Shown here piece after piece: positions 1 through 64,000 of a DNA stretch of 64,000 bases. Source of the DNA: Candidatus Staskawiczbacteria bacterium (GTDB lineage Bacteria > Patescibacteriota > Minisyncoccia > Minisyncoccales > Staskawiczbacteraceae); contig JAHFKV010000001.1 in the NCBI GenBank assembly GCA_023245155.1, positions 75,034 through 139,033 of the forward strand. Reading direction: 5' to 3'. The position numbers and the translations under genes were made by a program. Numbering within the stretch: position 1 is the stretch's first letter; the number at the start of each line of letters is the position of its first letter. The notes beneath the pieces are model-generated. The model was given only the letters and a program-made list of their open reading frames with translations. It made no database searches and was not told the DNA's origin.

Positions 1-1224
1 GCGTTAAAAAATACTATAGAGAACCTGCCAAAAACGGCTGGAGTGTACTTGTTTTACTCTGACAAGCAAATCATATATATAGGAAAGGCCATCAACATCA
101 AAGACCGGGTGAAAAATCATTTTCAGCAACCGACCTACAAAGACAACCTATATATTAAAAAAATTACCAAAATAGATTTTATTAGTACCAATTCGGAAAT
201 TGAAGCGCTGGTGCTGGAAGCTCAGCTTATTAAAAAATATTTGCCGCGGTTTAACGTGGTTTGGAAAGACGGCAAGAACTATTTTTATGTTGCAATAACA
301 CGAGATGAGCGACCAATAGTGTTTATTACTCACCAAAAAAACAACTTCCGGACAAATTACATTGGGCCATTTATTGAGGGGAATGCCCTCAAAAAAACGT
401 TGAAATATCTGCGAAGAGTTTTCCCGTTTTATAGCGCCCATCGCCACAGCGCGCGGCCCTGCACCTGGTGCCACCTTGGTGTATGCCCCGGCCCCAATCC
501 AAACCTGACTGAATACAAAGCCAACCTAAAAAAGTTAGCTCAAATTTTACAAGGAAAACGTAAAACAGTACTGTTTTCTATCCGCAAAGAAATGGCATCA
601 CTTTCAAGATCCAGTAAATTTGAAGAAGCTGGGAAAGTGCGAGACAGAATGCTGGCCCTTGAACGCGTCCTTGAGCACACCCACGTTATTGAAAATACAA
701 AATCTGGAGCGGAAAATTGGCAAGAAGCCCAAAAAGTACTGGGCAGAATTATCGGCCTGAAAAAAGAGATTTCAAAAATAGAATGCTACGACATTTCCAA
801 CATCCAAGGCAAAAACGCGGTGGGCAGCATGGTGGTTTTTGTTGATGGTTCGCCCGCCAAAAGCCAGTACAAAAAATTCAAAATCCGGATGAAAAATGAA
901 CCTAACGACATCGCTATGCTCAAAGAAGTGCTCACACGGAGGCTCGCCCACCCTGAATGGGGTTACCCGGAAGTCATGTTAATTGATGGCGGAATTGCAC
1001 AACTGAATGTCGCCATTAGAGCCAAGGGAAATAAAAATATCAGAATTACTTCTATTGCCAAGGGAAAACAAGAATTAATCATAGAAAATAAACCAAAAAT
1101 TCCTCTTAAAGACCTGCCTCAAGAAATCTACAATTTAGTTAAGCACCTGGACGACGAAGCACACAGATTCGCCATAAGTTATCATAAGAAACTAAGGAAA
1201 AAAGCCTTGTTATTTCCGAAGTGA
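1..1224 (+). CDS. uvrC: Excinuclease ABC subunit C (UvrC); 5' end runs off the window; short form without a C-terminal (HhH)2 domain
   Basis: Frame 1 is open from nt 1 (ALKNTIENLPKTAGVYLFYSD...). GIY-YIG motif IIYIGKA..IKDRVKNHF, UVR-like helix FEEAGKVRDRMLALERV and endonuclease core ECYDISNIQGKNAVGSMVVF are present. The ORF stops after ~407 aa. Confidence 0.85.
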   Translation, partial: ALKNTIENLPKTAGVYLFYSDKQIIYIGKAINIKDRVKNHFQQPTYKDNLYIKKITKIDFISTNSEIEALVLEAQLIKKYLPRFNVVWKDGKNYFYVAITRDERPIVFITHQKNNFRTNYIGPFIEGNALKKTLKYLRRVFPFYSAHRHSARPCTWCHLGVCPGPNPNLTEYKANLKKLAQILQGKRKTVLFSIRKEMASLSRSSKFEEAGKVRDRMLALERVLEHTHVIENTKSGAENWQEAQKVLGRIIGLKKEISKIECYDISNIQGKNAVGSMVVFVDGSPAKSQYKKFKIRMKNEPNDIAMLKEVLTRRLAHPEWGYPEVMLIDGGIAQLNVAIRAKGNKNIRITSIAKGKQELIIENKPKIPLKDLPQEIYNLVKHLDDEAHRFAISYHKKLRKKALLFPK

Positions 1225-1284
1225 TACCATATAATCAACTCAACGTTTTAATCCTCACACCACTCCAGCACAAAGGATTGCAAC

Positions 1285-1554
1285 ATGAAAACCAAAAAAC
1301 ATTCTGTCAGTCATTTTCTGAAGTATAATCGCCACAGTCACGGAAAAGAAATCGTAAACAACACTGAGCCAGTGTATATCAGTCTTGAAGCCAAAAAGAA
1401 ACCGGCGGCGATGGTTGAAGCCAAAGAAATATGGCGAAGAAAGACCAGGGGCAAGAAAACCAAAAAAGGTTGGGTCCAGATCAAGCGCAGAAGAAATGAA
1501 ATCATCGTGGAAATCGGCTATCCGGTTCTGATTTCAGAAGAGCCCTTGGACTAA
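1285..1554 (+). CDS. Hypothetical small Lys/Arg-rich protein (89 aa)
   Basis: ORF with AAGGA 7-8 nt upstream of the ATG, followed by a hairpin plus T-run. No recognisable family. Confidence 0.4.
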   Translation: MKTKKHSVSHFLKYNRHSHGKEIVNNTEPVYISLEAKKKPAAMVEAKEIWRRKTRGKKTKKGWVQIKRRRNEIIVEIGYPVLISEEPLD

Positions 1555-1590
1555 GGAGGATCCTTGAACATTGAGGATCTGGCGCAAAGT

Positions 1591-1627
1591 AGCCCCTAGT
1601 AAATTCTGAACGGGGCTTGTTTTTTTT
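1591..1627 (+). terminator. Putative rho-independent terminator
   Basis: AGCCCC ... GGGGCT stem (15-nt loop) followed by TTGTTTTTTTT. Confidence 0.5.
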
Positions 1628-1652
1628 CAAAAATCTGCTATTATTATGATTA

Positions 1653-2051
1653 ATGCAAAAGCTTTTCGGCAATATCATTACCGCCATCCTGGGATTGTGG
1701 CTGGCAACTATGTTTGTACCGGGGGTCAGGGTTGCTGTCTATCCTGATTCACACTTTTTCGGATTCCCATTAACCCAAAGCTGGCAACTGTTCGTATTAC
1801 TAGGGATTACACTCGGTCTTGTTAATTTTTACATAAAGCCAGTGTTAGATACCCTGACACTGCCACTGAAAATTATCACGCTTGGGTTATTCGGCCTGGT
1901 TATAGAAATGGCGCTTATTTGGGGTGTAGATTATATCTTCAGAGAATTTAGCGCTCCGTTGTTTTATCCCCTTTTCTTTACAGCGATCATCATTTGGGCA
2001 CTCAGCATTGTAATTTCAAATATCCTGCACAAAGATCATAGCGAATATTAA
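1653..2051 (+). CDS. DUF360 / phage-holin-family-IV-like 4-TM membrane protein
   Basis: 132 aa with four hydrophobic helices. GLVNFYIKPVLDTLTLPLKIITLGLFGLVIEMALIW resembles the PF04020 core. Confidence 0.65.
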   Translation: MQKLFGNIITAILGLWLATMFVPGVRVAVYPDSHFFGFPLTQSWQLFVLLGITLGLVNFYIKPVLDTLTLPLKIITLGLFGLVIEMALIWGVDYIFREFSAPLFYPLFFTAIIIWALSIVISNILHKDHSEY

Positions 2052-2068
2052 AACAATTATCTTACGTC

Positions 2069-2284
2069 ATGAACATCTATTTATTTTTCGGACAAATTGC
2101 CATTTCAATTATTCTGATTATCCTCATTGCCGTTCAGCAACGGGGAGCCGCTTTGGGATCCGCTTTTGGCGGAGGAGGAGAATTTTATTCTTCAAGGCGG
2201 GGAATTCAGAAAAAGCTGCATTACGCTACCATAGCACTAGCAGCTCTCTTTTTGATATCGGGTGTTGTAAGCCTTTTATTCTAA
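2069..2284 (+). CDS. secG: Preprotein translocase subunit SecG
   Basis: 71 aa with two TM helices flanking the Gly-rich loop QQRGAALGSAFGGGGEFYSSRRG, as is typical of SecG. Confidence 0.8.
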   Translation: MNIYLFFGQIAISIILIILIAVQQRGAALGSAFGGGGEFYSSRRGIQKKLHYATIALAALFLISGVVSLLF

Positions 2285-2300
2285 CCGTACACATTCGCTA

Positions 2301-4298
2301 ATGAATTTCACATTTCCCAGTTTTTCCCAATGGAAACAAATTTTTAAAGTACTGAAAAAAGGTGAAAAAATAGCCCTTTTGATATTTGCCATAGCTGCCG
2401 TAGCTTCTTTTTTAGTTTTAGCAATCAATGTTTATTTAAGTAACACCAATGCGGTACCCACCTTGGGCGGAACCTATATTGAGGGCGCGGTAGGACAACC
2501 CAGGTTCATTAACCCGATTTACGGTGAAACCAACGACACTGACCGTGCGTTAATTGACTTAGTTTTTTCCGGGCTGATGACCTATGACAAAGAAGGCAAG
2601 ATAGTCAAAGATCTGGCGGACCGTTACACTGTTTCAAATGATGGAAGAACTTATGATTTTACGTTAAAAAATGCCACCTGGCACGATGGAAAACCATTAA
2701 CCGCCGACGACATCGTTTTTACCATAAAAACCATTCAAAATTCGGATTATAAAAGTCCGTTGAGGGCCAATTGGATCGGTGTTGATGTGCAAAAAGTTTC
2801 AGACCGATCGGTGCGTTTTGTGCTTAAGACCCCCTACAATTCTTTCTTGGAAAATTGCACCTTAAAAATTATTCCCGAACACATTTGGGGAACTATTTTA
2901 CCGGAGAACTTCGCTCTTTCTGCCTATAACTTGCAACCGATTGGTTCAGGACCCTTTGCATTTTCTTCCATCCACCAGGATAACCGTGGGTTCATCAATA
3001 CTCTGGACCTGGCATCAAACCGCAAATATTATGGCAATCTCTCCCTTATTGCAACCATATCATTCCATTTTTTTGAAAAAAAAGAAGAACTGGAGCAAGC
3101 GGCAAAAGCCGGTTCTATCAATGGGTTTACCTTAGCCGCCCTGGATAATAATGAAGCTGAAGCTGAGCAATCCGTAAAGGCTGGCTGGTCCGCGAACCAA
3201 AAGTTTTTAGCATATTCTTTTTCATTGCCAAGATACTTTGCCGTATTCTTCAATACCCAGAAAACATCGCTGTTCGCCGATAAAAATATACGAAAAGCAT
3301 TTTCATATGCAACTGACAAAGCAGAGCTGGTTACAACCATCAATACCCAAATGAAAGGCCATGCCATTGCCATCGATTCCCCCATTCTCCCTAATTTCTT
3401 TGATTACCAAAAACCCACCACCGTGTATACTTTTGATCTAAATCTGGCAAAAAGTCTGTTAGATAAATCCGGATTTAAAGAAGGTGATCAGGGTGCGCGC
3501 CAAAAAGTTACCAACAAAAAACCGGCCTTCCAATTTAAAAGTTATCTGAAACTCAATTCCAAAGGAACCGAAGTCACCCAGTTGCAAGCATGTCTGGTTA
3601 AACTAGATGATACTTTCAAGCAAATCTTAGCTGGGGAAACTAATGGAACCTATGGGAAAGCCACCCAGCAAGCGGTAAGTGAATTCCAGAAAAAGTATTT
3701 ACCGGACACCAATCCAACCGGTGAAACAGGCACTGGCACCCGAGCAAAACTCAACCAATTGTGCCTGGGCCCTTCCACTAATTCAACGCCTTTAAAATTG
3801 ACACTAACTACCGTCAACCAGCCACAATTAATCCAAGTTGCCAACCTATTAAAACAATACTGGCAAAGTGTAGGTGCCCAAGTGACAATCAATGCAGTGT
3901 CGCTGACCGATTTAAAACAGGTTATCAAAAGCCGAAATTATGACGCGCTATTATACGGAGAAGCTTTGGGAGCCAAACCTGATTTTTACCCCTTCTGGCA
4001 TTCTTCCCAAAGGCTAGATCCGGGTCTGAATCTTTCTTCATATGAGAATAAGCAGGCCGACCAGCTATTAAAAGACAGCCGAGAAACCATGGATTTATTA
4101 CTTAAAGAACAAAAATTAGAAAAGCTGCAAGATATTATTATTGATGATGCTCCGGCCCTGTTTTTATATAACCCCGATTACCTGTATTGGGTTTCCAGCA
4201 AGGTTCAAGGCATTGATACCGAAAAAATTATTGACCCAGCCAAAAGGTTTAGTAATATAACAAATTGGTATTTGCAGACCAAGCGGGTCTGGAAATAA
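2301..4298 (+). CDS. Extracellular solute-binding protein, family 5 (peptide/nickel type), with a nested peptidoglycan-binding domain
   Basis: N-terminal membrane anchor and SBP_bac_5-like regions (YTVSNDGRTYDFTLKNATWHDGKPLTADDIVFT ... FYPFWHSSQ). A PG_binding_1-like segment lies at aa ~415-488. Confidence 0.8.
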   Translation: MNFTFPSFSQWKQIFKVLKKGEKIALLIFAIAAVASFLVLAINVYLSNTNAVPTLGGTYIEGAVGQPRFINPIYGETNDTDRALIDLVFSGLMTYDKEGKIVKDLADRYTVSNDGRTYDFTLKNATWHDGKPLTADDIVFTIKTIQNSDYKSPLRANWIGVDVQKVSDRSVRFVLKTPYNSFLENCTLKIIPEHIWGTILPENFALSAYNLQPIGSGPFAFSSIHQDNRGFINTLDLASNRKYYGNLSLIATISFHFFEKKEELEQAAKAGSINGFTLAALDNNEAEAEQSVKAGWSANQKFLAYSFSLPRYFAVFFNTQKTSLFADKNIRKAFSYATDKAELVTTINTQMKGHAIAIDSPILPNFFDYQKPTTVYTFDLNLAKSLLDKSGFKEGDQGARQKVTNKKPAFQFKSYLKLNSKGTEVTQLQACLVKLDDTFKQILAGETNGTYGKATQQAVSEFQKKYLPDTNPTGETGTGTRAKLNQLCLGPSTNSTPLKLTLTTVNQPQLIQVANLLKQYWQSVGAQVTINAVSLTDLKQVIKSRNYDALLYGEALGAKPDFYPFWHSSQRLDPGLNLSSYENKQADQLLKDSRETMDLLLKEQKLEKLQDIIIDDAPALFLYNPDYLYWVSSKVQGIDTEKIIDPAKRFSNITNWYLQTKRVWK

Positions 4299-4304
4299 CA
4301 ATTT

Positions 4305-4397
4305 GCACAAAGGGGGTCGGGGAAATTAGGTATTTCCCCGTGTAGGAAATTATTCAAAACCGAGGGTTTTGAAGGAGCAAGCCCGAAGGGTGAGCGA
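4305..4397 (+). repeat. 93-nt structured intergenic repeat, copy A
   Basis: Matches the reverse complement of 46977..47069 at 91/93 positions (hand alignment). Contains hairpins CGGGGAAAT-taggt-ATTTCCCCG and TTCAAAACC-gag-GGTTTTGAA. Confidence 0.9.
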
Positions 4398-4426
4398 CCT
4401 AATTGGTACTATTAAACAAAACGAGT

Positions 4427-5005
4427 ATGGAAATAGATTTAACGGGTAAAACACCCGACGTGCGAAATCTGAGTGAATTAGAAAAAGTGGTCTATGACAA
4501 AGTTTGGTTTGCAGCAGCCGATAAAAGTGCGGTGCTGTACCAAATGTATCGTAAATTAAAAATTGAGAATGGTTTGCGCTATGATGTGACGATTATCCCG
4601 CCACGCATGCTGGGCGTGGAATTTGTCAAAACCAAAGGGCACGTTCATGCCGGGTTTTACGGCGAAGTCTACATGGTTTTGGATGGCGAAGGATTGTATT
4701 TTGCGCAAAAAGGCGATGAAGAAAAAATCGAAGATACATTTGTGGTACATGGTAAAAAAGGTGATGTGATTTTAATTCCGGCCGGATACGGACATGTAAC
4801 GATTAATCCGGGAAGTGCACCGCTTAAAACCGCCAATTGGGTGGCCGAAACTGACAAAGGAAATTTTGAACCGTTTGAAAGAAATCAAGGTGCGTGTTAT
4901 TACTATTTGCAAAGCGGCTGGGTAAAAAATCCAAACTACAAACAGGTTCCAGAATTGAGATTTGAAGAACCCAAAAAAGAAGTGCCAGCAAACTTAGATT
5001 TTTGA
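4427..5005 (+). CDS. Cupin-type (archaeal-type) glucose-6-phosphate isomerase
   Basis: TKGHVHAGFYGEVYMVLDGEG ... GDVILIPAGYGHVTINPG matches the cupin PGI family (PF06560). ATG at 4427 is preferred over the track's TTG at 4403. Confidence 0.8.
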   Translation: MEIDLTGKTPDVRNLSELEKVVYDKVWFAAADKSAVLYQMYRKLKIENGLRYDVTIIPPRMLGVEFVKTKGHVHAGFYGEVYMVLDGEGLYFAQKGDEEKIEDTFVVHGKKGDVILIPAGYGHVTINPGSAPLKTANWVAETDKGNFEPFERNQGACYYYLQSGWVKNPNYKQVPELRFEEPKKEVPANLDF

Positions 5006-5028
5006 AGGCGCCTCAATAAATTAAGCCT

Positions 5029-5110
5029 GCCCGGGTGGCGAAATTGGCAACCGCATACGCTTCAGGTGCGTACGCCGCAAGGCTTGCAGGTTCGACTCCT
5101 GTCCCGGGCA
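5029..5110 (+). tRNA. tRNA-Leu(CAG)
   Basis: Acceptor GCCCGGG/CCCGGGC, anticodon arm TACGC-TTCAGGT-GCGTA, long variable arm, T-loop TTCGACT. No encoded CCA. Confidence 0.9.
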
Positions 5111-5118
5111 CATAAATC

Positions 5119-5706
5119 ATGATTTCTGAAATTTTTGGATATTTATCGGGAATAGTAATTTTATTGGCTTTTATCCCCTATTTAAGAGATATTTTTCTGG
5201 GGAAAACCAAGCCAGAAAGAGCTTCTTGGTTAATATGGGGAATACTTGGTTCTATCGCGCTCGCCTCGCAATATGCAAAAGGTGCGTCATTCTCTTTATT
5301 GTTTAATGGCGTACAAACATTTGGAGATTTATTTATTTTCATATTGGCAATCCGCTATGGGATTGGCGGGTTCATGAAGAGAGATATCTTCGCTTTAATT
5401 GGTGTGGCCATAGGTCTCGTACTATGGTATCTTACAAAAGAAGCTGCGTTAGCCCTGTTGATTGTTATTTTTATTGACGGCACTGGCACAGTATTAACGA
5501 TAATTAAATCTTATGAAAATCCAACCACCGAAACTATGAGTGCATGGATATTAACTGCTTTAGGTGGATTACTAGCCTGCATAGCGGTTGGTAAATTCAA
5601 TATTATTTTATTAGCTTTCCCATTTTATACCTTCTTGGCAAACTTAGGAATCATAGCATCAATAAAATTGGGTCTTAAAAAACAAACTCTTAATATTAAA
5701 AATTAA
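5119..5706 (+). CDS. Hypothetical polytopic membrane protein (about 6 TM helices)
   Basis: 195 aa, hydrophobic throughout. The ATG lies 8 nt after tRNA-Leu. No confident family assignment. Confidence 0.55.
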   Translation: MISEIFGYLSGIVILLAFIPYLRDIFLGKTKPERASWLIWGILGSIALASQYAKGASFSLLFNGVQTFGDLFIFILAIRYGIGGFMKRDIFALIGVAIGLVLWYLTKEAALALLIVIFIDGTGTVLTIIKSYENPTTETMSAWILTALGGLLACIAVGKFNIILLAFPFYTFLANLGIIASIKLGLKKQTLNIKN

Positions 5707-5747
5707 CTAATTCGGAACTTCTGGTTCTGGATTCAAAAAACAAAAAT

Positions 5748-7616
5748 ATGATTAAACAAGATATGAGCAACCGCCAAGGGCGGGGTCCCGCTATAAGCGG
5801 GAAAAACACGGTGCAAGGTGCACCACACCAAAAACCTCGGCCGGCAAACCGCGGTAGATTTAAACGCATTGACCGCTCGGCCATTGGCAAAAACTGGAAA
5901 GAAACTCCAGGATTAAAACCCATGGTCTGGAAACCCGAAGACAACTTAAAAATTATCCCTTTGGGCGGGTGCGAAGAAGTCGGCCGCAACATGACCGTCT
6001 TTGAATATGGCCAAGATATTATCATTTTGGACATGGGCCTGCAATTCCCTGAACAAGATATGCCGGGAATTGATTACGTCATCCCGAACACCGAGTACCT
6101 GCGCGGAAAAGAAAAAAACATTAAAGCCGTTATTTTCAGTCACGGACACTTAGACCACATTGGAGCGGCTGCCATTTTGTTAAAAAAACTTGGCAATCCA
6201 CCCATCATTGGCCGACCATTAACCATTGAGATGATTAAGCACCGGGTGGAAGACCACGAACGCGGCAGCAGTAAAAAACTCAACGTGCAATACATTAAAG
6301 ATATTAACGAAAAAGTAAAACTGGGCAACTTTAACATTTCCTTTTTTGCCATTGACCACGCCATCATGGATGCTGTCGGTGTAATTTTTGAAACACCAGT
6401 AGCAACGGTTTTGCACCCTGGCGATTGGACCATTGAAAAAGACCCCGTTGGCCGTGATGTATTGCATTACCACCAATTGGCAAATTTGAAAAAGCCCGGC
6501 AAGCCAACCATTTTAATGCTGGAAGCGTTGGGCGCCATCAACAATAAACCACCCGTAACCGAACAGGAAATGATGGGTAACATCCAAAAAATTATTGGCT
6601 TGGCTCCTGGCCGTACCATTATTGCTACTTTTTCCAGCCAAACTGAAAGAATCAAGCAAGTCATGGAACTGGCAGCTGCCACCAACAAAAAAGTGGCTTT
6701 GGATGGCTTTAGTATGAAAATGAATATTGAACTGGCCACCCAACTTGGCTACATTAAAGTACCCAAGGGCGTAGTCATTCCCGTAGACTCCATTAACAGC
6801 TACCCGGATAACAAAGTCATCGTCATTTGCACCGGAGCCCAAGGCGAAGAAATGGCTGCTCTGCCCCGCATTATCGCTGGCAACCACAAATATATCCGTA
6901 TTAAAAAAGAAGATACGATTATCTTCTCGTCTTCAGTCATACCAGGAAATGAAAGGACGGTGCAACGAGTAAAAGACAACATTTACCGCCTGTCTGACAA
7001 CGTGTACCACAACGACATCATGAACGTGCACGCTTCCGGGCACACCAACATTGATGGTATCAAGCAAATGCTTTCCGAAGTCAAACCGGATTATTTCATT
7101 CCCGTGTATGGCAACCACTTTATGTTAAAAGAAGCTCAGCGCATTGGCTGGGGCATGGGCATTCCAAAAAACAAAACCTTTGTGCCAGACAACGGCAGTA
7201 TTATCAAATTCACCAACCAGGGGGCTGAAGTATTGAAAGAAAAGGTTCCCAGCAATTATGTGTTTGTGGATGGCCTTGGCGTGGGCGACGTGGGCGAAGT
7301 TGTTTTACGTGACCGCCAAGCCCTGGCTCAAGACGGCATGTTTGTGATTGTGACCATTATTGATAGCCAAACCGGCAAAGTCAAAGGCAGTCCGGATATT
7401 ATCAGCCGAGGGTTTGTGTACCTGCGCGAATCAAAAGATTTGCTCTCCCAAACCCGCAAAAAAGTCTTTGAAATTGTGGAAAAATCCGGCGGTCATGGCC
7501 AAACCACGCCCGACTGGAATTATGTGAAAGAAGAAATTCGCAATAAAGTTGGGGACTTTCTGGCCACCCGCACTTCAAGAAGACCCATGGTATTACCGGT
7601 GGTTATTGAGGTATAA
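5748..7616 (+). CDS. rnj: Ribonuclease J (metallo-beta-lactamase / beta-CASP) with a basic ~70-aa N-terminal extension
   Basis: IIPLGGCEEVGRNMTVFEYGQDIIILDMG, the HGHLDHIGA motif and a length and layout typical of RNase J. Confidence 0.9.
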   Translation: MIKQDMSNRQGRGPAISGKNTVQGAPHQKPRPANRGRFKRIDRSAIGKNWKETPGLKPMVWKPEDNLKIIPLGGCEEVGRNMTVFEYGQDIIILDMGLQFPEQDMPGIDYVIPNTEYLRGKEKNIKAVIFSHGHLDHIGAAAILLKKLGNPPIIGRPLTIEMIKHRVEDHERGSSKKLNVQYIKDINEKVKLGNFNISFFAIDHAIMDAVGVIFETPVATVLHPGDWTIEKDPVGRDVLHYHQLANLKKPGKPTILMLEALGAINNKPPVTEQEMMGNIQKIIGLAPGRTIIATFSSQTERIKQVMELAAATNKKVALDGFSMKMNIELATQLGYIKVPKGVVIPVDSINSYPDNKVIVICTGAQGEEMAALPRIIAGNHKYIRIKKEDTIIFSSSVIPGNERTVQRVKDNIYRLSDNVYHNDIMNVHASGHTNIDGIKQMLSEVKPDYFIPVYGNHFMLKEAQRIGWGMGIPKNKTFVPDNGSIIKFTNQGAEVLKEKVPSNYVFVDGLGVGDVGEVVLRDRQALAQDGMFVIVTIIDSQTGKVKGSPDIISRGFVYLRESKDLLSQTRKKVFEIVEKSGGHGQTTPDWNYVKEEIRNKVGDFLATRTSRRPMVLPVVIEV

Positions 7617-7636
7617 TTAACGAATAAGTTGTTACC

Positions 7637-8614
7637 ATGAAAATATTTTCAGGCATTCAGCCGACTAATCAACTTCACATTGGAAACTACCTGGGAGCGG
7701 TAAAGCAATGGGTCCAGCTCCAGGAAAACCACGAGTGCATCTATTGCATTGTTGATTTGCATGCCCTCACCATCCCCTACGACCCCAAAAATCTCCAAGA
7801 AAAAATCAAGGAAACGGTGATTGCGTTAATCGCCGCGGGCTTAGACCCTGAAAAATGCATTATTTTTACCCAGTCGCACGTCAAAGAGCACGCCGAGCTG
7901 GGCTGGCTGCTCAATACCATTTGCCCTATAGGAGAATTGGAGCGCATGACCCAGTACAAAGACAAGTCCAAGAAGTTTAAAGAAAATATAAATGCCGGAC
8001 TACTGGATTACCCCGTGCTTATGGCCGGAGATGTTTTGCTGTACAAAGGCCAGGCTGTGCCCGTGGGCAAAGATCAAGAGCAGCATGTTGAATTAATGCG
8101 AACGCTGGCACGAAAATTTAACCAGAAGTTTGGTAAAACATTTGAAGAGCCAAAATCTCTCATTCTCCAAGAGGGCGCAAAGATTATGAGCTTAGTTGAC
8201 CCCAAGAAAAAGATGTCAAAGTCAGACGACCCCAAAAGTTGTATTTTCCTATTTGACACCGCAGAAGCCATTACTAAAAAAATTATGGCAGCTACCACGG
8301 ATTCAGGTAAAGACATTAAATTTAACCTCACCAAAAAACCGGGCATTTCTAACCTGCTGATGATCTATAGTTTACTGACCGGCAAAACCACGCAGGAATT
8401 GGAAAAAGAATTTGCTGGAAAAAATTATGGGGAATTTAAAAAATCTTTAGCGCAAGTAGTGGTAAATTATCTTGAACCCTTCCGCAAAAAGCAAACTGAA
8501 TTTGCCGCTCGCGACGTGTATGTGCAAGAAATTTTAAAGCAAGGTGCCGCCAGGGCTCAGAAGATTGCCGAAACCACCATGCGCGAAGTAAAACAGAAAA
8601 TGGGGCTTATCTAG
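7637..8614 (+). CDS. trpS: Tryptophan--tRNA ligase
   Basis: HIGNYLGA (HIGH-type) and KMSKS motifs; 325 aa. Confidence 0.95.
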   Translation: MKIFSGIQPTNQLHIGNYLGAVKQWVQLQENHECIYCIVDLHALTIPYDPKNLQEKIKETVIALIAAGLDPEKCIIFTQSHVKEHAELGWLLNTICPIGELERMTQYKDKSKKFKENINAGLLDYPVLMAGDVLLYKGQAVPVGKDQEQHVELMRTLARKFNQKFGKTFEEPKSLILQEGAKIMSLVDPKKKMSKSDDPKSCIFLFDTAEAITKKIMAATTDSGKDIKFNLTKKPGISNLLMIYSLLTGKTTQELEKEFAGKNYGEFKKSLAQVVVNYLEPFRKKQTEFAARDVYVQEILKQGAARAQKIAETTMREVKQKMGLI

Positions 8615-8618
8615 CCCT

Positions 8619-8654
8619 AAAAAAACAGCCCCGCCGCGGCGGGGCTGTTTTTTG
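8619..8654 (+). terminator. Rho-independent terminator (bidirectional shape)
   Basis: AAAAAAA-CAGCCCCGCC..GGCGGGGCTG-TTTTTT directly after the trpS stop. Confidence 0.85.
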
Positions 8655-8655
8655 A

Positions 8656-8960
8656 TTACTCGCCAAAAAGTTCTACCTTTTTAATGCCATAAAGAGAGAA
8701 AGAAACTTCATTACCAGACTCATCAATTCCCAATAGATTATTATCCTTATCAAACAATATTTTCTTCTTATCTGATCCAAGCTCTAGCCCCACAACGAGA
8801 ACCATTTTTTGTTAGACTGACTATCTGAATCCTCAATCCATAAATTTACTTTGTCACCAAAATGGTCTATCAAAAAACTTTCAATCTGGCCTGGAGTTTG
8901 TTCTTGATCCTCCGCTGAATGCTCATTTTGAACACCATCTAACATTTCCCTGTCTCCCAT
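8656..8960 (-). pseudogene. Two overlapping small ORFs (58 aa at 8784..8960, 49 aa at 8656..8805). Possibly one frameshifted or slippage-dependent small gene.
   Basis: Hand translation: MGDREMLDG...DSQSNKKWFSLWG* and MVLVVGLELGSDKKKILFDKDNNLLGIDESGNEVSFSLYGIKKVELFGE*. The frames meet at CAAAAAATGG. Both are below the track's size cut-off. Confidence 0.25.
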
Positions 8961-8992
8961 ATTTTTATTAGTTTAATACTATTATCTTAATA

Positions 8993-10327
8993 CTACTTAT
9001 TCTTTATCATATTTTCAAGCTCTTTTCTTTTCTCTTCCAACAACGTCCGCGTATCCGCTTCAAGCGTTAATTTGATGACGGGTTCGGTGTTAGATGGTCG
9101 CAGATTAAACCACCAGTCTTTATATTCAACGGTTACCCCATCCAAAAAGTCTTGCTTGCCATTGGCGTATGTTTCTTTGACTTTGTTCAAGACAGTCTGC
9201 TGATCTTGAACCTTAAAATTAATATTGTTGGGTGTTTTGTAATATGGAAATAATTCTTTGACTATCACCGAAACCTTTTTATCTTCCAGCGACAATACTT
9301 GTAGTAACGTTAAAAACGCTATCAGACCAGAATCCATGTAAAAATAGTCACGAAAACAATAGTGTCCAGACACTTCGCCTCCCATGACACCGCCACACTG
9401 TATGAGAGCTTCTCTAATATTTACAAACCCTACTTGAGCTTTTGAGGGCACTCCTCCCCATTTTTTGATAAACTCGGGTACCGCTTTTGAGCAGATTAAG
9501 TCATACACAATTGCTGCTCCAGGATTTTTCTGAAGAAAATATTTAGCCAAAAGTAATCGTGCCACATCTGAATCTACTAATGTTCCGTTTTCGTCCACTA
9601 AAAATAACCTATCAGCATCGGCGTCAAACATAAACCCAAAATCGGCTTGATTTTTTACAATTAATTCTTTAATTTGGTCTGCCGAGCCAACTTCTAATGG
9701 ATTGGGACTATGGTTTGGAAAGTTACCATCCGGCTTAAAATTCAATTCAATAATTTCAAAAGGCAGGACGTGTTTCATTTGCGAAATCACACTGCCCATT
9801 ACGCCATTGGAAGTATCCACTACCACTCGCAGCGGCTTCATATCTGTATCCAAAAACTGTTGCATGAAAACCAAATAATCGGGCACAATATCCTTCTCCC
9901 TAATTTCCAATTTTTTTGATGGCCTGTATGCCGCTTCTTCGACTCCACCCAAAAGATCTTTACCGCGCACCCAGATAAGATTTTTACCTTCGCGCCTGAT
10001 CATTTTAAAGCCATTATATTCCTTAGGATTATGGCTGGCAGTAACCATAACCGCCCCGTCAAAATCATACTGCGCTAGGGCAAAATACACGCACTCTGTG
10101 GGTACCTGGTCAATAGTGGTCACTTGTGCACCCCCAGCCAAAACACCCTCTGCCAGAGCTTTAAATAGCTGTGGAGATGATAGGCGGGCATCATAACCAA
10201 TCACCACATTTTTAACGCCCGTAAGCTTTACAAAAGCTCTTCCCGAGGCATACGCGGCGGCTTCATTGAGGTCAGCAGGATAAACCCCCCGTACGTCGTA
10301 AGCCTTAAAAATAGACTTATTAATCAT
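8993..10327 (-). CDS. Phosphomannomutase/phosphoglucomutase
   Basis: Active-site loop TASHNPKEYNGFK, Mg loop FDADADR, 444 aa. Confidence 0.9.
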   Translation of the reverse strand: MINKSIFKAYDVRGVYPADLNEAAAYASGRAFVKLTGVKNVVIGYDARLSSPQLFKALAEGVLAGGAQVTTIDQVPTECVYFALAQYDFDGAVMVTASHNPKEYNGFKMIRREGKNLIWVRGKDLLGGVEEAAYRPSKKLEIREKDIVPDYLVFMQQFLDTDMKPLRVVVDTSNGVMGSVISQMKHVLPFEIIELNFKPDGNFPNHSPNPLEVGSADQIKELIVKNQADFGFMFDADADRLFLVDENGTLVDSDVARLLLAKYFLQKNPGAAIVYDLICSKAVPEFIKKWGGVPSKAQVGFVNIREALIQCGGVMGGEVSGHYCFRDYFYMDSGLIAFLTLLQVLSLEDKKVSVIVKELFPYYKTPNNINFKVQDQQTVLNKVKETYANGKQDFLDGVTVEYKDWWFNLRPSNTEPVIKLTLEADTRTLLEEKRKELENMIKNK

Positions 10328-10350
10328 GATATTATTCTGGCATGGAAGAC

Positions 10351-10379
10351 TTGCATTTTCAAGACTAATCTGCTAATAT
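10351..10379 (+). promoter_or_regulatory. Sigma70-like promoter of rpsF (TTGCAT-17-TAATAT)
   Basis: The -10 hexamer ends 6 nt before the rpsF ATG, which predicts a leaderless or near-leaderless transcript. Confidence 0.4.
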
Positions 10380-10385
10380 TCAGGC

Positions 10386-10820
10386 ATGCAAACGTACGAA
10401 TTAACCTATATTATTCCTTCAAACATGGCTGTTGAGGGGGCTGAAACCGCAAAAAAAGATTTTGAGGCTTTTTTGCAGGGCAAGGGCGGCTTAATCGTAA
10501 AATCAGAAAGAACTGCGCCCCAACCTTTGGCTTACCAAATTAAAAAGCAGAGTTCTGGATTTTTTGTGGTAACCGAATTCCAAATTGAAGAAAGTAAGGT
10601 GAAAGAAGTGAAAGCGGAATTGGAAAAAAATGTTAATGTTCTACGCAGTTTTTTAATCGTTAAAAAGCCGAAAAAAATCATGAAAGAACGCCGGACCCGA
10701 AAACCCTTGATGGCAGTTGCTGCAGACACGGTTAAAGAATCTGTTTTCAAGAAAGCCAAGAAAGAAGAATTGAGCGGCAAAGAGTTGGATAAAAAATTAG
10801 ATGAAATTTTAAGCGAGTAG
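10386..10820 (+). CDS. rpsF: 30S ribosomal protein S6 with a Lys/Glu-rich C-terminal extension
   Basis: MQTYELTYII... S6 core and the rpsF-ssb-rpsR gene order. Confidence 0.9.
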   Translation: MQTYELTYIIPSNMAVEGAETAKKDFEAFLQGKGGLIVKSERTAPQPLAYQIKKQSSGFFVVTEFQIEESKVKEVKAELEKNVNVLRSFLIVKKPKKIMKERRTRKPLMAVAADTVKESVFKKAKKEELSGKELDKKLDEILSE

Positions 10821-10825
10821 CATAA

Positions 10826-10858
10826 AGGTATCCAGCGTCCCGCTAAGCGGGACGAGGT
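10826..10858 (+). promoter_or_regulatory. Intercistronic module AGGTATCCAGC-[GTCCCGC-taa-GCGGGAC]-GAGGT
   Basis: The same flanking motifs as the ssb|rpsR spacer (11411..11477), but with a different hairpin. Confidence 0.6.
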
Positions 10859-10879
10859 TAATAACTTAATTCTAAATTC

Positions 10880-11401
10880 GTGAATTTTAACAAAGCAGTT
10901 ATTTTAGGAAACGTGACACGGGACCCAGAAACCCGGGCCTTACCAAGCGGACAACCAGTGGTTTCCTTTTCTATTGCCACTAACCGCTTTTACACCGACC
11001 AGGCAGGGGCAAAAAAACAGGATACCGAATTTCATAATGTGGTAGCCTTTGGGAAACTGGCTGATATTGCCGGTAGGTACTTAACCCGGGGGGCACTAGT
11101 GATGATAGAAGGCAGGATAAAAACTAGGAATTGGACAAATCAGACAGGCACCAAGCAATACAAAACCGAAATTATTGCCGAAACTATGCAGTTGGGACCT
11201 AGGGCAGCAGGAACATCAATGGCAAGTAAACCCACCACCCCCACTTCCAATCAAGTTTCAACGGGCAGGCCAAACCCAGAACCCAAGATGGAAGAAATCC
11301 CTATTATTGAAGAAAACCAAATGCCCCCAGCCCAATTTGTCAGCGAAGAAGCTCCACAGCCAGAAGACGGAGAAATTGATGTTAAAGATATTCCATTTTA
11401 A
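10880..11401 (+). CDS. ssb: Single-stranded DNA-binding protein
   Basis: OB-fold N-terminus MNFNKAVILGNVTRDPE, Pro/Gln-rich linker and acidic tip ending DIPF. GTG start. Confidence 0.95.
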   Translation: MNFNKAVILGNVTRDPETRALPSGQPVVSFSIATNRFYTDQAGAKKQDTEFHNVVAFGKLADIAGRYLTRGALVMIEGRIKTRNWTNQTGTKQYKTEIIAETMQLGPRAAGTSMASKPTTPTSNQVSTGRPNPEPKMEEIPIIEENQMPPAQFVSEEAPQPEDGEIDVKDIPF

Positions 11402-11410
11402 AAATTAAAA

Positions 11411-11505
11411 AGGTATCCAGCGGAAATCAGGCCGCAAGGAATACTGTATATTAAAAATTAAGCCTGATTTCCGAGGTGAATTTATTCGCTTCGCTACATA
11501 AATTC
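11411..11505 (+). promoter_or_regulatory. Structured leader element upstream of rpsR (two hairpins)
   Basis: AGGTATCCAGC, then an 11-bp stem GGAAATCAGGC/GCCTGATTTCC (29-nt loop), GAGGT, then GAATTTAT-12 nt-ATAAATTC directly abutting the ATG. Homologous to 21680..21770 on the minus strand. Confidence 0.7.
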
Positions 11506-11703
11506 ATGGTTTGTTATTTTTGCCAAAAGAATATTAACGAAGTTGATTACAAAAACACAGAATTGTTGAGCCGTTTTATTTCCGGTTTTTACAAAATAAA
11601 ACCAAGTAAAAAAACTGGTCTGTGTACCCATCACCAACGGGTGGTAGCCACCGCTATCAAACGTGCCCGCCAAATGGGAATGATGCCATATACGCCAAAA
11701 TAG
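11506..11703 (+). CDS. rpsR: 30S ribosomal protein S18
   Basis: MVCYFCQKNINEVDYKNTELLSRFIS...TGLCTHHQRVVATAIKRARQMG. The start is moved to the internal ATG because the track's 10-codon extension is a translated hairpin repeat. Confidence 0.9.
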   Translation: MVCYFCQKNINEVDYKNTELLSRFISGFYKIKPSKKTGLCTHHQRVVATAIKRARQMGMMPYTPK

Positions 11704-11705
11704 GA

Positions 11706-12737
11706 CTAAGACTTAACCGCCGCCAATGCGGCGGTTTTTATTTTCTTGATGGCGTCTGAATGCTCTTTGAGCCACTGCTTGGCCACTTCGGTTCCAACGC
11801 CTATTTTCTCACCCTCAAATGTAAATGTATTACCGGTTTGCTTAATCATGCCACTGGCTAAACCAGCGCGCAGAGCATCCCCGGCTTTGGAAATACCTTC
11901 GTTGTAATAAATATCAAATTCGGCCACTTTAAATGGCGCGGCCACTTTGTTTTTGACCACTTTGGCTTTTACGCGGTTACCAATAATTTCATCGCCGGAT
12001 TTTATCTGCGCGGTTCTGGCTAAGTTTAGCCTGACCGAGGCGTAAAATTTGAGTGCCATTCCCCCGGTAGTTGTTTCCGGATTACCAAACACCATGCCGA
12101 TTTTCATTCTGGTTTGGTTGATGAAAATAATCATCGTGTTGGTTTTGGCAGCAATACTGCCCAATTTCCGGCAAGCTTGCGACATCATACGGGCTTGCAG
12201 ACCCATATGCTGGTCGCCAATTTCGCCTTCAATTTCGCGCTGGGGAGTTAAGGCCGCCACCGAGTCCACTACAATCACATCCACTTTTTCTGATTTTACG
12301 AGCGTTTCTACAATTTGCAGAGCCTGCTCTCCTGAATTTGGCTGAGAAATCAACAACTCATTTACATCCACTCCAAGACGCTTGGCATAATCCGGATCCA
12401 TGGCGTGTTCGGCATCCACAAAAGCACAAATGCCACCCTTTTTCTGGGCCTCGGCAATAATGTGCAAGGTCAACGTAGTTTTTCCGCTAGATTCAGCTCC
12501 ATAAATTTCAATAATCCTACCGCGCGGCATTCCCCCAACTCCCAGCGCCAAATCCATGGCAATTGATCCAGTCGGAATCACATCTACATCTACGGCATTG
12601 CTTTCTGACAATTTCATAATGGAACCCTCTCCAAATTTTTCCCTAATTTCAGTCAACGCATCAGTCAAATTTTTATTGTGTTTTTCAGCTTCCGCTTTTT
12701 TGTCTATTTTCTTTTCTTCCTTTTTGTCTTTTGCCAT
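11706..12737 (-). CDS. recA: Recombinase RecA
   Basis: Walker [11 protein letters not shown] and the core ...[19 protein letters not shown].... 343 aa with a Lys-rich N-terminal extension. Confidence 0.97.
11715..11745 (+). terminator. rpsR terminator embedded in the 3' coding end of the convergent recA
   Basis: AACCGCCGC-caat-GCGGCGGTT followed by TTTTATTTT. The same bases encode recA ...[10 protein letters not shown] on the minus strand. Confidence 0.65.
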
Positions 12738-12763
12738 GTTTTTTTAATTAATTATTTTCTAGC

Positions 12764-13561
12764 TTAATTCGCTCCAATATATATATGGTAATTCAAATCT
12801 GTCTGGCCACCCTTCGTAAACTTAAAACCTATTTGACCGTTAAAATCCTTTTGGTTAAAACGAACTCCGCCCAAACACTTCATAGTGATTAACACCCTCT
12901 CTCCTGGCCTCAACATAATATTAAACGGTTCCTCGGACTGGATAACCTTTGGCTCGATCATTTCCATTGTTTTGAATAATTCTATGGAGTTACAGCTGCC
13001 AATAGTATCATAGAGACTAGTTAGAGTTATATCTTCTTGATAGCTATTTATAAGAGTAAAAGAAAGAGTATTATTCTCTCTTGAAAAAGATAAGTTTTCA
13101 CAAACTTTTGGATCACAAGATGGTGGAGTTGTTTGATTTTTTTGGTTTTGGCTCTGAATAGTTTTTTCAGTGAAAGTTTTCAAACCAAACCCCGCGACAA
13201 GCACAACGAAGACTATGCCCACAAAAACCGCACCCGAAAGGATTTTATTGTAATCATTGTATCTGCTTGCCCATTTTTTATTCTGAACCCATCCGACAAT
13301 TAAGAGGAAAGCGCTAAATATGGCTATGTATAAAGCAATCGTACTGCCAATTCTCGGAATAGTGTTGAAGAGAATATTGGTAATACTAGAAAATTGGCTA
13401 AGCCCATCAAATAAAAACCCTAATGTAAAGATGCCTAAAATATTAATCAAAAACGCTGGCGCTAGAGATAAAGCTAGTATTATTAAGGATAGAAGTCCCG
13501 AATAGTATCCGTAGATACCCAGAGATTTTTCCTTCGTTTGTGGTGGTAAATATTCTTCCAT
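12764..13561 (-). CDS. Hypothetical membrane protein (N-terminal TM helices plus a Cys-containing C-terminal domain)
   Basis: The start is trimmed to MEEYLPP (13561) to remove the overlap with the ftsK 3' end. No recognisable family. Confidence 0.5.
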   Translation of the reverse strand: MEEYLPPQTKEKSLGIYGYYSGLLSLIILALSLAPAFLINILGIFTLGFLFDGLSQFSSITNILFNTIPRIGSTIALYIAIFSAFLLIVGWVQNKKWASRYNDYNKILSGAVFVGIVFVVLVAGFGLKTFTEKTIQSQNQKNQTTPPSCDPKVCENLSFSRENNTLSFTLINSYQEDITLTSLYDTIGSCNSIELFKTMEMIEPKVIQSEEPFNIMLRPGERVLITMKCLGGVRFNQKDFNGQIGFKFTKGGQTDLNYHIYIGAN

Positions 13562-13574
13562 GTTTACTATTTTT

Positions 13575-15812
13575 TTACACCTTCTCCCAGTCAGCCCCTT
13601 GCTCCGTCTGCTTGGGGGCTTCTTCTGATTCATCTAATCCACCGCCTTCAATATCTGCCAAAGCAGATTTGGGCTGCTCACCAAATACCTCGCGGGGTTT
13701 GGCACCATCGGCTGCGCCCACAATTCCTTTTTCTTCTAGCATATCAATTAAGCGCGCGGCGCGGGAATAACCAATCCTCAATCTGCGCTGTAAAAATGAC
13801 GCCGAAGCTTTTTGAGTTTCAATCACAATTCTTTTAACATCATCAAACAGCGGGTCATCATCGCCAAAAAATACATCTCCGCCACCTTTTTCAGTTGATT
13901 CTTCTTGCCTATCCAAAGCATCTTTGAGTCCCGCAATTAATTCGGGCTGACCTTCGTCTACTACTTTGGCCTGCTCATCCAACCAATCGGTTACCTTTTT
14001 AACTTCTTTTTCTGAAACATACGGCCCCTGCACGCGAGTAATTTTAGAAGATTTGGAAGACAAAAAGAGCATATCACCCAGGCCCAATAGTTTTTCCGCA
14101 CCAGAAGTATCAATAACCGTGCGTGAATCAATTTGGCTGGCCACCTGAAAACTGATTCGGCTGGAAATGTTGGCCTTAATTAAACCGGTAATAACTTCCA
14201 CTGATGGCCTCTGGGTTGCAAGCACCAAGTGAATTCCAGTTGCCCGCGCCATCTGCGCCAAACGCACAATACCAGCTTCCAATTCTTTGCCCTTGGCGGC
14301 CATTAAGTCTGCCAATTCATCCACAACCAACACAATATAGGGTAAGGCTGCCCCAGTTTCCATCACTGTTTTATTAGTGTTGTAACTTTTGATGTTTCGG
14401 GCATTGACCTCGGCAAATACCTCAAAGCGCCGCTCCATTTCTTTGGCGAGCCATTGCAAAGCATTAATCGTCCGCGTCGCATCGTTAATAACTGGGCAAA
14501 GCAAATGCGGAATATTGTTATAATTTTGGAACTCCACGCGCTTTGGATCAACCATGATTAACCGCAAGCTTTCCGGCGTGCTTTTGTAGAGTAAACTTAA
14601 AATCAGAGAATTTAAAAAAATGGTTTTCCCGGTTCCCGTAGCTCCGGCCACCAGCATATGGGGCTGTTCGGCCAAATCGGTATACATGGGCTGGCCAGAC
14701 ACGTCTTTTCCCAATGCCAACATTAAGTGGTCTGGTGAAGTCTGATATTTTGCGTCAGCCACCAGGTTACGTAGCGTCACCATAGCACGAATTTTATTGG
14801 GCACTTCAATTCCCACTAATGATTTTCCCGGGATAGGCGCTTCAATCCTGATAGGGTGCGCCGCCAGCGCTAACGCCAAATTATTTGACAGAGTTGTAAT
14901 TTTTGACAGTTTCACCCCTTCAGCGGGCTTAAAAGCGTATTGAGTAACTGCCGGACCTACGTTTACTTCAGCCATTTCCACTGGAATGCCAAAATTTTCC
15001 AGAGTTTTTTTGATAATGAGCGAATTTTCTTTAATGTTGCCGGAAGTAGGTGCGGTTTCATTTTTACTCAACAAATCCAGCGGCGGCAGGGCATATTTGC
15101 CTTTTTGAGTGGGCTGGCTGGCGTTTACTATCACCGGCACTGTCTCTTTTTTCTCTTTATCTTCACGCTTGAAAAGAGAAGGTTTCAATTTTAATTCTTC
15201 TTTGGGTTTTTCCGGTTCCACACCGCGAATTTTCAAGTTTGGGGAATCGGTACTTTTAAGGGGAAAAACACCTTTTTCTCCTGCCTGCGCAGACAGGTCT
15301 TCTGGTTTCGGCTGGTCATTCCACAAGAATTGCAGGAAAATGAATAGGCCGATAATAATAACGGCCAAAAAAATAATATTGGAAACTAATAGCCCAAAGC
15401 CTCCCAACAGCAGTTTGGCAACCCAGCCAACACCGCCAATGTATTCGGTGTTCAGATTTTGATTACCTGCCACGCCCGAAATGCCAATAATAGTGAGGAA
15501 AATTGCCAAAACAATAGCCAACACATTCACCCGTTTATGTGATTTTAAAAATACAAATCCGCTACACAAAAGCGCCAGCACTATTGCCGCAATAGTAACC
15601 TTGGCATCGCCAAACAGGACTTTGAGCAAAAGAACAATCCATTTCCCAGCCATCCCCGATTTATCTAAAAATGAAAGGGCTACAATCACCGTAACCAAAA
15701 ACATGATAATGGCCTTGATCCACTTTTTGGTTTTAGTATGCAAAACATGTTCCCTTTTCTTGAGTTTGCCGTTTTTGCCGTTGTCTCTTAGGTTTTTGTC
15801 TGGCTTTGCCAT
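13575..15812 (-). CDS. ftsK: DNA translocase FtsK/SpoIIIE
   Basis: N-terminal TM helices, Walker A GATGTGKT, VVDELADL and a C-terminal gamma-like winged-helix segment (ASASFLQRRLRIGYSRAARLID). Confidence 0.9.
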   Translation of the reverse strand: MAKPDKNLRDNGKNGKLKKREHVLHTKTKKWIKAIIMFLVTVIVALSFLDKSGMAGKWIVLLLKVLFGDAKVTIAAIVLALLCSGFVFLKSHKRVNVLAIVLAIFLTIIGISGVAGNQNLNTEYIGGVGWVAKLLLGGFGLLVSNIIFLAVIIIGLFIFLQFLWNDQPKPEDLSAQAGEKGVFPLKSTDSPNLKIRGVEPEKPKEELKLKPSLFKREDKEKKETVPVIVNASQPTQKGKYALPPLDLLSKNETAPTSGNIKENSLIIKKTLENFGIPVEMAEVNVGPAVTQYAFKPAEGVKLSKITTLSNNLALALAAHPIRIEAPIPGKSLVGIEVPNKIRAMVTLRNLVADAKYQTSPDHLMLALGKDVSGQPMYTDLAEQPHMLVAGATGTGKTIFLNSLILSLLYKSTPESLRLIMVDPKRVEFQNYNNIPHLLCPVINDATRTINALQWLAKEMERRFEVFAEVNARNIKSYNTNKTVMETGAALPYIVLVVDELADLMAAKGKELEAGIVRLAQMARATGIHLVLATQRPSVEVITGLIKANISSRISFQVASQIDSRTVIDTSGAEKLLGLGDMLFLSSKSSKITRVQGPYVSEKEVKKVTDWLDEQAKVVDEGQPELIAGLKDALDRQEESTEKGGGDVFFGDDDPLFDDVKRIVIETQKASASFLQRRLRIGYSRAARLIDMLEEKGIVGAADGAKPREVFGEQPKSALADIEGGGLDESEEAPKQTEQGADWEKV

Positions 15813-15826
15813 GTTAGCTGTAGTTA

Positions 15827-15856
15827 ATTATACCATTCTTACATTTACTCATTCAA
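15827..15856 (-). promoter_or_regulatory. Sigma70-like promoter of ftsK (TTGAAT-18-TGgTATAAT)
   Basis: Read on the minus strand: TTGAATgagtaaatgtaagaaTGgTATAAT, 14 nt before the ATG. Confidence 0.5.
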
Positions 15857-15869
15857 GCGCATTTTTATA

Positions 15870-15901
15870 CACCAAAAAAGCCCCGAAGGGCTTTTTTGGT
15901 G
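15870..15901 (-). terminator. Bidirectional rho-independent terminator after the surface-protein gene
   Basis: CACCAAAAAAGCCC-cgaa-GGGCTTTTTTGGTG. Confidence 0.85.
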
Positions 15902-15916
15902 TAATAGAGATTTTGC

Positions 15917-17971
15917 TTAATTATGAATTGAAATACTGTTGGTTGGAAAGTTATACATCAATGTTCCAGTTCCAGCTGAAGCAGCTCCAGACCCAGCCAC
16001 ATCAGTCCACAAGAATGAACTTGCAGGACCAATGCTTGTTGTTACAGAAGTAGGATTAGCCAAAGCAGACATATTTAATCCAAGAGTAAAAGTTTGGCTG
16101 GTGCCAGCCGGAATAACATATCCACTAGGAAATGTAATATTCATCGTGACTAACGAAGTATCATTGCCGGTGAGATTGCTTTGACCTGCATTAGCGATAT
16201 CAACGCCACTACCATCCTTAACTACTGGTAAAATACCGAGAATTCTTGTACCGCTATTACCAGATATTACAAAGGGAATCTGATTTAATGCAATACCCCC
16301 CTTTGCATTGGCAGTCACAGTAACAGAAGCTAGATAAACCGGCTGCGGTGAAACCATAAGAAAAGAAGATATTGTTGATGAACCAAGCGTAACTGCAGGC
16401 TTTGAACCCACCAAGGTCATGGTAGGAGCTGAAACCATAGGCGTAATAGCTTGAGTCGTTCCACCGGTAGTATATTTCACATAAGAAAGCGCAATGTTTG
16501 ATGTGCTTCCCGAAGGGATACCGGTAGTTCCAACACTTGCGTAAGAAGTATATACGTCCACATTAAAACCCGCACCTCCATTTGGAACAACTAGATTAAG
16601 GCCAGTCAAATACGCAACACCACTGACAGGCACTGCTGTAGCACTTCCAACCCTTACGGCTGAAATAACATTGGTTCCGGTAGTGATGAATTTCAATTCA
16701 GTAATGGTTGAAGTACCACCGGTTGAAGTAAAGTTAAAGGTTGCTTTTGAAGCATCTATCGCACCTCCCGCAGCGGCAATGTATTGGGATGGCGTAGACG
16801 AAGTCATAACAAGCGCTGGAGCGTTCAAGCTGCCCACGCTGGCACTTGCAAACGTGATGGTCTGGCCGGTTACTGCAGAAGTAGTTCCGGAGATATTACT
16901 TGAAAGACCAGTAAATGAAACTGTAAGCGCGGTAATCACTGTTACATTGATCTGGTTGCCAGAGTTAGCAAAAATATCAATGGTCTTAGCTGCGCCCGGA
17001 GCTAATGTAAAATCAACCGCAATATTATTTGAAGCTTGGGGCTGGATTGGCACGGCGCCAGATCCCGAAGTTTCAGATGTTCTTAAAGCTGACAAATTAC
17101 TTATTGACTCCGTACCCGATAAGCCAATATTGAAGTTGGTCACTTTTACCGATTCGGACGTGCTCTGGTTTTGGATTACATAAGAACCAATTTTGACTTC
17201 TACGGAATTAGGGCTTACATTTTTACTTGGATAAGCAGGGTTAATTGAAACTCCCACAACCGGAGCAACTGGTGCTGGCGCCACAATACTAAAATAGTTA
17301 TCGCTTAAGTCTTCCACATAACCGCCGCTGTTAACCTTGGCATCATACACAATCGCCACCTTGAATTTATTTCCCTTTAAATTTGCCGGAACTTGCCAGG
17401 CATAACTATTTTGATTGGAAGAAACTGAGGCAATTTGGGTAACTACCGGCGTTGCCGAAGAATAATCTATAGCAAGCAATTTTTCAGTAATATTTGGTAA
17501 TACATTAGAGGTCCAGGTTATATTATAGGCTTGTCCTTGGGTTAATGCTTCGCCTCCGTTGGGTGCGGTAACAGCAATAGTCGGAGCAACAGCATTTAAA
17601 GCAATATATCCAGCCATCACCATCGGACCATTCGGCACCGTAGAACATTGTACGGCAAAACGAGCCTGTGAACCGCTTGAATCTGCCACCAAAGTAGTAA
17701 GGGTAAACTTTTCAGAACCGCTAGCGCCTCTCCACCTATACGATCCCCAACCATGAGGATATGCAGGAGAAATTCCCGTGTTGCATTCATACACTCCCGA
17801 GGTTGTCCACGATACAATCACCGTACTGCCCACGAGTGCGTATGCTGGGCCTTTTGATCCGTTGATTTTTAATTCTACCGATGCAGCATTTGCAACTGAA
17901 AAACTTGGCATTAGCATAGCGCTAGCCAAGAACAACCCTCCCACCAAGCCCAAAATGTATGATTTATTCAT
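15917..17971 (-). CDS. Large secreted Ser/Thr/Ala/Gly/Val-rich, low-charge protein (putative cell-surface or S-layer-like)
   Basis: Signal-peptide-like N-terminus MNKSYILGLVGGLFLASAMLMPSFSVANA. One module (APNGGEALTQGQAYNITWTS...YAWQVPANL...SDNYFSIV) resembles Ser/Thr-rich surface-protein domains. There are very few K/R/D/E, and the gene has its own consensus promoter and terminator. Confidence 0.7.
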   Translation of the reverse strand: MNKSYILGLVGGLFLASAMLMPSFSVANAASVELKINGSKGPAYALVGSTVIVSWTTSGVYECNTGISPAYPHGWGSYRWRGASGSEKFTLTTLVADSSGSQARFAVQCSTVPNGPMVMAGYIALNAVAPTIAVTAPNGGEALTQGQAYNITWTSNVLPNITEKLLAIDYSSATPVVTQIASVSSNQNSYAWQVPANLKGNKFKVAIVYDAKVNSGGYVEDLSDNYFSIVAPAPVAPVVGVSINPAYPSKNVSPNSVEVKIGSYVIQNQSTSESVKVTNFNIGLSGTESISNLSALRTSETSGSGAVPIQPQASNNIAVDFTLAPGAAKTIDIFANSGNQINVTVITALTVSFTGLSSNISGTTSAVTGQTITFASASVGSLNAPALVMTSSTPSQYIAAAGGAIDASKATFNFTSTGGTSTITELKFITTGTNVISAVRVGSATAVPVSGVAYLTGLNLVVPNGGAGFNVDVYTSYASVGTTGIPSGSTSNIALSYVKYTTGGTTQAITPMVSAPTMTLVGSKPAVTLGSSTISSFLMVSPQPVYLASVTVTANAKGGIALNQIPFVISGNSGTRILGILPVVKDGSGVDIANAGQSNLTGNDTSLVTMNITFPSGYVIPAGTSQTFTLGLNMSALANPTSVTTSIGPASSFLWTDVAGSGAASAGTGTLMYNFPTNSISIHN

Positions 17972-18007
17972 TTTTTGAATATATGATGTTAATTAATGCT
18001 ATCCTTA

Positions 18008-18037
18008 ATTATAGCATATAAGTATACTATCTGTCAA
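18008..18037 (-). promoter_or_regulatory. Consensus sigma70 promoter (TTGACA-18-TATAAT) of the surface-protein gene
   Basis: The minus strand reads TTGACAgatagtatacttatatgcTATAAT, about 36 nt upstream of the ATG. Confidence 0.55.
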
Positions 18038-18040
18038 TAG

Positions 18041-18072
18041 CACCAACCAAAAACCGCCTTTTACAGCGGTTT
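18041..18072 (-). terminator. rpoC terminator
   Basis: Minus strand: AAACCGC-tgtaaaag-GCGGTTT followed by TTGGTTGG. Confidence 0.65.
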
Positions 18073-18082
18073 CGGTAAACAT

Positions 18083-21000
18083 TTATTTTTTGCCTTTTTC
18101 TCTGAATCCCGTTCCCACCGGAATCAGTTTTCCGATGATAACGTTTTCTTTTAAGCCGCGAAGCTTGTCTTCCTTGCCTTCCAATGAAGCTTTAATCAGC
18201 ACACGAGAAGTCTGCTGGAACGAAGCCGCTGATAAGAATGATTCTGAAGCCAGCGCCACCTCAGAGATTCCCAGTAGAATTTGTAAACCAATAGGCGCTT
18301 CCTTTTTAGCTTTTTTCAAGCGTTCCACTTCTTCTTGGAATACCGACCACTCAATAATTTCGCCCGGCACCCACTCCCCCTGTCCTTCCACTTTTATCCT
18401 GATGCGGGAAAACATCTTCTGAATAATCACTTCAATGTGTTTGTCATGAATATCCACCCCCTGGGAAGAGTAAATCCTTTGCACTTCTTTTAGAATATAT
18501 TTTTGGGTTTCTTCCAGGCCGGCTGATTTATATAATTTCTTCAAATCCAAATTTCCGCCACACAAGGGCTGGTTTTCTTTCACCTCTTGGCCGACTTCAA
18601 CCAAAATAGCAATCTTGCCCGGGATTTTGTAATCAATAGGCAAGGGCTTGGCTGCTGCACCTTTTTTCCGCTTAGCATCAGATTCAGCGGTTGGCTGAAT
18701 CGTCACCAGGCGCTTTTCTTCATCAATAGCGGTCACCTTTCCTTCGGTCAAAGACATAACCGCCTCTCCCTTTGGGGCTCGGGCTTCAAAAATTTCTTCA
18801 ATGCGCGGCAATCCCTGGGTAATATCACCTGAACCAACCACGCCACCCAAATGGTGAGTTCGCAACGTCAGCTGGGTTCCCGGTTCTCCGATGGCCTGGG
18901 CGGCCACCACTCCCACCGCCTCTCCAAGGCGCACTACATTGTTGCGGCTCAAATCCCAGCCATAGCATTTCTGGCACACACCTCGGATGCTCTGGCAGGT
19001 TAACGGGGAGCGCACATGCACCGATTCCACTTCCTCTTCTTTAATTTGTTTAGCCTGAGCCCAGGTGACAATATCACCCCTTTCAACAATGGTTTGTTTC
19101 TTATCTTTGGCGGACATAACATCTTGGGTAACTACCCGGCCCACCAATTTAAAGGTAACATCCTGCTCAATATCATCAGCTTCTTTGCGCAAAATTTCCA
19201 GGCCTTTTTTGTTGCCGCAGTCCTCTTCCCAGATAATCATGTCGTGAGCCACATCAATTAACCTTCGGGTCAGATAACCCGCTGATGAAGTTCTCAAAGC
19301 GGTATCAGCGGTTCCCTTTCTGGCTCCGTGGGTAGAAATGAAGTATTCTAGCACATTAAAACCTTCCGCAAATGAAGATTTTACCGGAAGTTCAATAATA
19401 TCTCCGGCTGGATTATTTACTAAGCCCTTCATGCCCGCCATTTGCACGGGCTGCGACCACGTGGCCCTCGCACCAGCGCTAATAATTGACATCACCGAAC
19501 CGTCTTCAGGTAACGTGGTTTTAAGCAAGGCTTCCAATTTTGTTTTAACACCTTGCCAGAGTAAAATTTTCTGGCTGGTTTTTTCATCATGGCTCAATAA
19601 CCCCTTTTCATAATGGGAGTCAATGCGTTCCACTTCGTTTTCAGCGTCTTTTATCATTTGGGCTTTTTCTTTTGGAACCACCAAGTCATCCATGCCCCAG
19701 GAAATTCCCGAAAGCGTGCAGTATTCAAATCCCATCACCTTAATTTTATCTAAGGTATTAATAGACTCTTCGCCCGGGTACTTTTCAATAATATCGCGTA
19801 TCAAGGCTTTCAGAGCCTTGTTGTCAATCAATTTGGAGACATATGGGTAATCAGCCGGCAAATTAGCATTTAAAATGAGGCGGCCTACGCAGGTTTCAAT
19901 CACTTCATGTTCAGTGGATTTCGGATTTGGCACCCTGATTTTTTCCGTTAGAGTTACAAAGCCGTAATCATGAGCAATCACTGCTTCATCTTTGCTCGAA
20001 TAAATCTTTACTTCTTTTGAATCCTTTGGCTCTTTCATTTTGGTCATCAAATAGCAACCCAAAGCAATATCCCGGAAAGGACCGATAACCGGCAAACCGG
20101 TTTGGGGCTTTAACAAATTCAGTGAAGAAAGCATGATTTCGCGGGCTTCTTTTTGAGCTTCATCGCTCAAGGGCAAATACACTGCCATTTGATCACCGTC
20201 AAAGTCAGCATTAAAAGCCTCGCAAGCTAATGGATGCAACCGGATGGTTTCTCCTTCGGTTAAAACGGGATGAAACGCCTGAATACCCAGCCGATGCAAG
20301 GTGGGAGCACGATTCAGCAACACCACTTTTCCGGCCACCACTTCTTCTAAAATGGCCCACACTTCCGGCACCTTGTCTTCAATTAACCGAGCTGCTCCGC
20401 GGATGTTGTAAGCTAATTCTTTATCTAAAATACGCTTAATCACAAACGGTTTGAAAATTTCCAAGGCCATGGTTTTTGGCAAACCGCACTGGCTGAATTT
20501 CAATTCTGGGCCCACCACAATCACGGACCTTCCTGAATAATCTACTCGTTTGCCCAGCAAGTTCTGGCGGAACCGTCCCTGTTTTCCGGCCAACATGGCA
20601 GCTAGCGATTTTAACAACCGCTTGCCTCCGGTGGTGGCGGTGGTGGTTACGCCTTTTCTCATGTCGTTATCAATTAAAGCATCAACTGCTTCTTGCAACA
20701 TACGCTTTTCATTGCGGACAATCACAGGCGGAGCGGAAATCTCCTGTAAGTATTTCAAACGGTTGTTCCGGTTGATAACGCGACGGTACAAATCATTCAA
20801 ATCACTGGAAGCATAGCGGCCTCCATCTAACTGCACCATGGGCCGTAAATCCGGCGGCAGCACGGGCAGGACATCCATAAACATCCATTCAGGACGTACC
20901 TTGGCTTTCAACATACCTTGGAATAATTTCAAGCGGCGCAAAATTTTCTTTTTCAACAAAGGCGGAGCATCTTTAGCCTCGTTTACCAATTCTTCAACGG

Positions 21001-21679
21001 TAATTTGTAAATCAACCTTGGTAAATAATTCTTTCACCACTTCGGCCCCTGTTCCCGCTTCGAACATTTCCCCGTACTTCATGGAAATATCGTGGTACAC
21101 CACTTCAGATAAAATCCGGAGCGGCTTGATATCTAAAATTTCTTCTTTAACTTTTTCGCGCAATTGTTTATATTCGGTTTTTTCCGCCTCGGTTGCGGCA
21201 CTTTTTGATTTGGTTTTGTATTCCTGCTCTACCGCGTCCAGTAAGCGCTGGCGGGCTTCGTTATCCACCTTGGTAATAATATAAGAAGAGAAATAAATTA
21301 CTTTCTCTAACTGCTGCGAACTCTTATTCAGCACGAGTCCCATGCGGCTGGGCACGCCCCGCAAAAACCAAATATGCGAAACCGGTGTGGCCAGCTTAAT
21401 ATGACCCATACGTTCGCGCCTGACTTGGCTTTTAGTAACTTCAACCCCGCAGCGGTCGCACACCACGCCTTTGTAACGGATTCTTTTATATTTTCCGCAA
21501 GCGCATTCATAATCTTTTTCAGGGCCAAAAATCCGTTCGTCAAACAAACCGTCTTTTTCTGGTTTTTGGGTGCGGTAATTAATGGTTTCTGGGCGGATAA
21601 TTTCGCCGTGTGACCAACTCAAAATCTCCTCGGGCGAGGCTATTTTGATTCTAATTGATTCAATGTCAAGTACTCGCAT
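18083..21679 (-). CDS. rpoC: DNA-directed RNA polymerase subunit beta'
   Basis: NADFDGDQM catalytic motif and Zn-finger cysteines. The start is moved to MRVLDIESIRIKIASPEEI because the track's extra MNLFASLHKF is a translated hairpin repeat. Confidence 0.97.
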   Translation of the reverse strand: MRVLDIESIRIKIASPEEILSWSHGEIIRPETINYRTQKPEKDGLFDERIFGPEKDYECACGKYKRIRYKGVVCDRCGVEVTKSQVRRERMGHIKLATPVSHIWFLRGVPSRMGLVLNKSSQQLEKVIYFSSYIITKVDNEARQRLLDAVEQEYKTKSKSAATEAEKTEYKQLREKVKEEILDIKPLRILSEVVYHDISMKYGEMFEAGTGAEVVKELFTKVDLQITVEELVNEAKDAPPLLKKKILRRLKLFQGMLKAKVRPEWMFMDVLPVLPPDLRPMVQLDGGRYASSDLNDLYRRVINRNNRLKYLQEISAPPVIVRNEKRMLQEAVDALIDNDMRKGVTTTATTGGKRLLKSLAAMLAGKQGRFRQNLLGKRVDYSGRSVIVVGPELKFSQCGLPKTMALEIFKPFVIKRILDKELAYNIRGAARLIEDKVPEVWAILEEVVAGKVVLLNRAPTLHRLGIQAFHPVLTEGETIRLHPLACEAFNADFDGDQMAVYLPLSDEAQKEAREIMLSSLNLLKPQTGLPVIGPFRDIALGCYLMTKMKEPKDSKEVKIYSSKDEAVIAHDYGFVTLTEKIRVPNPKSTEHEVIETCVGRLILNANLPADYPYVSKLIDNKALKALIRDIIEKYPGEESINTLDKIKVMGFEYCTLSGISWGMDDLVVPKEKAQMIKDAENEVERIDSHYEKGLLSHDEKTSQKILLWQGVKTKLEALLKTTLPEDGSVMSIISAGARATWSQPVQMAGMKGLVNNPAGDIIELPVKSSFAEGFNVLEYFISTHGARKGTADTALRTSSAGYLTRRLIDVAHDMIIWEEDCGNKKGLEILRKEADDIEQDVTFKLVGRVVTQDVMSAKDKKQTIVERGDIVTWAQAKQIKEEEVESVHVRSPLTCQSIRGVCQKCYGWDLSRNNVVRLGEAVGVVAAQAIGEPGTQLTLRTHHLGGVVGSGDITQGLPRIEEIFEARAPKGEAVMSLTEGKVTAIDEEKRLVTIQPTAESDAKRKKGAAAKPLPIDYKIPGKIAILVEVGQEVKENQPLCGGNLDLKKLYKSAGLEETQKYILKEVQRIYSSQGVDIHDKHIEVIIQKMFSRIRIKVEGQGEWVPGEIIEWSVFQEEVERLKKAKKEAPIGLQILLGISEVALASESFLSAASFQQTSRVLIKASLEGKEDKLRGLKENVIIGKLIPVGTGFREKGKK

Positions 21680-21770
21680 GAATTTATGTAGCGAAGCGAA
21701 TAAATTCACTTTGAAAATTAGGCTGATATCTATAATATACTTTGTGGCCTAATTTTCATTGCGACACCTT
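21680..21770 (-). promoter_or_regulatory. Structured rpoB|rpoC intercistronic element, homologous to the rpsR leader
   Basis: Minus strand: AGGTGTCGCAA, a 12-bp stem TGAAAATTAGGC/GCCTAATTTTCA (23-nt loop), then the identical GTGAATTTATTCGCTTCGCTACATAAATTC abutting the ATG. Confidence 0.7.
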
Positions 21771-21784
21771 ATTCGCTCGTTTAT

Positions 21785-24700
21785 TTATTTTTTATCGTCT
21801 CGTTCGGTGCGTGGTTTCTCTTTTACTTCCACGCCCATTCCCAAAGACTTTAATTCAGCCACTAGCAAATTAAACGACGCTGGAATGTTTGGATTCCTAA
21901 TTGGCTCGCCCTTCAAAATGCTTTCATAGGTTGTAGCCCGGCCTACCACGTCGTCAGACTTAATCGTCAACATTTCTTGCAGAGTATGAGCCGCGCCGTA
22001 TCCTTGCAGAGCCCACACTTCCATTTCCCCGAAGCGCTGGCCCCCAAACTGGGCTTTTCCGCCCAATGGTTGCTGGGTAATCAATGAATATGGCCCAATG
22101 GACCTGGCGTGCACCTTGTCATCTACCATGTGAATCAGCTTCATCACATACATGTAACCAACCGTAATCGGTTTTGGGAACGGCAAGCCTGAATGGCCAT
22201 CATACAAAGTGATTTGGCCGCTTTCTGGCAATCCGGCTTCTTTTAATTCTTGTTTAATATCTTCCTTATTGGCTCCGAGTAATGAGGGGGTAACTGCCAT
22301 GAAATTCATTTTGTGGGCGGCCCAACCCAAGTGGGTTTCTAAAATTTGACCCAGGTTCATACGGGAAGGAACCGAGAGTGGTGAAAGCACTAAATCAACC
22401 GGAGTTCCGTCAGCCAAGAATGGCATTTCGGCTTCAGAAGCAATTCTTGAAACTACTCCTTTGTTTCCGTGGCGTCCAACCAACTTGTCTCCCACTTTCA
22501 CGTGGCGGACTTCAGAAACTTCCACCTGGATTTTCTTAATGACACCCGGTTCCAATTTATGCCCCAATTCCCGGCTGAAAATTTTCACATTAGTCACTTT
22601 TCCGTGCTTGCCATGTTCAACCCGCATGGAAGTGTCTTTTACATCCTTGGCTTTTTCCCCGAAAATGGCGCGCAGTAAGCGTTCTTCCGGGGTTAATTCG
22701 GCTTCCCCTTTAGGTGAAATTTTTCCCACCAAAATATCATTAGGACCTACCGAAGCCCCCACCCGAACAATGCCCTCTTCATCCAAATCTTTCAGCTTTT
22801 CTTCTCCCACGTTTGGAATGTCTGAGGTAGTTTGCTCATCTCCTAATTTGGTTTCACGGACGTCACAAGTAAAATCTTCAATATGAATGGAAGTAAATTC
22901 AAATTCTTTAACTAACTTTTCCGAAATGGTAATGGAGTCTTCAAACCCCCCTCCACGTAGTGGCAGGAAACAAACTAAAATGTTTCTTCCCAGAGCCAGA
23001 CGGCCCTGGTCAATGGCAGCGCCATCAGCCAGCACATCACCTTTTTTAACATGATCGCCTTTTTGGACAATGGGTTTTTGATGGAAACAAGAATATTGGT
23101 TAGTCCGCACAAAGGTTTGTAATTCATATTCTTGGGTGACTTTTTTCCCACCCTGGTCATACTGAACCAAAATGCGAGAAGCATCTACTTCTTTCACCAC
23201 GCCGTTGGCCTCGGCCAAAACCACTTGGCCAGAATCCCGGGCGATATTCTTTTCAACACCCGTTCCAATCAACGGAGCTTCCGGCCTGATCAAGGGTACC
23301 GCTTGGCGCTGCATGTTTGAACCCATCAAAGCGCGGCTCGCATCATCATTTTGTAAAAAGGGAATCAAGCTGGCAGCAGCGGAAATAAACTGCTTAGAAG
23401 AAACATCAGAATAATCAACTTTGGCAATTTCAATTTCAGCAGGCTCTCCTTTCACCCGGGCCTCCACTTTGTTTGGGGGAATTTCCGGTAAAATTTTACC
23501 ATTTTTATCTAATGGGGTGGAGGCGGGAATGATTACATAGCGTTCTTCTTCCTGGGCTGAAAGATAATGCACTTCGTCAGTTACTTTACCGTTTTTCACT
23601 TTAAAATACGGGGCTTCAATGAAACCATAGGGGTTAACCCGGGCAAACGAAGCCAAATGGCCCACCAGCCCCACGTTTTGGCCTTCGGGAGTTTCAATCG
23701 GACAAATCCGGCCATAATGAGAAGGCTGCACATCCCGCACTTCAAAACCGGCCCGTTCACGCGTTAATCCTCCAGGGCCCGTAGTTGTAAGCCTTCTTTT
23801 ATGTTCCAATTCAGCCAAAGGATTTTCGTTATCCATGAACTGGGAAAATTGGGAAGAAGTGAAAAATTCTTTCACCACTGCCATTAACGGCCGTGGATTA
23901 ATCAGCTGGATTGAGGTGATGGTTGAGGGATCCAAGGTAGACATTTTGTCTTTAATAATCCTTTCCATGCGCATCAAACCCACCCGCAAACGGTTTTGCA
24001 ATAATTCTGAAAGAGTCCGCACACGCCGGTTGCCCAAGTGGTCCACCTGGTCTGCCTTGGCTTCAGGATTATTATTCAACCGAATCACTTCTTTGACCAC
24101 CTCCACTAAATCGGCAATGCTCAAAATGCGTTCTTCTTTGGTAATGGTTGAATCTTTATCTTTTTTCTTGGCGTTCAAGCCGGGTAAGCGTATCCAGGTT
24201 TTCCAGCGGCCAACTTTTGATAAGTCATACCTATCAAAATTAAAGAACATGTTGAAAATCAAATCCTGGGCGGTGTCAGGAGTCACCAGATCCCCCGGGC
24301 GCAGCCTGCGGTAGATTTCCACCAAAGCTTCTTTCTGGTCCTTACAAGTGTCGCGCTTTAAAGTTTCAGCAATATATTTTATTTCACCAGTATCAACATC
24401 TTTAAATTCTTTCTGGATTTTTTCAATGTTTTCCAAACCTAAGGCCATTAATAACGTGGTGGCGGGTACTTTTCTCTTGCGGTTGATTTTTACGCCGATA
24501 AATCCGGATTCTTCCGTTTCAAATTCCAACCAGGCACCGCGGTTGGGAATAATTTTAGCACCAAAAAGATTCCTGCCCTTTGAGCTACGGCTCGTAAAAA
24601 ATGCACCAGGGCTGCGGATGAGCTGGGAAACTACCACCCGCTCAACACCGTTGACTACGAACGTCCCCCGTTCAGTCATTAACGGAAAGTCGCACAAAAA

Positions 24701-25021
24701 CACTTCCTGGTCTTTAACCTCTTTGGTTTTTTTGTTGATGAGCCTGATTTTTGCGCGCAGGGAAACTTCCAGGGAATCGTTATTGCGTTTTGCTTCCAAG
24801 CCGTTCTTGTAGTTGGGTTTACCCAAATTGTAATCTAAGAACCAGAGTTCAAATTCTTTTCCGGTGTAATCTGAAATCGGGGAAATTTCTGAAAACAATT
24901 CTTTGATCCGCACATCAGTAAAATCTTTCCAGGTATCGCGCTGCATTTCCAGCAAATGCGGAGTGGAAAAAGAAAGGTTGGATTTTGAAAAGTTTTTTAT
25001 TTTTTGCACTTTCTCAGCCAT
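21785..25021 (-). CDS. rpoB: DNA-directed RNA polymerase subunit beta
   Basis: 1078 aa with conserved blocks (e.g. ...GHRGNKGVVSRI..., ...FGEMEVWALQGYGAAHTLQE...). Confidence 0.97.
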   Translation of the reverse strand: MAEKVQKIKNFSKSNLSFSTPHLLEMQRDTWKDFTDVRIKELFSEISPISDYTGKEFELWFLDYNLGKPNYKNGLEAKRNNDSLEVSLRAKIRLINKKTKEVKDQEVFLCDFPLMTERGTFVVNGVERVVVSQLIRSPGAFFTSRSSKGRNLFGAKIIPNRGAWLEFETEESGFIGVKINRKRKVPATTLLMALGLENIEKIQKEFKDVDTGEIKYIAETLKRDTCKDQKEALVEIYRRLRPGDLVTPDTAQDLIFNMFFNFDRYDLSKVGRWKTWIRLPGLNAKKKDKDSTITKEERILSIADLVEVVKEVIRLNNNPEAKADQVDHLGNRRVRTLSELLQNRLRVGLMRMERIIKDKMSTLDPSTITSIQLINPRPLMAVVKEFFTSSQFSQFMDNENPLAELEHKRRLTTTGPGGLTRERAGFEVRDVQPSHYGRICPIETPEGQNVGLVGHLASFARVNPYGFIEAPYFKVKNGKVTDEVHYLSAQEEERYVIIPASTPLDKNGKILPEIPPNKVEARVKGEPAEIEIAKVDYSDVSSKQFISAAASLIPFLQNDDASRALMGSNMQRQAVPLIRPEAPLIGTGVEKNIARDSGQVVLAEANGVVKEVDASRILVQYDQGGKKVTQEYELQTFVRTNQYSCFHQKPIVQKGDHVKKGDVLADGAAIDQGRLALGRNILVCFLPLRGGGFEDSITISEKLVKEFEFTSIHIEDFTCDVRETKLGDEQTTSDIPNVGEEKLKDLDEEGIVRVGASVGPNDILVGKISPKGEAELTPEERLLRAIFGEKAKDVKDTSMRVEHGKHGKVTNVKIFSRELGHKLEPGVIKKIQVEVSEVRHVKVGDKLVGRHGNKGVVSRIASEAEMPFLADGTPVDLVLSPLSVPSRMNLGQILETHLGWAAHKMNFMAVTPSLLGANKEDIKQELKEAGLPESGQITLYDGHSGLPFPKPITVGYMYVMKLIHMVDDKVHARSIGPYSLITQQPLGGKAQFGGQRFGEMEVWALQGYGAAHTLQEMLTIKSDDVVGRATTYESILKGEPIRNPNIPASFNLLVAELKSLGMGVEVKEKPRTERDDKK

Positions 25022-25132
25022 AGGAGGTTAGCTGTTTTACGTTAATACAAACATAAAATACCCTTTTGAGAGAGGGTATGAGCCTTTGCGTTTTTTAAAG
25101 GAAGGTTACCACGGGGAATTAAATATAAGTAC

Positions 25133-25160
25133 AGTATATTCTTTCTATAAAAAATGTCAA
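25133..25160 (-). promoter_or_regulatory. Sigma70-like promoter upstream of rpoB (TTGACA-16-TATACT)
   Basis: The minus strand reads TTGACAttttttatagaaagaaTATACT, about 110 nt upstream of the rpoB ATG. Confidence 0.5.
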
Positions 25161-25170
25161 GCGTTTTTAG

Positions 25171-26274
25171 CTAGTAATTGGTTAACGTGCGGGTTTTAAT
25201 GCTCTGTAAAACACCCAAACTGACAAAGTTAGCAATTAATCCCGAACCCCCGTAACTGACCAGGGGCAAATAAATTCCCACCACAGGTAGCAACGAAAGA
25301 TTCATACCAATGTTTACGGTAAATTGGGCAATGAGCATGATGGCAAAACCAATTCCGAACAGCCGCGGAAAATTAGAAGAAGATTCAATGGAAACTTTTA
25401 ATATCCGCCACACCAGCAAAAGGTATGCTCCAAAAAATACGGCCATGCCAATCAACCCCCATTCTTCGGCAATCACGGAAAAAATGAAGTCCGTATGCGG
25501 TTCAGGTAAAAATCCGTATTGTACTTGAGAATCACCAGTTACACCCTGGCCGAACCAACGGCCAGAGCCAATGGAAATTTTCGTTTGGGCTTGGCTCCAG
25601 CTCCCCCCCAGCACATCGGTGGGGAATAAAAAGGCGGTAACCCTCCCCTTTTGGTAATCTTTCAATAAAAACTGCCAGGAAAATCCAGATACTAACAAAA
25701 AGCATATTCCCAAAATCAAAAAATGTTTTAATTTAATTCCTGAAACCAGCAAAATCCCCAGCCACATGGCCACAAACACCGCCGCTCCCCCCAAATCCGG
25801 CTTAATGAAAACCAAGGCAGCAGGAGTTAAGGCATACAATCCGGAAATTAAAATGTGCTGCAGTTTATACATTTGGACGTGGCGCATGGAAAAATATTTG
25901 GCCAGCAGAATAATGAGCACAATCTTCATGGTTTCAATCGGGTCCAGGGTCAAAAAGCCGAGGCGATACCAGCCATGTGTGCCGCGAATCACTGGCGCAA
26001 AAAAATGAAGTCCCGCCAACAACGCTAAACAAATAAAATACAAGACCAAAATTAAGTAAGAATTATTGCGCAAAATCCGGTAATCAAAAAAACTGATGGC
26101 AAACATTAGGCAAAGGCCTACGGCAAAAAAAATCAACTGCTTGTAAAAGTTTGAAAAGTCTGATTTTGCCAGACTAGTGCTCCAAATCGCCGCCAACCCA
26201 AAAAGCGTAATCAGCACGGCTGAACCAATCAGCACCCAGTCTAGTTTTTTTACTTGTTGTAATAATATTGACAT
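25171..26274 (-). CDS. SEDS-family peptidoglycan polymerase (FtsW/RodA)
   Basis: 367 aa with about 10 TM helices and the conserved PEPHTDFIFSVIAEEWG block. Confidence 0.9.
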   Translation of the reverse strand: MSILLQQVKKLDWVLIGSAVLITLFGLAAIWSTSLAKSDFSNFYKQLIFFAVGLCLMFAISFFDYRILRNNSYLILVLYFICLALLAGLHFFAPVIRGTHGWYRLGFLTLDPIETMKIVLIILLAKYFSMRHVQMYKLQHILISGLYALTPAALVFIKPDLGGAAVFVAMWLGILLVSGIKLKHFLILGICFLLVSGFSWQFLLKDYQKGRVTAFLFPTDVLGGSWSQAQTKISIGSGRWFGQGVTGDSQVQYGFLPEPHTDFIFSVIAEEWGLIGMAVFFGAYLLLVWRILKVSIESSSNFPRLFGIGFAIMLIAQFTVNIGMNLSLLPVVGIYLPLVSYGGSGLIANFVSLGVLQSIKTRTLTNY

Positions 26275-26346
26275 AAGTTAAAGAATGATATATGATAATC
26301 GCATGTTGATTTTACCCACGAATCTTTTACGCTCAAAGGAAAAATC

Positions 26347-26820
26347 ATGTTGCACATTCAGCAGGGCGACCTGGACCGCGGTGCGAACCACGAGGTCACG
26401 GAAGTCGAGTTCGAGTATTTAACACCACTCGGACGATCTTTCGGCGTAGACTTCGACGTCGAGTTGACAAAGGATCCTGGAGTCTTCGCGATGACTTTGT
26501 CTCTCACGCGAAGGGGGCATGACGATGTGATTATCCACATGGATGATCTATTGCCCGTCCAGTCTGTTCCCGAGTTCTTGATCAGCTCGGACCTGATTCT
26601 GGATGATAATTACGGCCTCGCGCGGGCAATCGCAGTCGCCCTCGTCAAACTCGCAAGAGTTTCCGTGGCGCTCACTCTGGAACGGGGTGATAAGCCGGGC
26701 ACGGGCGAAATCATCGCCTATGTCTCAATCAAGTCTTCTAGCGGCCAAGTATCTTTTCGCACGGAGGGCCGCATTCTGGAGAACAGCGCCAAGCACCACC
26801 TCACCGCCAAGAAAAAGTAA
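26347..26820 (+). CDS. Orphan hypothetical protein (157 aa, acidic) with atypically high GC
   Basis: Hand count gives 67/120 G+C at the 5' end, against 53/120 (adjacent FtsW/RodA-family gene) and 48/120 (adjacent ligA). 29 of the first 40 codons end in G or C. AAGGA lies upstream of the ATG and the gene has its own terminator. No family recognised. Confidence 0.6.
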   Translation: MLHIQQGDLDRGANHEVTEVEFEYLTPLGRSFGVDFDVELTKDPGVFAMTLSLTRRGHDDVIIHMDDLLPVQSVPEFLISSDLILDDNYGLARAIAVALVKLARVSVALTLERGDKPGTGEIIAYVSIKSSSGQVSFRTEGRILENSAKHHLTAKKK

Positions 26821-26840
26821 ATCTGTCTGGCCGCTCACTC

Positions 26841-26874
26841 GCCAACCGTATGCTACATGCGCGGTTGGCTTTTT
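26841..26874 (+). terminator. Rho-independent terminator of the orphan gene
   Basis: GCCAACCG-13 nt-CGGTTGGC followed by TTTTT. The T-run touches the ligA stop codon. Confidence 0.7.
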
Positions 26875-28865
26875 CATTCTATCATTTTTAGAAAATCTTG
26901 CTCGCTTAAAATCTTCACCCCTAATTTTTCGGCTTTTTGGGCTTTGCTGCCCGGTTCTGCGCCGACAACAACATAACTGGTTTTTTTGGAAACTGATTCT
27001 GAAACTTGGCCGCCAAGTTCGCGGATTTTTGCTTTGGCTTCGTCGCGGCTCATACTTTCCAGTGAACCTGTCACAACAAAACTTTTTCCTTCTAGCTTCA
27101 AGATTCTAGATTCTAGATTCTGTTTCTTAATTTTTATTCCAGCCCTAAAAAGCTTATCCAACAGTTTTACATTGTGCTTATTGGCAAACCATTCATGCGC
27201 CGACTTTGCCACAATCGGACCAATATTTAAAATCTTTTCAACGTCTTGGAGCGACGCGCGTTGCAACTTTTCAATCCTACCAAATTGCATTGCCAAATCA
27301 ATAGCCGTTTGCTCACCTACATTTCTAATCCCAAGGGCGTAAATAAACTTGGCCAAAGTAATTTCCTTTTTTGCGTGAATGGCATCAATCAAATTTTCCG
27401 CTGACTTTTCCGCAAAACGTTCTAAATGCACTACATCTTCTTTTTGAAGCGCAAAAAAATCGGCTTGATCCGCCACCAATCCTTCGTCCAGCAACCGATC
27501 AATAATTTTGGGCCCAAGCCCATCAATGTTAAAAGCAGTGCGACTAACAAAATGGTAAAAGTTTCGCCTTTGGCGGGCGGGGCATTTGGCATTATTGCAG
27601 CGCCACAACACTTCCCCTTCTGACTTTTCCAGCTCATTCTCACAGCTTGGGCAAACGCGTGGCATATGGAAATTTCTTTCAACCCCGGTGCGAAATTCCG
27701 GCAACACCTTTATAACATCGGGAATCACATCTCCCGCTCGACCGACAATTACCGTATCGCCAATTTTTATCCCAAGCCTCTTTATTTCGTCTTCATTGTG
27801 CAATGTGGCACGTGTAATAGTAATACCACTCACCACCACCGGTTTTAATACTGCCACCGGCGTCATAGCACCCGTCCGGCCCACCTGAATTTTTATGTCT
27901 TCTATAATAGTCGTCGCCTGGCTTTGGGCAAACTTAAACGCCACTGCCCCGCGCGGAGCCTTGCCCACCACCCCCAATTTTTCAAACAGAGCGTTATTAT
28001 TTATAATCACCACCACGCCATCAATTTCGTAATCCAGTTTTGCCCGAATTTTACCCACATGTTCATAAAAAGCAAATACTTCTTCAATGGATTTACAATG
28101 CTTGTTATTTAGATTTGTTTTGAAGCCCAGTTTTTTTAAGAATTTGTGTTCGTCTTCATGGCAATTAAAATTACCGCCCACCACATCATACGCAAACGAA
28201 TCCAGTTTTCGCGCCGCGGTAATTTTAGGGTCAAGCTGCCGAACCGACCCAGCTGCGATATTTCTTGGATTAGCGTACTCAGCCAAGCCTTTTTCACGCA
28301 ACACTTTATTTTGCCTTTCAAATTCTTTCTTTGAAATAAATACCTCTCCGCGTACTACTAAACTTTTCTCTTCATCCAACGTTAAGGGAATTGCTTGAAC
28401 CGTTTTTAAATTTTGGGTGATGTCTTCGCCAATTACTCCATCTCCCCGCGTTGATCCACGTACAAAAAGACCGTTCTCGTATTCCATTTCAATAGCCAAC
28501 CCGTCAATTTTTAGTTCACAATAAAAATCCAGCTGCGCTTTTTCTTGTTCAGTTAACAATTTTGAAATTCTCTCATGCCAATCATAAAAATCTTCTTTAC
28601 TGAACACATCATTGAGCGACAGCATGCGTTCCTCGTGTTGAACTTTTTTAAATTCCTTAAGTGGCGCGCCACCCACTCGTTGGGTAGGCGAATCGGCAGT
28701 TATTAAATCCGGATGCAATTGCTCTAAATCAAACAACTCTTTTTTTAAAGAATCCAAAGCCGCATCAGAAATTTCCTGTTTATCTAAGACATGATAAAGA
28801 TAGCGATGATGGTTAATCGTTTTCTTGAGCTTTTCTATTCTTGTTTTTGCCTCTGATTTATTCAT
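26874..28865 (-). CDS. ligA: NAD-dependent DNA ligase
   Basis: Adenylation motif CELKIDGLA, Zn finger CPSC...C..KC, HhH region and BRCT end. The start is trimmed to MNKSEAKTRIEKL. Confidence 0.95.
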   Translation of the reverse strand: MNKSEAKTRIEKLKKTINHHRYLYHVLDKQEISDAALDSLKKELFDLEQLHPDLITADSPTQRVGGAPLKEFKKVQHEERMLSLNDVFSKEDFYDWHERISKLLTEQEKAQLDFYCELKIDGLAIEMEYENGLFVRGSTRGDGVIGEDITQNLKTVQAIPLTLDEEKSLVVRGEVFISKKEFERQNKVLREKGLAEYANPRNIAAGSVRQLDPKITAARKLDSFAYDVVGGNFNCHEDEHKFLKKLGFKTNLNNKHCKSIEEVFAFYEHVGKIRAKLDYEIDGVVVIINNNALFEKLGVVGKAPRGAVAFKFAQSQATTIIEDIKIQVGRTGAMTPVAVLKPVVVSGITITRATLHNEDEIKRLGIKIGDTVIVGRAGDVIPDVIKVLPEFRTGVERNFHMPRVCPSCENELEKSEGEVLWRCNNAKCPARQRRNFYHFVSRTAFNIDGLGPKIIDRLLDEGLVADQADFFALQKEDVVHLERFAEKSAENLIDAIHAKKEITLAKFIYALGIRNVGEQTAIDLAMQFGRIEKLQRASLQDVEKILNIGPIVAKSAHEWFANKHNVKLLDKLFRAGIKIKKQNLESRILKLEGKSFVVTGSLESMSRDEAKAKIRELGGQVSESVSKKTSYVVVGAEPGSKAQKAEKLGVKILSEQDFLKMIE
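27090..27124. repeat. Tandem heptanucleotide repeat (TTCTAGC TTCAAGA TTCTAGA TTCTAGA TTCTGTT) inside ligA
   Basis: Read directly from the sequence. It encodes the linker ...QNLESRILKLEG... before the BRCT domain. Confidence 0.9.
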
Positions 28866-29064
28866 GTTGGGAATGTTTGCTGATATACAACGCCCGTTCT
28901 TTTTCACTTTCAGCCTGGTAAAAAGCAGCGATGCGGTTGGCCACATTGCTCACAATTTTAACCTGGTTAAATAATATGGAACTCAAACTTAACACCACCG
29001 CCAGCATAATGGCCATGATTAAAAAAGTAATCACCAGAGATACACCTTGTTGATGGTATTTCAT
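28858..29064 (-). CDS. Small pilus-associated membrane protein (PilX-N-like minor pilin)
   Basis: MKYHQQGVSLVITFLIMAIMLAVVLSL resembles minor-pilin N-termini. It overlaps the neighbouring genes by 4-8 nt. Confidence 0.5.
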   Translation of the reverse strand: MKYHQQGVSLVITFLIMAIMLAVVLSLSSILFNQVKIVSNVANRIAAFYQAESEKERALYISKHSQHE

Positions 29065-29543
29065 CGTTGCGAAACCGTAATTTGAATAATCATATCTTGC
29101 ACATTCAGAACCATGGTAACCCGGGTATTTTGCAACACCACAAAACGCAGATAACGTACGGCATATTTGGCTGACAACAAGGGCTGGGGGCTAGAACCAT
29201 TTTTTATTTCTTTAATCACGCCATCGGCATCAAGAAAATATTCCTGGCAGCCATTTTCCTTGGAAAAAAAGCGGATGCCCTGGTTGCCATGGGTGGTCAT
29301 GTAAACTGACTGGGCATTGGTTCCCAAACAAATACCCGAAGGATCCATTTCTGTCTGGCGCAAATTCCGGCTTATCTCATCTTCCAAATAAGTAACTTGG
29401 TTAATCATTTCTTGCTGGCTCAAAATACGTTTCTGCTGACGGACAATGGAAATAAAAAGAGTAACCGTAACTCCCATGATGAGCATGAACAAGCCCAGTA
29501 CCACCACTAATTCAATTAACGTGAAACCTTTCTTATTTAACAT
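29061..29543 (-). CDS. Type IV pilin-like protein (prepilin-type N-terminal cleavage/methylation domain)
   Basis: MLNKKGFTLIELVVVLGLFML. Confidence 0.8.
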   Translation of the reverse strand: MLNKKGFTLIELVVVLGLFMLIMGVTVTLFISIVRQQKRILSQQEMINQVTYLEDEISRNLRQTEMDPSGICLGTNAQSVYMTTHGNQGIRFFSKENGCQEYFLDADGVIKEIKNGSSPQPLLSAKYAVRYLRFVVLQNTRVTMVLNVQDMIIQITVSQR

Positions 29544-29997
29544 TATATAGGTAAGTTGTTATTTCAAAATCCATGGGCTTGCCGTTATAATCCCACATTA
29601 CCAGCACATCAACTTTTAATACATCAGGGCTGCCAGCCTGGGTGATGGTAATTTTCCGTTTGAATTTAGTGGGATTCCCCTGGTCATAACTGTAAAAACC
29701 ATCCGCGCTAATGTTCAAATACGATTGCTCATTATAAAGCTTTAACGTTGTCATTTTATAATCGGCTTGGCAGCCCAGGCTACACTGCGCCAGCCCCGCT
29801 GGCCAAGGATTATGGTCACGGATATTCCGCACTATTTCAAAACCCTCTTGGGCCAGGTAAACGGCCGTCACCTTTGAGGCCATGGTATGCTGCACGTTAG
29901 CAATCGGCAAAAACGCACTGTACACCCCAATAATGCCGAATGACAAAATCGCAATGGTAATAATCAGTTCAATAAGCGTAAAGCCAAATTGTTTCAT
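29533..29997 (-). CDS. Type IV pilin-like protein
   Basis: MKQFGFTLIELIITIAILSFG. Confidence 0.8.
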   Translation of the reverse strand: MKQFGFTLIELIITIAILSFGIIGVYSAFLPIANVQHTMASKVTAVYLAQEGFEIVRNIRDHNPWPAGLAQCSLGCQADYKMTTLKLYNEQSYLNISADGFYSYDQGNPTKFKRKITITQAGSPDVLKVDVLVMWDYNGKPMDFEITTYLYNVK

Positions 29998-30548
29998 TGA
30001 ATCTCTATTAACCCCGATATATGCACCAGCACACTTTTAGTTTTTGAAGCATCACTTTCTAAGCCGAATATCACTTCAACATTGTTGGCATTTTTATCAA
30101 GTTGATTGATGGAAACGTTGGCATTGGGAGAACTAAAATCGATGCTGGTTTTCCCGCCAAACACATTTCCCAGACTTTCAATCATCACCCCAGGCTCGGT
30201 GGCATCAATATCAACGGTCTCAATGATATAATCCGAAGGGTCATATTGATGGTTACCGGGGAACCGATCAGCATACAAGATATATTTTTTATTAGTAGCA
30301 CTTGCAGTGTTAAGGTAAATTCCATAGCCGGCTACCGGCTGCTCAATGCCAAAAGAATCTTTGTAAGCCACTCCCGATAGTGACAAATCTTGCGCCTTTC
30401 TAGCTTCTTGCAAAAAAGTGTAAGCGGCCCTGTTTAACGCGAATTGCAACTTCACCTGCGGAAAGTTGGAAAAAACAATCACCGGCAAAATAGTAATTAC
30501 CGCAATCACCACGAGCAATTCTATGATAGTAAAACCTGGCAATTTCAT
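29994..30548 (-). CDS. Type IV pilin-like protein
   Basis: Start trimmed to MKLPGFTIIELLVVIAVI. There is a 4-nt overlap with the pilD stop. Confidence 0.8.
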   Translation of the reverse strand: MKLPGFTIIELLVVIAVITILPVIVFSNFPQVKLQFALNRAAYTFLQEARKAQDLSLSGVAYKDSFGIEQPVAGYGIYLNTASATNKKYILYADRFPGNHQYDPSDYIIETVDIDATEPGVMIESLGNVFGGKTSIDFSSPNANVSINQLDKNANNVEVIFGLESDASKTKSVLVHISGLIEIQ

Positions 30549-31282
30549 AGTAACAATAGCTTTGCATACCAACTCATGATTTGCGGGGCCCAAAGCAACG
30601 CCAAGAATGTTCCAGCGATAAGAAACGGGGCAAATGGAACTTGACTTTTTAAGCCTTTTTTACTGAGCAGCATGAGTACTATGCCAATCACCGCTCCCAG
30701 CCAGAATGCCAACACTAAAGCCACCAAAACGCCGGCTAACCCTAGCAATAACCCCATCAAGATGGCGAGCTTTACGTCACCAAAACCCATGGCTTTACCC
30801 CTTGAAAGCAAAAAAATCAATAAAAAGAATCCTGAAGCAGCAACCGCAGCCACCAGATAATTAAATGATAGATGATAAGGCAAAGCTACTATAATAGCTG
30901 GAAATAACACCACGTCAGGAATGATATAGTGGCGCAGATCATATATGAATATGACAATCATGGAACACCAAACATATGCCATAAAAAAGAAAGCTAGCCC
31001 GCTTGCTATGGTGGAAATGACAAGAAACATTAAGGCAGTTGCCAGTTCTACCAATGGATACTGGATTGAAATTTTCGCGTGGCAATACCGGCACTTGCCA
31101 CCGAGAAACAAAAAACTAAAAACCGGAATTAAATCTAGCCAAGCTAATTGGTGCTTGCAGTGAGGACAATATGAACGGCCTCCTAGTGACTCTTCTTTTT
31201 CCAATCGCAAAATCACCACGTTCAAAAAACTGCCAATGCAAAGGCCAAGTACGAAAACAATCAAGTAAAAAAGCGGTGTCAT
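30545..31282 (-). CDS. pilD: Prepilin peptidase (A24 family)
   Basis: N-terminal CxxC...CxxC, 7-8 TM helices and the GFGDVKL active-site motif. Confidence 0.9.
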   Translation of the reverse strand: MTPLFYLIVFVLGLCIGSFLNVVILRLEKEESLGGRSYCPHCKHQLAWLDLIPVFSFLFLGGKCRYCHAKISIQYPLVELATALMFLVISTIASGLAFFFMAYVWCSMIVIFIYDLRHYIIPDVVLFPAIIVALPYHLSFNYLVAAVAASGFFLLIFLLSRGKAMGFGDVKLAILMGLLLGLAGVLVALVLAFWLGAVIGIVLMLLSKKGLKSQVPFAPFLIAGTFLALLWAPQIMSWYAKLLLL

Positions 31283-31297
31283 ATTCGGTTAGTATAG

Positions 31298-31331
31298 CAA
31301 AAAAACAGCGCCTTGGACAGGCACTGTTTTT
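31298..31331 (-). terminator. Terminator after the major pilin gene
   Basis: Minus strand: ACAGTGCC-tgtccaa-GGCGCTGT followed by TTTTTTT. Confidence 0.7.
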
Positions 31332-31346
31332 ACTAAAGAATGCTAA

Positions 31347-31796
31347 TTAATCCAAACAAGCTCCCGTAGCAGGAGTGACGCAACGTGCGGCACAGGCTCC
31401 GGCATTTTGGGTAACTTTCTTGTATCCGGTTGAGTCAACGCAGAAGGTGGAACCGGCTGGTTCGGCAGTGGTAGTCTTCATCGTTGAGCAAGCACACCAA
31501 GCAGTAGCGGCGCAAAAATGCACTGCAGTTCCGCCAGCAGCTGAAATAGCAGCTTCAGGACCAGTTATATACGCATTAGAGCAGAAATTGGTGTAGTTAC
31601 CATTGGCGTCAAAATAGACAGCCCCGTTGGTTAACACTGTGGCCTCATTTCCCTTAATAGCGGCATTCTTGCCTTGGTTAATATATCCAGTAACGTTTAC
31701 CAATACAATGGCTGCTAACACGGCAATGATGGCGACCACAACCAATAATTCAATAATCGTAAAACCTTTTTGTGTATTCATATTATAGTATATCAT
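31347..31796 (-). CDS. Major type IV pilin, Cys-rich C-terminal domain
   Basis: Leader MIYYNMNTQKG|FTIIELLVVVAIIAVLAAIV, with 8 Cys in the last ~80 aa. GAGGT lies 6 nt upstream of the first ATG. The gene has its own promoter and terminator. Confidence 0.85.
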   Translation of the reverse strand: MIYYNMNTQKGFTIIELLVVVAIIAVLAAIVLVNVTGYINQGKNAAIKGNEATVLTNGAVYFDANGNYTNFCSNAYITGPEAAISAAGGTAVHFCAATAWCACSTMKTTTAEPAGSTFCVDSTGYKKVTQNAGACAARCVTPATGACLD

Positions 31797-31832
31797 AAAC
31801 TAACCTCGACCTTTTTTTAAACATCTTTATCA

Positions 31833-31861
31833 ATTATAGTATGACCTATAACACCAAACAA
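31833..31861 (-). promoter_or_regulatory. Sigma70-like promoter of the major pilin (TTGTTT-17-TATAAT)
   Basis: The minus strand reads TTGTTTggtgttataggtcatacTATAAT. Confidence 0.5.
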
Positions 31862-31881
31862 TGGGGCAGAATGTGGATAAC

Positions 31882-33090
31882 TTAAACGGTCCCGAGCGCC
31901 CCATACAGCGGACTTAAAACCGAAATGGCCATGATGGCAACAATGATACCCAGCACAATAATCATCACCGGTTCTAACAGGCTGGAAAACATGGAAATGG
32001 CGCCGGTAATATCTTTCTGATAAAAATTCACCACTTCCATTAAGGCACTGTCTAATTTACCGGTTTCTTCGCCGACTTTTACCATTTGCACCACGAACGG
32101 CGGAAAATATTCTTTGTATTTACTCATCACGTAACTGATTTTTTCCCCTTCCGAAATTTCTTTTTCTATGCGGGAAGTAATTTGCCGGTAAGCTGGGTTA
32201 CTCACCGTGTTTTCAGTAATTTTTAGAGCGCTTTGGATGGAAACTCCTGCGGAAATTAAGGTGGCTACATTGGAACAAAATCTGGTTAAAAAGACTTTTT
32301 TTAACACCCCACCCAAAAAGGGGACTTTCAACAATAAGATACTGATATTAGTTTTACCCGCCTTGGTGTTAGCATAAAAAATAGCTAATCCTGCCAGAAG
32401 TGCTACTGCCAGTACTAGGGCCCACCAATAACTTGCCAAAAAACCGTAAAAATCTAAAATGATTACGGTAAACCAGGAGGGCTTGCCACCTGATTCTTTG
32501 ATTAAACTTGAAATCTGCGGCATGACTTCAATGATAATAATGGCCACCACCACCACCAAAACGCAGAGCACAAAAACTGGATACATCATGGCCTGGCGTA
32601 CTTTGACTATAATATCATTCTCGCTTTCTAAGTGGTTAGCAATATAATTCAACGATTTGGAAATATCTCCTGAAGTTTCCCCGGATTTTACCAGGTTAAC
32701 GTAAAAATTGCTGAACACATGAGGATATGCCGCCATGGCTGAAGAAAGTGGTGCACCTTCTTGCACTAAGTTGGAAATATCAGAAATAATTTCTTTGAAA
32801 CTTTTTTTATTGGTTTGGGAAGCCAAGCTGGCTAGACTAGCTACCACTGGAACGCGCGAATCTAACATAATGGATAGCTGGCGAAAAAAGATGGTCAGGT
32901 CTTTTTTTGAAATGGGCGTCCTGAACTTTATTTTTTGAAACCAAACATGTTTGGGAGCCTCTGCTTCCAAAGAAGTTACAAATACGTTGTATTTTTGCAA
33001 CAAAAGCGCGGCGGCTTCTTTTGAATACGCCTCAATGGTGCCAGTTTCTTGCCGTCCCTCTTTGGTTCTGGCGTGATAGGTATACTTCAT
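31882..33090 (-). CDS. pilC: Type IV pilus platform protein PilC (GspF family)
   Basis: 402 aa with a duplicated GspF-type domain and 3 TM segments. Confidence 0.9.
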   Translation of the reverse strand: MKYTYHARTKEGRQETGTIEAYSKEAAALLLQKYNVFVTSLEAEAPKHVWFQKIKFRTPISKKDLTIFFRQLSIMLDSRVPVVASLASLASQTNKKSFKEIISDISNLVQEGAPLSSAMAAYPHVFSNFYVNLVKSGETSGDISKSLNYIANHLESENDIIVKVRQAMMYPVFVLCVLVVVVAIIIIEVMPQISSLIKESGGKPSWFTVIILDFYGFLASYWWALVLAVALLAGLAIFYANTKAGKTNISILLLKVPFLGGVLKKVFLTRFCSNVATLISAGVSIQSALKITENTVSNPAYRQITSRIEKEISEGEKISYVMSKYKEYFPPFVVQMVKVGEETGKLDSALMEVVNFYQKDITGAISMFSSLLEPVMIIVLGIIVAIMAISVLSPLYGALGTV

Positions 33091-34151
33091 CTCAAAAGGT
33101 TCTTAAGCTCCAGGGGATTCAAAGAGTAGTCAATCGAATCTTTCAACGAAATTTCTTTCTTGCGCACTAAGTCAGCCAGTGACCGGTTCAAAGAAACCAT
33201 GCCGTCGCGTGAAGATGTTTCGATGACCGCGGGAATTTCATGGTTTTTATTCTCCCGGATTAAATTGGAAATAGCTGCATTGCAAATCATCACTTCTACA
33301 GCCGGAATAAATCCCCCACTGATTCTAGGAACAAGGCGCTGAGAAACCACTCCCAGTAATGATCCAGCCAACTGGAACCTGATTTGGTTCTGCTGTTCTG
33401 GTGGAAACACATCAATCATGCGGTGGATAGACTGGGCAGCCGAATTGGTGTGCAAGGTGGCAAACACCAAATGCCCGGTTTCGGCAGCCGTAATGGTGGT
33501 GGCAATAGTTTCAAGGTCGCGCATTTCTCCTACCATAATCACATCCGGGTTTTGGCGGAACATGGCCCGCAGCGCAGCTGGGAAGCTATTTGTATCAACC
33601 GAAACTTCCCGCTGTTCAATAATGGCCTTATTCCCTTCATACATGTATTCAATGGGATCTTCAATGGTGATAATGTGCACCGCCCGGGTTTGATTTATTT
33701 CGTCTATCAATGAAGCCAAGGTGGTGGATTTTCCCTGCCCCGAAGCCCCTGTTACCAGCACCAGACCCTGAGATTTGGTGGTAAATTCGTGTAACACCGC
33801 CGGTAAACCTAACTGTTCCAGTGTTTTTATTTCAGAAGAAATTAAGCGCAAGGCCATGCTCAAAGCTCCTCGCTGGAAGAAAATATTCACCCGAAACCGC
33901 GCTTTGCCATCGTGGTCATAGGAAAAATCAATTTCTTTTTCAGCATATAACTTTTTTTTCTCATCATCACCAACAATGCTCAAAGCCAGATTCTTGGCAT
34001 CTTCGGCGGTAATTTTCTTCTCTTTGATTAACGGCACTAATTGCCCGGTAATCCGGATTACCGGAGGGTGGCCGACTGAAATCAGCAAGTCGGAAGCTTT
34101 TTGTTCTATGGCAATGTCCAAAATCTTTTTTAACGTTTGCAGGTGTTCCAT
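33087..34151 (-). CDS. pilT: Type IV pilus retraction ATPase PilT-like
   Basis: 354 aa, Walker A GASGQGKST, Asp box, His box ...TLHTNSAAQSIHRMIDVF. Confidence 0.88.
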   Translation of the reverse strand: MEHLQTLKKILDIAIEQKASDLLISVGHPPVIRITGQLVPLIKEKKITAEDAKNLALSIVGDDEKKKLYAEKEIDFSYDHDGKARFRVNIFFQRGALSMALRLISSEIKTLEQLGLPAVLHEFTTKSQGLVLVTGASGQGKSTTLASLIDEINQTRAVHIITIEDPIEYMYEGNKAIIEQREVSVDTNSFPAALRAMFRQNPDVIMVGEMRDLETIATTITAAETGHLVFATLHTNSAAQSIHRMIDVFPPEQQNQIRFQLAGSLLGVVSQRLVPRISGGFIPAVEVMICNAAISNLIRENKNHEIPAVIETSSRDGMVSLNRSLADLVRKKEISLKDSIDYSLNPLELKNLLR

Positions 34152-34160
34152 AATTATTAT

Positions 34161-34526
34161 TTACCCTATTAATTCTTTTACCGCGTCTGATATTTCTTTA
34201 GGGGTAGTTTGGATTTTCAAAAAATATTTGGTTACGTTGAAGTTTGCAATATTGTCAGCATTATCTTTTTGGTTAAGATTGGAAATTACCATTACCTTTA
34301 ATTCTTTCGTCCGCGGGTCTTGGCGTAGATTTTTCAACACTTCCCAACCGTCAATGCCCGGCAAAATTAAGTCAAGCAACAGTAAATCCGGGAAACTCTG
34401 CTTGATTTTTTCCAAGGCCAATTCCCCGGTATTGGCAGTGTCAACCCAATAACCCTGGCCCCTTAACTGGGCCGCATAAATGTCCACAATAAAGGGATCA
34501 TCTTCAACGATTAATATTTTTTTCAT
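34161..34526 (-). CDS. Stand-alone response-regulator receiver (CheY-like)
   Basis: Start trimmed to MKKILIVEDDPFIV; phospho-acceptor context LLLLDLILPGIDG. There is no output domain. Confidence 0.85.
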   Translation of the reverse strand: MKKILIVEDDPFIVDIYAAQLRGQGYWVDTANTGELALEKIKQSFPDLLLLDLILPGIDGWEVLKNLRQDPRTKELKVMVISNLNQKDNADNIANFNVTKYFLKIQTTPKEISDAVKELIG

Positions 34527-34539
34527 AGTTTTTTGATTA

Positions 34540-36261
34540 CTAAATATCTTCGGTGGCGCGGGCCACTTCGTCAATGGAAGTTTCTCCGGCCAAAGCTTTT
34601 ATAATACCTTCTTGGGCCATGGTCCGCATGCCTTGTTTTTGGGCTTCGGCTAAAATCAGGCTTTCCAAAGGATTTTTTAAAATAATATTAGAAATTTCTT
34701 CGGTCATTTGCAACACTTCATACAAGCCGGTTCTGCCTTTATATCCTTTAAAGTTGCATGAATCACAGCCATTCGCTTCATAGACAAACGCTTCGCCGGT
34801 AATCGTGATTTCTTTTTTTGCAGCAAGCGGCAACGTTTTTATATTTTTTACAATATAACTTTTCACCTTTTCGCTCATGGTCACTTTTTTCTTGCATTTT
34901 TCACACAAAGTTCTTATTAACCGCTGGGAAATAGCGACTTTTAAGGTTGAAGGAATCAAAAATGGTTTAATGCCCATATCAATTAACCGCAAAATTACTC
35001 CGACTGCGGAATTGGTGTGAATGGTACTCAGTACAATATGGCCCGTTAACGAACTGTGCACCACTAAGTTGGCTGTTTCTTCATCGCGCACCTCGCCCAC
35101 CATAATAATATTGGGGTCTTGGCGTAAAATCTGGCGCAGGGCTTCCGCAAAGGTATACCCGATTTCCGTTCTTACCTGTGATTGGTTGATGCCATCAATG
35201 GAATATTCCACCGGATCTTCAATGGTAACAATGTTCACTCCCTCTTGGTTCAGCCGCTGTAAAAAAGCATATAGGGTAGTGGTTTTTCCCGAGCCCGTAG
35301 GCCCGGAAGACAAAATCAAACCATAAGGATTTTTAATGGCCTCTTGGATAATCTGCAAATTACGCTCGCCCAAACCCATTTTTTCAAAGGATTTTAAACC
35401 GTCAGCGGGGTTTAATACCCGGATTTCCACCTTTTCGCCGTACAGAGTTGGCAGCGTGGCAACCCTAAAATCAATATTCTTGTTATTGATTTTGGCAGAA
35501 AATCGGCCATCTTGGGGAATCCGTTTTTCGTCAATTTTCAGGTTAGCTAAAATTTTAATCCGCGAAACAATGGACAAATGCACACTCAAAGGCAAAAACA
35601 AACTCAAGTGCAGAATGCCGTCTTGCCGGAAACGGATATTGAGCTTTTCCCGGTTAGGTTCAATGTGGATATCGGAAGCATTTCCCTCAAGAGCGTGGCG
35701 TAAAATAACCAGTACCATTTTAATGATGGGGGCGTCTTCAGAAGCCAGCGCGGGATCGACACTCTGTTCAAGGCCCATCAACACTTCATCTTGCCCTTTA
35801 TCCAATTCACTTAAGGCTTTTTTGGTTTCGCGCTTTAATGTCCGGTACTGTTTTAATACATTTTGTAAATCTGAAAAGGTTACCAGATAGACTTCATAAT
35901 TAACATTTTCTTTACGGCTCAAGAAGCGCAGTGCGTTCTGAGCCAGGGTATTTTCAGGGTACACCATACCCACGCCAACCGTGTTTCCTTTTTTAAAGAG
36001 TGCCACCATTTTGTAATTAGAGGCAGCTTCTTCAGAGATTAATTCCAGTACATCCAGGGGAATTTCATCAGATTCGGGCTTTAACAACGGGACTTTAGTG
36101 AGCTTGCTCTTTAGGGCGAATAAAGCCTGTTCATCAATGATTTTTTCTTGCAACAACACTTCCTCTTCGGTTTTGCCGGTTTTTTCTAATTGGCTTTGAA
36201 GGGCTTTTTTGCGTTCTTCGGTAATGATGCCATTTGAAAATAATTCTTGGATTAAAAGCAT
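34540..36261 (-). CDS. pilB: Type IV pilus assembly ATPase PilB (GspE family)
   Basis: N-terminal GSPII_E_N-like domain, Walker A GPTGSGKTTTLYA and a tetracysteine motif C..C...C..C. Confidence 0.9.
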   Translation of the reverse strand: MLLIQELFSNGIITEERKKALQSQLEKTGKTEEEVLLQEKIIDEQALFALKSKLTKVPLLKPESDEIPLDVLELISEEAASNYKMVALFKKGNTVGVGMVYPENTLAQNALRFLSRKENVNYEVYLVTFSDLQNVLKQYRTLKRETKKALSELDKGQDEVLMGLEQSVDPALASEDAPIIKMVLVILRHALEGNASDIHIEPNREKLNIRFRQDGILHLSLFLPLSVHLSIVSRIKILANLKIDEKRIPQDGRFSAKINNKNIDFRVATLPTLYGEKVEIRVLNPADGLKSFEKMGLGERNLQIIQEAIKNPYGLILSSGPTGSGKTTTLYAFLQRLNQEGVNIVTIEDPVEYSIDGINQSQVRTEIGYTFAEALRQILRQDPNIIMVGEVRDEETANLVVHSSLTGHIVLSTIHTNSAVGVILRLIDMGIKPFLIPSTLKVAISQRLIRTLCEKCKKKVTMSEKVKSYIVKNIKTLPLAAKKEITITGEAFVYEANGCDSCNFKGYKGRTGLYEVLQMTEEISNIILKNPLESLILAEAQKQGMRTMAQEGIIKALAGETSIDEVARATEDI

Positions 36262-36270
36262 GGTGTTAAT

Positions 36271-36552
36271 TTATTTAATAAACGGATTAGCCCTGCCTGC
36301 GACCCCCGGCCCGTCAGAGCTATTGTCTGGAAATAATTCCAAGTGCTGGACTTGGCCAGAATCTAACATATCGAAATTGATTTTCACATCGGGAGCAGAA
36401 AATACTTCTTGAACGGTGACAGTTGAAGGATTGTGCAAAGCTGGAAGCACTACGAAAAAAGAAATAATTGCCAGGACAAGCAGTAAAACTATAGATATAC
36501 CCCAAAGGAACATCTTCTGTTTTTTTCTGGTTGAAATAAATATAATTGCCAT
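36271..36552 (-). CDS. Small single-pass membrane protein in the pilus operon (PilP-like position)
   Basis: 93 aa with an N-terminal TM helix; ends ...GRANPFIK. The assignment rests on position only. Confidence 0.45.
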   Translation of the reverse strand: MAIIFISTRKKQKMFLWGISIVLLLVLAIISFFVVLPALHNPSTVTVQEVFSAPDVKINFDMLDSGQVQHLELFPDNSSDGPGVAGRANPFIK

Positions 36553-36555
36553 ATA

Positions 36556-37104
36556 TTAATATGAATGCGTTGTAACTTCTAATTTCAGGCTGTATTGTTG
36601 TGGTTTTTCGGCAGTAGAAAATGAAACGGTGTTCACTTCAAAAAGGCGGGCAGAATTATCCAGGGCAATCATGAATTGTTTCAAACCTTGGTAGCTTCCC
36701 GTGGCGTTAACAGTAAAGGCCACGTCTTTTATTTGGTTAGCAGCCGCACTAGCGAGCGGATCAAGCACTGCCGATGGCAAAGATTGGGAAAACACCGCCG
36801 ATGTTATCGTCACCCCATTGGCAGCTCCCATGGTCTGGATAAAGTCCACCAAAGGGCCGACTGCAGTGGCTTTGGGCAAGGCGCTGTTAATTTTATCTAA
36901 GGTTTGGGCCCGGTTTTGCAGTTCTGTCAGGATATTGGTGATGCGCGCGTAATAAATGGATTCTCCGCTATACTGTGCTTGCTTTTGAAATATGGTTTGA
37001 GCCAGTTCCCGGTATTCCTGATATTTTGGGATAACAAAAAGAAAAAACAAAACGATAATCAAGATTAGGAAGATGGCTATGGTGACGGGTTTATGCAGTT
37101 CCAT
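36556..37104 (-). CDS. pilO: PilO-like pilus assembly protein
   Basis: 182 aa; a single TM helix, then a coiled coil, then an alpha/beta domain, in the canonical pilMNO order. Confidence 0.65.
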   Translation of the reverse strand: MELHKPVTIAIFLILIIVLFFLFVIPKYQEYRELAQTIFQKQAQYSGESIYYARITNILTELQNRAQTLDKINSALPKATAVGPLVDFIQTMGAANGVTITSAVFSQSLPSAVLDPLASAAANQIKDVAFTVNATGSYQGLKQFMIALDNSARLFEVNTVSFSTAEKPQQYSLKLEVTTHSY

Positions 37105-37643
37105 TATTGATGATAAGCGAATATCTTTTGATCTAACGAAATATTGAACACAAAATTGATTTTTCCCGATGACGCAATTTGCGAATTCACCACACTGATA
37201 CTTTGCACAGAATCTTTGTTATGTTCAAAAGCCGTGAACTGTTTACCCAGGGCGCTCAGATTATCAGCCTGGCCAGATAAGCGGATTTCGTCTTTTTGAG
37301 TTGATAGGGTAAAACCGGAAAATATTACGCCAGGCAAGGTGTTAGTTTCCAAAAAGGTAAAAATGTTCGAAGACATGGTATGGTTTGCCAAGAGTCCTGC
37401 GAAGTCATCGATTTTTTTCTTATAATCAAAGACTTGTGCCTCTTGTTGTTTTTGATCGGTAGTTCCGTAAAGCGATATGTTTTTATCTATGTTCATGATT
37501 TCCTGGTTTCCCATATAAGCTTTAAAGTAAAAAATAGCATAGGTAAAAATAACCAATCCGAGTATTACACAAGCAACATAAAATATCACATTTATCATCC
37601 AAGCACGGTCTTTTTCTTGATACAGTACGTTATTATTCATCAT
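37104..37643 (-). CDS. pilN: PilN-like pilus assembly protein
   Basis: 179 aa; a short cytoplasmic N-terminus plus a single TM helix. The gene overlaps both pilM and pilO. Confidence 0.65.
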   Translation of the reverse strand: MMNNNVLYQEKDRAWMINVIFYVACVILGLVIFTYAIFYFKAYMGNQEIMNIDKNISLYGTTDQKQQEAQVFDYKKKIDDFAGLLANHTMSSNIFTFLETNTLPGVIFSGFTLSTQKDEIRLSGQADNLSALGKQFTAFEHNKDSVQSISVVNSQIASSGKINFVFNISLDQKIFAYHQ

Positions 37644-38620
37644 GGTATTTCTAAGCCACCCAAAGCTACTCCTATGGCAGCAGAAAAACTAGGGGCCATT
37701 TGGCGCAATTTACTTTCTAGAATAGGCGGGTATAAAAAGTCGGCAAAGCAATTTGGCACCACCACGGTTTTTCCCAGGGCTTTGGTGAGATAATCCTGTA
37801 ACCCCGGCAGGTTAGCGGTGCCACCGGTTATATAATATTCCTCAACCTGCTTTTGTTCTGATTGTAAAAATTCAGCGGAAATGTTCTTTAGCTCCATAAC
37901 CAGGGGGGCCGCCCAAAATTCCAGGTCACCCGGTTTGGCGCTTTGAAAATTAAAGCTATAACTTCTTTTCAATATGCCAGCATCAACAATATTAACCGTG
38001 GAACTCTGTACACCAATATCCATGACACACACTGTTTTTTTATTATTTTTTACTAACGCCCGGGCGATTGCCGTCGCTTCAGCTTCCATGGCATACAATT
38101 CAAGCCCCGCGTTTTTGGCAATAGCTTGGTATTCTTGGATCACCTGGTTGGGAACTGCCACTAAAAATATTTTAAGGGGAGTGGAGCCACCAGGATTTCC
38201 CGATATGATTTGCCAATCTAAAGTAACCTCTTTAATGGGTAACGTTACATATTGGGAGGCGTTATACTGTACCGCTCCGGCGATTTCGTTTTCGGGCATG
38301 GGCGGAATGTCAAACGAAGTGCAAAAAGTGTAGAAATCCGGGATAGAAAAAATAGCTTCTTTGGTTTTTATTTTTGCTTCTTCTAAAATACCTTTTATCG
38401 CCAGGGGAACGAAATCGCTGGCCAGGACCCGGCTTGACCGCTCAATCGCCAAGGGCGAATCTTTGTAAATGGCACCTGAAGTTATTTGACCATAATTTTC
38501 CAGTGTTTTTCCATGCCCCCAGTGTGAAACTTCCACAATTTTAATTGCAGAGGTACCAATATCCACTCCCACCATCCGTTTTGGTAAAAAAAGCCTCAGG
38601 TTTTTTAAAAAATTACTCAT
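37640..38620 (-). CDS. pilM: PilM, actin-like pilus assembly ATPase
   Basis: Start trimmed to MSNFLKNLRLFLPKRMVGVDIGTSAIKIVEV; actin/FtsA-like fold motifs are present. Confidence 0.85.
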   Translation of the reverse strand: MSNFLKNLRLFLPKRMVGVDIGTSAIKIVEVSHWGHGKTLENYGQITSGAIYKDSPLAIERSSRVLASDFVPLAIKGILEEAKIKTKEAIFSIPDFYTFCTSFDIPPMPENEIAGAVQYNASQYVTLPIKEVTLDWQIISGNPGGSTPLKIFLVAVPNQVIQEYQAIAKNAGLELYAMEAEATAIARALVKNNKKTVCVMDIGVQSSTVNIVDAGILKRSYSFNFQSAKPGDLEFWAAPLVMELKNISAEFLQSEQKQVEEYYITGGTANLPGLQDYLTKALGKTVVVPNCFADFLYPPILESKLRQMAPSFSAAIGVALGGLEIP

Positions 38621-38652
38621 GAGAAAAATTGCCAAACTTTTTATTGACTTCC

Positions 38653-38670
38653 GTTTATTATATAATAAAC
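38653..38670. promoter_or_regulatory. Perfect 18-bp palindrome GTTTATTATATAATAAAC in the pilM/comF divergent spacer
   Basis: Self-complementary on inspection. It lies 33 nt from the pilM ATG and 17 nt from the comF GTG. Confidence 0.5.
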
Positions 38671-38686
38671 AGAAAACAATAACACT

Positions 38687-39430
38687 GTGGATAAACCAGT
38701 TTTCACCAAGGCTAAACATTTTTTCCTGGAACTTTTTTTTCCTTCCTTCTGTTTGGGTTGCAGTAAAGAAGGGGTATTACTATGCTATGACTGCAGGTCT
38801 ATCCTGGAAATTTCTGAATACCATTATTGCTTGTGCGGCAATAATCCGCTAAGGCTGCCACCTGAATCCAGGCAGGGAAAATGTAGCCGCTGCCAAGACA
38901 AAAAACTTACCGGACTCTACTCCGCTCTTTCCTACAAGGAAAAGTTTTTAACGAGAAAATTAATTCGACAGTTTAAATATGAGCCCTATTACTTAAAAAC
39001 TCTGTCAAAAACATTAGCAGATATTCTTTTGGAACACCTCTTTCTAGCAAAAAAATTAACACCAGAAATTTGGGAAAAGAGTATTATCATTCCTGTGCCG
39101 TTAGAAAAAGGCAAATGGAAAGATCGGGGGTATAATCAATCAGAATTGTTAGGACAAGAGATAGGACAAGCTCTTAATGTCCCACTACTCTTGGGTAATT
39201 TAATAAAAATAAAAAAGACTGATTCCCAAATGAAATTGAAGGCTAAAGATCGGGAAGAAAATGTCAGAGAGGCGTTCAAAGTAAAAAATCCCGTAGAATT
39301 TGCAGGGAAAAAAGTATTTTTAGTTGATGATGTCTATACTACCGGTTCCACCATGGAAGAATGCGCCCGCGTTTTGCGAAACGCGGGCGCCAAAAGTGTC
39401 TGGGGAATTATTGTTGCCAGAGAGGGATAA
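38687..39430 (+). CDS. comFC: ComF-family protein (competence-associated phosphoribosyltransferase-like)
   Basis: N-terminal C..C...C..C zinc-finger pattern and the PRTase motif VFLVDDVYTTGST. Confidence 0.85.
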   Translation: MDKPVFTKAKHFFLELFFPSFCLGCSKEGVLLCYDCRSILEISEYHYCLCGNNPLRLPPESRQGKCSRCQDKKLTGLYSALSYKEKFLTRKLIRQFKYEPYYLKTLSKTLADILLEHLFLAKKLTPEIWEKSIIIPVPLEKGKWKDRGYNQSELLGQEIGQALNVPLLLGNLIKIKKTDSQMKLKAKDREENVREAFKVKNPVEFAGKKVFLVDDVYTTGSTMEECARVLRNAGAKSVWGIIVAREG

Positions 39431-39443
39431 ATTTCTAAGCAAT

Positions 39444-39475
39444 AAAAAACTGTGCCAAAGTCGCCCTTGGCACAG
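39444..39475 (-). terminator. Hairpin terminator between convergent comF and the small basic gene
   Basis: CTGTGCCAA-8 nt-TTGGCACAG, with an A-run on the plus side (a T-run for the minus-strand transcript). Confidence 0.6.
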
Positions 39476-39489
39476 CACAATCTTTGCGC

Positions 39490-39702
39490 TCATTTGCGCT
39501 TGTTTTTTCTGCGGCGGCGCTTTTTGATTTTTACTGACGGAACCTGAAACGCCGTCTCGAAGTTCTCGACTTTTGGTGGCGGCTCAAAAAGAGTCCCCAT
39601 CAGTGCCACAATGTCTGAGAAAGAGTCATTGGGACCTCCCGCAATCAGAACGATGACTCCCCCACCCTTTTTACCCGCTTTTTTCCTCTTTTTGGCGGCC
39701 AT
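39490..39702 (-). CDS. Hypothetical small protein (70 aa) with highly basic termini
   Basis: MAAKKRKKAGKKGGGVIVLIAGG...KIKKRRRRKNKRK. AAGGAT lies upstream of the ATG. The longer track ORF overlaps tRNA-Ser, so the internal start is preferred. Confidence 0.4.
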   Translation of the reverse strand: MAAKKRKKAGKKGGGVIVLIAGGPNDSFSDIVALMGTLFEPPPKVENFETAFQVPSVKIKKRRRRKNKRK

Positions 39703-39887
39703 TTTCCATCCTTTACAAAAAAGTAGGTGTCGTAAATCTAATTGTATTCTAGGCCAAGCTGAATTTTTTATCAAGGTCTTATTTAGTAATTTGTTGTCAA
39801 CTAATTCTCTAATCTCATTGATTAATTGTAAACTATCTTTAAAAAACAAATTTGCAAAATAATAATTTTTATGGTAAAAATCAAGGC

Positions 39888-39975
39888 GGAGGAGTCGCAT
39901 AGCGGCTATTGCAACAGTCTTGAAAACTGTAATCCCTTACGGGATTCGTGGGTTCGAGTCCCACCTCCTCCGCCA
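39888..39975 (+). tRNA. tRNA-Ser(UGA)
   Basis: Acceptor GGAGGAG/CTCCTCC, anticodon arm ACAGT-CTTGAAA-ACTGT, long variable arm, encoded CCA. Confidence 0.9.
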
Positions 39976-39992
39976 ATACGATTTTTTTGTTT

Positions 39993-40079
39993 GGAAAGGT
40001 GGCTGAGCGGTCTAAAGCAACAGGTTGCTAACCTGTGCCTGCGCAAGCGGGCTCGAGGGTTCGAATCCCTCCCTTTCCG
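39993..40079 (+). tRNA. tRNA-Ser(GCU)
   Basis: Acceptor GGAAAGG/CCTTTCC, anticodon arm ACAGG-TTGCTAA-CCTGT, long variable arm. Confidence 0.9.
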
Positions 40080-40126
40080 CATTTTAGAAATAAAGGTCAA
40101 GAATAAAAAAATAAATATTAAAAACT

Positions 40127-40330
40127 ATGCAAAACTTTTCAATGACTTGCAGTTGCGGCGAAACCATGACCATGGAAGCCGAAAACAGGGAAGAGGCCGT
40201 GGCTAAATTCAAAGCCATGATGACCGAAGACGCTATTAAGGATCACATGACCCAAAAACACTCCGGCATGCCGGTAATGTCAGTAGCCGATTGTCACGCG
40301 CAAATAGAAAAAGACGTAAAAGCAATGTAA
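40127..40330 (+). CDS. DUF1059-like small protein
   Basis: 67 aa. FSMTCSCGETMTMEAENREEAVAKFKAMMTEDAIKDHMTQKH resembles the DUF1059 pattern. It sits inside the tRNA cluster. Confidence 0.6.
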   Translation: MQNFSMTCSCGETMTMEAENREEAVAKFKAMMTEDAIKDHMTQKHSGMPVMSVADCHAQIEKDVKAM

Positions 40331-40361
40331 TGTAGTTGATTTTGGCACAAACCGAAATCAT

Positions 40362-40433
40362 GTCCCCATAGTTTAATGGATAAAATGCAAGCTTGCGGAG
40401 CTTGCGATGTAGGTTCGATTCCTACTGGGGACA
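40362..40433 (+). tRNA. tRNA-Arg(GCG)
   Basis: Acceptor GTCCCCA/TGGGGAC, anticodon arm CAAGC-TTGCGGA-GCTTG (anticodon GCG). Confidence 0.85.
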
Positions 40434-40452
40434 CAAAAAAGTTCTAAAAGTT

Positions 40453-40524
40453 GCTTCCATAGTTCAACGGATAGAATACCGGCTTCCGAAGCCGTCGATG
40501 CAGGTTCGATTCCTGCTGGGAGCA
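40453..40524 (+). tRNA. tRNA-Arg(CCG)
   Basis: Acceptor GCTTCCA/TGGGAGC, anticodon loop TTCCGAA. A close paralog of the preceding tRNA. Confidence 0.85.
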
Positions 40525-40695
40525 CGTGGATATATCAAAAAATCTTGCAAACCTGCAAGATTTTTTGATTATGAAAAGTTATCCACAGTTTTTTAATATT
40601 TTTTAAAAAAATAGCGGGTTGCACGAAAGTTTTAAAGGTGTAAAATGGAAGTTGCACAAAATATTTTTTATTAAAAGTTTATTATTCTAAAAATC

Positions 40696-43359
40696 ATGGA
40701 GCTCACCATTACCAAGCGCGACGGATCAAAAGAATTATTCAACGCCGACCGGATTAACCGTTCTATTGAACGAGCTGCGCTTGGGTTAATCGATCCCATT
40801 TCCAAAGTTACCCAAATTGCCACCGACACCCATGTTACCTTGTATGACGGTATCACCACCGAAGAACTGGATTTAGCCACCATTAATGCCGCGGTGCAAA
40901 ATATTAAAGAGAATCCTGATTATGATAAAATCGCCACTCGGTTGTTATTAAAAACGGTGTATAAAAATGTGTTGGGAGATTACAACGAAGATGCTGGCCA
41001 GTTAAAAAGAATCCACGCAGAACAATTTGCTCCGTATATAAAGAAGGGGATTGCCGAAAAGATTTTTGACGAACGCATGGAAAAGAATTTTGACTTAAAC
41101 CGCTTGGCAAATGCCATGGATATTTCTCGTGACGAATTATTCATTTACGCCGGGCTGTCCACTCTGCTGAATCGTTATTCAGTAAAAGACCGGCAGCAAA
41201 AAGCTTTTGAAACGCCCCAATACTGTTTCATGCGCGTAGCTATGGGCAACGCGTTTAACGAAAAAGATCCTACCGAAATGGCTATCAAGTTTTATGAAAA
41301 AATGTCTAATTTAGAATACATTGCGGGAGGTTCCACCAACATTAACGCCGGAGCAGTGATTCCGGCCCTTTCCAATTGTTTTTTGCTGGAAATCCACGAT
41401 AGCATGGAACACATTTCCAAGTCTGTTATGGATGTGATGATGCTTTCCAAAGCTTCAGGGGGTATTGGGGCTTCCATTACCAAGTTGCGAGCCATGGGTT
41501 CGCCCCTTTCCAGCAATAACACCACTTCTTCGGGCCCCACGCCGTTCGCCAAAATCATTGATGTGGCCATCCGGGCCATCATGCGCGGGGGCAAAAAGAA
41601 AGGAGCTCTTTGTTTTTATATGGAAAACTGGCATTACGACTTCCCAGAATTTGTGGAATGGAAACATAACGCTGGTGATGACCACATGCGCATGAGAACT
41701 GCAGACACGGCCGTGTTTTTGTCTGACGAATTCATGAAACGGGTGGAAGCCAAGCAAGATTGGTACATGTTTGACCCTAAAGAAACCATAGATCTTAATG
41801 AACTATACGGAAAGGCTTTTTCCGCCCGCTATCATGAATACATCAAAATGGCCGAAGAGGGAAAATTACGGATGTGGAAAAAAGTCCCCGCTACCGAACA
41901 ATACCGTTCCATTTTAGTGGCTCTGCAAACCACCTCGCACCCCTGGCTGGTGTGGAAAGATTCTATTAACTTGCGGGCCCTCAACAATAATACCGGTACC
42001 ATTCACATGAGCAATTTGTGCACGGAAATTTGTTTGCCCCAAGACAAAGAAAATATTGCTGTTTGCAATTTAGCTTCACTAAACCTGGCTGCTCACTTGA
42101 AGAAAAAACAAGTGGACTGGCAAAAGCTGGAAGAATCAGTACGAACGGCCATCCGCCAATTGGACAATTTAATTGATATTAATGTACTGCCCGTACCCGA
42201 AGCCAAAAAATCAGATTCTGAAAACCGGGCCATTGGCTTGGGGGTGATGGGTTTTTCTGACGCTATCGAGCAATTGGGTATGGCCTACGATTCGCCCCAT
42301 GCTTATGACTTTACCGATAAAATTTTTGAATTCATCAGTTACATGGCCATTGATGAATCAGCTAATTTAGCCCAAGAACGCGGCAGCTATAAGAACTTTC
42401 TGGGATCAGAATGGTCAAAGGGAAAAGTGCCAGTGGATACGATTGCGAAACTGGAAGAAGAGCGCGGGATGCAGCTAGATGTTGATAAAAAATCAAAGCA
42501 AAACTGGTTAGATTGGGATACCTTAAGAGCCAAAGTTAAAAACGGCATGCGTAACGCCACCTTAATGGCGGTGGCTCCCAATGCGAATATTGGCCTGGTG
42601 GCGGGCACCACTCCAGGCATTGATCCGCGGTTTGCCCAAGTCTTTTCCCGCAATAAAATTTCGGGAAAATATTTAGACATTAACCATAATCTGGTCACCG
42701 AGTTGAAAAATATGAATTTATGGGATATGGTGAAAGGGAAAATTATCGAACTCCAAGGAGATATTTCTAGCATTACTGAAATTCCCGCCCACATCCGCGA
42801 AATTTACAAAACTTCGTTTTCTGTTTCCCCTTACGCTTTCATTGAAGTAGCCGCCCGCGCCCAAAAATGGGTTGACCAGGCCTTAAGCCGAAATATGTAT
42901 TTAGAGGATCGCGACATTGAAAAAACGATGGATATTTATGCTTCGGCTTGGCGCAAGGGCGTAAAAAGCACCTATTACTTGCACATGAAGCCACGCCACA
43001 CTGCTGAGCAAAGTACCGTAGCGGTAAATAAGTCAGCGAAGTTGGGCAAAACCGGATTCGCTTCGGTGTTTAAAAAAATTGAAGAAGTGACCATTGAAAC
43101 CAACGAACAAAAAATTGAAGTGGTAAAAGAAGAGATAATTGAGAAGGCGCAGGAACAAATTATAGATAAACAGCCTTTACCCGTCATTGAACCCTTAAAG
43201 CAAGTTTCTGAGCCGGTGTTTGCTAAAGTACAAACCCAATTACCCCAGCCACACGCAGAAGGCCAGCATTACCAAACTAAAATCATTGATGGAAAAACCT
43301 ACCGAGTACATATGCCCACCGACCCTCAAGAACAATTCTTGTGTGACGGATGCCAGTAA
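40696..43359 (+). CDS. nrdA: Class I ribonucleotide reductase alpha subunit with an ATP-cone and a long low-complexity C-terminal tail
   Basis: ATP-cone ITKRDGSKELFNADRINRSIERA, active-site SNLCTEI and a terminal redox pair CDGCQ. About 110 extra aa lie before the tail. Confidence 0.9.
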   Translation: MELTITKRDGSKELFNADRINRSIERAALGLIDPISKVTQIATDTHVTLYDGITTEELDLATINAAVQNIKENPDYDKIATRLLLKTVYKNVLGDYNEDAGQLKRIHAEQFAPYIKKGIAEKIFDERMEKNFDLNRLANAMDISRDELFIYAGLSTLLNRYSVKDRQQKAFETPQYCFMRVAMGNAFNEKDPTEMAIKFYEKMSNLEYIAGGSTNINAGAVIPALSNCFLLEIHDSMEHISKSVMDVMMLSKASGGIGASITKLRAMGSPLSSNNTTSSGPTPFAKIIDVAIRAIMRGGKKKGALCFYMENWHYDFPEFVEWKHNAGDDHMRMRTADTAVFLSDEFMKRVEAKQDWYMFDPKETIDLNELYGKAFSARYHEYIKMAEEGKLRMWKKVPATEQYRSILVALQTTSHPWLVWKDSINLRALNNNTGTIHMSNLCTEICLPQDKENIAVCNLASLNLAAHLKKKQVDWQKLEESVRTAIRQLDNLIDINVLPVPEAKKSDSENRAIGLGVMGFSDAIEQLGMAYDSPHAYDFTDKIFEFISYMAIDESANLAQERGSYKNFLGSEWSKGKVPVDTIAKLEEERGMQLDVDKKSKQNWLDWDTLRAKVKNGMRNATLMAVAPNANIGLVAGTTPGIDPRFAQVFSRNKISGKYLDINHNLVTELKNMNLWDMVKGKIIELQGDISSITEIPAHIREIYKTSFSVSPYAFIEVAARAQKWVDQALSRNMYLEDRDIEKTMDIYASAWRKGVKSTYYLHMKPRHTAEQSTVAVNKSAKLGKTGFASVFKKIEEVTIETNEQKIEVVKEEIIEKAQEQIIDKQPLPVIEPLKQVSEPVFAKVQTQLPQPHAEGQHYQTKIIDGKTYRVHMPTDPQEQFLCDGCQ

Positions 43360-43380
43360 ATAAAAATAACAATTAAGAAT

Positions 43381-44388
43381 ATGCCAATTTTAGGAAAAGC
43401 TTCGCCAGAAGATATGAACTTACACCCCATGCGCTACCAGTGGGCGTATGATTTATATTTGCAAGCGGTGAGAAACACCTGGTTTCCTCATGAAATTGCC
43501 TTAAAGGAAGATTTAGAAGACTGGGCTAAAATGACCGAAGATGAACGCCACGCGGTAAAGTTTACCATGGCTTTTTTTAATCCCGCTGAATTAATCGTAA
43601 ACCGCAGTATTGCTCTGGGCATTTACCCGTACTTAAAATCCCCCGAAGCCCATCTCTATTTAGCCAAACAAATGTGGGAAGAAGCTAACCACTGCGTGGC
43701 GTTTGAATATGTTTTAGAAACCTTCCCGTTTGATCGGGAAAAAATCTTCGGAGTACATTTGGAAACGCCCAGTATGCAGGCTAAAGAATCCTATGTGATG
43801 AAATATTTGAAACGTATGACGGAAGAAACTCTGAACATTGAAACACCGGAAGGCAAAAAAGATTTTATCCGTAACTTGGTGGCCACCAACATTGTCATGG
43901 AGGGCGTGTGGTTTTACAGTGGTTTCATGGTGGTGCTTTCGTTCCGGCAGCGCAATCAGTTACGCAACTTTGGCAGCATGGTAGACTGGGTACTGCGCGA
44001 CGAATCACTGCACCTGAAATTCGGTATCCAGCTTTTGCAAACTGCCTTGGAAGAAAATCAAGAATTGCTCACCGAAGAATTCGCAAATGAAATAAAGAGT
44101 ATTATTGTGGAAGGCGTAAACATTGAAACAGCTTATAACAAAGATTTGTTCCCCAATGGTATTTTAGGTTTGAATGCCGATTACGTAAACCAGTATGTGC
44201 AGTATGTGGCAGACAGGCGCTTGCAAGAATTGGGTTTGCCAAAGCAATACAACGTAACCAACCCCGCCAAATGGATGAGCACGGCCACCGATGTGCTAGA
44301 ACTGGTTAACTTCTTTGAACAGCAGAACACCAAATATGAAGTAGATTCCGGGCACACTGCCAAGAAGCAAGACCCACCGGCTATATAA
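43381..44388 (+). CDS. nrdB: Class I ribonucleotide reductase beta subunit
   Basis: Di-metal ligand blocks WEEANHCVAFEY and LRDESLHLKF; 335 aa. Confidence 0.9.
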   Translation: MPILGKASPEDMNLHPMRYQWAYDLYLQAVRNTWFPHEIALKEDLEDWAKMTEDERHAVKFTMAFFNPAELIVNRSIALGIYPYLKSPEAHLYLAKQMWEEANHCVAFEYVLETFPFDREKIFGVHLETPSMQAKESYVMKYLKRMTEETLNIETPEGKKDFIRNLVATNIVMEGVWFYSGFMVVLSFRQRNQLRNFGSMVDWVLRDESLHLKFGIQLLQTALEENQELLTEEFANEIKSIIVEGVNIETAYNKDLFPNGILGLNADYVNQYVQYVADRRLQELGLPKQYNVTNPAKWMSTATDVLELVNFFEQQNTKYEVDSGHTAKKQDPPAI

Positions 44389-44484
44389 AAATTAATTGAT
44401 TTTTTCACAATATGTGCTATTGTAAATATAGCCCATTTGCGTTCAAAAGATAAAAATATGTCAAACCAAGAAAGGAGACCAGAT

Positions 44485-44727
44485 ATGGCAAACCAGTCGA
44501 CTGAGGCAATCTTGCGTGAACTGTTGCTAACAGATGTGGGAGAGCCAAAGAGTAAGACGGATCTTAACTCCCCACTGAGAGAAAACTTTGATTCGGTTGA
44601 CATTGTGTCAATTGTCTCACAGGCTGAAAGACGGTTTGGTATTCGATTCTCTCAGCAGGAGCTTGAGAAGCTTGCAACGCTCCAAGACCTTGTCGGGTTA
44701 ATCGATGCCAAGCTAGCGCCCAAGTAG
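44485..44727 (+). CDS. Orphan acyl/peptidyl-carrier-protein-like protein (80 aa)
   Basis: NFDSVDIVSIVSQAERRFGIRFSQQELEKLATLQDLVGLI fits the carrier-protein DS(L/V)D helix II/III pattern. A strong SD (AGGAG) lies 7 nt upstream of the ATG at 44485, and the gene has its own terminator. Confidence 0.6.
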   Translation: MANQSTEAILRELLLTDVGEPKSKTDLNSPLRENFDSVDIVSIVSQAERRFGIRFSQQELEKLATLQDLVGLIDAKLAPK

Positions 44728-44750
44728 TAATGCTAAAACTCAGAGATGCG

Positions 44751-44780
44751 AGTCCCGTAATTGTGCGGGACTGTTTTTTT
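44751..44780 (+). terminator. Rho-independent terminator
   Basis: AGTCCCG-taattgtg-CGGGACT followed by GTTTTTTT. Confidence 0.85.
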
Positions 44781-44806
44781 ACGAAAAAATACATTAGAAT
44801 TTATCT

Positions 44807-46942
44807 ATGATAAATTTGGATACACCGATAGAAGACGTGCCGCGCATTGGCATAAACTACCAAAAAAAGTTAAAAAAACTGGGCATTCAAACCGTCCAGG
44901 ATTTGCTTTTCTATTTCCCCCAGCGGTATGATGATTTTTCGGATGTGATTGAAATTTCCCAGGTTCAGGCGGGCAACACGATTTGCGTACAAGGAGAAAT
45001 TATTGAAACCAACCTGTCTCGCACGTTTAAGCGCGGTATGAATATCATAGAAATTACCGTGCAAGATGGCAGTGGAGAAATTAAAGCCCTTTGGTTTAAT
45101 CAACCGTTTTTGGAAAAAACATTCCGGCAGGGAGATTTTGTATGTTTGGCGGGAAAAGCCAGTCTTGGTAAAAAAGGTATATATTTAAGCAACCCGGTGC
45201 ATGAAAAAATCGGCCAATTTGAGGAGAATGAAGACCTAACACATACCGCCCGCATTATTCCCGTGTATGGCGAAACCAAGGGTGTTTCCAGCCGCTGGCT
45301 GCGTTATATTATCAAGCCTTTGCTGACCCAATTTATTGAAGTGGTGCCGGAAATTTTACCTAAAAATATCTTGGAGAAATATAAATTCATGGGCATTCAG
45401 AATGCTTTGTGGCAGGTGCATTTCCCGGATTCATTTGAAGCGGCGGACGCGGCCAAAGCCCGGTTTTCTTTTGAAGAACTGTTCATCTTGCAACTTTCTG
45501 TTTTACGAGAGAAAGCCAAGCTACTGCAAAAAAAAGCTCCCAACTGCCCCATGGATGCGGATTTGATGAAAAAATTCACTGCCAGTCTGCCCTTTGAGCT
45601 GACGGCCTCGCAGAAACAATGCACCTTTGCCATATTAAAAGATTTAGAAAAAGAAGCGCCCATGAGCCGCCTTTTAGAGGGTGATGTGGGAAGTGGTAAA
45701 ACCGTTGTGGCAGCCATGTGCGCCTTAAATGTGGTTAAATGTGGCTATCAGGTCGCCTTTATGGCACCCACAGAAATCTTAGCCACCCAGCACTACAAAA
45801 GCATTTCAAACATGCTGAAAACTTTTGGCGTTTCCGTTGAACTCTTAACTGGCAAAACTCTAGGACGTAAAAAACTATTGGAAAAACTGTTTGCCGGCAA
45901 AATAGACATTCTCATCGGCACACACGCCCTCATTTCCAAAGGGGTTGAATTTAAAAACTTGGCTTTAGTGGTACTGGATGAACAGCACCGGTTTGGAGTG
46001 GCCCAGCGCGCCCATTTGGTAAAAAACAAACAACTCATCCCCCATTTACTTTCCATGACCGCCACGCCCATCCCCCGCACACTGGCTTTGACGGTGTACG
46101 GCGATTTGGATTTGTCGCTCATCAAAGAAATGCCCAAAAACCGAAAGAAAATCCAGACATTAATTGTTGAGCCCAAACAACGCAAAGAAGCTTATCAATT
46201 TATTACCAGTGAAATTAAAAAGGGCAGAGGAGTGTTTGTGATTTGCCCGAAAATTGATTCCACCAAAACCAAGCTGGAAGAAATGCAAAAAAGGGGGCCG
46301 GTGTCGGGTTCATTCATACCCCAAAATTACAATGTGGCAATGCTGGGCGTGACAGAAATAAAATCGGTTAAAGAAGAATACGAACAGTTATCCAAAGAAA
46401 TTTTCCCCGATTTTAATGTCACTATGCTGCACGGCAAAATGAAACCCAAAGAAAAAGAGCGCATCATGCTGGATTTTAAAAACGGTCAAATTGATGTGCT
46501 GGTTTCCACATCCGTGGTTGAAGTGGGAGTTGACGTGCCCCGGGCCACGGTGATGATGATTGAGGGCGCTGAAAGATTTGGCTTGGCACAACTGCATCAA
46601 TTCCGCGGCCGTGTTGGCAGAAGCGACATGCAAAGTTATTGCTTTTTATTTACCACTTCGCCTGACCAATTAAACCGGAAACGCTTAAAAGCCTTGGTAG
46701 ATTCAAGCAATGGTTTTGAGTTGGCCCAAAAAGATTTAGAAATCCGCGGTCCAGGCCAGGTGTACGGCTACGCCCAGTGGGGTTTGCCCGACATGGCCAT
46801 GCAAGGCCTATCAAACATTTTCTTGGTAGAAAAAACTCGTGCCGCTGCTAAGGAAGTTTTGGAAAAAGACATTAACCTCGCTGACCATCCCTTGCTTAAA
46901 GAAAGAGTCAATCGCCTTAGAACCCAAATCCATTTTGAGTAA
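44807..46942 (+). CDS. recG: ATP-dependent DNA helicase RecG
   Basis: Wedge-domain N-terminus and helicase motifs GDVGSGKT and DEQHRFG. Confidence 0.9.
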   Translation: MINLDTPIEDVPRIGINYQKKLKKLGIQTVQDLLFYFPQRYDDFSDVIEISQVQAGNTICVQGEIIETNLSRTFKRGMNIIEITVQDGSGEIKALWFNQPFLEKTFRQGDFVCLAGKASLGKKGIYLSNPVHEKIGQFEENEDLTHTARIIPVYGETKGVSSRWLRYIIKPLLTQFIEVVPEILPKNILEKYKFMGIQNALWQVHFPDSFEAADAAKARFSFEELFILQLSVLREKAKLLQKKAPNCPMDADLMKKFTASLPFELTASQKQCTFAILKDLEKEAPMSRLLEGDVGSGKTVVAAMCALNVVKCGYQVAFMAPTEILATQHYKSISNMLKTFGVSVELLTGKTLGRKKLLEKLFAGKIDILIGTHALISKGVEFKNLALVVLDEQHRFGVAQRAHLVKNKQLIPHLLSMTATPIPRTLALTVYGDLDLSLIKEMPKNRKKIQTLIVEPKQRKEAYQFITSEIKKGRGVFVICPKIDSTKTKLEEMQKRGPVSGSFIPQNYNVAMLGVTEIKSVKEEYEQLSKEIFPDFNVTMLHGKMKPKEKERIMLDFKNGQIDVLVSTSVVEVGVDVPRATVMMIEGAERFGLAQLHQFRGRVGRSDMQSYCFLFTTSPDQLNRKRLKALVDSSNGFELAQKDLEIRGPGQVYGYAQWGLPDMAMQGLSNIFLVEKTRAAAKEVLEKDINLADHPLLKERVNRLRTQIHFE

Positions 46943-46975
46943 ATTACTTTCGTACTTTTTCTGTTACCCAAAAAC
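46933..46975. repeat. Left copy of a ~43-bp direct duplication spanning the recG stop and a copy of the last 10 glycosyltransferase codons
   Basis: TTTTGAGTAAATTACTTTCGTACTTTTTCTGTTACCCAAAAAC recurs at 47072..47121 with a 7-nt insertion. Confidence 0.9.
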
Positions 46976-46976
46976 T

Positions 46977-47069
46977 TCGCTCACCCTTCAGGCTTGCTCC
47001 TTCAAAACCCTCGGTTTTGAATAATTTCCTAAACGGGGAAATACCTAATTTCCCCGACCCCCTTTGTGC
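46977..47069 (-). repeat. 93-nt structured intergenic repeat, copy B (inverted relative to copy A)
   Basis: The reverse complement matches 4305..4397 at 91/93 positions. Confidence 0.9.
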
Positions 47070-47071
47070 GT

Positions 47072-47121
47072 TTTTGAGTAACGGAAAAATTACTTTCGTA
47101 CTTTTTCTGTTACCCAAAAAC
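47072..47121. repeat. Right copy of the direct duplication; it contains the real 3' end of the glycosyltransferase gene
   Basis: See 46933..46975. Confidence 0.9.
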
Positions 47122-48622
47122 CCATATATTTCCCTAACATTAAGCGTATCTGCGCGTCCAGTGCCGGGAAAGCACCGAATACGATTAAAATAAACGGTAA
47201 AAAAACCCACTGCACGAACACAGCGATTTTACGAAACTGGCTCATGCCTTTTTGTAGGGGTGGTAGTAACATAGCGCTCAACACAGCCGAAATAATCATT
47301 CCCATTAAGGAAACTGTCATAATCCGGCCAGTCAAAATGGGCAGGTTAAATGACAGCACGGAGACATTAAATTTACTGCCTCCCAAGAAAATCGGTAACC
47401 AGCCCAGCAATAGCAACAATAAAGCAGCCGTAGCCCAGGACCAGTAGCCGTCTAAAATCGTGTAGAGATGGTGGATTTTCTGCCAAAGGGGAATTTCTTT
47501 ATTCTGCAAAAAACCGAACATCATGTAGGGTATTTCTGCACAACCCCAGGCCCAGCGCCTTTGTTGTTTATACTGGTTGAAGATGGTTTTAATCAGATTG
47601 GTGGAAACTACCGCGTCCATAGAAACTAAGTAGTATATGGGCACCACTCGGTAGTCACCATTGTAATACAAATACGCTCGCCAGAAAATCCGGCTGTCAT
47701 CAGGAACCACATTATGGGGATACCCAACTTCAAAAAAGACTTTGGCAGGAATAGCATGGGAAGAATACGTTGTCAGCTTTTCAGAGCGTTCTTGCTGAAT
47801 CATCTGCCAAAACGTGTTTGAAGTGGAAACCACTCTTGAAAAAAATGGAGCCTCCCACACATTATTATTATAAACGGGCACCGGCTGGTAACTGGCCCGC
47901 AAGGGATTTTTTTCAGCTAAAAAGTACCAAGTTAAACAAGAAAAATATTGCGGGTAGGCTTTTGTATCAATGTCAAAACTGGAAACTAATACATCTTCAT
48001 AAAGAATTTTTGCCGTGTCAATAAATCTTTGTACTTCTTTGCCCGCAAAGGCCACGTTTGACCCCTTGCCACCGATTTCACCCGGCACATTATCGGGATG
48101 GACTACGGTTAAAAATGCAAAAAACTTGCTGGCATACTCAGCCTCTATTTTTTTTGCCATTACTTTAAATACTTCCCCGGCGCGCTGCTCAACCGACAAT
48201 ACCACTATCATTTTTTCTTTTGGGTAATCAGCCTGCAATAGCGAATCAATATTTTCTTTCATGATAGCATACCCTTCTTTATAGGTCGGTAAAATCACCA
48301 CGTGATAGATTTTTTTCCAGTCCGCGCCATGTTCTTTTTTCAATTTCAAAAGCCAATTTTCTTTAAGATGCCGCTTCACTTTAAAATAACCTAATATCTG
48401 GTGCAAGGAAAAATAAAAAATGCGCAACAAATAATAAAAACAAAAACAGATTATGAAAATGGAAATCCAGGCAGGTACCAGCCACGAAAAAACAAAGACC
48501 CCAAACAGAGTCCCTAAACTTAAGGCGCCAGGCAGTATTTCAAACAAGCGGTATATGAATTTATCTTTTGGGTTTGAAATATCGCGGGCGCAAGAAATAT
48601 CTAGATAGTCTTTTTTTTCCAT
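47090..48622 (-). CDS. Processive family-2 glycosyltransferase (cellulose/chitin-synthase-like) with flanking TM helices
   Basis: QQRRW (QxxRW) motif, a central GT2 domain and N- and C-terminal TM bundles. The start is trimmed to MEKKDYLD because the longer ORF runs into tRNA-Glu. Confidence 0.8.
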   Translation of the reverse strand: MEKKDYLDISCARDISNPKDKFIYRLFEILPGALSLGTLFGVFVFSWLVPAWISIFIICFCFYYLLRIFYFSLHQILGYFKVKRHLKENWLLKLKKEHGADWKKIYHVVILPTYKEGYAIMKENIDSLLQADYPKEKMIVVLSVEQRAGEVFKVMAKKIEAEYASKFFAFLTVVHPDNVPGEIGGKGSNVAFAGKEVQRFIDTAKILYEDVLVSSFDIDTKAYPQYFSCLTWYFLAEKNPLRASYQPVPVYNNNVWEAPFFSRVVSTSNTFWQMIQQERSEKLTTYSSHAIPAKVFFEVGYPHNVVPDDSRIFWRAYLYYNGDYRVVPIYYLVSMDAVVSTNLIKTIFNQYKQQRRWAWGCAEIPYMMFGFLQNKEIPLWQKIHHLYTILDGYWSWATAALLLLLLGWLPIFLGGSKFNVSVLSFNLPILTGRIMTVSLMGMIISAVLSAMLLPPLQKGMSQFRKIAVFVQWVFLPFILIVFGAFPALDAQIRLMLGKYMGFWVTEKVRK

Positions 48623-48628
48623 ACGTTG

Positions 48629-48703
48629 CGACCCCACCGGGATTTGAACCCGGGTTACAGGAGTGAAAATCCTGTGTCCTAGACCAGACTAGACGATAGG
48701 GTC
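48629..48703 (-). tRNA. tRNA-Glu(UUC)
   Basis: The minus strand reads GACCCTATCGTCTAG...CAGGA-TTTTCAC-TCCTG...TTCAAATCCCGGTGGGGTCG. It ends 6 nt before the glycosyltransferase ATG. Confidence 0.9.
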
Positions 48704-48726
48704 ATAATGATATATACTATAACACT

Positions 48727-49863
48727 ATGAACATTCTGGCAATAGAAACCTCTTGCGACGACACGGGAGTCGCAATACTCAAAATTCAAAATTCAAAATT
48801 CAAAATTCTGAGTAATATCGTCTCTTCCCAACCCATCCACCAAAATTATGGTGGTGTTTTTCCGATGATGGCCAAACGCGAACACCAAACCAATCTAGTG
48901 CCAACTTTGATAGAAGCATTAAAATTGGCTAAATTGATAAACTCTAAACAAAAAATACTAAATCCTAAGCAAATCCAAAAACTAAAAGAAATCTTTGAGA
49001 GAGAAGAAAAACTGTTTGAATACACTAAAAACTTCTTAGAAAACTATGAAAAGCCGAAAATTGATGCCATTGCTGTCACCTATGGCCCCGGACTTGAGCC
49101 ATGCCTTTGGGTTGGCGTAAATTTTGCCAAAGCATTGTCATATATTTGGGAACTGCCCATTATTCCAGTCAATCATATTGAGGCACACATCCTCGTTAAT
49201 TTTCTAGATTCTAGATTCCAGATTCTAGATTCTAAAAAAGTATTTCCGGCCATGGCTTTGGTAGTCAGCGGCGGCCATACACAGCTTATTTTAATGAAAA
49301 AAATTGGTAAATATGAAATTATTGGCGAAACGCGTGACGACGCCGCTGGAGAATGCTTTGACAAATGCGCCAAAATTTTAGGGCTTGGATACCCAGGAGG
49401 ACCCATTATTTCAAAAATTGCTTCAGAGATGAAAGAAAGCAACATTAAATTACCGCGGCCAATGATGAACAGCAAAGATTATGATTTCAGTTTTTCGGGC
49501 TTAAAGACTGCAGTACTGTACGCAGTAAGAGACAAGAAACAAGATACAATAACCAAACAATACGTTAGCGAAATGTGCGCTGAAATTCAGCAAGCCATTA
49601 TTGATGTATTGCTCAAAAAAACACTTCAGGCGGCCAAAGCCTACAAAGCCAAAACTATTATTCTAGGCGGAGGAGTTTCGGCCAACCAAGAACTCCGTAA
49701 GCAATTCAAAATTCATAATTTAGAATTTAGAATTCTTTTTCCAGAGAAAAAACTCTCCACCGACAACGGCCTCATGATTGCCATGGCAGGATATTTTAAC
49801 AGAACAAAAAAAATCGCGTGGCAGAAGTTATCTGCTCACGCGAATTTGAGGATCGGCAAGTAA
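48727..49863 (+). CDS. tsaD: tRNA N6-adenosine threonylcarbamoyltransferase TsaD
   Basis: ILAIETSCDDTGVAI, HIEAHIL and VVSGGHTQL motifs. Confidence 0.95.
   Translation: MNILAIETSCDDTGVAILKIQNSKFKILSNIVSSQPIHQNYGGVFPMMAKREHQTNLVPTLIEALKLAKLINSKQKILNPKQIQKLKEIFEREEKLFEYTKNFLENYEKPKIDAIAVTYGPGLEPCLWVGVNFAKALSYIWELPIIPVNHIEAHILVNFLDSRFQILDSKKVFPAMALVVSGGHTQLILMKKIGKYEIIGETRDDAAGECFDKCAKILGLGYPGGPIISKIASEMKESNIKLPRPMMNSKDYDFSFSGLKTAVLYAVRDKKQDTITKQYVSEMCAEIQQAIIDVLLKKTLQAAKAYKAKTIILGGGVSANQELRKQFKIHNLEFRILFPEKKLSTDNGLMIAMAGYFNRTKKIAWQKLSAHANLRIGK
48781..48808. repeat. 4 exact tandem copies of AAAATTC inside tsaD
   Basis: Read directly from the sequence. Encodes KIQNSKFKIL. Confidence 0.95.
49202..49236. 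repeat. 5 tandem heptamers TTCTAGA TTCTAGA TTCCAGA TTCTAGA TTCTAAA inside tsaD
   Basis: Read directly from the sequence. Encodes FLDSRFQILDSK. Confidence 0.95.
49703..49737. repeat. 5 degenerate tandem heptamers AATTCAA AATTCAT AATTTAG AATTTAG AATTCTT inside tsaD
   Basis: Read directly from the sequence. Encodes QFKIHNLEFRILF. Confidence 0.8.
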
Positions 49864-49880
49864 TTTGTTAAAATAAGCCC

Positions 49881-52376
49881 ATGGAATTGGAAGGACAATA
49901 CGACGCCAAGAAAATAGAAGACAAAATCTACAAACTGTGGGAGGACAGTGGCTTTTTTAATCCCGATAACCTGGATAAAAAACATAAAAAGCCGTTTACC
50001 ATTTTAATGCCACCGGCAAATGCCAATGGAAATTTGCACGCCGGGCACGCGCTGGTGATTACGATAGAAGACATTATGACTCGCTACAAACGCATGCAGG
50101 GTTTTAAAACCTTGTGGTTGCCAGGGCTTGACCATGCTGGATTTGAAACGCAAGTGGTGTATGAAAAAAAGTTGGAAAAAGAGGGGCGAAGCAGATTCAA
50201 AATGGCGCCGGAAGAATTATACCAAGAAATCTTGCAGTTTACTTTGGAAAACAAAAAAAATATTGAAGGGCAAATTAAAAAATTAGGTGCATCATGCGAT
50301 TGGAGCCGAGAAAAGTTTACATTGGACGCTGACATTGTCAAAACCGTTTACGAAACATTTGATAAATTAAAAAAAGATAATTTAGTGTACCGAGGCCGGA
50401 AGATTATTAATTGGTGTTCAAAGCATCAAACTTCTCTGTCTGATTTAGAAACTTTGGATGTGGAGCAAGCCGACAAATTATATTACTTAAAATATGGGCC
50501 TTTTGTGATTGCCACTGCCAGGCCGGAAACCAAGTTTGGCGATAAATACGTGGTGATGCACCCAAAAGACAAAAGGTATGCTAAATATCAAAATGGCGAA
50601 AAATTAAGCCTGGAATGGATAAATGGGCCCATAGAGGCCACGGTGGTGAAGGATGAGGCGATTGATATGGAATTTGGCACGGGAGCCATGACCATTACCC
50701 CTTGGCACGACGCTGTAGATTTTGGCATAGCCGAAAAACATAAGTTGGATAAGGAACAGGTGATTGATTTTTACGGCAAACTATTGCCCATTGCCGGTGA
50801 ATTTACGGGCATGAAAACTGGCGAAGCGCGCGCAAAGATTGTGGAAAAGTTACAAGCCAAAGGATTAGTAGAAAAAATTGAAGAAAATTATAAGCACGCG
50901 GTAAAAACGTGCTACAAGTGCAACAGTTTAATTGAGCCACAAGTTAAAGAGCAGTGGTTTTTAAAAATGAAACCACTGGCCGCGCCGGCCATTAAAGCCA
51001 TTGAAAGTGGTAAAATCACCTTCATTCCCGCTCATTATAAAAAAATATCGCTGCATTGGTTAAAGAATATTTTAGATTGGCCACTTTCTCGCCAAATCAT
51101 TTGGGGCATTAAGATACCAGCGTGGTTTAAAGATAAACCGAAAGTCAGAGATGAAAAAACTTGGGAGATGAAAATTTACGGGAGAGATATTTTCGATGGA
51201 ATCGTGAATGGTACAAAAAAAATTGAGACGCGGGCGGGACGACCTCGTGGCGAGGGCAAATATTGGGGCGACTTTAAACCAGGAGATACAGTTGTATTCA
51301 GTTTGGCGAACGAAAAAAATGATAACGTCATTTCCTCGGTTTTGCCAGTTCAAAAATCTGTAAAAAAGGTCTCGCATTTTGCCACTATCGAGGAAATGTT
51401 CAAAAAATATGAACCAGGCGATGATTATCCTGGAAAAACTGCAGCCCAAATTAAAAAATGGTGGAAACAACGGCCAGATTTGCACACAAGAATTCAACGC
51501 TATGGAATCTGGGCGCTTGAGCTCACAGAAGTAAAAGAACAAGAAGTTTACATTGGCACAACTCCCCCAAATATTGAGGATTGGCAACAAGATTCAGACG
51601 TTTTTGACACTTGGTTTTCTTCCGGCCAATGGCCCTTCGCTACGCTCAGGGCAGGCCAACCAAAAGACTTTAAGACATTTTACCCAACGGATGTGATGGA
51701 AACAGCCGGAGAAATTATTTTCTTTTGGGTGGCGCGCATGATAATGCTGGGAATTTACACCACCGGAAAAGTTCCGTTTAAAACGGTTTATTTGCATGGC
51801 TTGGTTTTGGATGCCAAAGGCCAAAAAATGTCCAAAAGTAAGGGAAACGTGATCAATCCAATGGAAATTACCGACAAATACGGCACGGATGCGCTAAGAA
51901 TTGGCTTGGTAATGGGTAATACGCCGGGGCAAAGTTTGGCATTGGATGAAAATAAAATTAAAGGCTACAGAAATTTTGCCAACAAAATCTGGAACGCGGC
52001 TAAGTTTGTGCAAATGAATGTGGCTGATTCTGATACCAAGGCAAAAATAAAACTGCCTGCCGCTCATAAAAAGAATCTGAAAGAACTACAAATTCTCAAA
52101 AAAGAAATTACCAAATTAATGGACGATTTTAAGTTTTATATCGCTGCGGAAAAAATCTACCATTACTTTTGGCACACGTTTTGTGATAAGATTATAGAAG
52201 AAAGCAAGGTGCAATTGGCTGACACAAAAACTAAACAGGCCACGCAGTACATGCTTTTGGAAATTTTAACTGAATCACTGAAAATACTCCACCCGTTCAT
52301 GCCATTTATCACTGAAGAAATCTGGCAACAGCTTAATATGCAGTCATTGCTCATGGTTGAGCAGTGGCCAACATAA
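49881..52376 (+). CDS. valS: Valine--tRNA ligase with a 154-aa insertion containing an ASCH-like domain; no C-terminal coiled coil
   Basis: PPANANGNLHAGHA (HIGH-type), KMSKS, an editing domain and WPLSRQIIWGIKIPAWF ... DVFDTWFSS. Confidence 0.95.
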   Translation: MELEGQYDAKKIEDKIYKLWEDSGFFNPDNLDKKHKKPFTILMPPANANGNLHAGHALVITIEDIMTRYKRMQGFKTLWLPGLDHAGFETQVVYEKKLEKEGRSRFKMAPEELYQEILQFTLENKKNIEGQIKKLGASCDWSREKFTLDADIVKTVYETFDKLKKDNLVYRGRKIINWCSKHQTSLSDLETLDVEQADKLYYLKYGPFVIATARPETKFGDKYVVMHPKDKRYAKYQNGEKLSLEWINGPIEATVVKDEAIDMEFGTGAMTITPWHDAVDFGIAEKHKLDKEQVIDFYGKLLPIAGEFTGMKTGEARAKIVEKLQAKGLVEKIEENYKHAVKTCYKCNSLIEPQVKEQWFLKMKPLAAPAIKAIESGKITFIPAHYKKISLHWLKNILDWPLSRQIIWGIKIPAWFKDKPKVRDEKTWEMKIYGRDIFDGIVNGTKKIETRAGRPRGEGKYWGDFKPGDTVVFSLANEKNDNVISSVLPVQKSVKKVSHFATIEEMFKKYEPGDDYPGKTAAQIKKWWKQRPDLHTRIQRYGIWALELTEVKEQEVYIGTTPPNIEDWQQDSDVFDTWFSSGQWPFATLRAGQPKDFKTFYPTDVMETAGEIIFFWVARMIMLGIYTTGKVPFKTVYLHGLVLDAKGQKMSKSKGNVINPMEITDKYGTDALRIGLVMGNTPGQSLALDENKIKGYRNFANKIWNAAKFVQMNVADSDTKAKIKLPAAHKKNLKELQILKKEITKLMDDFKFYIAAEKIYHYFWHTFCDKIIEESKVQLADTKTKQATQYMLLEILTESLKILHPFMPFITEEIWQQLNMQSLLMVEQWPT

Positions 52377-52377
52377 T

Positions 52378-53142
52378 ATGCAATACTACCGGCTTATTTT
52401 GTACATCATCTTCGGCGCACTTCCCAGCTTGATTTGGCTGTTATACTACTTGCGCAAAGATTTACATCCTGAGCCCAAGAAAATGATTCTCAAGGTGTTT
52501 TTTTGGGGAGCCCTGGCCACCATCCCAGCCCTTATTTTCCAAATCTTTTTTTCTGAGGCGCTCAACCAATTCCGATATCTGGCGGTATTTTATTCACCGG
52601 AAATTTCACCTTATTTGCCGGCTATCACCAATGTTGCCAGATGGTTTTTGGTCATAGCCCTAACGGAAGAAGTGGTTAAATATTTAGTGGTGCGGTGGAC
52701 GGTGTTTGGCAGCGGCGAATTAGACGAACCCCTAGACATTATGCTGTACATGGTAGTAGCTGCCCTTGGTTTTGCGGCATTAGAAAACGTGTTGTACCTG
52801 TTCTCTCCAATCGACAACCTTTCACTGACCGCAGTACTTCAAGTAACCATTACCGTTAGTTTTTTACGCTTTATCGGCGCCACCTTTTTACACACACTAT
52901 GTTCTGCACTGTTAGGATATTTTATGGCGTTATCTTCTCTGCGGGGAAAGCATCGCTTCCGGTTAACCCTGTTAGGCCTTTTGCTGGCGGCGGGCTTGCA
53001 TGGATTGTATGATTTTTCTATAATAAACTTGCACTATCCTTTAGATGTCATTGTTCCCGCATTAGTAATTTTCGGGTTGGCAGCATTTATGGTGCATGAC
53101 TTTGACGGAATTAAAAAAATAAAAAGTATTGTTAAGATATAA
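52378..53142 (+). CDS. PrsW-family intramembrane protease
   Basis: Polytopic; the EEVVKYLVV (EExxK) block and later His-containing helices match PF13367. The start is taken at the ATG just after the valS stop. Confidence 0.7.
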   Translation: MQYYRLILYIIFGALPSLIWLLYYLRKDLHPEPKKMILKVFFWGALATIPALIFQIFFSEALNQFRYLAVFYSPEISPYLPAITNVARWFLVIALTEEVVKYLVVRWTVFGSGELDEPLDIMLYMVVAALGFAALENVLYLFSPIDNLSLTAVLQVTITVSFLRFIGATFLHTLCSALLGYFMALSSLRGKHRFRLTLLGLLLAAGLHGLYDFSIINLHYPLDVIVPALVIFGLAAFMVHDFDGIKKIKSIVKI

Positions 53143-53196
53143 TTAACGAAGTAATGTGTCGCAACTATTGCGCATTTCTCGCTTTGTTCTAAATTC

Positions 53197-53601
53197 ATGC
53201 CTAAAAAAATAAAATCAATGGAAGGAGCGGAGGCGCCAGAGCAACCAACAGAAACAAATATGTTTCAACAAGATGGAGAATTAGTGGTGGACGTATTTGA
53301 AAACAATGAGGACTTTGTAGTACTGGCCGCCATTGCCGGCGTACAGATAAAAGACCTGGATATTTCCGTTGAAAAAGACATGATGGTAATCAAGGGTGAT
53401 CGCCAAGACCCTCATGATGCTTCTGAAAAAAAGTTTTTTTACCGAGAGTGCTATTGGGGGCCATTTTCACGGAAAATTGTGTTACCCGAAGGCATTGATA
53501 CTGAATCGGCTAAAGCGGAAATGAGTAAAGGGTTACTAACCATAAAAATTCCTAAAATTGACGCCGCAAAAGCGCCGAAAGCAAGCGTAGAAGAATCATA
53601 A
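53197..53601 (+). CDS. Hsp20/alpha-crystallin small heat-shock protein
   Basis: Alpha-crystallin domain ...DISVEKDMMVIKGDRQ...FSRKIVLPEGIDTESAKAEMSKGLLTIKIPK. Confidence 0.9.
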   Translation: MPKKIKSMEGAEAPEQPTETNMFQQDGELVVDVFENNEDFVVLAAIAGVQIKDLDISVEKDMMVIKGDRQDPHDASEKKFFYRECYWGPFSRKIVLPEGIDTESAKAEMSKGLLTIKIPKIDAAKAPKASVEES

Positions 53602-53607
53602 AAACAA

Positions 53608-53632
53608 AAACCGCCCGAACTGGGCGGTTTTT
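53608..53632 (+). terminator. Rho-independent terminator
   Basis: AAACCGCCC-gaact-GGGCGGTTT followed by TT. Confidence 0.85.
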
Positions 53633-53683
53633 GAATTTGACACGAGTAACGCCTAAATAGGCTCCCGCTTCAATAAGGCTGTG

Positions 53684-53765
53684 TGCCCTCGAGAGGATTC
53701 GAACCTCTAAGCCTTGCGGCACTAGTTCCTAAGACTAGCGCGTATGCCAATTCCGCCACGAGGGC
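53684..53765 (-). tRNA. tRNA-Leu(UAG)
   Basis: The minus strand reads GCCCTCGTGGCGGAATTGG...CTAGT-CTTAGGA-ACTAG..., with a long variable arm and T-loop TTCGAAT. Confidence 0.9.
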
Positions 53766-53823
53766 AAATTAAAACGCATCTTCATGCGCAGTATATAACA
53801 AAATATGGGCCTTTTCAATAATC

Positions 53824-54144
53824 CTATAAACCAAGGGCAAAACGGATGAGACCTACCAAAGAGAAGGCTACCAGGCCCACAAACACCCCAGCTACCGCCC
53901 ACACTAACGCTTTATTGGCTTCGTGTATTTTAGTGGCATCACCATGAGCAAAAAGATATTTTATGCCAGCGTAAAGCAACATAACAACTACTAAACCGCT
54001 AAACACCGGCCACACCACCATGTTTAAAAGCCTATCAATAATGCCGACCAACCAGGCATCGGGGGCGGGAGGAGCCGCTAACGTCGCTACCGGAAGTAAC
54101 AAAAAAAGTATGGGGGAAAGTAGGAGAAATAATTTCTTGTTCAT
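53824..54144 (-). CDS. Small VirB2/TrbC-like (T4SS-pilin-like) membrane protein, paralog 1
   Basis: MNKK signal peptide plus two TM helices joined by the loop ...FAHGDATKIHEANKALVWAVAG. Confidence 0.65.
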   Translation of the reverse strand: MNKKLFLLLSPILFLLLPVATLAAPPAPDAWLVGIIDRLLNMVVWPVFSGLVVVMLLYAGIKYLFAHGDATKIHEANKALVWAVAGVFVGLVAFSLVGLIRFALGL

Positions 54145-54167
54145 TTTTTATATGCAAAGTGAATACA

Positions 54168-54506
54168 CTAAAGGTTAAGCGCAAATCTGACAATAGCAAT
54201 CATGGAAAATGCCATGAGAATTATGGCTACACCGGCAATTCCCCAGATTAAAGCTTTCCGAGCCGTGGCAATATCATCTGGCTTTCCTTGGGCGGTAAAA
54301 AACATAAAAGCAATGATAATAAAATAGATGACAACCACTGCAGCAACCACCGGCCAAATAAAATTGAAAATGGCATTAATAATCTCCGCAGGCACGACAT
54401 TCGGAGCCCATTGATTAGGTAGGGCATCCGGTACCCAAGCCAAAGCAAACACGGGCGCTAGTAAGAATGTAATTGTCGTTAAAGTTGTAACTAATTTCTT
54501 ATTCAT
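54168..54506 (-). CDS. T4SS-pilin-like membrane protein, paralog 2
   Basis: Start trimmed to MNKKLVTTL; loop FFTAQGKPDDIATARKALIWGIAG. Confidence 0.65.
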   Translation of the reverse strand: MNKKLVTTLTTITFLLAPVFALAWVPDALPNQWAPNVVPAEIINAIFNFIWPVVAAVVVIYFIIIAFMFFTAQGKPDDIATARKALIWGIAGVAIILMAFSMIAIVRFALNL

Positions 54507-54522
54507 ATATGTGGGCTTCGGG

Positions 54523-54547
54523 GCGCCGTCCGCTAAGCGGACGGCGC
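54523..54547 (-). other. GC-rich intercistronic hairpin (11-bp stem, 3-nt loop)
   Basis: GCGCCGTCCGC-taa-GCGGACGGCGC between pilin paralogs 3 and 2. Its core resembles the hairpin at 10837..10853. Confidence 0.7.
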
Positions 54548-54572
54548 TCATTAAGCCAAAAAAGTTAATCTA

Positions 54573-54908
54573 TTACACTCCTAAGGTGTTTCTGACGATA
54601 AACGGAATTGACCAAGCCAAGAAAAGCACTACGGTTCCAGCTACTGCCCAAATAACCGCTTGTCGGGCATCGTTCACTTTTTCTGGATTGCCCTGGGCGG
54701 TAAAGAACATGAAAGCTGCAATCGTATACAAGATGATAACTGCTATCATAATCACCGGCCAGATGAATCCAACCACCAAGTCAATCACACTGCCAATAGA
54801 AAGCCCTGCATTCGTTGCTGGAGGAGGACCAGCGTTAAAGGCCATGGCGGCAAATGGCAAGGCGAACATGACTGCCAAGGTTGTCGCTGCAACTAATTTT
54901 TTATTCAT
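54573..54908 (-). CDS. T4SS-pilin-like membrane protein, paralog 3
   Basis: MNKKLVAATTLAVMFALPFAAMA signal; loop FFTAQGNPEKVNDARQAVIWAVAG. Confidence 0.65.
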   Translation of the reverse strand: MNKKLVAATTLAVMFALPFAAMAFNAGPPPATNAGLSIGSVIDLVVGFIWPVIMIAVIILYTIAAFMFFTAQGNPEKVNDARQAVIWAVAGTVVLFLAWSIPFIVRNTLGV

Positions 54909-54968
54909 AGTATTTCAAATAATTAATTATATATTCCGACCTTTTATATTATTTCTAGCATTTGTATA

Positions 54969-55340
54969 TTATGGAGGCGGCGTGGCTCCTATGACATTTC
55001 TGATGACTGCAACCAATCCCGCGCCGGCCAAGGAAATTCCCACCCCTATTACTGCCCACAATAAAGCTTTCTTTGCCTTTTCAAGCCTGCCTTCGTTTCC
55101 TGCGGAAGTCACAAATAGTATTCCCGCCCAAACGAACATTAACGCAGCCAGTGCTCCTATAATCGTGGTGACAAAGCTCGTAATGGCGGCTATTAACGTA
55201 GGAAAGCTGTCAACACAACCATTACTTCCGGTTCCGCCCGGGCATAAAGGATTTGGCAAGGCAACGGAATCCGCCAGCACCGCCCCCGAAAGACTGATCA
55301 GGGCAACACACGAAACGATAAAAATGACTTTCTTATTCAT
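54969..55340 (-). CDS. T4SS-pilin-like membrane protein, paralog 4
   Basis: MNKKVIFIVS signal, a Cys pair in the mature N-terminus, loop FVTSAGNEGRLEKAKKALLWAVIG. Confidence 0.65.
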   Translation of the reverse strand: MNKKVIFIVSCVALISLSGAVLADSVALPNPLCPGGTGSNGCVDSFPTLIAAITSFVTTIIGALAALMFVWAGILFVTSAGNEGRLEKAKKALLWAVIGVGISLAGAGLVAVIRNVIGATPPP

Positions 55341-55828
55341 TTTGTAAAAACTAAGCCGTAATGATGATCCCCGGCGGCAAACTCCTTTTCTAGCGAAAGA
55401 CCTGATTGGTGTGCCAGAGCCTTAACCGCTTCCGGCTTCACCTTTTCAAACCAATCAATCACCAAGACCCTGCCACCTGGTTTTATCACTCTTACCGCTT
55501 CTTGTAGTATTTTATCCTTATTTTCCGCCTGAAACAATACGTTAGTTATCAACACCACGTCTAATTGGCCATTTTGTAACCCCGAACCCCCTTTGGCCTC
55601 TAAATCACCGTGGACTGTCAGAATATTTTTTACGTGCTGATGAGCTATTTTAGCCTTCAGGGCTGACAACTTTTCTTCTTGGATATCTAAAGCATACACC
55701 CGGCCCTTGTTCAATTTTTTAGCCAGCGCAATAGAAAAATCAGCGGCCCCGCAACCGAACTCAGCGGCTGACATACTGTCTTTCAAATCAAGATTACTAA
55801 GCACTTGCCCCACGTTTAAAAAATCCAT
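55337..55828 (-). CDS. Class I SAM-dependent methyltransferase (163 aa)
   Basis: Motif I AEFGCGAADFS and motif II-like VYALDI. The stop overlaps the start of pilin paralog 4 (ATGA). Confidence 0.8.
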   Translation of the reverse strand: MDFLNVGQVLSNLDLKDSMSAAEFGCGAADFSIALAKKLNKGRVYALDIQEEKLSALKAKIAHQHVKNILTVHGDLEAKGGSGLQNGQLDVVLITNVLFQAENKDKILQEAVRVIKPGGRVLVIDWFEKVKPEAVKALAHQSGLSLEKEFAAGDHHYGLVFTK

Positions 55829-55847
55829 TGCTTTATTGTACCAAATC

Positions 55848-58397
55848 TTATTCTTTCACGCACGTTCCTGAAGCCACTTTGTCGCCGGCATCCAACCTCA
55901 TAATCCTTACGCCCTGGGTGGCCCGGCCCAAAACAGAAATAGATTTGGTGGCAGTACGGATTACCTGGCCATGCTGGGAAATAACAATCAAATCTTCTTC
56001 ATCCGCTGATTCGTGCAGTATATAAGAAAGCATAATCTGGCCGGTTTTTGGTGTGATGTTGGCTGTTTTGATTCCACTGCCACCGCGTCCTTGAGTTTTA
56101 TACTCACCAATGTCCGTCCTTTTTCCATAGCCATTTTCCATCACTACCAGTAAATATTGATTAATCTTTTTACCATCTTTATCTTTGAGTTCTTCATTAA
56201 TCACATCCATGCCCACCACCTCGTCTCCCTTTTTTAGTTTTAGTCCTTTAACTCCGGCAGCGCCCCTGCCCATGGGTCGGATGTCTTTTTCTTTAAACCG
56301 AATAGCAATTCCTTGCTTAGTCGCCAGAATAATATCATCACTGCCGCTAGTCTTCACCACTTTTTTAAGCGCATCTCCTTGTTCCAATTTAATGGCAATA
56401 ATGCCGGATTTTCTGACATTTTCAAATTCTTCCAGACTGGTTTTTTTAATTCTACCATTTTTGGTAACCATGACTAAATATCTCTCTGCCTTGGGCGCAT
56501 CTTTTGCAGTTTTTTGAACCGGCACCAAGCTCAACACTTTTTCTTCCGTAGCAATATCCAAGAAGTTTGCCACGCCTCGTCCGCGAGCCACACGAGTGCC
56601 CTCGGGGATTTCAAATACTTGTGTCTGGAATACTTTTCCAGAGTCCGTAAAGAACAGTAAATTATCATGAGTCGAAGCGCTCAAAAAATGCTCAACAATA
56701 TCCTCTTGCATGGTCTTCATACCTATAATTCCCTTACCTCCGCGTTTTTGAATTTTATAGGTGGCCGGATTAATGCGCTTAATATATCCGCCGGTGGTTA
56801 GCGTCACGATGGTTTCTTCCAGTGGCACCAAATCAATTTCACTGACTTCACCCAACTTCCCTTTGACAACCTTGGTTCTTCTTTTATCCCCAAATTTTTC
56901 CTTTAATTCCGTAAACTCCTTTTTCATCAAAGCGCGCAATTTTTCCGGACTCTTTAAGATAGCCATCAGCTCTTTAATTAACGCCAAAATAGCTTTTAGT
57001 TCTTCTTCAATTTTTAATCTTTCCAATCCCGCCAATGTTTGCAGCCTCATTTCCAAAATCGCCACCGCCTGCTTTTCTGACAGTTTAAACTTTTTAATTA
57101 AGTTTACTTTAGCATCTTCCCGGTCTTTAGAATTTTTAATAACCTTAATAACTGCGTCAATATTGTTTAGGGCAATCATCAAGCCTTCCAGAATGTGAGC
57201 GCGATCCTGCGCTTTTTGCAAATCAAACTTTGTCCTACGAATAATAACCTCTGTTCGGTGCTTAATAAAATATTTAAGCACATCTGAAATACTCAAAATT
57301 TCCGGTTGGATTCCGTCCACCAGGGCCAGTAAATTTAAGTGGAATGTTTTTTGCAAACTCGTTAATTGGTAGAGCCTATTTAAAACCCGTTCAGCTTGGT
57401 AACCTTTTTTAATATCAATAATAATGGCCATACCAGCCCGGTCAGACAAATCTTTAATGTCGCGAATGCCATCTACTTTTTTTTCTGAAACCAATTCCGC
57501 CATTTGCTCAACTAAGCTGGACTTTAACACCTGATACGGAATTTCCGAAATAATAATTTGTTCGGATTCATCTTTTTTAGTGGTAATTTCAGCTTTACCT
57601 CGCATCACAATGGCGCCCTTGCCCTGTGAGTAGGCTTCAATAATGCCTTTTTGGTCGTAAATAATGCCGCCGGTTGGAAAATCTGGTCCCTGAATAAATT
57701 GGAATAAATCGGGCGTCTCGGCTTTTTCGTGGTCTAGTAAATACATGACTGAATCGAGTAATTCCGTTAAATTGTGCGGTGGAATGTTGGTGGCCATACC
57801 CACGGCAATTCCCAGCGAACCATTTAACAAAAGTTGAGGTACGGGCGAAGGCAAAACAGTTGGTTCCCGGTGCGTGCCATCATAATTGTCCATAAAGTTG
57901 ACCGTATCTTTTTCAATATCTTGCAACATAAATTCACCCAGCTTGGATAACTTGGACTCGGTATACCTTGAAGCAGCCGCACCATCCCCGTCAATTGAAC
58001 CAAAATTTCCTTGAGGATTTACCAGAGGATATCGTAAGTTAAAATCTTGTGCCATTCTGACCAGCGAATCATAAATGGCCATATCTCCGTGCGGATGATA
58101 TTTAGCCATTACCTCTCCTACCACGGCCGCACATTTTCTGAATTTTGCCGAAGCGCCAAGACCTAGCTCATTCATGGCATACAAAATTTTCCGGTGGACG
58201 GGCTTTAAACCGTCACGCACATCCGGCAACGCCCGGGCCACAATTACCGACATAGCATAGTCGATATATGATTCTTTGAGCTCGGTCACAATTTCACGCC
58301 TACTGATATTACCAATGGCGTTGGTCGCTTGATCAGCATGTTCTTCCAATTTCTTCGCAGTTGGTTTTTTTTCTTTTTCCTCTTTTTCTTTAGCCAT
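55848..58397 (-). CDS. gyrA: DNA gyrase subunit A
   Basis: [18 protein letters not shown], active-site context AASRYTE and a C-terminal beta-pinwheel. Confidence 0.97.
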
Positions 58398-58399
58398 GA

Positions 58400-59038
58400 T
58401 TATTTTGTAAATTTAAAGGTTGAAATCATTTTCCTGAAAATGGGCAGGTATTCTTGATATTTAGTTCCAGCAGAAATATTAATATTTTTTTCTGGTATGT
58501 AAATAGTAATTTCCCATAATGGTCCTTCGCTCATGGATTTAAGATGCATCTGTTCATAAGAAATATCTTTTGCGCCAAAACCGTTGATTATTGTTTCGCT
58601 TTCTATGAAGTTTTCCGTGTTACTGCTATCTGAGGTAATCTTTTTCAAATCTGATAATTCTTGATTCAAATTATCAAACTTTCTCACAATCAAAGCCCCT
58701 TTTCCATCTTTTTGGACAAAACCAGGAGAAACTTGGGAATCCTGGGCAGTAAAATCCAACGGATATTCCAGGCTAAAACCTAAACTTTCACTCGTATACA
58801 TCTTCCAATCAGCAGTCTCATCTTGGGGTTTCCCTAATTTTTTTAACGAATCAGGAACTTGCACGTTGGGCAGCGGTACGGGAATTCCCACATTTTTTAA
58901 TTTTGAAAAATCATGGATAACCAAACGCATTCCCACAAATCCAGCAATCAAAGCCGCAACACCCATTATTACAAAAAAAATAATTATTTTCTGGCGGTCT
59001 GGCAAGCTGCGCAGCTTTTCTAAAAAATCCCTTATCAT
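58400..59038 (-). CDS. Hypothetical membrane-anchored protein
   Basis: 212 aa with a single N-terminal TM helix. No recognisable family. Confidence 0.5.
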
Positions 59039-59694
59039 GGCTGCAAAATAACAATTTCCATATCACTTTCTTTTGGCAAGGCACTTGCTTTAATGGTTAA
59101 CTTATCTTGAACTGGCGTTTCTTTTTTCCCCATAGCTTTTAAAAATGCTTCCACTCCCTCAAGATCAATTTTTAACTTTGGAAGACCATAATGCATGGGA
59201 ATCACTATTTTCGGCTCTATTTGTCCTATCAACTTCAAAGCTTCACTTGAAGAAATGGTGTGTTTCCCGCCTACTGGAATCATCAAAATATCCACATGTC
59301 CTATCTTTTCTAACTGGTCATCAGTTAACTGTTTCTGACCCAAGTCGCCCAAATGGCATATGCGCATGTCTTCTGCTTCAATAACAAACATGGTGTTCCT
59401 GCCGTGTTCTTTGCCGTCCACGTCATCATGGAATGAATCAATTCCCTGCACAAACACCCCGTTTTTTTCGTATTCCCCCGGCCCTTCAATTACGAATGGT
59501 TTGCCTTTAATCCCCTTTATATTATTATGGTCAGCATGGCTATGAGAAACCAGAAGAATATCAGCGTTAAAACCAGGCATTTTTAAGCCGATTTTTTCAT
59601 CAAACGGGTCAATGACAATATCAGAGGCACCATCTTTGGATGCTGCAAGAGAAATTTGGAAACACGACTGCCCAGCCCAAGTTATTTTGGCCAT
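59035..59694 (-). CDS. MBL-fold metal-dependent hydrolase
   Basis: HSHADH motif; 219 aa. Confidence 0.8.
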   Translation of the reverse strand: MAKITWAGQSCFQISLAASKDGASDIVIDPFDEKIGLKMPGFNADILLVSHSHADHNNIKGIKGKPFVIEGPGEYEKNGVFVQGIDSFHDDVDGKEHGRNTMFVIEAEDMRICHLGDLGQKQLTDDQLEKIGHVDILMIPVGGKHTISSSEALKLIGQIEPKIVIPMHYGLPKLKIDLEGVEAFLKAMGKKETPVQDKLTIKASALPKESDMEIVILQP

Positions 59695-59744
59695 AGATGT
59701 AATGTATATGCCATTTTATCATGGGGCACTTTTTAGTTCAACTA

Positions 59745-59772
59745 TTGCAGAATTATAAAAATACTGTATAGT
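59745..59772 (+). promoter_or_regulatory. Sigma70-like promoter upstream of rpsA (TTGCAG-16-TATAGT)
   Basis: Read directly from the sequence, about 70 nt upstream of the ATG at 59844. Confidence 0.45.
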
Positions 59773-59843
59773 ATACGTACTGCCTTAGCGTGAAGCGACT
59801 ATGGCGCAAGAGCAGTTTATACCATTTACGGTCGCAGAAAATT

Positions 59844-60923
59844 ATGAAAGAAGAAATAAAAAAAGTAGTGAAAGAAGGGTCAACGAGCCCGCAGTTAGGT
59901 TCACTAGTAGAAGGCAAAGTTATTGGCAGGGATCGTTCTGCGCTATACATTGACCTGGGCCCCCAGGGCACGGGCATTATTTTCGGCAAAGAATTTTATT
60001 TGGCCAAGGATGCAATTAAAGATTTGGCTGTGGGCGATACCGTGCATGCCAAAATCGTGGAAATGGAAAATGAAGACGGTTACCGTGAATTGTCATTACA
60101 AGATGCTACCAAAGACTTAAATTGGCAAAAATTGCGCGATTTGAAAGCTAGTGGGGAAATCATCCCGGTAAAAATTACTGGAGTAAATAAGGGAGGCCTT
60201 TTGACCAGCGTTAATAATATGGCGGCTTTTTTGCCAGTTTCGCAATTATCTCCGGAAAATTATCCCAGAGTAGCAGATGCTGATAAAGCCAAAATTTTAA
60301 AAGAGCTGCAAAAATTCGTCGGCAAAACCCTGGAAGTCAAAGTGCTGGACTTGTTGGCCGAAGAAAACAAGCTTATTTTATCTGAAAAAGCCAAAACGGA
60401 GCAGGCTATTAAGGAAATGCTGGCTAATTACAATAAAGGCGATGTTATTGAAGGAAAAATCACCGGTATTGCCGACTTTGGCGTGTTTATTAAATTCCCC
60501 GCTACTGAAACTGGTGTTGCTGAAAAATCTATTGAGGGCTTGATCCACATTTCAGAATTAGACTGGCAATTAGTGCAAAACCCGGCTGAAATGGTGAAGG
60601 TGGGCGAAATTGTCAAAGCCAAAATCATTGATATCACCAATAATCAGGTGTTTCTTTCATTGAAAGCTCTAAAGGAAAACCCTTGGGAAAAAATTGAAAA
60701 AGAATACAAGAAAGGTGATAGCATCAAAGGGAAAGTGATTTCGTTCAGCCCATTTGGGGCGTTTGTAGAAGTGCTGCCAAAAATCAGGGGCTTGTGCCAC
60801 ATTTCAGAGTTTGCTTCGCAGACTGAAATGGAGGGCGCGCTGAAAGTAGGTGAAGAATATCAGTTTGAGATTTTACTGATTGAATCCAAAGAACACCGGA
60901 TGAGTTTGAAATTAAAAAAGTAA
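59844..60923 (+). CDS. rpsA: 30S ribosomal protein S1 (four S1 domains)
   Basis: Repeated S1 motifs (GSLVEGKVI..., GDVIEGKITGIADFGVFIKF, GDSIKGKVISFSPFGAFVEV). The start is trimmed to MKEEIKK. Confidence 0.85.
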   Translation: MKEEIKKVVKEGSTSPQLGSLVEGKVIGRDRSALYIDLGPQGTGIIFGKEFYLAKDAIKDLAVGDTVHAKIVEMENEDGYRELSLQDATKDLNWQKLRDLKASGEIIPVKITGVNKGGLLTSVNNMAAFLPVSQLSPENYPRVADADKAKILKELQKFVGKTLEVKVLDLLAEENKLILSEKAKTEQAIKEMLANYNKGDVIEGKITGIADFGVFIKFPATETGVAEKSIEGLIHISELDWQLVQNPAEMVKVGEIVKAKIIDITNNQVFLSLKALKENPWEKIEKEYKKGDSIKGKVISFSPFGAFVEVLPKIRGLCHISEFASQTEMEGALKVGEEYQFEILLIESKEHRMSLKLKK

Positions 60924-60926
60924 CTT

Positions 60927-60963
60927 AAACGGCGCCCCGACCACGGTCGGGGCGCCGTTTTTG
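60927..60963 (+). terminator. Strong rho-independent terminator
   Basis: CGGCGCCCCGACC-acg-GGTCGGGGCGCCG followed by TTTTT. Confidence 0.9.
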
Positions 60964-61032
60964 ATTGCATATTCGTATTATTGAATTACCTAGTCAGGTA
61001 TGTTACATTGAATGATAAAATTTGAATATTTC

Positions 61033-62877
61033 ATGAAAATCAACCCTTTAGTAAAAAACTTTATCTTGGTTATTGTCATCCTCCTAATTGCGGGAGGCGT
61101 ATTTAGCGTGCTTTACTTGCCTAGCGAAAAAACAAACCAAATTTCGCTTTCCCAATTGGTGACTGACATTAATGCCGAAAAAGTTAAGAAGATCACGGTT
61201 TCGGGCGACAGCGTAGCAGTAACCTATACTAATGACAAGACTGCCGACTCCATGAAAGAATCAAACTCGGTGTTAAGCGATACGTTGGTGGGGCTTGGCG
61301 CCGACAAAGCCAAATTGCAAAAAGTAGAAATTTCAGCATCCATCCAGCAAGAGTCCGTTTGGTCATGGCTACTGCCAGCATTGTTGTATGGTATTTTACC
61401 GCTTTTATTAATTGGGTTTTTCTTGTGGACTATGACCAAGCAGGCTCGAGGCGGTGCAGCTCAAGTGTTTGACTTTACCCGAGCCAAGGCTAAAATTTTT
61501 GGTGCTGAAGGACATAGCAAAGAAAAAATCACCTTTAAAGATGTGGCCGGATTAAAAGAGGCTAAGGAAGAATTAATGGAAATCGTGGACTTTTTAAAAT
61601 TCCCCAAAAAGTATTTGGCCATGGGGGCCAAAATCCCAAGGGGAGTGCTATTGCTTGGCCAAGCCGGCGTTGGAAAAACATTACTTGCGCGTGCGGTGGC
61701 TGGAGAAGCCAACGTGCCGTTTTTCAGCATTTCGGGTTCAGAATTCGTGGAAATGTTCGTGGGGGTAGGATCAGCCCGCGTACGGGATCTTTTTGCCATG
61801 GCCAAAAAAGCTAGCCCTTCTATTATTTTCATTGATGAACTTGATGCCATCGGCCGGCACCGGGGCATTGGCATGGGCGGCGGGCATGATGAACGCGAAC
61901 AAACCCTGAACATGATTTTAGTGGAAATGGATGGCTTTGAAAAAGAAACCGGCGTAATCGTAATGGCAGCCACCAACCGAGGCGACATCTTAGACGCTGC
62001 GTTACTTAGGCCAGGCCGGTTTGATCGGAAAATCACCCTTGACCCGCCTGATGTCCATGACCGCGAAGCCATTTTGCGCATTCATTCCAAAGAAAAACCG
62101 CTGGCTGAAAATATTAATTTTAAAGAAATTGCTGAACGCACTCCCGGTTTCTCCGGAGCAGATTTAGCCAATGTGGCCAACGAAGCCGCGCTGCTAGCTG
62201 CCCGGGAAAACAAAACTCATATTTTTCAGCAAGACTTTTTAGAAGCCATTGAAAAGGTGTTACTTGGGCCCGAAAGGAAGAGCCACATCTTGAGTAAGAA
62301 AGAAAAAGAAATTGTAGCTTATCACGAAGCCGGCCACGCCTTAGTTTCTGCCTCCCAGCCGGGAACTGAGCCCGTCCGTAAAATTTCTATCATTTCCCGC
62401 GGTATGGCGGGCGGCTACACCCTGCAACTGCCCTCAGAAGAGAATAAGCTGCGCACCAAAACCCAATTTTTAGCCGAAATTGCCACCTTGCTGGGCGGCA
62501 TGGCGGCCGAGCGCTTAATCTTTGGTGAAATGACCACCGGCGCCAGCAATGACTTGGAAAAAGCTTCGCATTTGGCCCGCCGAATCGTGAAAGACTGGGG
62601 CATGTCTTCCCTTGGTCCGATTTCCTTTGATGATAAAGAAAATATCATGATGGGGGTAGGCACCGAAAATAATTATTCTGAAGCAGTGGCTGAAAAGATT
62701 GATAAAGAGATTGAAGAATTGATACGGTCAGCCGAAAAAAAGGCGGCAGAAATTGTGGCCAAGCGCAAAGATTTATTAACCAAAATTGCCAAAACTCTGA
62801 TTGAAAAAGAAACTATCGAACGCGAAGAATTTGAGAAGATAATAGGAATAAAAAATGGGAAAACTGCCAAAAAATAA
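61033..62877 (+). CDS. ftsH: ATP-dependent zinc metalloprotease FtsH
   Basis: Walker A GQAGVGKT, the SRH region and the HEAGHAL zinc motif. Confidence 0.95.
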
Positions 62878-62886
62878 GGCAGGTTT

Positions 62887-62963
62887 GGGCCTGTAGCTCA
62901 ACTGGCTAGAGCAGACGACTTATACTCGTCCGGTTGGGGGTTCGAGTCCCTCCGGGCCCACCA
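62887..62963 (+). tRNA. tRNA-Ile(UAU)
   Basis: GGGCCTGTAGCTCAACTGGCTAGAGC... (Ile-like body), anticodon arm GACGA-CTTATAC-TCGTC. The encoded CCA's final A is the A of the next ATG. Confidence 0.85.
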
Positions 62964-63748
62964 TGGATAAAAAAGAAATGAAAAGCTTCCAGAAAATTGT
63001 CTGGGATTTTTACAAGAAGAACAAGCGCAGTTTCCCTTGGAGAGAGACGCAAGATCCTTACAAAATCTTAGTTTCGGAAGTAATGCTGCAACAGACCCAG
63101 GCAGACAGGGTAGTAAGATATTACGAACGATGGCTGAAACGTTTTCCAGATATAGCTTCTTTAGCAAAAGCATCCTTTAGCGAAATTTATCCTTTGTGGC
63201 AAGGGCTAGGATATAATCGCCGTGGATTGGCACTGAAAAAAGCTGCCGAGAAAGCAGTTGCAGAATATGGTGGGAAGTTACCAAAGAATGTCGCAAAGTT
63301 GGAAGAGTTTCCGGGTGTTGGGCCATATACCGCCCGCGCGGTGAGTATTTTTTCTTTCAATGCACCGATTGTTTGCATTGAAACGAATATCCGCCGAGTT
63401 TTTATTTATCATTTCTTTAAAGATAAAAAGAATATTGAAGATGAAGAAATTTTGACCATCGCCGAAAAATGTGTTGATGCAAAAAACAATCGCGAATGGC
63501 ATTGGGCATTAATGGACTATGGCGCATATTTAAAAACCCAAATCCCAAACCCCAACCGCCGCGCAAAAAATTATTCTATCCAATCAAAGTTTGAAGGCTC
63601 GTTGCGCCAAATCCGCGGTAGAATACTGAAAAACTTGGCAACCGGTCCCAAAACCGTATACCAGCTTAAAGCCAAAAAAATTATTCTGCAAGCCCTTGAA
63701 AAAGAGGGGCTTGTAACGTATAAAAATAAGAAATACTGCCTAGCTTAA
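62963..63748 (+). CDS. HhH-GPD DNA glycosylase (MutY/Nth family), with no Fe-S cysteines and no NUDIX domain
   Basis: VSEVMLQQTQADRV, HhH LEEFPGVGPYTARAV and the catalytic region ALMDYGA. The usual C-x6-C-x2-C-x5-C cluster is absent. Confidence 0.8.
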   Translation: MDKKEMKSFQKIVWDFYKKNKRSFPWRETQDPYKILVSEVMLQQTQADRVVRYYERWLKRFPDIASLAKASFSEIYPLWQGLGYNRRGLALKKAAEKAVAEYGGKLPKNVAKLEEFPGVGPYTARAVSIFSFNAPIVCIETNIRRVFIYHFFKDKKNIEDEEILTIAEKCVDAKNNREWHWALMDYGAYLKTQIPNPNRRAKNYSIQSKFEGSLRQIRGRILKNLATGPKTVYQLKAKKIILQALEKEGLVTYKNKKYCLA

Positions 63749-63752
63749 GCAG

Positions 63753-63827
63753 GCGCGATTAGCTCAGTGGTAGAGCATCTACTTGACGTGTAGAGGGTCG
63801 GGGGTCCAATTCCCTCATCGCGCACCA
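63753..63827 (+). tRNA. tRNA-Val(GAC)
   Basis: Acceptor GCGCGAT/ATCGCGC, anticodon arm TCTAC-TTGACGT-GTAGA. The encoded CCA overlaps the next ATG. Confidence 0.88.
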
Positions 63828-64000
63828 TGAACATTATTTTCATCGTCAGCATTTTTGTTAGCCTTTTCTCATTGGCACTTACGTTAATTGGAATACCGGC
63901 GCAGATTGTGAAAAATCATAGGGAAAAACAATCTGGCCAGCCGATTCTGACAATTCTGATTGCTATCGGTTTTTATATCTCGCAGATTGTCTTTTTCACA
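63827..64000 (+). CDS. Partial membrane protein (PQ-loop/SemiSWEET-like N-terminus); 3' end off the window
   Basis: Hand translation: MNIIFIVSIFVSLFSLALTLIGIPAQIVKNHREKQSGQPILTILIAIGFYISQIVFFT. The frame is open to the window end. It is not in the track because only 58 aa are visible. Confidence 0.4.
   Translation, partial: MNIIFIVSIFVSLFSLALTLIGIPAQIVKNHREKQSGQPILTILIAIGFYISQIVFFT

Follow-up and report, generated by a model that had tools for sequence, protein, structure and literature searches.

Introduction

Correia elements (CREE or NEMIS) of Neisseria and the ERIC/IRU repeats of enterobacteria are imperfect intergenic palindromes of ~100-150 nt that are co-transcribed with flanking genes and form long RNA hairpins; in Neisseria, these hairpins serve as substrates for RNase III and alter the amount of mRNA. 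The mycobacterial interspersed repetitive units (MIRU) are dispersed in the spacers of polycistronic operons in a fixed orientation and touch the flanking stop and start codons, but they are tandem units of 46-101 bp with small coupling ORFs and are not palindromic hairpins.

Here, we analyzed a 64-kb stretch of DNA, referred to as the window, from a Candidatus Staskawiczbacteria genome (Patescibacteria/CPR) in which a homologous two-hairpin leader had been proposed to precede rpsR and rpoC (hereafter, the original prediction). We found that the two stretches are copies of a low-copy, imperfectly palindromic intergenic repeat of ~100 nt, belonging to a family that is restricted to a subclade of Candidatus Staskawiczbacteria. 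Our tentative reading (probability ~0.4) is that the element is a Correia/ERIC-like palindromic repeat that is transcribed as a structured leader or intercistronic spacer.

Two copies of a palindromic element

An exact search found the 33-mer GTGAATTTATTCGCTTCGCTACATAAATTCATG exactly twice in the window, at 11476-11508 (plus strand) and 21677-21709 (minus strand), and in 0 of 100 dinucleotide shuffles, confirming the predicted identity of the two sites. The rpsR and rpoC copies are homologous past the limits of the 33-mer, over ~100 nt. From 5' to 3', the element consists of segment a (~GCGAATAAGG), stem 1, segment a' with loop 2 (TGATTTTATTCGCTTCGCTAC), segment a'' (ATAAAATC), and the ATG. 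Pairing of a' with a'' gives the start-codon hairpin (hairpin 2), and pairing of a with a' gives a long-range helix, P1. The features of the rpsR copy, all on the plus strand, are as follows.

11399..11401, plus strand: stop codon TAA of ssb, whose product ends ...DIPF
11402..11420, plus strand: 5' flank, with an AAGGT box common to other copies and a degenerate segment a
11421..11432, plus strand: 5' arm of stem 1 (CGGAAATCAGGC), from the inverted-repeat scan
11433..11461, plus strand: apical loop of stem 1, holding GTATATTA at 11446-11453
11462..11473, plus strand: 3' arm of stem 1 (GCCTGATTTCCG), from the inverted-repeat scan
11473..11492, plus strand: local alternative hairpin, in which GAGGTGAA (11473-11480) pairs with TTCGCTTC (11485-11492)
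11476..11508, plus strand: 33-mer, with a' at 11476-11485, loop 2 at 11486-11497, and a'' at 11498-11507
11506-11508, plus strand: ATG of rpsR, the last codon of the 33-mer

The rpoC copy lies on the minus strand.

21785..21787, minus strand: stop codon of rpoB, 6 nt upstream of the base of P1
21767..21778, minus strand: segment a (GAGCGAATAAGG), the 5' strand of P1, whose partner is TTTATTCGC(TT) of a' and loop 2
21747..21758, minus strand: 5' arm of stem 1 (TGAAAATTAGGC), from the inverted-repeat scan
21724..21746, minus strand: apical loop of stem 1, holding GTATATTA at 21733-21740
21712..21723, minus strand: 3' arm of stem 1 (GCCTAATTTTCA), from the inverted-repeat scan
21677..21709, minus strand: 33-mer, with a' at 21700-21709, loop 2 at 21688-21699, and a'' at 21678-21687
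21677-21679, minus strand: ATG of rpoC, the last codon of the 33-mer

The arms of stem 1 are perfect 12-bp inverted repeats at both loci (11421-11432/11462-11473 and 21712-21723/21747-21758). Two substitutions and one A/T indel separate the copies, each matched on the partner arm, in agreement with the proposal that the upstream stems differ yet remain complementary. The apex of stem 1 is AT-rich and quasi-palindromic (GGTATATTATATATC), and GTATATTA was indeed present in both loops; in the window as a whole it has three matches vs. 1.46 expected. The compensatory changes had also been offered as an argument for a functional structure. Symmetric changes in a palindrome do not tell an RNA helix from a DNA palindrome, however, and in DNA palindromes compensatory changes can also arise through templated repair or when a symmetric operator evolves jointly with a dimeric protein. 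Predicted folding was better than that of shuffles, with z = -2.1 for the rpsR copy and z = -5.4 for the rpoC copy, and the antisense strands of both copies folded as well as the sense strands. With G:U counts of 25 vs. 21, the comparison of sense and antisense folding revealed no strand-specific RNA signature. Near-perfect identity of the 33-mer within the genome, loop included, is more than structure alone explains. A covariance model of the element, run with filters on or off, detected no third copy in the window.

Mutually exclusive helices

P1 arises from pairing of an upstream box, GCGAATAAGG, with loop 2 and the 5' half of the start-codon hairpin, giving a hairpin of ~90 nt that is mutually exclusive with hairpin 2. 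The two-hairpin model overlooked this competitor, which is, judging from the predicted structures, better conserved than the start-codon hairpin. P1 was predicted in 8/9 copies, the exception being the rpsR copy of the window, which has no P1 helix because its segment a is degenerate. The a/a' pairing spans 9-18 bp and is predicted to occur together with stem 1 in 8/9 copies, and P1 is predicted to be at least as stable as hairpin 2 in six of eight. A helix of 25-35 pairs is predicted, compared with the ~20 bp or more of dsRNA required of an RNase III processing site. Hairpin 2 itself is present in the window copies, as proposed, but it is weak (~-5 kcal/mol) and has decayed in diverged copies, where P1 survives.

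Since MAFFT columns lose the register of the bulged 5' strand, covariation in P1 was read from a per-sequence pairing table anchored on a'. In this small sample, with phylogeny not controlled, P1 has two covarying positions and hairpin 2 has one A:U to U:A swap (window vs. the related MAG and L002). The changes in P1 are C:G to U:A in L002, G:C to G:U in L010 and L012, and G:C to A:U in L016, and a loop-2 change in L004 is matched upstream. In an alignment of eight sequences, 89% of cells were paired and 10 pairs changed on both sides; no shuffle out of 500 came up to these values, and slid controls were 30-45% paired. Compensatory differences are thus present in both a:a' (P1) and a':a'' (hairpin 2), helices that exclude one another. 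Predicted accessibility of the start region showed no consistent shift between full-length and truncated RNAs. Overall, the structure is a simple extended hairpin without a ligand-binding core, and the genes downstream of it are heterogeneous.

The same architecture could be read as an intrinsic-terminator-like module for the upstream gene, the downstream gene being re-expressed from its own start, since A-rich a, stem 1, and U-rich a' (UGAUUUUAUU) mimic the A-tract/stem/U-tract terminators of the genome. The window's canonical terminators take the form of extended A-tract/GC-stem/T-tract palindromes, and a' is not only U-rich but complementary to the A-rich segment a. We consider this reading very unlikely, however, as the terminator scan called none at either copy, though it found canonical ones elsewhere; the U-tract is interrupted and begins 4-6 nt past the stem, the window copies have AU-rich stem bases, and placement of a terminator between rpoB and rpoC is improbable.

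Start codons, Shine-Dalgarno usage, and candidate promoters

Conserved RpsR (MVCYFCQK) and RpoC (MRVLDIESI) begin at the ATG that ends the 33-mer, which is the true start, and homologue lengths together with frame breaks in other copies identify the upstream peptide MNLFASLHKFM as an ORF artefact. Both points had been anticipated. No protein sequence is made from the upstream GTG/ATG extension. The opposite view, that the upstream codon is the real start and its 10 extra residues a conserved N-terminal peptide, had been named in the original prediction as grounds for abandoning it and deserves next to no credence. While the frame is open in most copies, and the gene caller began RpsR at the GTG (75 aa) and P0010 at the ATG, ~140 homologues of RpsR have a length of 64-65 aa, the gene call for RpoC in this genome begins at the ATG (1198 aa), and MscS-like orthologues are 228 aa, without the extension. 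Moreover, an insertion of 2 nt puts the upstream start of L012 out of frame, that of L004 is likewise out of frame at 31 nt before the ATG, and a single 'peptide' would have to head unrelated proteins. Orthologue lengths are uninformative about the presence of the element itself, because callers choose the ATG even where the element is present (P0121). A conserved uORF within the element was also considered and rejected, as frames differ between copies. For annotation, the consequence is that the element makes in-frame false starts: the public RpsR of this genome is 75 aa instead of 65, P0010 is 74 aa, and both records begin M[NI]LFASLHK[FI]M.

The genome does not use Shine-Dalgarno (SD) sequences; an SD core (AGGA/GGAG/GAGG) occurs at -20..-4 in 1/36 window genes vs. 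a 7% background. This bears on the proposal of a dedicated rpsR/rpoC leader in which the start-codon hairpin forms a split SD, a reading that we regard as exceedingly improbable. It draws on GAGGT at 11473-11477, just 5' of hairpin 2, and on the position of both window copies before core information-processing genes. However, GAGG is confined to the rpsR copy (the other copies read AAAGTG, GAAATG, GACATG, GAAGTG, and GATGTG), where it is predicted to pair with loop 2. The local alternative hairpin at 11473..11492, which only the rpsR copy has, excludes hairpin 2 and consumes the proposed 'SD'. Copies also precede unrelated genes, and the family is missing from the rpsR junction of five relatives and from the rpoC junction of a related MAG.

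In 13/36 genes, a TAnnn[T/A] hexamer has its first base precisely at -12 (1.25 expected), a strong leaderless signature. This raises the question of a DNA-level promoter/operator, in which the 33-mer would be the core promoter of a leaderless mRNA, with TACATA as its -10 and transcription starting at the A of ATG, and would overlap a palindromic operator (ATGATTTTAT-N12-ATAAAATCAT) to which a dimeric regulator binds. In a variant, TATATT in the stem 1 apex would serve as the -10, and the symmetric changes would reflect half-site co-evolution. Both hexamers are present, TATATT in the apex and TACATA at -11..-6, within a 33-mer tail (CTACATAAATTC) that resembles the genome's A-rich start context. 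The genome-wide signature favors such a promoter, as do the commonness of TACAAT/TACAAA/TACATT-type hexamers at -12 and the frequency of TGn extended -10 boxes. The fixed distance to the ATG and strict identity, loop included, fit it better than a simple hairpin, and it would accommodate folding without strand asymmetry and the retention of the TATATT box in most family members and lineages while stems vary. On the other hand, TACATA starts at -11 rather than the modal -12 (at -13 in L012) and ends in A, not T. Neither candidate -10 has a conserved -35 or TGn in front of it, whereas the clear promoters of the genome carry TTGnnA or TGn, and inspection of the copies in the related MAG placed the -35 positions in the variable stem. 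The promoter scan returned nothing in the rpsR copy and only a 9/12 match in the rpoC copy. The L004 member, without the AT-rich apex, still has the hairpin, and an operator leaves the a:a' covariation unexplained. Taken together, we judge the promoter/operator reading unlikely.

Distribution of the family

The two window copies belong to a family whose members are scattered among genes that are not orthologous. Our sample comprised nine sequenced copies at six independent loci in ~5 lineages. Exact or near-exact cores precede rpsR (window; L002/L003) and rpoC (window), and L004 has a diverged core before rpoC. The related Staskawiczbacteria MAG MFD03044.bin.2.105 carries four further exact cores, all before other genes (MscS-like, YtxH-like, and HtrA-like, the last a trypsin-like protease), and a diverged member before rpsR in L016 matched the covariance model at 22.8 bits. 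Copy number is low, with two in the 64 kb of the window and four full plus one partial in ~0.95 Mb of the related MAG. Each of the nine copies (six independent loci) runs in the sense direction and stops 0-2 nt short of an ATG. The genes on either side of the element point the same way, and it always sits immediately upstream of the start codon of the second. What stands of the original prediction is thus an element with complementary stem changes, for which relatives supplied the further copies, and the alignment the covariation, that it had called for; its specificity for rpsR and rpoC, or for highly expressed genes, was not borne out, given the MscS-like, YtxH-like, and HtrA-like neighbors and the five relatives with unrelated hairpins or none at the rpsR junction.

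At the ssb-rpsR junction, the element occurs in three lineages, a remnant in one, other hairpins in four, and none in two. The remnant, 13 nt (CCATAAAATCATG), is all that precedes rpsR in the related MAG, whose rpoB-rpoC junction (L007) has an unrelated hairpin in place of the element. There are relatives whose ssb-rpsR spacers are unstructured and 19-36 nt long, and the closest MscS-like orthologue whose DNA was read also lacks the element; the element is therefore dispensable. L005 and L006, of the same species as L004, have a 33-nt deletion and an N-gap, respectively, exactly at stem 1. The L011 and L013 copies are flanked by tandem partial duplications, i.e., 12-25-nt direct repeats of the element itself, and have a TATAAT box ~7 nt upstream of segment a. 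No consistent short target-site duplication was seen around the copies.

Exact-pattern scans returned four real copies in one MAG plus one odd match in the genome collection, only two unrelated-looking matches in the metagenome collection, and no match in the viral collection. An X-padded profile of the artefactual peptide, meant to reveal further genes behind the element, scored 32-39 bits locally but yielded no candidate in the word index. A Sphingobacteriaceae MAG (L009) has a 28-nt core with its own a:a' mini-hairpin inside an ORF. That no described motif could be recognized was upheld by Rfam 15, in which no family rose above noise for the element at the gathering threshold or at E<=10. 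A literature search on SD usage, MITEs, and intergenic RNA motifs in CPR/Patescibacteria found nothing relevant.

This patchiness, at different genes in different genomes, would fit selfish or neutral palindromic DNA without a function of its own, either a MITE-like foldback or an AT-rich palindrome that grew in place. Such DNA would spread through transposition, or through recombination between A-rich gene starts that resemble one another, and would affect expression only incidentally. Segments a and a' resemble terminal inverted repeats, and several observations agree with such an origin: the remnant before rpsR, the element-free MscS-like locus, unrelated long AT-rich hairpins at ssb-rpsR in four other lineages (two have none), the tandem partial duplications, the L005 and L006 lesions at stem 1, and the core inside the Sphingobacteriaceae ORF. 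Nevertheless, 6/6 independent loci share one orientation 0-2 nt from a start codon, a pattern that random insertion would not be expected to produce; copies are very few, and no consistent target-site duplication was found. In addition, stem 1 is strongly divergent within one genome yet paired, unlike recent MITE copies, and the rpoC copy has been retained with compensated divergence in the window genome and L004. Selfish or neutral DNA is a possibility that we place on the unlikely side.

A possible structured leader

The reading that we prefer remains a palindromic repeat that is transcribed. Each of its RNA-level steps is inferred. Transcription would pass through the element as a leader or intercistronic spacer, with read-through from ssb or rpoB, and the RNA would fold co-transcriptionally into the long hairpin (P1 plus stem 1, ~30-35 bp). 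This hairpin may act as a processing site or as a 5'/3' stability barrier, like Correia/ERIC/REP hairpins, and would keep the tail (UUCGCUACAUAAAAUC-AUG), which is A-rich and has no SD, unpaired and available to initiation. The window has an RNase J gene at 5748-7616. P1 could be lost by cleavage, by a ribosome terminating at the upstream stop codon, or by a transcript starting inside the element, upon which a' would re-pair with a'' and the weak hairpin 2 would cover the start context along with the first two bases of the AUG. The element would therefore tune expression of whichever gene comes next. Counting against an RNA leader are the lack of a strand signature or an accessibility trend, the dispensability of the element, and the rpsR copy without P1.

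A further reading, which we think quite unlikely, sees in the element a portable 'punctuation' module, used in this SD-less, largely leaderless CPR lineage by genes for which a promoter 12 nt from the ATG is not an option. Its long hairpin would flag the transcript either for processing by an endonuclease or for termination-reinitiation bridged by the hairpin. The downstream cistron would thereby gain an mRNA with a short leader or almost none, protected by a hairpin at its 5' end; tRNA punctuation in mitochondria is a proposed analogue. Three tRNA genes in the window end 0-7 nt before a same-strand ATG.

The element constitutes an undescribed structured noncoding family in Patescibacteria, a group with almost no characterized regulatory RNA or repeat elements, and its alignment and covariance model could seed a clade-wide search. 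It resides in a CPR genome that avoids SD sequences and has -10 boxes exactly 12 nt before a third of the start codons. Always located at start codons that it may be able to expose or cover, the element could offer a handle on expression of internal cistrons in CPR.

Comparison with known systems

The mutually exclusive helices sharing a', and a weak AU-rich sequestor that covers the initiation region, recall riboswitch platforms and RNA thermometers; unlike riboswitches, the element has no multi-helix ligand core, coherent regulon, maskable SD, or Rfam match, and the set of genes that follows it (rpsR, rpoC, MscS-like, YtxH-like, and HtrA-like) is heterogeneous. One copy resembles the split (bridged) SD of phage T4 gene 38 in having a hairpin between a purine-rich box and the start codon, but no other copy has this box, and SD usage is not seen in the organism. 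Like the S6:S18 rpsF leader and the L10 leader with its rplL-rpoB attenuator/RNase III site, the element lies inside the rpsF-ssb-rpsR and rpoB-rpoC operons. In contrast to those leaders, it precedes rpsR and rpoC rather than the first gene of the operon, has no Rfam match, is also found before non-ribosomal genes, and is not conserved at orthologous sites. With MIRU it shares dispersal, a fixed orientation relative to transcription, and an intercistronic location, but it has neither a conserved uORF nor a tandem array.

The closest likeness is to Correia and ERIC elements, in that the element is an imperfect intergenic palindrome with an AT-rich center and terminal inverted repeats that folds back on itself, and its dispersed copies are patchily present or absent among relatives, features that it also has in common with MITEs. 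It departs from them in its very low copy number, its single orientation at all six independent loci, and a 3' end at the start codon. It further differs in that no TA target duplication was seen and the internal stem diverges yet stays paired. Finally, it possesses an extra 3' segment, a'', capable of forming an alternative start-codon hairpin, and its host is an SD-less CPR bacterium.

Two copies of the element and their true start codons

The 33-nt sequence that the original prediction had placed before both rpsR and rpoC was found exactly twice in the window and in none of 100 shuffles. Similarity between the two copies extends over the ~100 nt 5' of each ATG.

Copies of the element in the window
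11476-11508 (+), 33-mer of the rpsR copy, between ssb (stop codon 11399-11401; product ending ...DIPF) and rpsR
21677-21709 (-), 33-mer of the rpoC copy, between rpoB (stop 21785-21787) and rpoC

The upstream stems, said to differ while staying complementary, form 12-bp inverted repeats without mismatch around loops of 29 and 23 nt; all three differences are compensated on the other arm, and GTATATTA was confirmed in both apical loops. Predicted folding beat shuffled controls (z = -2.1 for the rpsR copy and -5.4 for the rpoC copy), and the complementary strands gave equally good predicted folding. A covariance model, with filters on or off, recovered the two known copies and no third in the window.

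For this genome, a gene caller began RpsR at the GTG (75 aa) and RpoC at the ATG (1198 aa). RpsR homologues, which placed the phylogenetic neighbourhood in Patescibacteria, adjoining Candidatus Staskawiczbacteria, form ~140 clusters of 64-65 aa that start at the window ATG position. A real N-terminal peptide was rejected: in L012, a copy from a related metagenome-assembled genome (MAG; 2 extra nt), and in L004, a locus of a related species (31 nt before the ATG), the upstream start does not share the gene's reading frame; moreover, the same "peptide" would be placed on unrelated proteins, and members of the MscS-like family are 228 aa long without it. Homologue lengths, frame breaks and the MscS-like family thus uphold the ATG as the true start and the upstream start as artefactual.

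Distribution of the family

A homologue of RpsR that is 76% identical (P0010) begins MILFASLHKIM, and its DNA (L002) carries the same element, with GATTTTAT...ATAAAATC replacing GAATTTAT...ATAAATTC and a stem 1 of wholly different sequence that is still self-complementary. Scanned against 185,579 species genomes, a 20-nt core pattern picked out four complete copies, all of them in a single MAG, Ca. Staskawiczbacteria MFD03044.bin.2.105. None of the four lies at rpsR or rpoC: the downstream genes encode an MscS-type membrane protein, a YtxH-like protein (with an ECF sigma gene next in line) and a trypsin-like protease of the HtrA type, and in the remaining case the gene is truncated by the end of the contig. 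In this MAG, only a 13-nt remnant (CCATAAAATCATG) precedes rpsR and an unrelated hairpin precedes rpoC. A reverse-transcriptase ORF of DGR-type appearance (1383-2381, minus strand; motifs LPLGNLTSQ and YADDF) lies about 1.3 kb from the copy in L010, with a gene for a Y/N-rich secreted protein between the two.

In L004, where RpsR is 86% identical and synteny is conserved, rpoC is preceded by a diverged member and rpsR, instead of by the element, by an unrelated AAGTT/AACTT palindrome. Another diverged member precedes rpsR in L016 (covariance model score 22.8 bits). The ssb-rpsR junctions of other relatives hold unrelated long AT-rich hairpins (L017, L018, L021) or an unstructured, A-rich spacer of 19-36 nt (L019, L020). 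No element was found at the closest MscS-like orthologue with readable DNA (83% identical), and an Rfam search of the element returned no family match. The proposal of a dedicated rpsR/rpoC leader fails on the genes downstream in the MAG and on these junctions: the element is a dispersed family.

In all nine sequenced copies, from six independent loci, the flanking genes are co-directional, the element is in sense orientation, and its 3' end lies 0-2 nt before the ATG. This invariance, together with a lack of target duplications, speaks against selfish MITE-like DNA, a reading we consider rather unlikely; in its favor are the patchy distribution, partial duplications at the L011 and L013 copies, and the disruption of stem 1 in two assemblies of a single species, by a deletion in one and an N-gap in the other. 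The three assemblies of that species differ precisely there, through either genuine polymorphism or misassembly of a palindrome.

Stem 1 of the rpoC element in three assemblies of one species
L004 18820-18870, full hairpin
L005 16945-16975, 33-nt deletion
L006 15205-15300, N-gap

Two further matches to the core stand apart. An exact 28-nt match to its a'/loop 2/a'' part (ATGATTTTATTCGCTTCGCTACATAAAA) in a Sphingobacteriaceae MAG (JANWIB010000008.1; L009 1075-1125) sits in a 268-aa ORF on the opposite strand that had no Pfam hit, with a complementary GCGAATA box 13 nt 5' of it; it could represent a fragment shared across phyla or an insertion within a gene. A 24-nt match on a GC-rich contig (L014 2030-2660) lies in non-coding sequence that precedes an IS110-like transposase gene, with two copies of GTACTTCGCGGGTGAGCACAGGGATG close by. 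By rough estimate, chance could suffice for a 20-mer match at such database sizes, though not for the 28-nt match.

Anatomy and competing helices

The consensus begins with segment a (GCGAATAAGG, in some copies longer, TAGCAAGC-TGATAAAGG), followed by the stem 1 5' arm, the apex C(A/C)CAAGGTATATTATATATCAGG, the 3' arm, a' with loop 2 ((A/G)TGATTTTATTCGCTTCGCTAC), a'' (ATAAAATC), and the ATG. In an 8-sequence alignment, the two predicted hairpins were 89% paired with ten two-sided pair changes, which none of 500 shuffles matched; slid controls were 30-45% paired. Nearly all of the covariation lies in stem 1, for which the prediction of compensatory change holds. For hairpin 2 (a':a'') the signal is small, a single A:U to U:A swap plus a G:U to A:U change, its predicted stability alone is only ~-5 kcal/mol, and a competing helix had been missed. 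Minimum-free-energy folding pairs segment a with loop 2 and the 5' half of hairpin 2, in a helix (P1) that stacks on stem 1 to give a predicted hairpin of roughly 90 nt. P1 is predicted in eight of nine copies and is at least as stable as the hairpin-2 conformer in 6/8. It shows compensatory changes (C:G to U:A in L002; G:C to G:U in L010 and L012; G:C to A:U in L016), and in L004 an altered loop 2 (GCTTTT) faces an altered upstream strand (AAGAGC). Hairpin 2 is practically lost in L004 (-1.3) and L016 (0.0), both of which keep P1 and stem 1. The pairing of segment a with loop 2 would explain why the latter is conserved. The exception is the window rpsR copy, where loop 2 (TTCGCTTC) has another predicted partner, the supposed Shine-Dalgarno (SD) sequence (GAGGTGAA), which gives a local stand-in for P1.

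Translation and transcription context

An SD core at -20..-4 was found in only 1/36 well-supported window genes (background 7%); the sequences 5' of the starts are rich in A and poor in G, with C at positions -1 and -2. Since SD use is nearly absent and the upstream context A-rich, the proposed split-SD arrangement, whose "SD" is itself predicted to be paired, has no basis in this genome. With ACATAAA(A/T)TC-ATG, the tail of the element is of the same A-rich type, yet only mid-ranking. A TAnnn[T/A] hexamer begins exactly at -12 in 13/36 genes (1.25 expected), often with TGn 5' of it; the genes surveyed include 10327-, 10386+, 31282-, 49881+, 55828-, 58397- and 59038-. This peak, a leaderless signature, suggests that mRNAs without leaders are widespread in this CPR genome. 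Window tRNA promoters are of the ordinary TTGnnA-17-TAnnAT form, and canonical A-tract/GC-stem/T-tract terminators occur elsewhere in the window. At three junctions, the 3' end of a tRNA gene (Leu-CAG, Ile-TAT, Glu-TTC) lies 0-7 nt from the start codon (ATG) of a long ORF on the same strand; 3' processing of the tRNA would yield near-leaderless mRNAs, much as in mitochondrial tRNA punctuation.

tRNA/ORF junctions in the window
5029-5111, tRNA gene; ORF at 5119
62887-62963, tRNA gene; ORF at 62963
48628-48703 (-), tRNA gene; ORF at 48622 (-)

The element holds two -10-like boxes, TATATT (apex) and TACATA (-11..-6); no conserved -35 or TGn was found for either, and a promoter scan called none in the rpsR copy and made a marginal call in the rpoC copy. 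A DNA-level promoter or operator for leaderless mRNA, in which symmetric half-site changes would look like covariation, is in our estimate unlikely. A perfect TATAAT stands ~7 nt 5' of segment a in both L011 and L013 and would start a transcript exactly at the P1 5' strand.

Other palindromes and repeats

A second, GC-richer 102-nt repeat, unrelated to the element and with no Rfam match, has two 94% identical copies with internal hairpins. An exact 35-nt direct repeat (46941-46975, 47087-47121) brackets one, like an insertion with duplication; the other precedes an ORF (4403-5005) whose L004 counterpart has a faint LAGLIDADG hit. In the rpsF-ssb-rpsR operon, the rpsF/ssb spacer holds a further intercistronic stem-loop, a short hairpin of GC-rich sequence (CGTCCCGC-TAA-GCGGGACG) that lacks a T-run. 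A palindrome with 21-nt arms (86% complementary; centre TTTATTAT|ATAATAAA) between divergent genes 38719 (-) and 38687 (+) may be where the two share a promoter or operator. Start-proximal spacers of relatives carry lineage-specific AT-rich 7-8-nt tandem or inverted repeats (e.g., AACTTTAT, AATCTTA, TTTGAAAT, ACCTAAA, TTCTAGA), many folding into long hairpins, which suggests that palindromic sequence at gene starts turns over rapidly in related genomes.

Other repeats and palindromes
4305-4406 (+) and 46968-47069 (-), window, 102-nt repeat
10825-10845, window, rpsF/ssb hairpin
38641-38682, window, palindrome
L004 9926-10000; L017 28-126; L018 114-253; L021 2953-3049; L007 19440-19510 (-); L022 1440-1500, start-proximal spacers

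Nature and proposed function

Most safely stated, the element is a palindromic intergenic repeat of low copy number, restricted to one lineage, and its 3' end supplies the region just before a start codon. We tentatively favor a role at the RNA level (probability roughly 0.4), every step of which we infer. Transcription of the element would come either from the upstream cistron, through read-through, or from a promoter immediately 5' of segment a, and the RNA would fold into the long P1 and stem 1 hairpin, leaving the A-rich tail and AUG single-stranded; were P1 absent or disrupted, a' would re-pair with a'' and partly cover the start. Long hairpins of Correia, ERIC and REP elements act as RNase III sites or exonuclease barriers, and by analogy this hairpin might do likewise; the window encodes an RNase J (5748-7616). 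Against an RNA-level role, folding and G:U use lack strand asymmetry, accessibility predictions are not consistent, the element is dispensable in relatives, and within-genome sequence identity exceeds structural need. The RNA-level, promoter/operator and MITE-like readings are not mutually exclusive.

Among known systems, Correia/ERIC-type palindromic repeats are nearest in mode of working, and the likeness to MIRUs lies in intercistronic placement locked in orientation. The element did not fit as an r-protein/RNAP leader, split SD, riboswitch or intrinsic terminator, and it has the defining features of a MITE only in part.

Follow-up and report, generated by a model that had tools for sequence, protein, structure and literature searches.

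What is a segment of 156 amino acids doing inside the catalytic body of a bacterial valyl-tRNA synthetase (ValRS)? The enzyme in question is encoded in a stretch of 64,000 nucleotides from a Candidatus Staskawiczbacteria bacterium of the Patescibacteriota (assembly GCA_023245155.1, contig JAHFKV010000001.1, positions 75,034 to 139,033), which is called the window below. Domain accretion in eukaryotic aminoacyl-tRNA synthetases (aaRS) is well known. The nested modules described here are a bacterial counterpart: in ultra-small bacteria synthetases gained enzymatic modules in surface loops. The module of the window is an ASCH domain, and it was proposed only recently that ASCH domains are erasers of the tRNA mark ac4C. 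An ASCH domain with an intact motif, built into an enzyme that binds tRNA-Val and recurring in LeuRS and class II enzymes, thus constitutes a natural experiment on substrate targeting.

The ValRS and its insertion site

The window ValRS is identical to database protein P0001. Annotated ValRSs occupy the orthologous locus. Pfam assigns tRNA-synt_1 (E 4.8e-120) and Anticodon_1 (E 1.4e-26), and the PDB match is the ValRS of T. thermophilus (1GAX, E 2.2e-164). In an alignment of 25 ValRS sequences H53, G55 and H56 of the HIGH signature are invariant, as are K649, S651, K652 and S653 of the KMSKS signature, with M650 nearly so. The ValRS is otherwise intact: besides the two signatures it has both the CP1 editing domain and the domain for anticodon binding. 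The AF2 model of the full-length protein is of moderate quality (pLDDT 75.2, pTM 0.66). The features are collected in Table 1.

Table 1. Features of the window valS gene and its product (nucleotide positions refer to the window).
Feature	Residues	Position	Strand	Basis or remark
valS ORF	831 aa	49881..52376	+	class Ia valyl-tRNA synthetase with nested ASCH, without C-terminal coiled coil
HIGH signature, HAGH	53-56	50037..50048	+	sequence
CP1 editing domain	~199-335	50475..50885	+	matches 1WKA/1WK9 (isolated T. thermophilus ValRS editing domain), E 4e-18
IPAWF, end of the conserved ValRS block preceding the insert; strand 1 of the CP3 hairpin		51114..51128	+	strand E414-417 in full-length model
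Whole 156-aa segment: linker, ASCH domain, CP3 hairpin remnant	417-572	51129..51596	+	block comparison, DNA indel
N-terminal linker KDKPKVRDEK, predicted flexible	417-426	51129..51158	+	pLDDT <50 at residues 419-424, full-length model
ASCH (PUA-like beta-barrel) domain	427-550	51159..51530	+	AF2, Foldseek, family profile
ASCH octapeptide GTKKIETR (GxKxxExR, 'GKER' type)	444-451	51210..51233	+	sequence
Aromatic loop KYWGDF, subfamily-specific, then conserved GD strand	460-472	51258..51296	+	alignment
Native CP3 hairpin remnant	554-572	51540..51596	+	strands E556-558 and E568-570 in full-length model
DVFDTWFSS, ValRS catalytic body resumes	from 573	51597..51623	+	sequence, 1GAX match, ValRS alignment
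KMSKS signature	649-653	51825..51839	+	sequence
Anticodon-binding helical domain, end of protein	733-830	52077..52370	+	Pfam Anticodon_1

The upstream conserved block, ...SRQIIWGIKIPAWF, ends at aa 416. In the alignment with 1GAX residues 1-418 of the window protein correspond to 1-418, and 569-830 to 447-706; at this site T. thermophilus ValRS possesses 28 residues compared to 156. The initial annotation, made from the DNA letters without database searches, was correct about the much shorter Thermus enzyme and about a large insertion, yet it counted 154 residues between the conserved blocks; of its span, 51129-51590, the start is accurate, whereas the end lies two codons further at 51596. The core it delineated, 51168..51533 (MKIYG...ALELTEV), agrees with our coordinates. 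Equally correct was the placement inside the catalytic core, as CP3, the connective-peptide region that houses the ASCH domain, is part of the catalytic body.

CP3 connects CP2 with the Rossmann fold's second half, and the CP3 of T. thermophilus IleRS contains a zinc motif (PMC7191050). The CP3 zinc knuckle of class Ia enzymes (1GAX; IleRS 1ILE) has the same topological position as the insert, between ...WG..IP.W and D.FDTWF.S. The window enzyme has a plain hairpin instead, and a 124-aa enzyme-like domain protrudes from the hairpin tip. Among the 119 closest ValRS relatives this site exists in four forms, none with the 156-aa segment: a linker of 2-10 aa, a CxxC...CxxC zinc ribbon of ~29 aa, a variant of 42 aa, and a 22-aa hairpin (WYKNSEVYVGENSPEEPDWIRDE). 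In P0049 and P0104, which have the hairpin without an insert, SEVYVGENSPEEPDWIRDE is the counterpart of the hairpin remnant of the window protein, QEVYIGTTPPNIEDWQQDS. Relative to this hairpin type the net insertion amounts to ~135 aa (aa 420-554). The ASCH domain is nested via short linkers in a surface-exposed, hypervariable CP3 hairpin.

An intein or homing element was considered and rejected: Pfam reports no Hint, intein or endonuclease match in the window ValRS, the borders, ...AWF/KDK and ...QDS/DVF, are not those of an intein (N-terminal Cys/Ser/Thr, C-terminal His-Asn plus a nucleophile), and the segment is modelled as an ASCH fold. An imperfect 19-nt direct repeat (51066-51084 and 51570-51588, 79% identical), coding for NILDWP and NIEDWQ, flanks the insert. 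It is probably due to chance; the DW is native to the hairpin type.

The insert is an ASCH domain

As a single sequence the insert escapes detection. PF04266 is not matched at E <= 1 by the 154-aa insert or by its 132-aa core, Pfam returns only a chance Sulfotransfer_1 (E 0.05), and phmmer against the PDB only weak L16 matches (E 0.27). Detection of the ASCH domain therefore needed a family profile. An exhaustive phmmer search yielded 26 relatives. The best of these are other ValRSs, complete with ValRS Pfam domains, in which the module occupies the equivalent site. Fourteen of the 26 match Pfam ASCH (PF04266), two of them, P0132 and P0133, above the gathering score. The profile built from these relatives reaches ASCH structures in the PDB, i.e., 2Z0T (E 1.9e-18), 1S04 (6.9e-17) and 1XNE (9e-13).

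Structure prediction leads to the same result. The AF2 model of the domain (pLDDT 93.9, pTM 0.84; elements E3-9, H11-19, E24-28 ... E119-126) was used for a Foldseek search, in which the top 11 matches are all ASCH structures. The best are 2Z0T, 1S04, 1XNE, 2KKU, ZmASCH and 3IUW, with a target-normalised TM of 0.82 to 2Z0T. For the description of the fold we follow PMC7641849.

ASCH domains have an N-terminal octapeptide motif, GxKxx[E/T/S]xR (preprint 10.64898/2026.02.27.708502). In 11 of 11 aligned copies, i.e., 10 nested in ValRS and one short ORF (P0124), G20, K22, E25 and R27 of the octapeptide are invariant. The same holds for K36-F41 and G44-D45 in the alignment of the module family (alignment numbering). 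A conserved Phe is positioned at aa 438, 8 residues ahead of the octapeptide Lys, and conserved Tyr/Trp residues are also present. In TthASCH Tyr14 and Tyr81 position the nucleoside, and Lys and Glu are essential in the GKER-type TthASCH, EOLA1 and TRIP4 (preprint 10.64898/2026.02.27.708502). By analogy K446 and E449 are a putative catalytic dyad, together with R451. As modelled, the segment is a complete ASCH domain capable of independent folding and belongs to the Glu-type ('GKER') subgroup. The ASCH/PUA-like identity assigned in the initial annotation is borne out by profile, model and octapeptide.

Which ASCH proteins are closest? The archaeal PH0355 (2Z0T), PF0455 (1S04) and PF0469/PF0470 (1XNE) are the best profile matches as well as the best structural ones (TM 0.74-0.82, target-normalised). 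They share the fold and the order of elements with the window copy: beta1, helix, beta2 with GxKxxExR, GD strand, helical excursion, terminal strand. In contrast to the nested copy they are free proteins of 109-113 aa. The window copy is ~20 residues longer, has a WW motif and an extended aromatic loop, KYWGDF, which is longer than its PH0355 counterpart; sequence identity is 19-24%. With the GKER-type tRNA ac4C deacetylases (TthASCH 2DP9, EOLA1, TRIP4-ASCH) it shares the octapeptide subtype, i.e., Lys, Glu and Arg. Those are free-standing or, in a transcription coactivator, C-terminal, whereas an enzyme surrounds the window copy. YqfB of E. coli is described as a small N4-acylcytidine amidohydrolase (PMC6972931). 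The likeness to YqfB asserted in the initial annotation holds for the type of fold and for the general pattern of the sequence. The YqfB octapeptide, however, has Thr (GKTR subgroup) where the window copy has Glu, and YqfB is not among the significant matches of the module in the PDB profile search or in Foldseek.

Nested ASCH modules recur in tRNA synthetases

The module belongs to a ValRS-associated ASCH lineage with the motif KIETRAG...KYWGDFKPGD, which scattered Patescibacteria carry at this position. A tree separates two lineages, A, which comprises the window copy, and its sister B. A GTDB locus search for lineage A, with 5 closer sequences as query, returned eight intact loci, all in ValRS: L001, L002, L003, L005, L006, L007 and L008 at CP3, and L004 at a second ValRS site. 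The ninth locus, L009, is a frameshifted fragment. In metagenomes, the host of 77 of 80 lineage B loci is a synthetase, namely ValRS, LeuRS or a class II enzyme; in ValRS this lineage occupies CP3 and CP1. In total ASCH is found at three sites in ValRS. Beyond ValRS, the modules are nested in LeuRS and in a Lys-type synthetase of class II, and one fragment suggests an Asp-type synthetase as well. Depending on the host the modules are inserted in CP3, in CP1, in the loop after DTWFSS...GWP, or in the OB fold of the class II enzyme. We count at least seven distinct aaRS host/site combinations compared to two hosts which are not synthetases, a UvrA-like protein and an FAD amine-oxidase-like protein (FAD oxidoreductase).

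ASCH is often not the only guest. ASCH-bearing ValRSs also accommodate His_Phos_1, and ASCH-bearing LeuRSs Ham1/ITPase, a serine hydrolase and NUDIX. Free-standing ASCH relatives have NUDIX, GNAT and His_Phos_1 genes nearby. Fifteen 'small free-standing' ASCH matches from the metagenome scan were discarded, being mostly artefacts of table 11 translation.

The uniqueness which the initial annotation implied is not supported by these data: the architecture recurs in public databases, scattered among CPR bacteria. Its supposition that such a ValRS had not been described is in line with our literature search, which found no paper on ASCH nested in ValRS or in other synthetases. Nested ASCH modules are widespread in tRNA-charging enzymes of related bacteria and apparently undescribed. 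Annotation is affected, since the public names of such proteins are only 'valyl-tRNA synthetase', 'valine--tRNA ligase' or 'class I tRNA ligase family protein'.

Acquisition and selection

The closest orthologues share the locus TsaD-ValRS-PrsW-HSP20-pilins, without the insert. At the protein level these sister ValRSs are 91% identical to the window ValRS in the N-terminal flank and 77-81% in the C-terminal flank. This difference prompted the idea of a mosaic gene with a breakpoint at the insert, which was dropped because sliding DNA identity has no step across the insert. When the DNA is aligned with that of the syntenic orthologues L090 and L091, the indel is clean and spans ~51120..51594; identity is 80-90% on each side and 87-90% just downstream. 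There is no GC anomaly at the insert.

Between the window ASCH and its counterparts in distant CPR ValRSs identity is 56-64%, whereas the enzyme bodies are 41-53% (about 45%) identical. In pairs that are apparently inherited vertically ASCH is conserved no better than the body, so the pattern of the window is a sign of transfer. The insert-less, 91%-identical sisters at the same locus and a module which is closer than the bodies argue for a cassette that was acquired laterally. It has probably entered the window valS recently, by lateral transfer or by recombination from another ASCH-bearing valS. In the pair L006/L007 dN/dS is 0.086 for ASCH and 0.067 for the body; at about 0.08 this estimate marks the module as evolving under purifying selection.

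Could the insert be an assembly chimera or a frameshift artefact? Exactly this protein is found in only one 90% cluster. However, three contigs, 0.2-1 Mb long, carry the identical protein, the reading frame continues through the segment without a change in GC, and the homologous architecture exists in many independent assemblies, including at least 8 independent genomes. Three long contigs, recurrence in independent genomes and purifying selection together make an artefact extremely improbable. We also consider it very unlikely that the insertion is functionless or selfish, i.e., merely tolerated in the CP3 loop and spread by recombination of valS alleles. The hypervariable site, the sporadic distribution, the signs of lateral movement and the metagenome sample ERZ27296333, which holds alleles with and without the insert, would fit such a view. 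It is at odds with a dN/dS on par with that of the essential body, the invariant catalytic motif, a fold predicted with high confidence, the absence of Pfam-detectable intein/Hint or endonuclease domains, and the fact that two ASCH lineages reached the same site independently.

The missing coiled-coil arm

As already noted in the initial annotation, the window ValRS ends after the anticodon-binding domain. It has no match to PF10458, the coiled-coil tRNA-binding arm typical of bacterial ValRS, and its alignment with 1GAX stops at residue 706 of 862. The accompanying suggestion, that ASCH offsets the missing C-terminal arm, does not survive comparison because arm and ASCH do not go together: 119 of the 119 closest relatives (643-771 aa) lack the arm and likewise ASCH, and several ASCH-bearing ValRSs retain the arm (P0121, P0128, P0130, L011, L072). 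ASCH as a substitute for the arm is not supported.

What does the nested ASCH domain do?

We infer that the module most likely is an N4-acylcytidine (ac4C-type) amidohydrolase, or a reader, coupled to tRNA. The full proposal, a laterally acquired ASCH cassette which keeps its activity and acts on the tRNA held by the synthetase, is advanced tentatively, as plausible but short of probable. Given the invariant Lys/Glu/Arg octapeptide the module would have kept ASCH activity, i.e., binding of N4-acylated cytidine and amide hydrolysis. The strong preference of the modules for both aaRS classes suggests that the synthetase may serve as the tRNA-binding platform; the likely substrate would then be a cytidine on a tRNA bound to, or released by, the synthetase. 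The outcome would be an added hydrolytic 'eraser/inspection' activity beside aminoacylation and editing. In vitro, 19 of 19 ASCH proteins assayed removed ac4C from tRNA; against the proposal, known bacterial ac4C is C34 of elongator tRNA-Met, not of tRNA-Val (preprint 10.64898/2026.02.27.708502). Since the insertion sites vary by host, no single tRNA nucleotide can be the common cis target, and the uneven charge of the nested copies is a further point against it.

A strong rival is an autonomous salvage or 'house-cleaning' enzyme in a permissive loop, deacetylating free N4-acetylcytidine or related nucleosides or nucleotides; we regard this as possible, if on the unlikely side. An organism that depends on scavenging would obtain constitutive expression and a tolerant loop from ValRS, with no role in valylation or on tRNA. 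The co-nested small hydrolases (His_Phos_1, Ham1/ITPase, serine hydrolase, NUDIX), which act on nucleotides in characterised members, and the presence of ASCH in UvrA-like and FAD amine-oxidase-like proteins are just as compatible with an enzyme that handles nucleotides or nucleosides on its own. So are the varying insertion sites, the NUDIX, GNAT and His_Phos_1 genes near free-standing relatives, and CP3 as a hotspot that tolerates 2 to 156 residues. Against the salvage reading stands the extreme host bias, with 77/80 metagenome loci and 8/8 intact GTDB loci in aaRS and, by our own count, about seven of nine distinct host/site combinations, although synthetases make up only an estimated ~3% of the genes in such genomes; moreover, salvage gives no reason why ribosomal or other abundant proteins go unused as hosts. 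A salvage role is described as documented for YqfB and as proposed for EOLA1. Should the module prove to be such an autonomous enzyme, streamlined genomes would be seen to pack extra enzymes into essential genes.

We consider two further readings improbable. In one the PUA-like barrel is a non-catalytic appendage; through an added contact with the acceptor arm or the elbow of the tRNA it would improve affinity or specificity, in the manner of PUA domains in RNA-modifying enzymes. PUA/ASCH domains are mostly nucleic-acid binders tied to the translation apparatus (PMC7641849), TRIP4 and ZmASCH bind nucleic acids, the window copy is basic, and the arm is missing in these ValRSs. Yet close relatives do without arm and ASCH, several ASCH-bearing ValRSs kept the arm, and the nested copies are not consistently basic (pI 5.0-9.2, with the window copy at 9.2); the Lys/Glu/Arg invariance points to catalysis, though it may serve binding as well. 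In the other reading Patescibacteria synthetases are scaffolds for nested 'repair/sanitation' hydrolases, i.e., ASCH, His_Phos_1, NUDIX, Ham1 and serine hydrolase, which act on the clients of their host. ASCH would reverse N-acylation damage on tRNA or aminoacyl-tRNA while the cognate synthetase holds the substrate, candidate lesions being ac4C-type marks or N-acetyl-aminoacyl-tRNA from GNAT toxins. Such an activity would amount to a third hydrolytic checkpoint, added to synthesis and editing, on an in-frame cassette moving between genomes.

The nested architecture has parallels. Small hydrolase families exist both free and within synthetases, e.g., YbaK and the INS domain of bacterial ProRS, or AlaX and the editing domains of AlaRS and ThrRS. 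The principle is the same for nested ASCH, a hydrolase family with free and nested members. The INS and editing domains, which are ancient and found almost universally, act by deacylating mischarged tRNA; in contrast, the nested ASCH modules have an unrelated fold, occur sporadically and are laterally mobile.

The ASCH domain of the ValRS

Pfam assigns a class I synthetase domain and an anticodon-binding domain to the 831-aa product of valS. The alignment with the T. thermophilus ValRS 1GAX (E 2.2e-164) runs in two blocks, 1-418 to 1-418 and 569-830 to 447-706. Thus, Thermus has 28 residues where the window's protein has about 150. In the latter, 156 residues separate IPAWF, which ends at aa 416, from DVFDTWFSS, which starts at aa 573 (nt 51129..51596). 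The initial annotation placed the core of this insert correctly; its count of 154 residues and its end at 51590 were both two codons short.

Features of the ValRS gene, its product and the surrounding window (positions in nt of the window or in aa of the ValRS)
Feature	Position	Strand	Remark
valS ORF, 831 aa	49881..52376	+	single long ORF at this position
HIGH signature	aa 53-56		present in the window's ValRS
CP1 editing domain	aa 199-335		match to 1WKA, E 4e-18
ASCH octapeptide GxKxxExR	aa 444-451		GTKKIETR, from the sequence
KMSKS signature	aa 649-653		present in the window's ValRS
Imperfect direct repeat, 19 nt	51066..51084 and 51570..51588		copies 504 nt apart
T4SS-pilin-like gene cluster	53824..54144 and beyond		downstream of valS
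tRNA-Ile, anticodon TAT (UAU)	62887..62963
tRNA-Val(GAC)	63753..63827		CCA encoded, discriminator A73

Single-sequence searches with the insert identified no domain. Searching 1.8 billion representatives exhaustively with phmmer yielded 26 relatives. The best of these are other ValRSs which carry the module at the same place, e.g., P0121 with 61% identity (P numbers denote database proteins, L numbers genomic loci of relatives). The others are proteins of 109-139 aa, some of them above the Pfam ASCH threshold. PF04266 is matched by 14 of the 26 relatives, and a profile built from all of them finds the ASCH structures 2Z0T (1.9e-18), 1S04 (6.9e-17) and 1XNE (9e-13). An AF2 model of the domain, generated with this family alignment, has a pLDDT of 93.9 and a pTM of 0.84; its top Foldseek matches in the PDB are exclusively ASCH proteins (2Z0T, 1S04, 1XNE, 2KKU, ZmASCH, 3IUW). 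The octapeptide is invariant in 11 of 11 aligned copies, i.e., 10 nested in ValRS and the short ORF P0124. Because octapeptide, profile, Pfam, AF2 and Foldseek evidence agree, the original assignment as an ASCH domain is correct. In a model of the entire protein (pLDDT 75.2, pTM 0.66) the ASCH blocks reach 79-92 and the N-linker, aa 419-424, stays below 50; short strands flanking the ASCH domain build the hairpin of the connective-peptide region CP3.

Database names of the ASCH-bearing synthetases mention the synthetase alone. Full-text literature searches which combined ASCH with ValRS, aminoacyl-tRNA synthetase or insertion found no paper, and those on CPR synthetases gave nothing relevant.

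The insertion site

The site was surveyed in an alignment of the best 120 ValRS homologues, which stem from Parcubacteria and include several named Staskawiczbacteria. Across these 120 proteins, the region which joins the conserved blocks is hypervariable. It appears as a linker of 2-10 aa, as a CxxC...CxxC ribbon which in some proteins contains low-complexity inserts, as a 42-aa variant, or as a plain hairpin, (V/A)WYKNSEVYVGENSPEEPDWIRDE; a long segment occurs in the window's protein only. This segment consists of the hairpin form and about 135 residues placed between WFKD and QEVYIG. The insertion site corresponds to CP3; in the comparison with IleRS, residues 461-513 of 1ILE remain unaligned. 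The CP3 zinc ribbons of the insert-less P0017, P0029, P0040, P0044, P0092 and P0118 contain low-complexity stretches of 10-20 residues, e.g., ...QSQEFSNEIATSPSEAPRNDE..., which shows that the loop takes up extra sequence freely. The direct repeat which flanks the insert (79% identity; encoded peptides NILDWP and NIEDWQ) is probably due to chance.

Acquisition and selection

L090 and L091, the two nearest ValRSs for which DNA was available, lack the insert. They share with the window the gene order TsaD, ValRS, PrsW, HSP20, pilins, and the N-terminal half of the window's ValRS is 91% identical to theirs at the protein level. The insert is a clean indel at ~51120..51594, and the DNA on either side is 80-90% identical. 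ENA sample ERZ27296333 holds both the window's protein and an insert-less allele, P0004. That the insert is an assembly chimera is very unlikely because the GC content shows no anomaly across it and three long contigs bear the identical protein. The cluster of small T4SS-pilin-like genes after HSP20 is kept in L090 and L091.

The ASCH module shares 56-64% identity with modules in ValRSs of Saccharibacteria, Komeilibacteria, Liptonbacteria and others, the enzyme bodies of which are just 41-53% identical to that of the window. Since in pairs which look vertically related the conservation of the ASCH domain does not exceed that of the body (75% vs 85% and 56% vs 64%), the window's pattern indicates a lateral acquisition of the ASCH cassette by valS. 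The dN/dS ratios are 0.086 for ASCH and 0.067 for the body in the pair L006/L007, and 0.081 and 0.093, respectively, in L002/L003, where dS is near or at saturation. Judged by these ratios, the module is under purifying selection.

Distribution of the ASCH modules

Scanning GTDB for the ASCH lineage of the window yielded nine loci. In seven the module resides at ValRS CP3, one is a frameshifted fragment, and one uses another ValRS loop. In the latter, a Liptonbacteria ValRS (L004:3174-6158), a window-type ASCH follows DTWFSSGLWTFTTLGWP and precedes HPTS, and CP3 is a zinc ribbon; this loop, after DTWFSS...TLGWP, is a second insertion site of the lineage. The ValRS P0123 carries two different ASCH domains in tandem at CP3, aa 447-571 of the window's lineage and aa 576-663 matching Pfam ASCH (E 6e-11).

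A sister lineage with the motif K-T-I-E-T-R-A-L-N-P-E-E-P-x-R-Y-F-G was seen in fragments of LeuRS and of the AspRS GAD region; in the 106-aa fragment P0179 an AspRS GAD-domain match leads directly into the ASCH start. A metagenome scan with this lineage found 93 relatives, and 80 of them were retained; UGA-as-Gly loci were re-read and representative hosts checked with Pfam. The host is a LeuRS in 60 of the 80 loci, a ValRS (CP3 or CP1 region) in 15, a class II Asp/Lys/Asn-type synthetase in two, and a UvrA-like and an FAD amine-oxidase-like protein in one each, with one copy free-standing; some contigs behind these counts are redundant and the scans were pattern-seeded. In the class II hosts (L066:3272-5248 and L087) ASCH lies within the N-terminal OB-fold region (Pfam tRNA-synt_2 + OB). 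The two non-synthetase hosts, UvrA-like (L056:1517-4513) and FAD amine-oxidase/phytoene-desaturase-like (L061:3596-5536; both code 25), carry the same ASCH lineage. In a rough neighbour-joining tree without branch support the modules cluster by host and site, and two separate ASCH lineages occupy ValRS CP3. The entry of ASCH into synthetases, across four families and in both classes, is far more frequent than chance would allow.

Some ASCH-bearing ValRSs contain one or two copies of His_Phos_1. This domain is found at ValRS CP3, beside or apart from ASCH, in P0121, P0122 (=L006), P0129, P0142, L011:2090-5746, L035:3170-6676 and L072:3350-7480, the last with two copies. Three LeuRSs of 1140-1353 aa (L018:1979-6037, L059:2426-6058 and, in code 25, L041:2051-5476) combine ASCH with further nested domains: a full Ham1/ITPase domain ahead of the anticodon-binding domain (E 5e-57, 2e-51) and, in one LeuRS each, the serine hydrolase PF06821 after the editing domain and NUDIX (E 2e-11). 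The free-standing ASCH P0160 (L097) has a His_Phos_1 gene as immediate neighbour. The free-standing P0147 (L092-L096, gene 6001-6357) is directly preceded, on the same strand, by a GNAT acetyltransferase gene; a NUDIX gene lies two genes beyond the latter, and downstream of P0147 is a DNA methylase/restriction pair. A GNAT-ASCH pairing was known earlier from other contexts (PMC7641849).

Possible functions

According to a 2026 preprint (10.64898/2026.02.27.708502), 19 of 19 tested ASCH proteins, GKER-type included, remove ac4C from tRNA in vitro, and the Lys and Glu of the octapeptide are essential. Both residues are kept in the window's domain, which is under purifying selection. Our preferred reading, held tentatively, is that the module may be an ASCH-type N4-acylcytidine amidohydrolase or reader; the synthetase would serve it as a platform for tRNA. 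The main rival, which we consider somewhat less probable, is an autonomous enzyme of nucleoside/nucleotide salvage and sanitation, merely carried in a permissive loop. It is favored by the nesting of His_Phos_1, Ham1 and NUDIX in ASCH-bearing hosts, by the two hosts which are not synthetases, by the varied insertion sites, and by the GNAT, NUDIX and His_Phos_1 genes next to or near free-standing copies.

That the module only binds RNA is less likely, as the catalytic motif is conserved and charge is not. A neutral insertion is unlikely in view of the selection on the module. The proposal in the initial annotation that ASCH compensates for the missing C-terminal coiled-coil arm was not borne out, since arm and ASCH vary independently.

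Genetic code and tRNA genes

In-frame TGA at conserved Gly positions of L041, L049, L078, L012, L056, L061 and L088 fits code 25. In L041, L049 and L078, CGA stands at conserved LeuRS Trp positions (DWVFSRQRYWG) and true Arg positions are AGA. CGA-to-Trp reassignment has been reported for Absconditabacterales, and the usage in these three loci resembles it. The window itself encodes, besides a tRNA-Val, a tRNA-Ile(UAU), which would be unusual since in most bacteria AUA is decoded by a lysidine-modified CAU tRNA.
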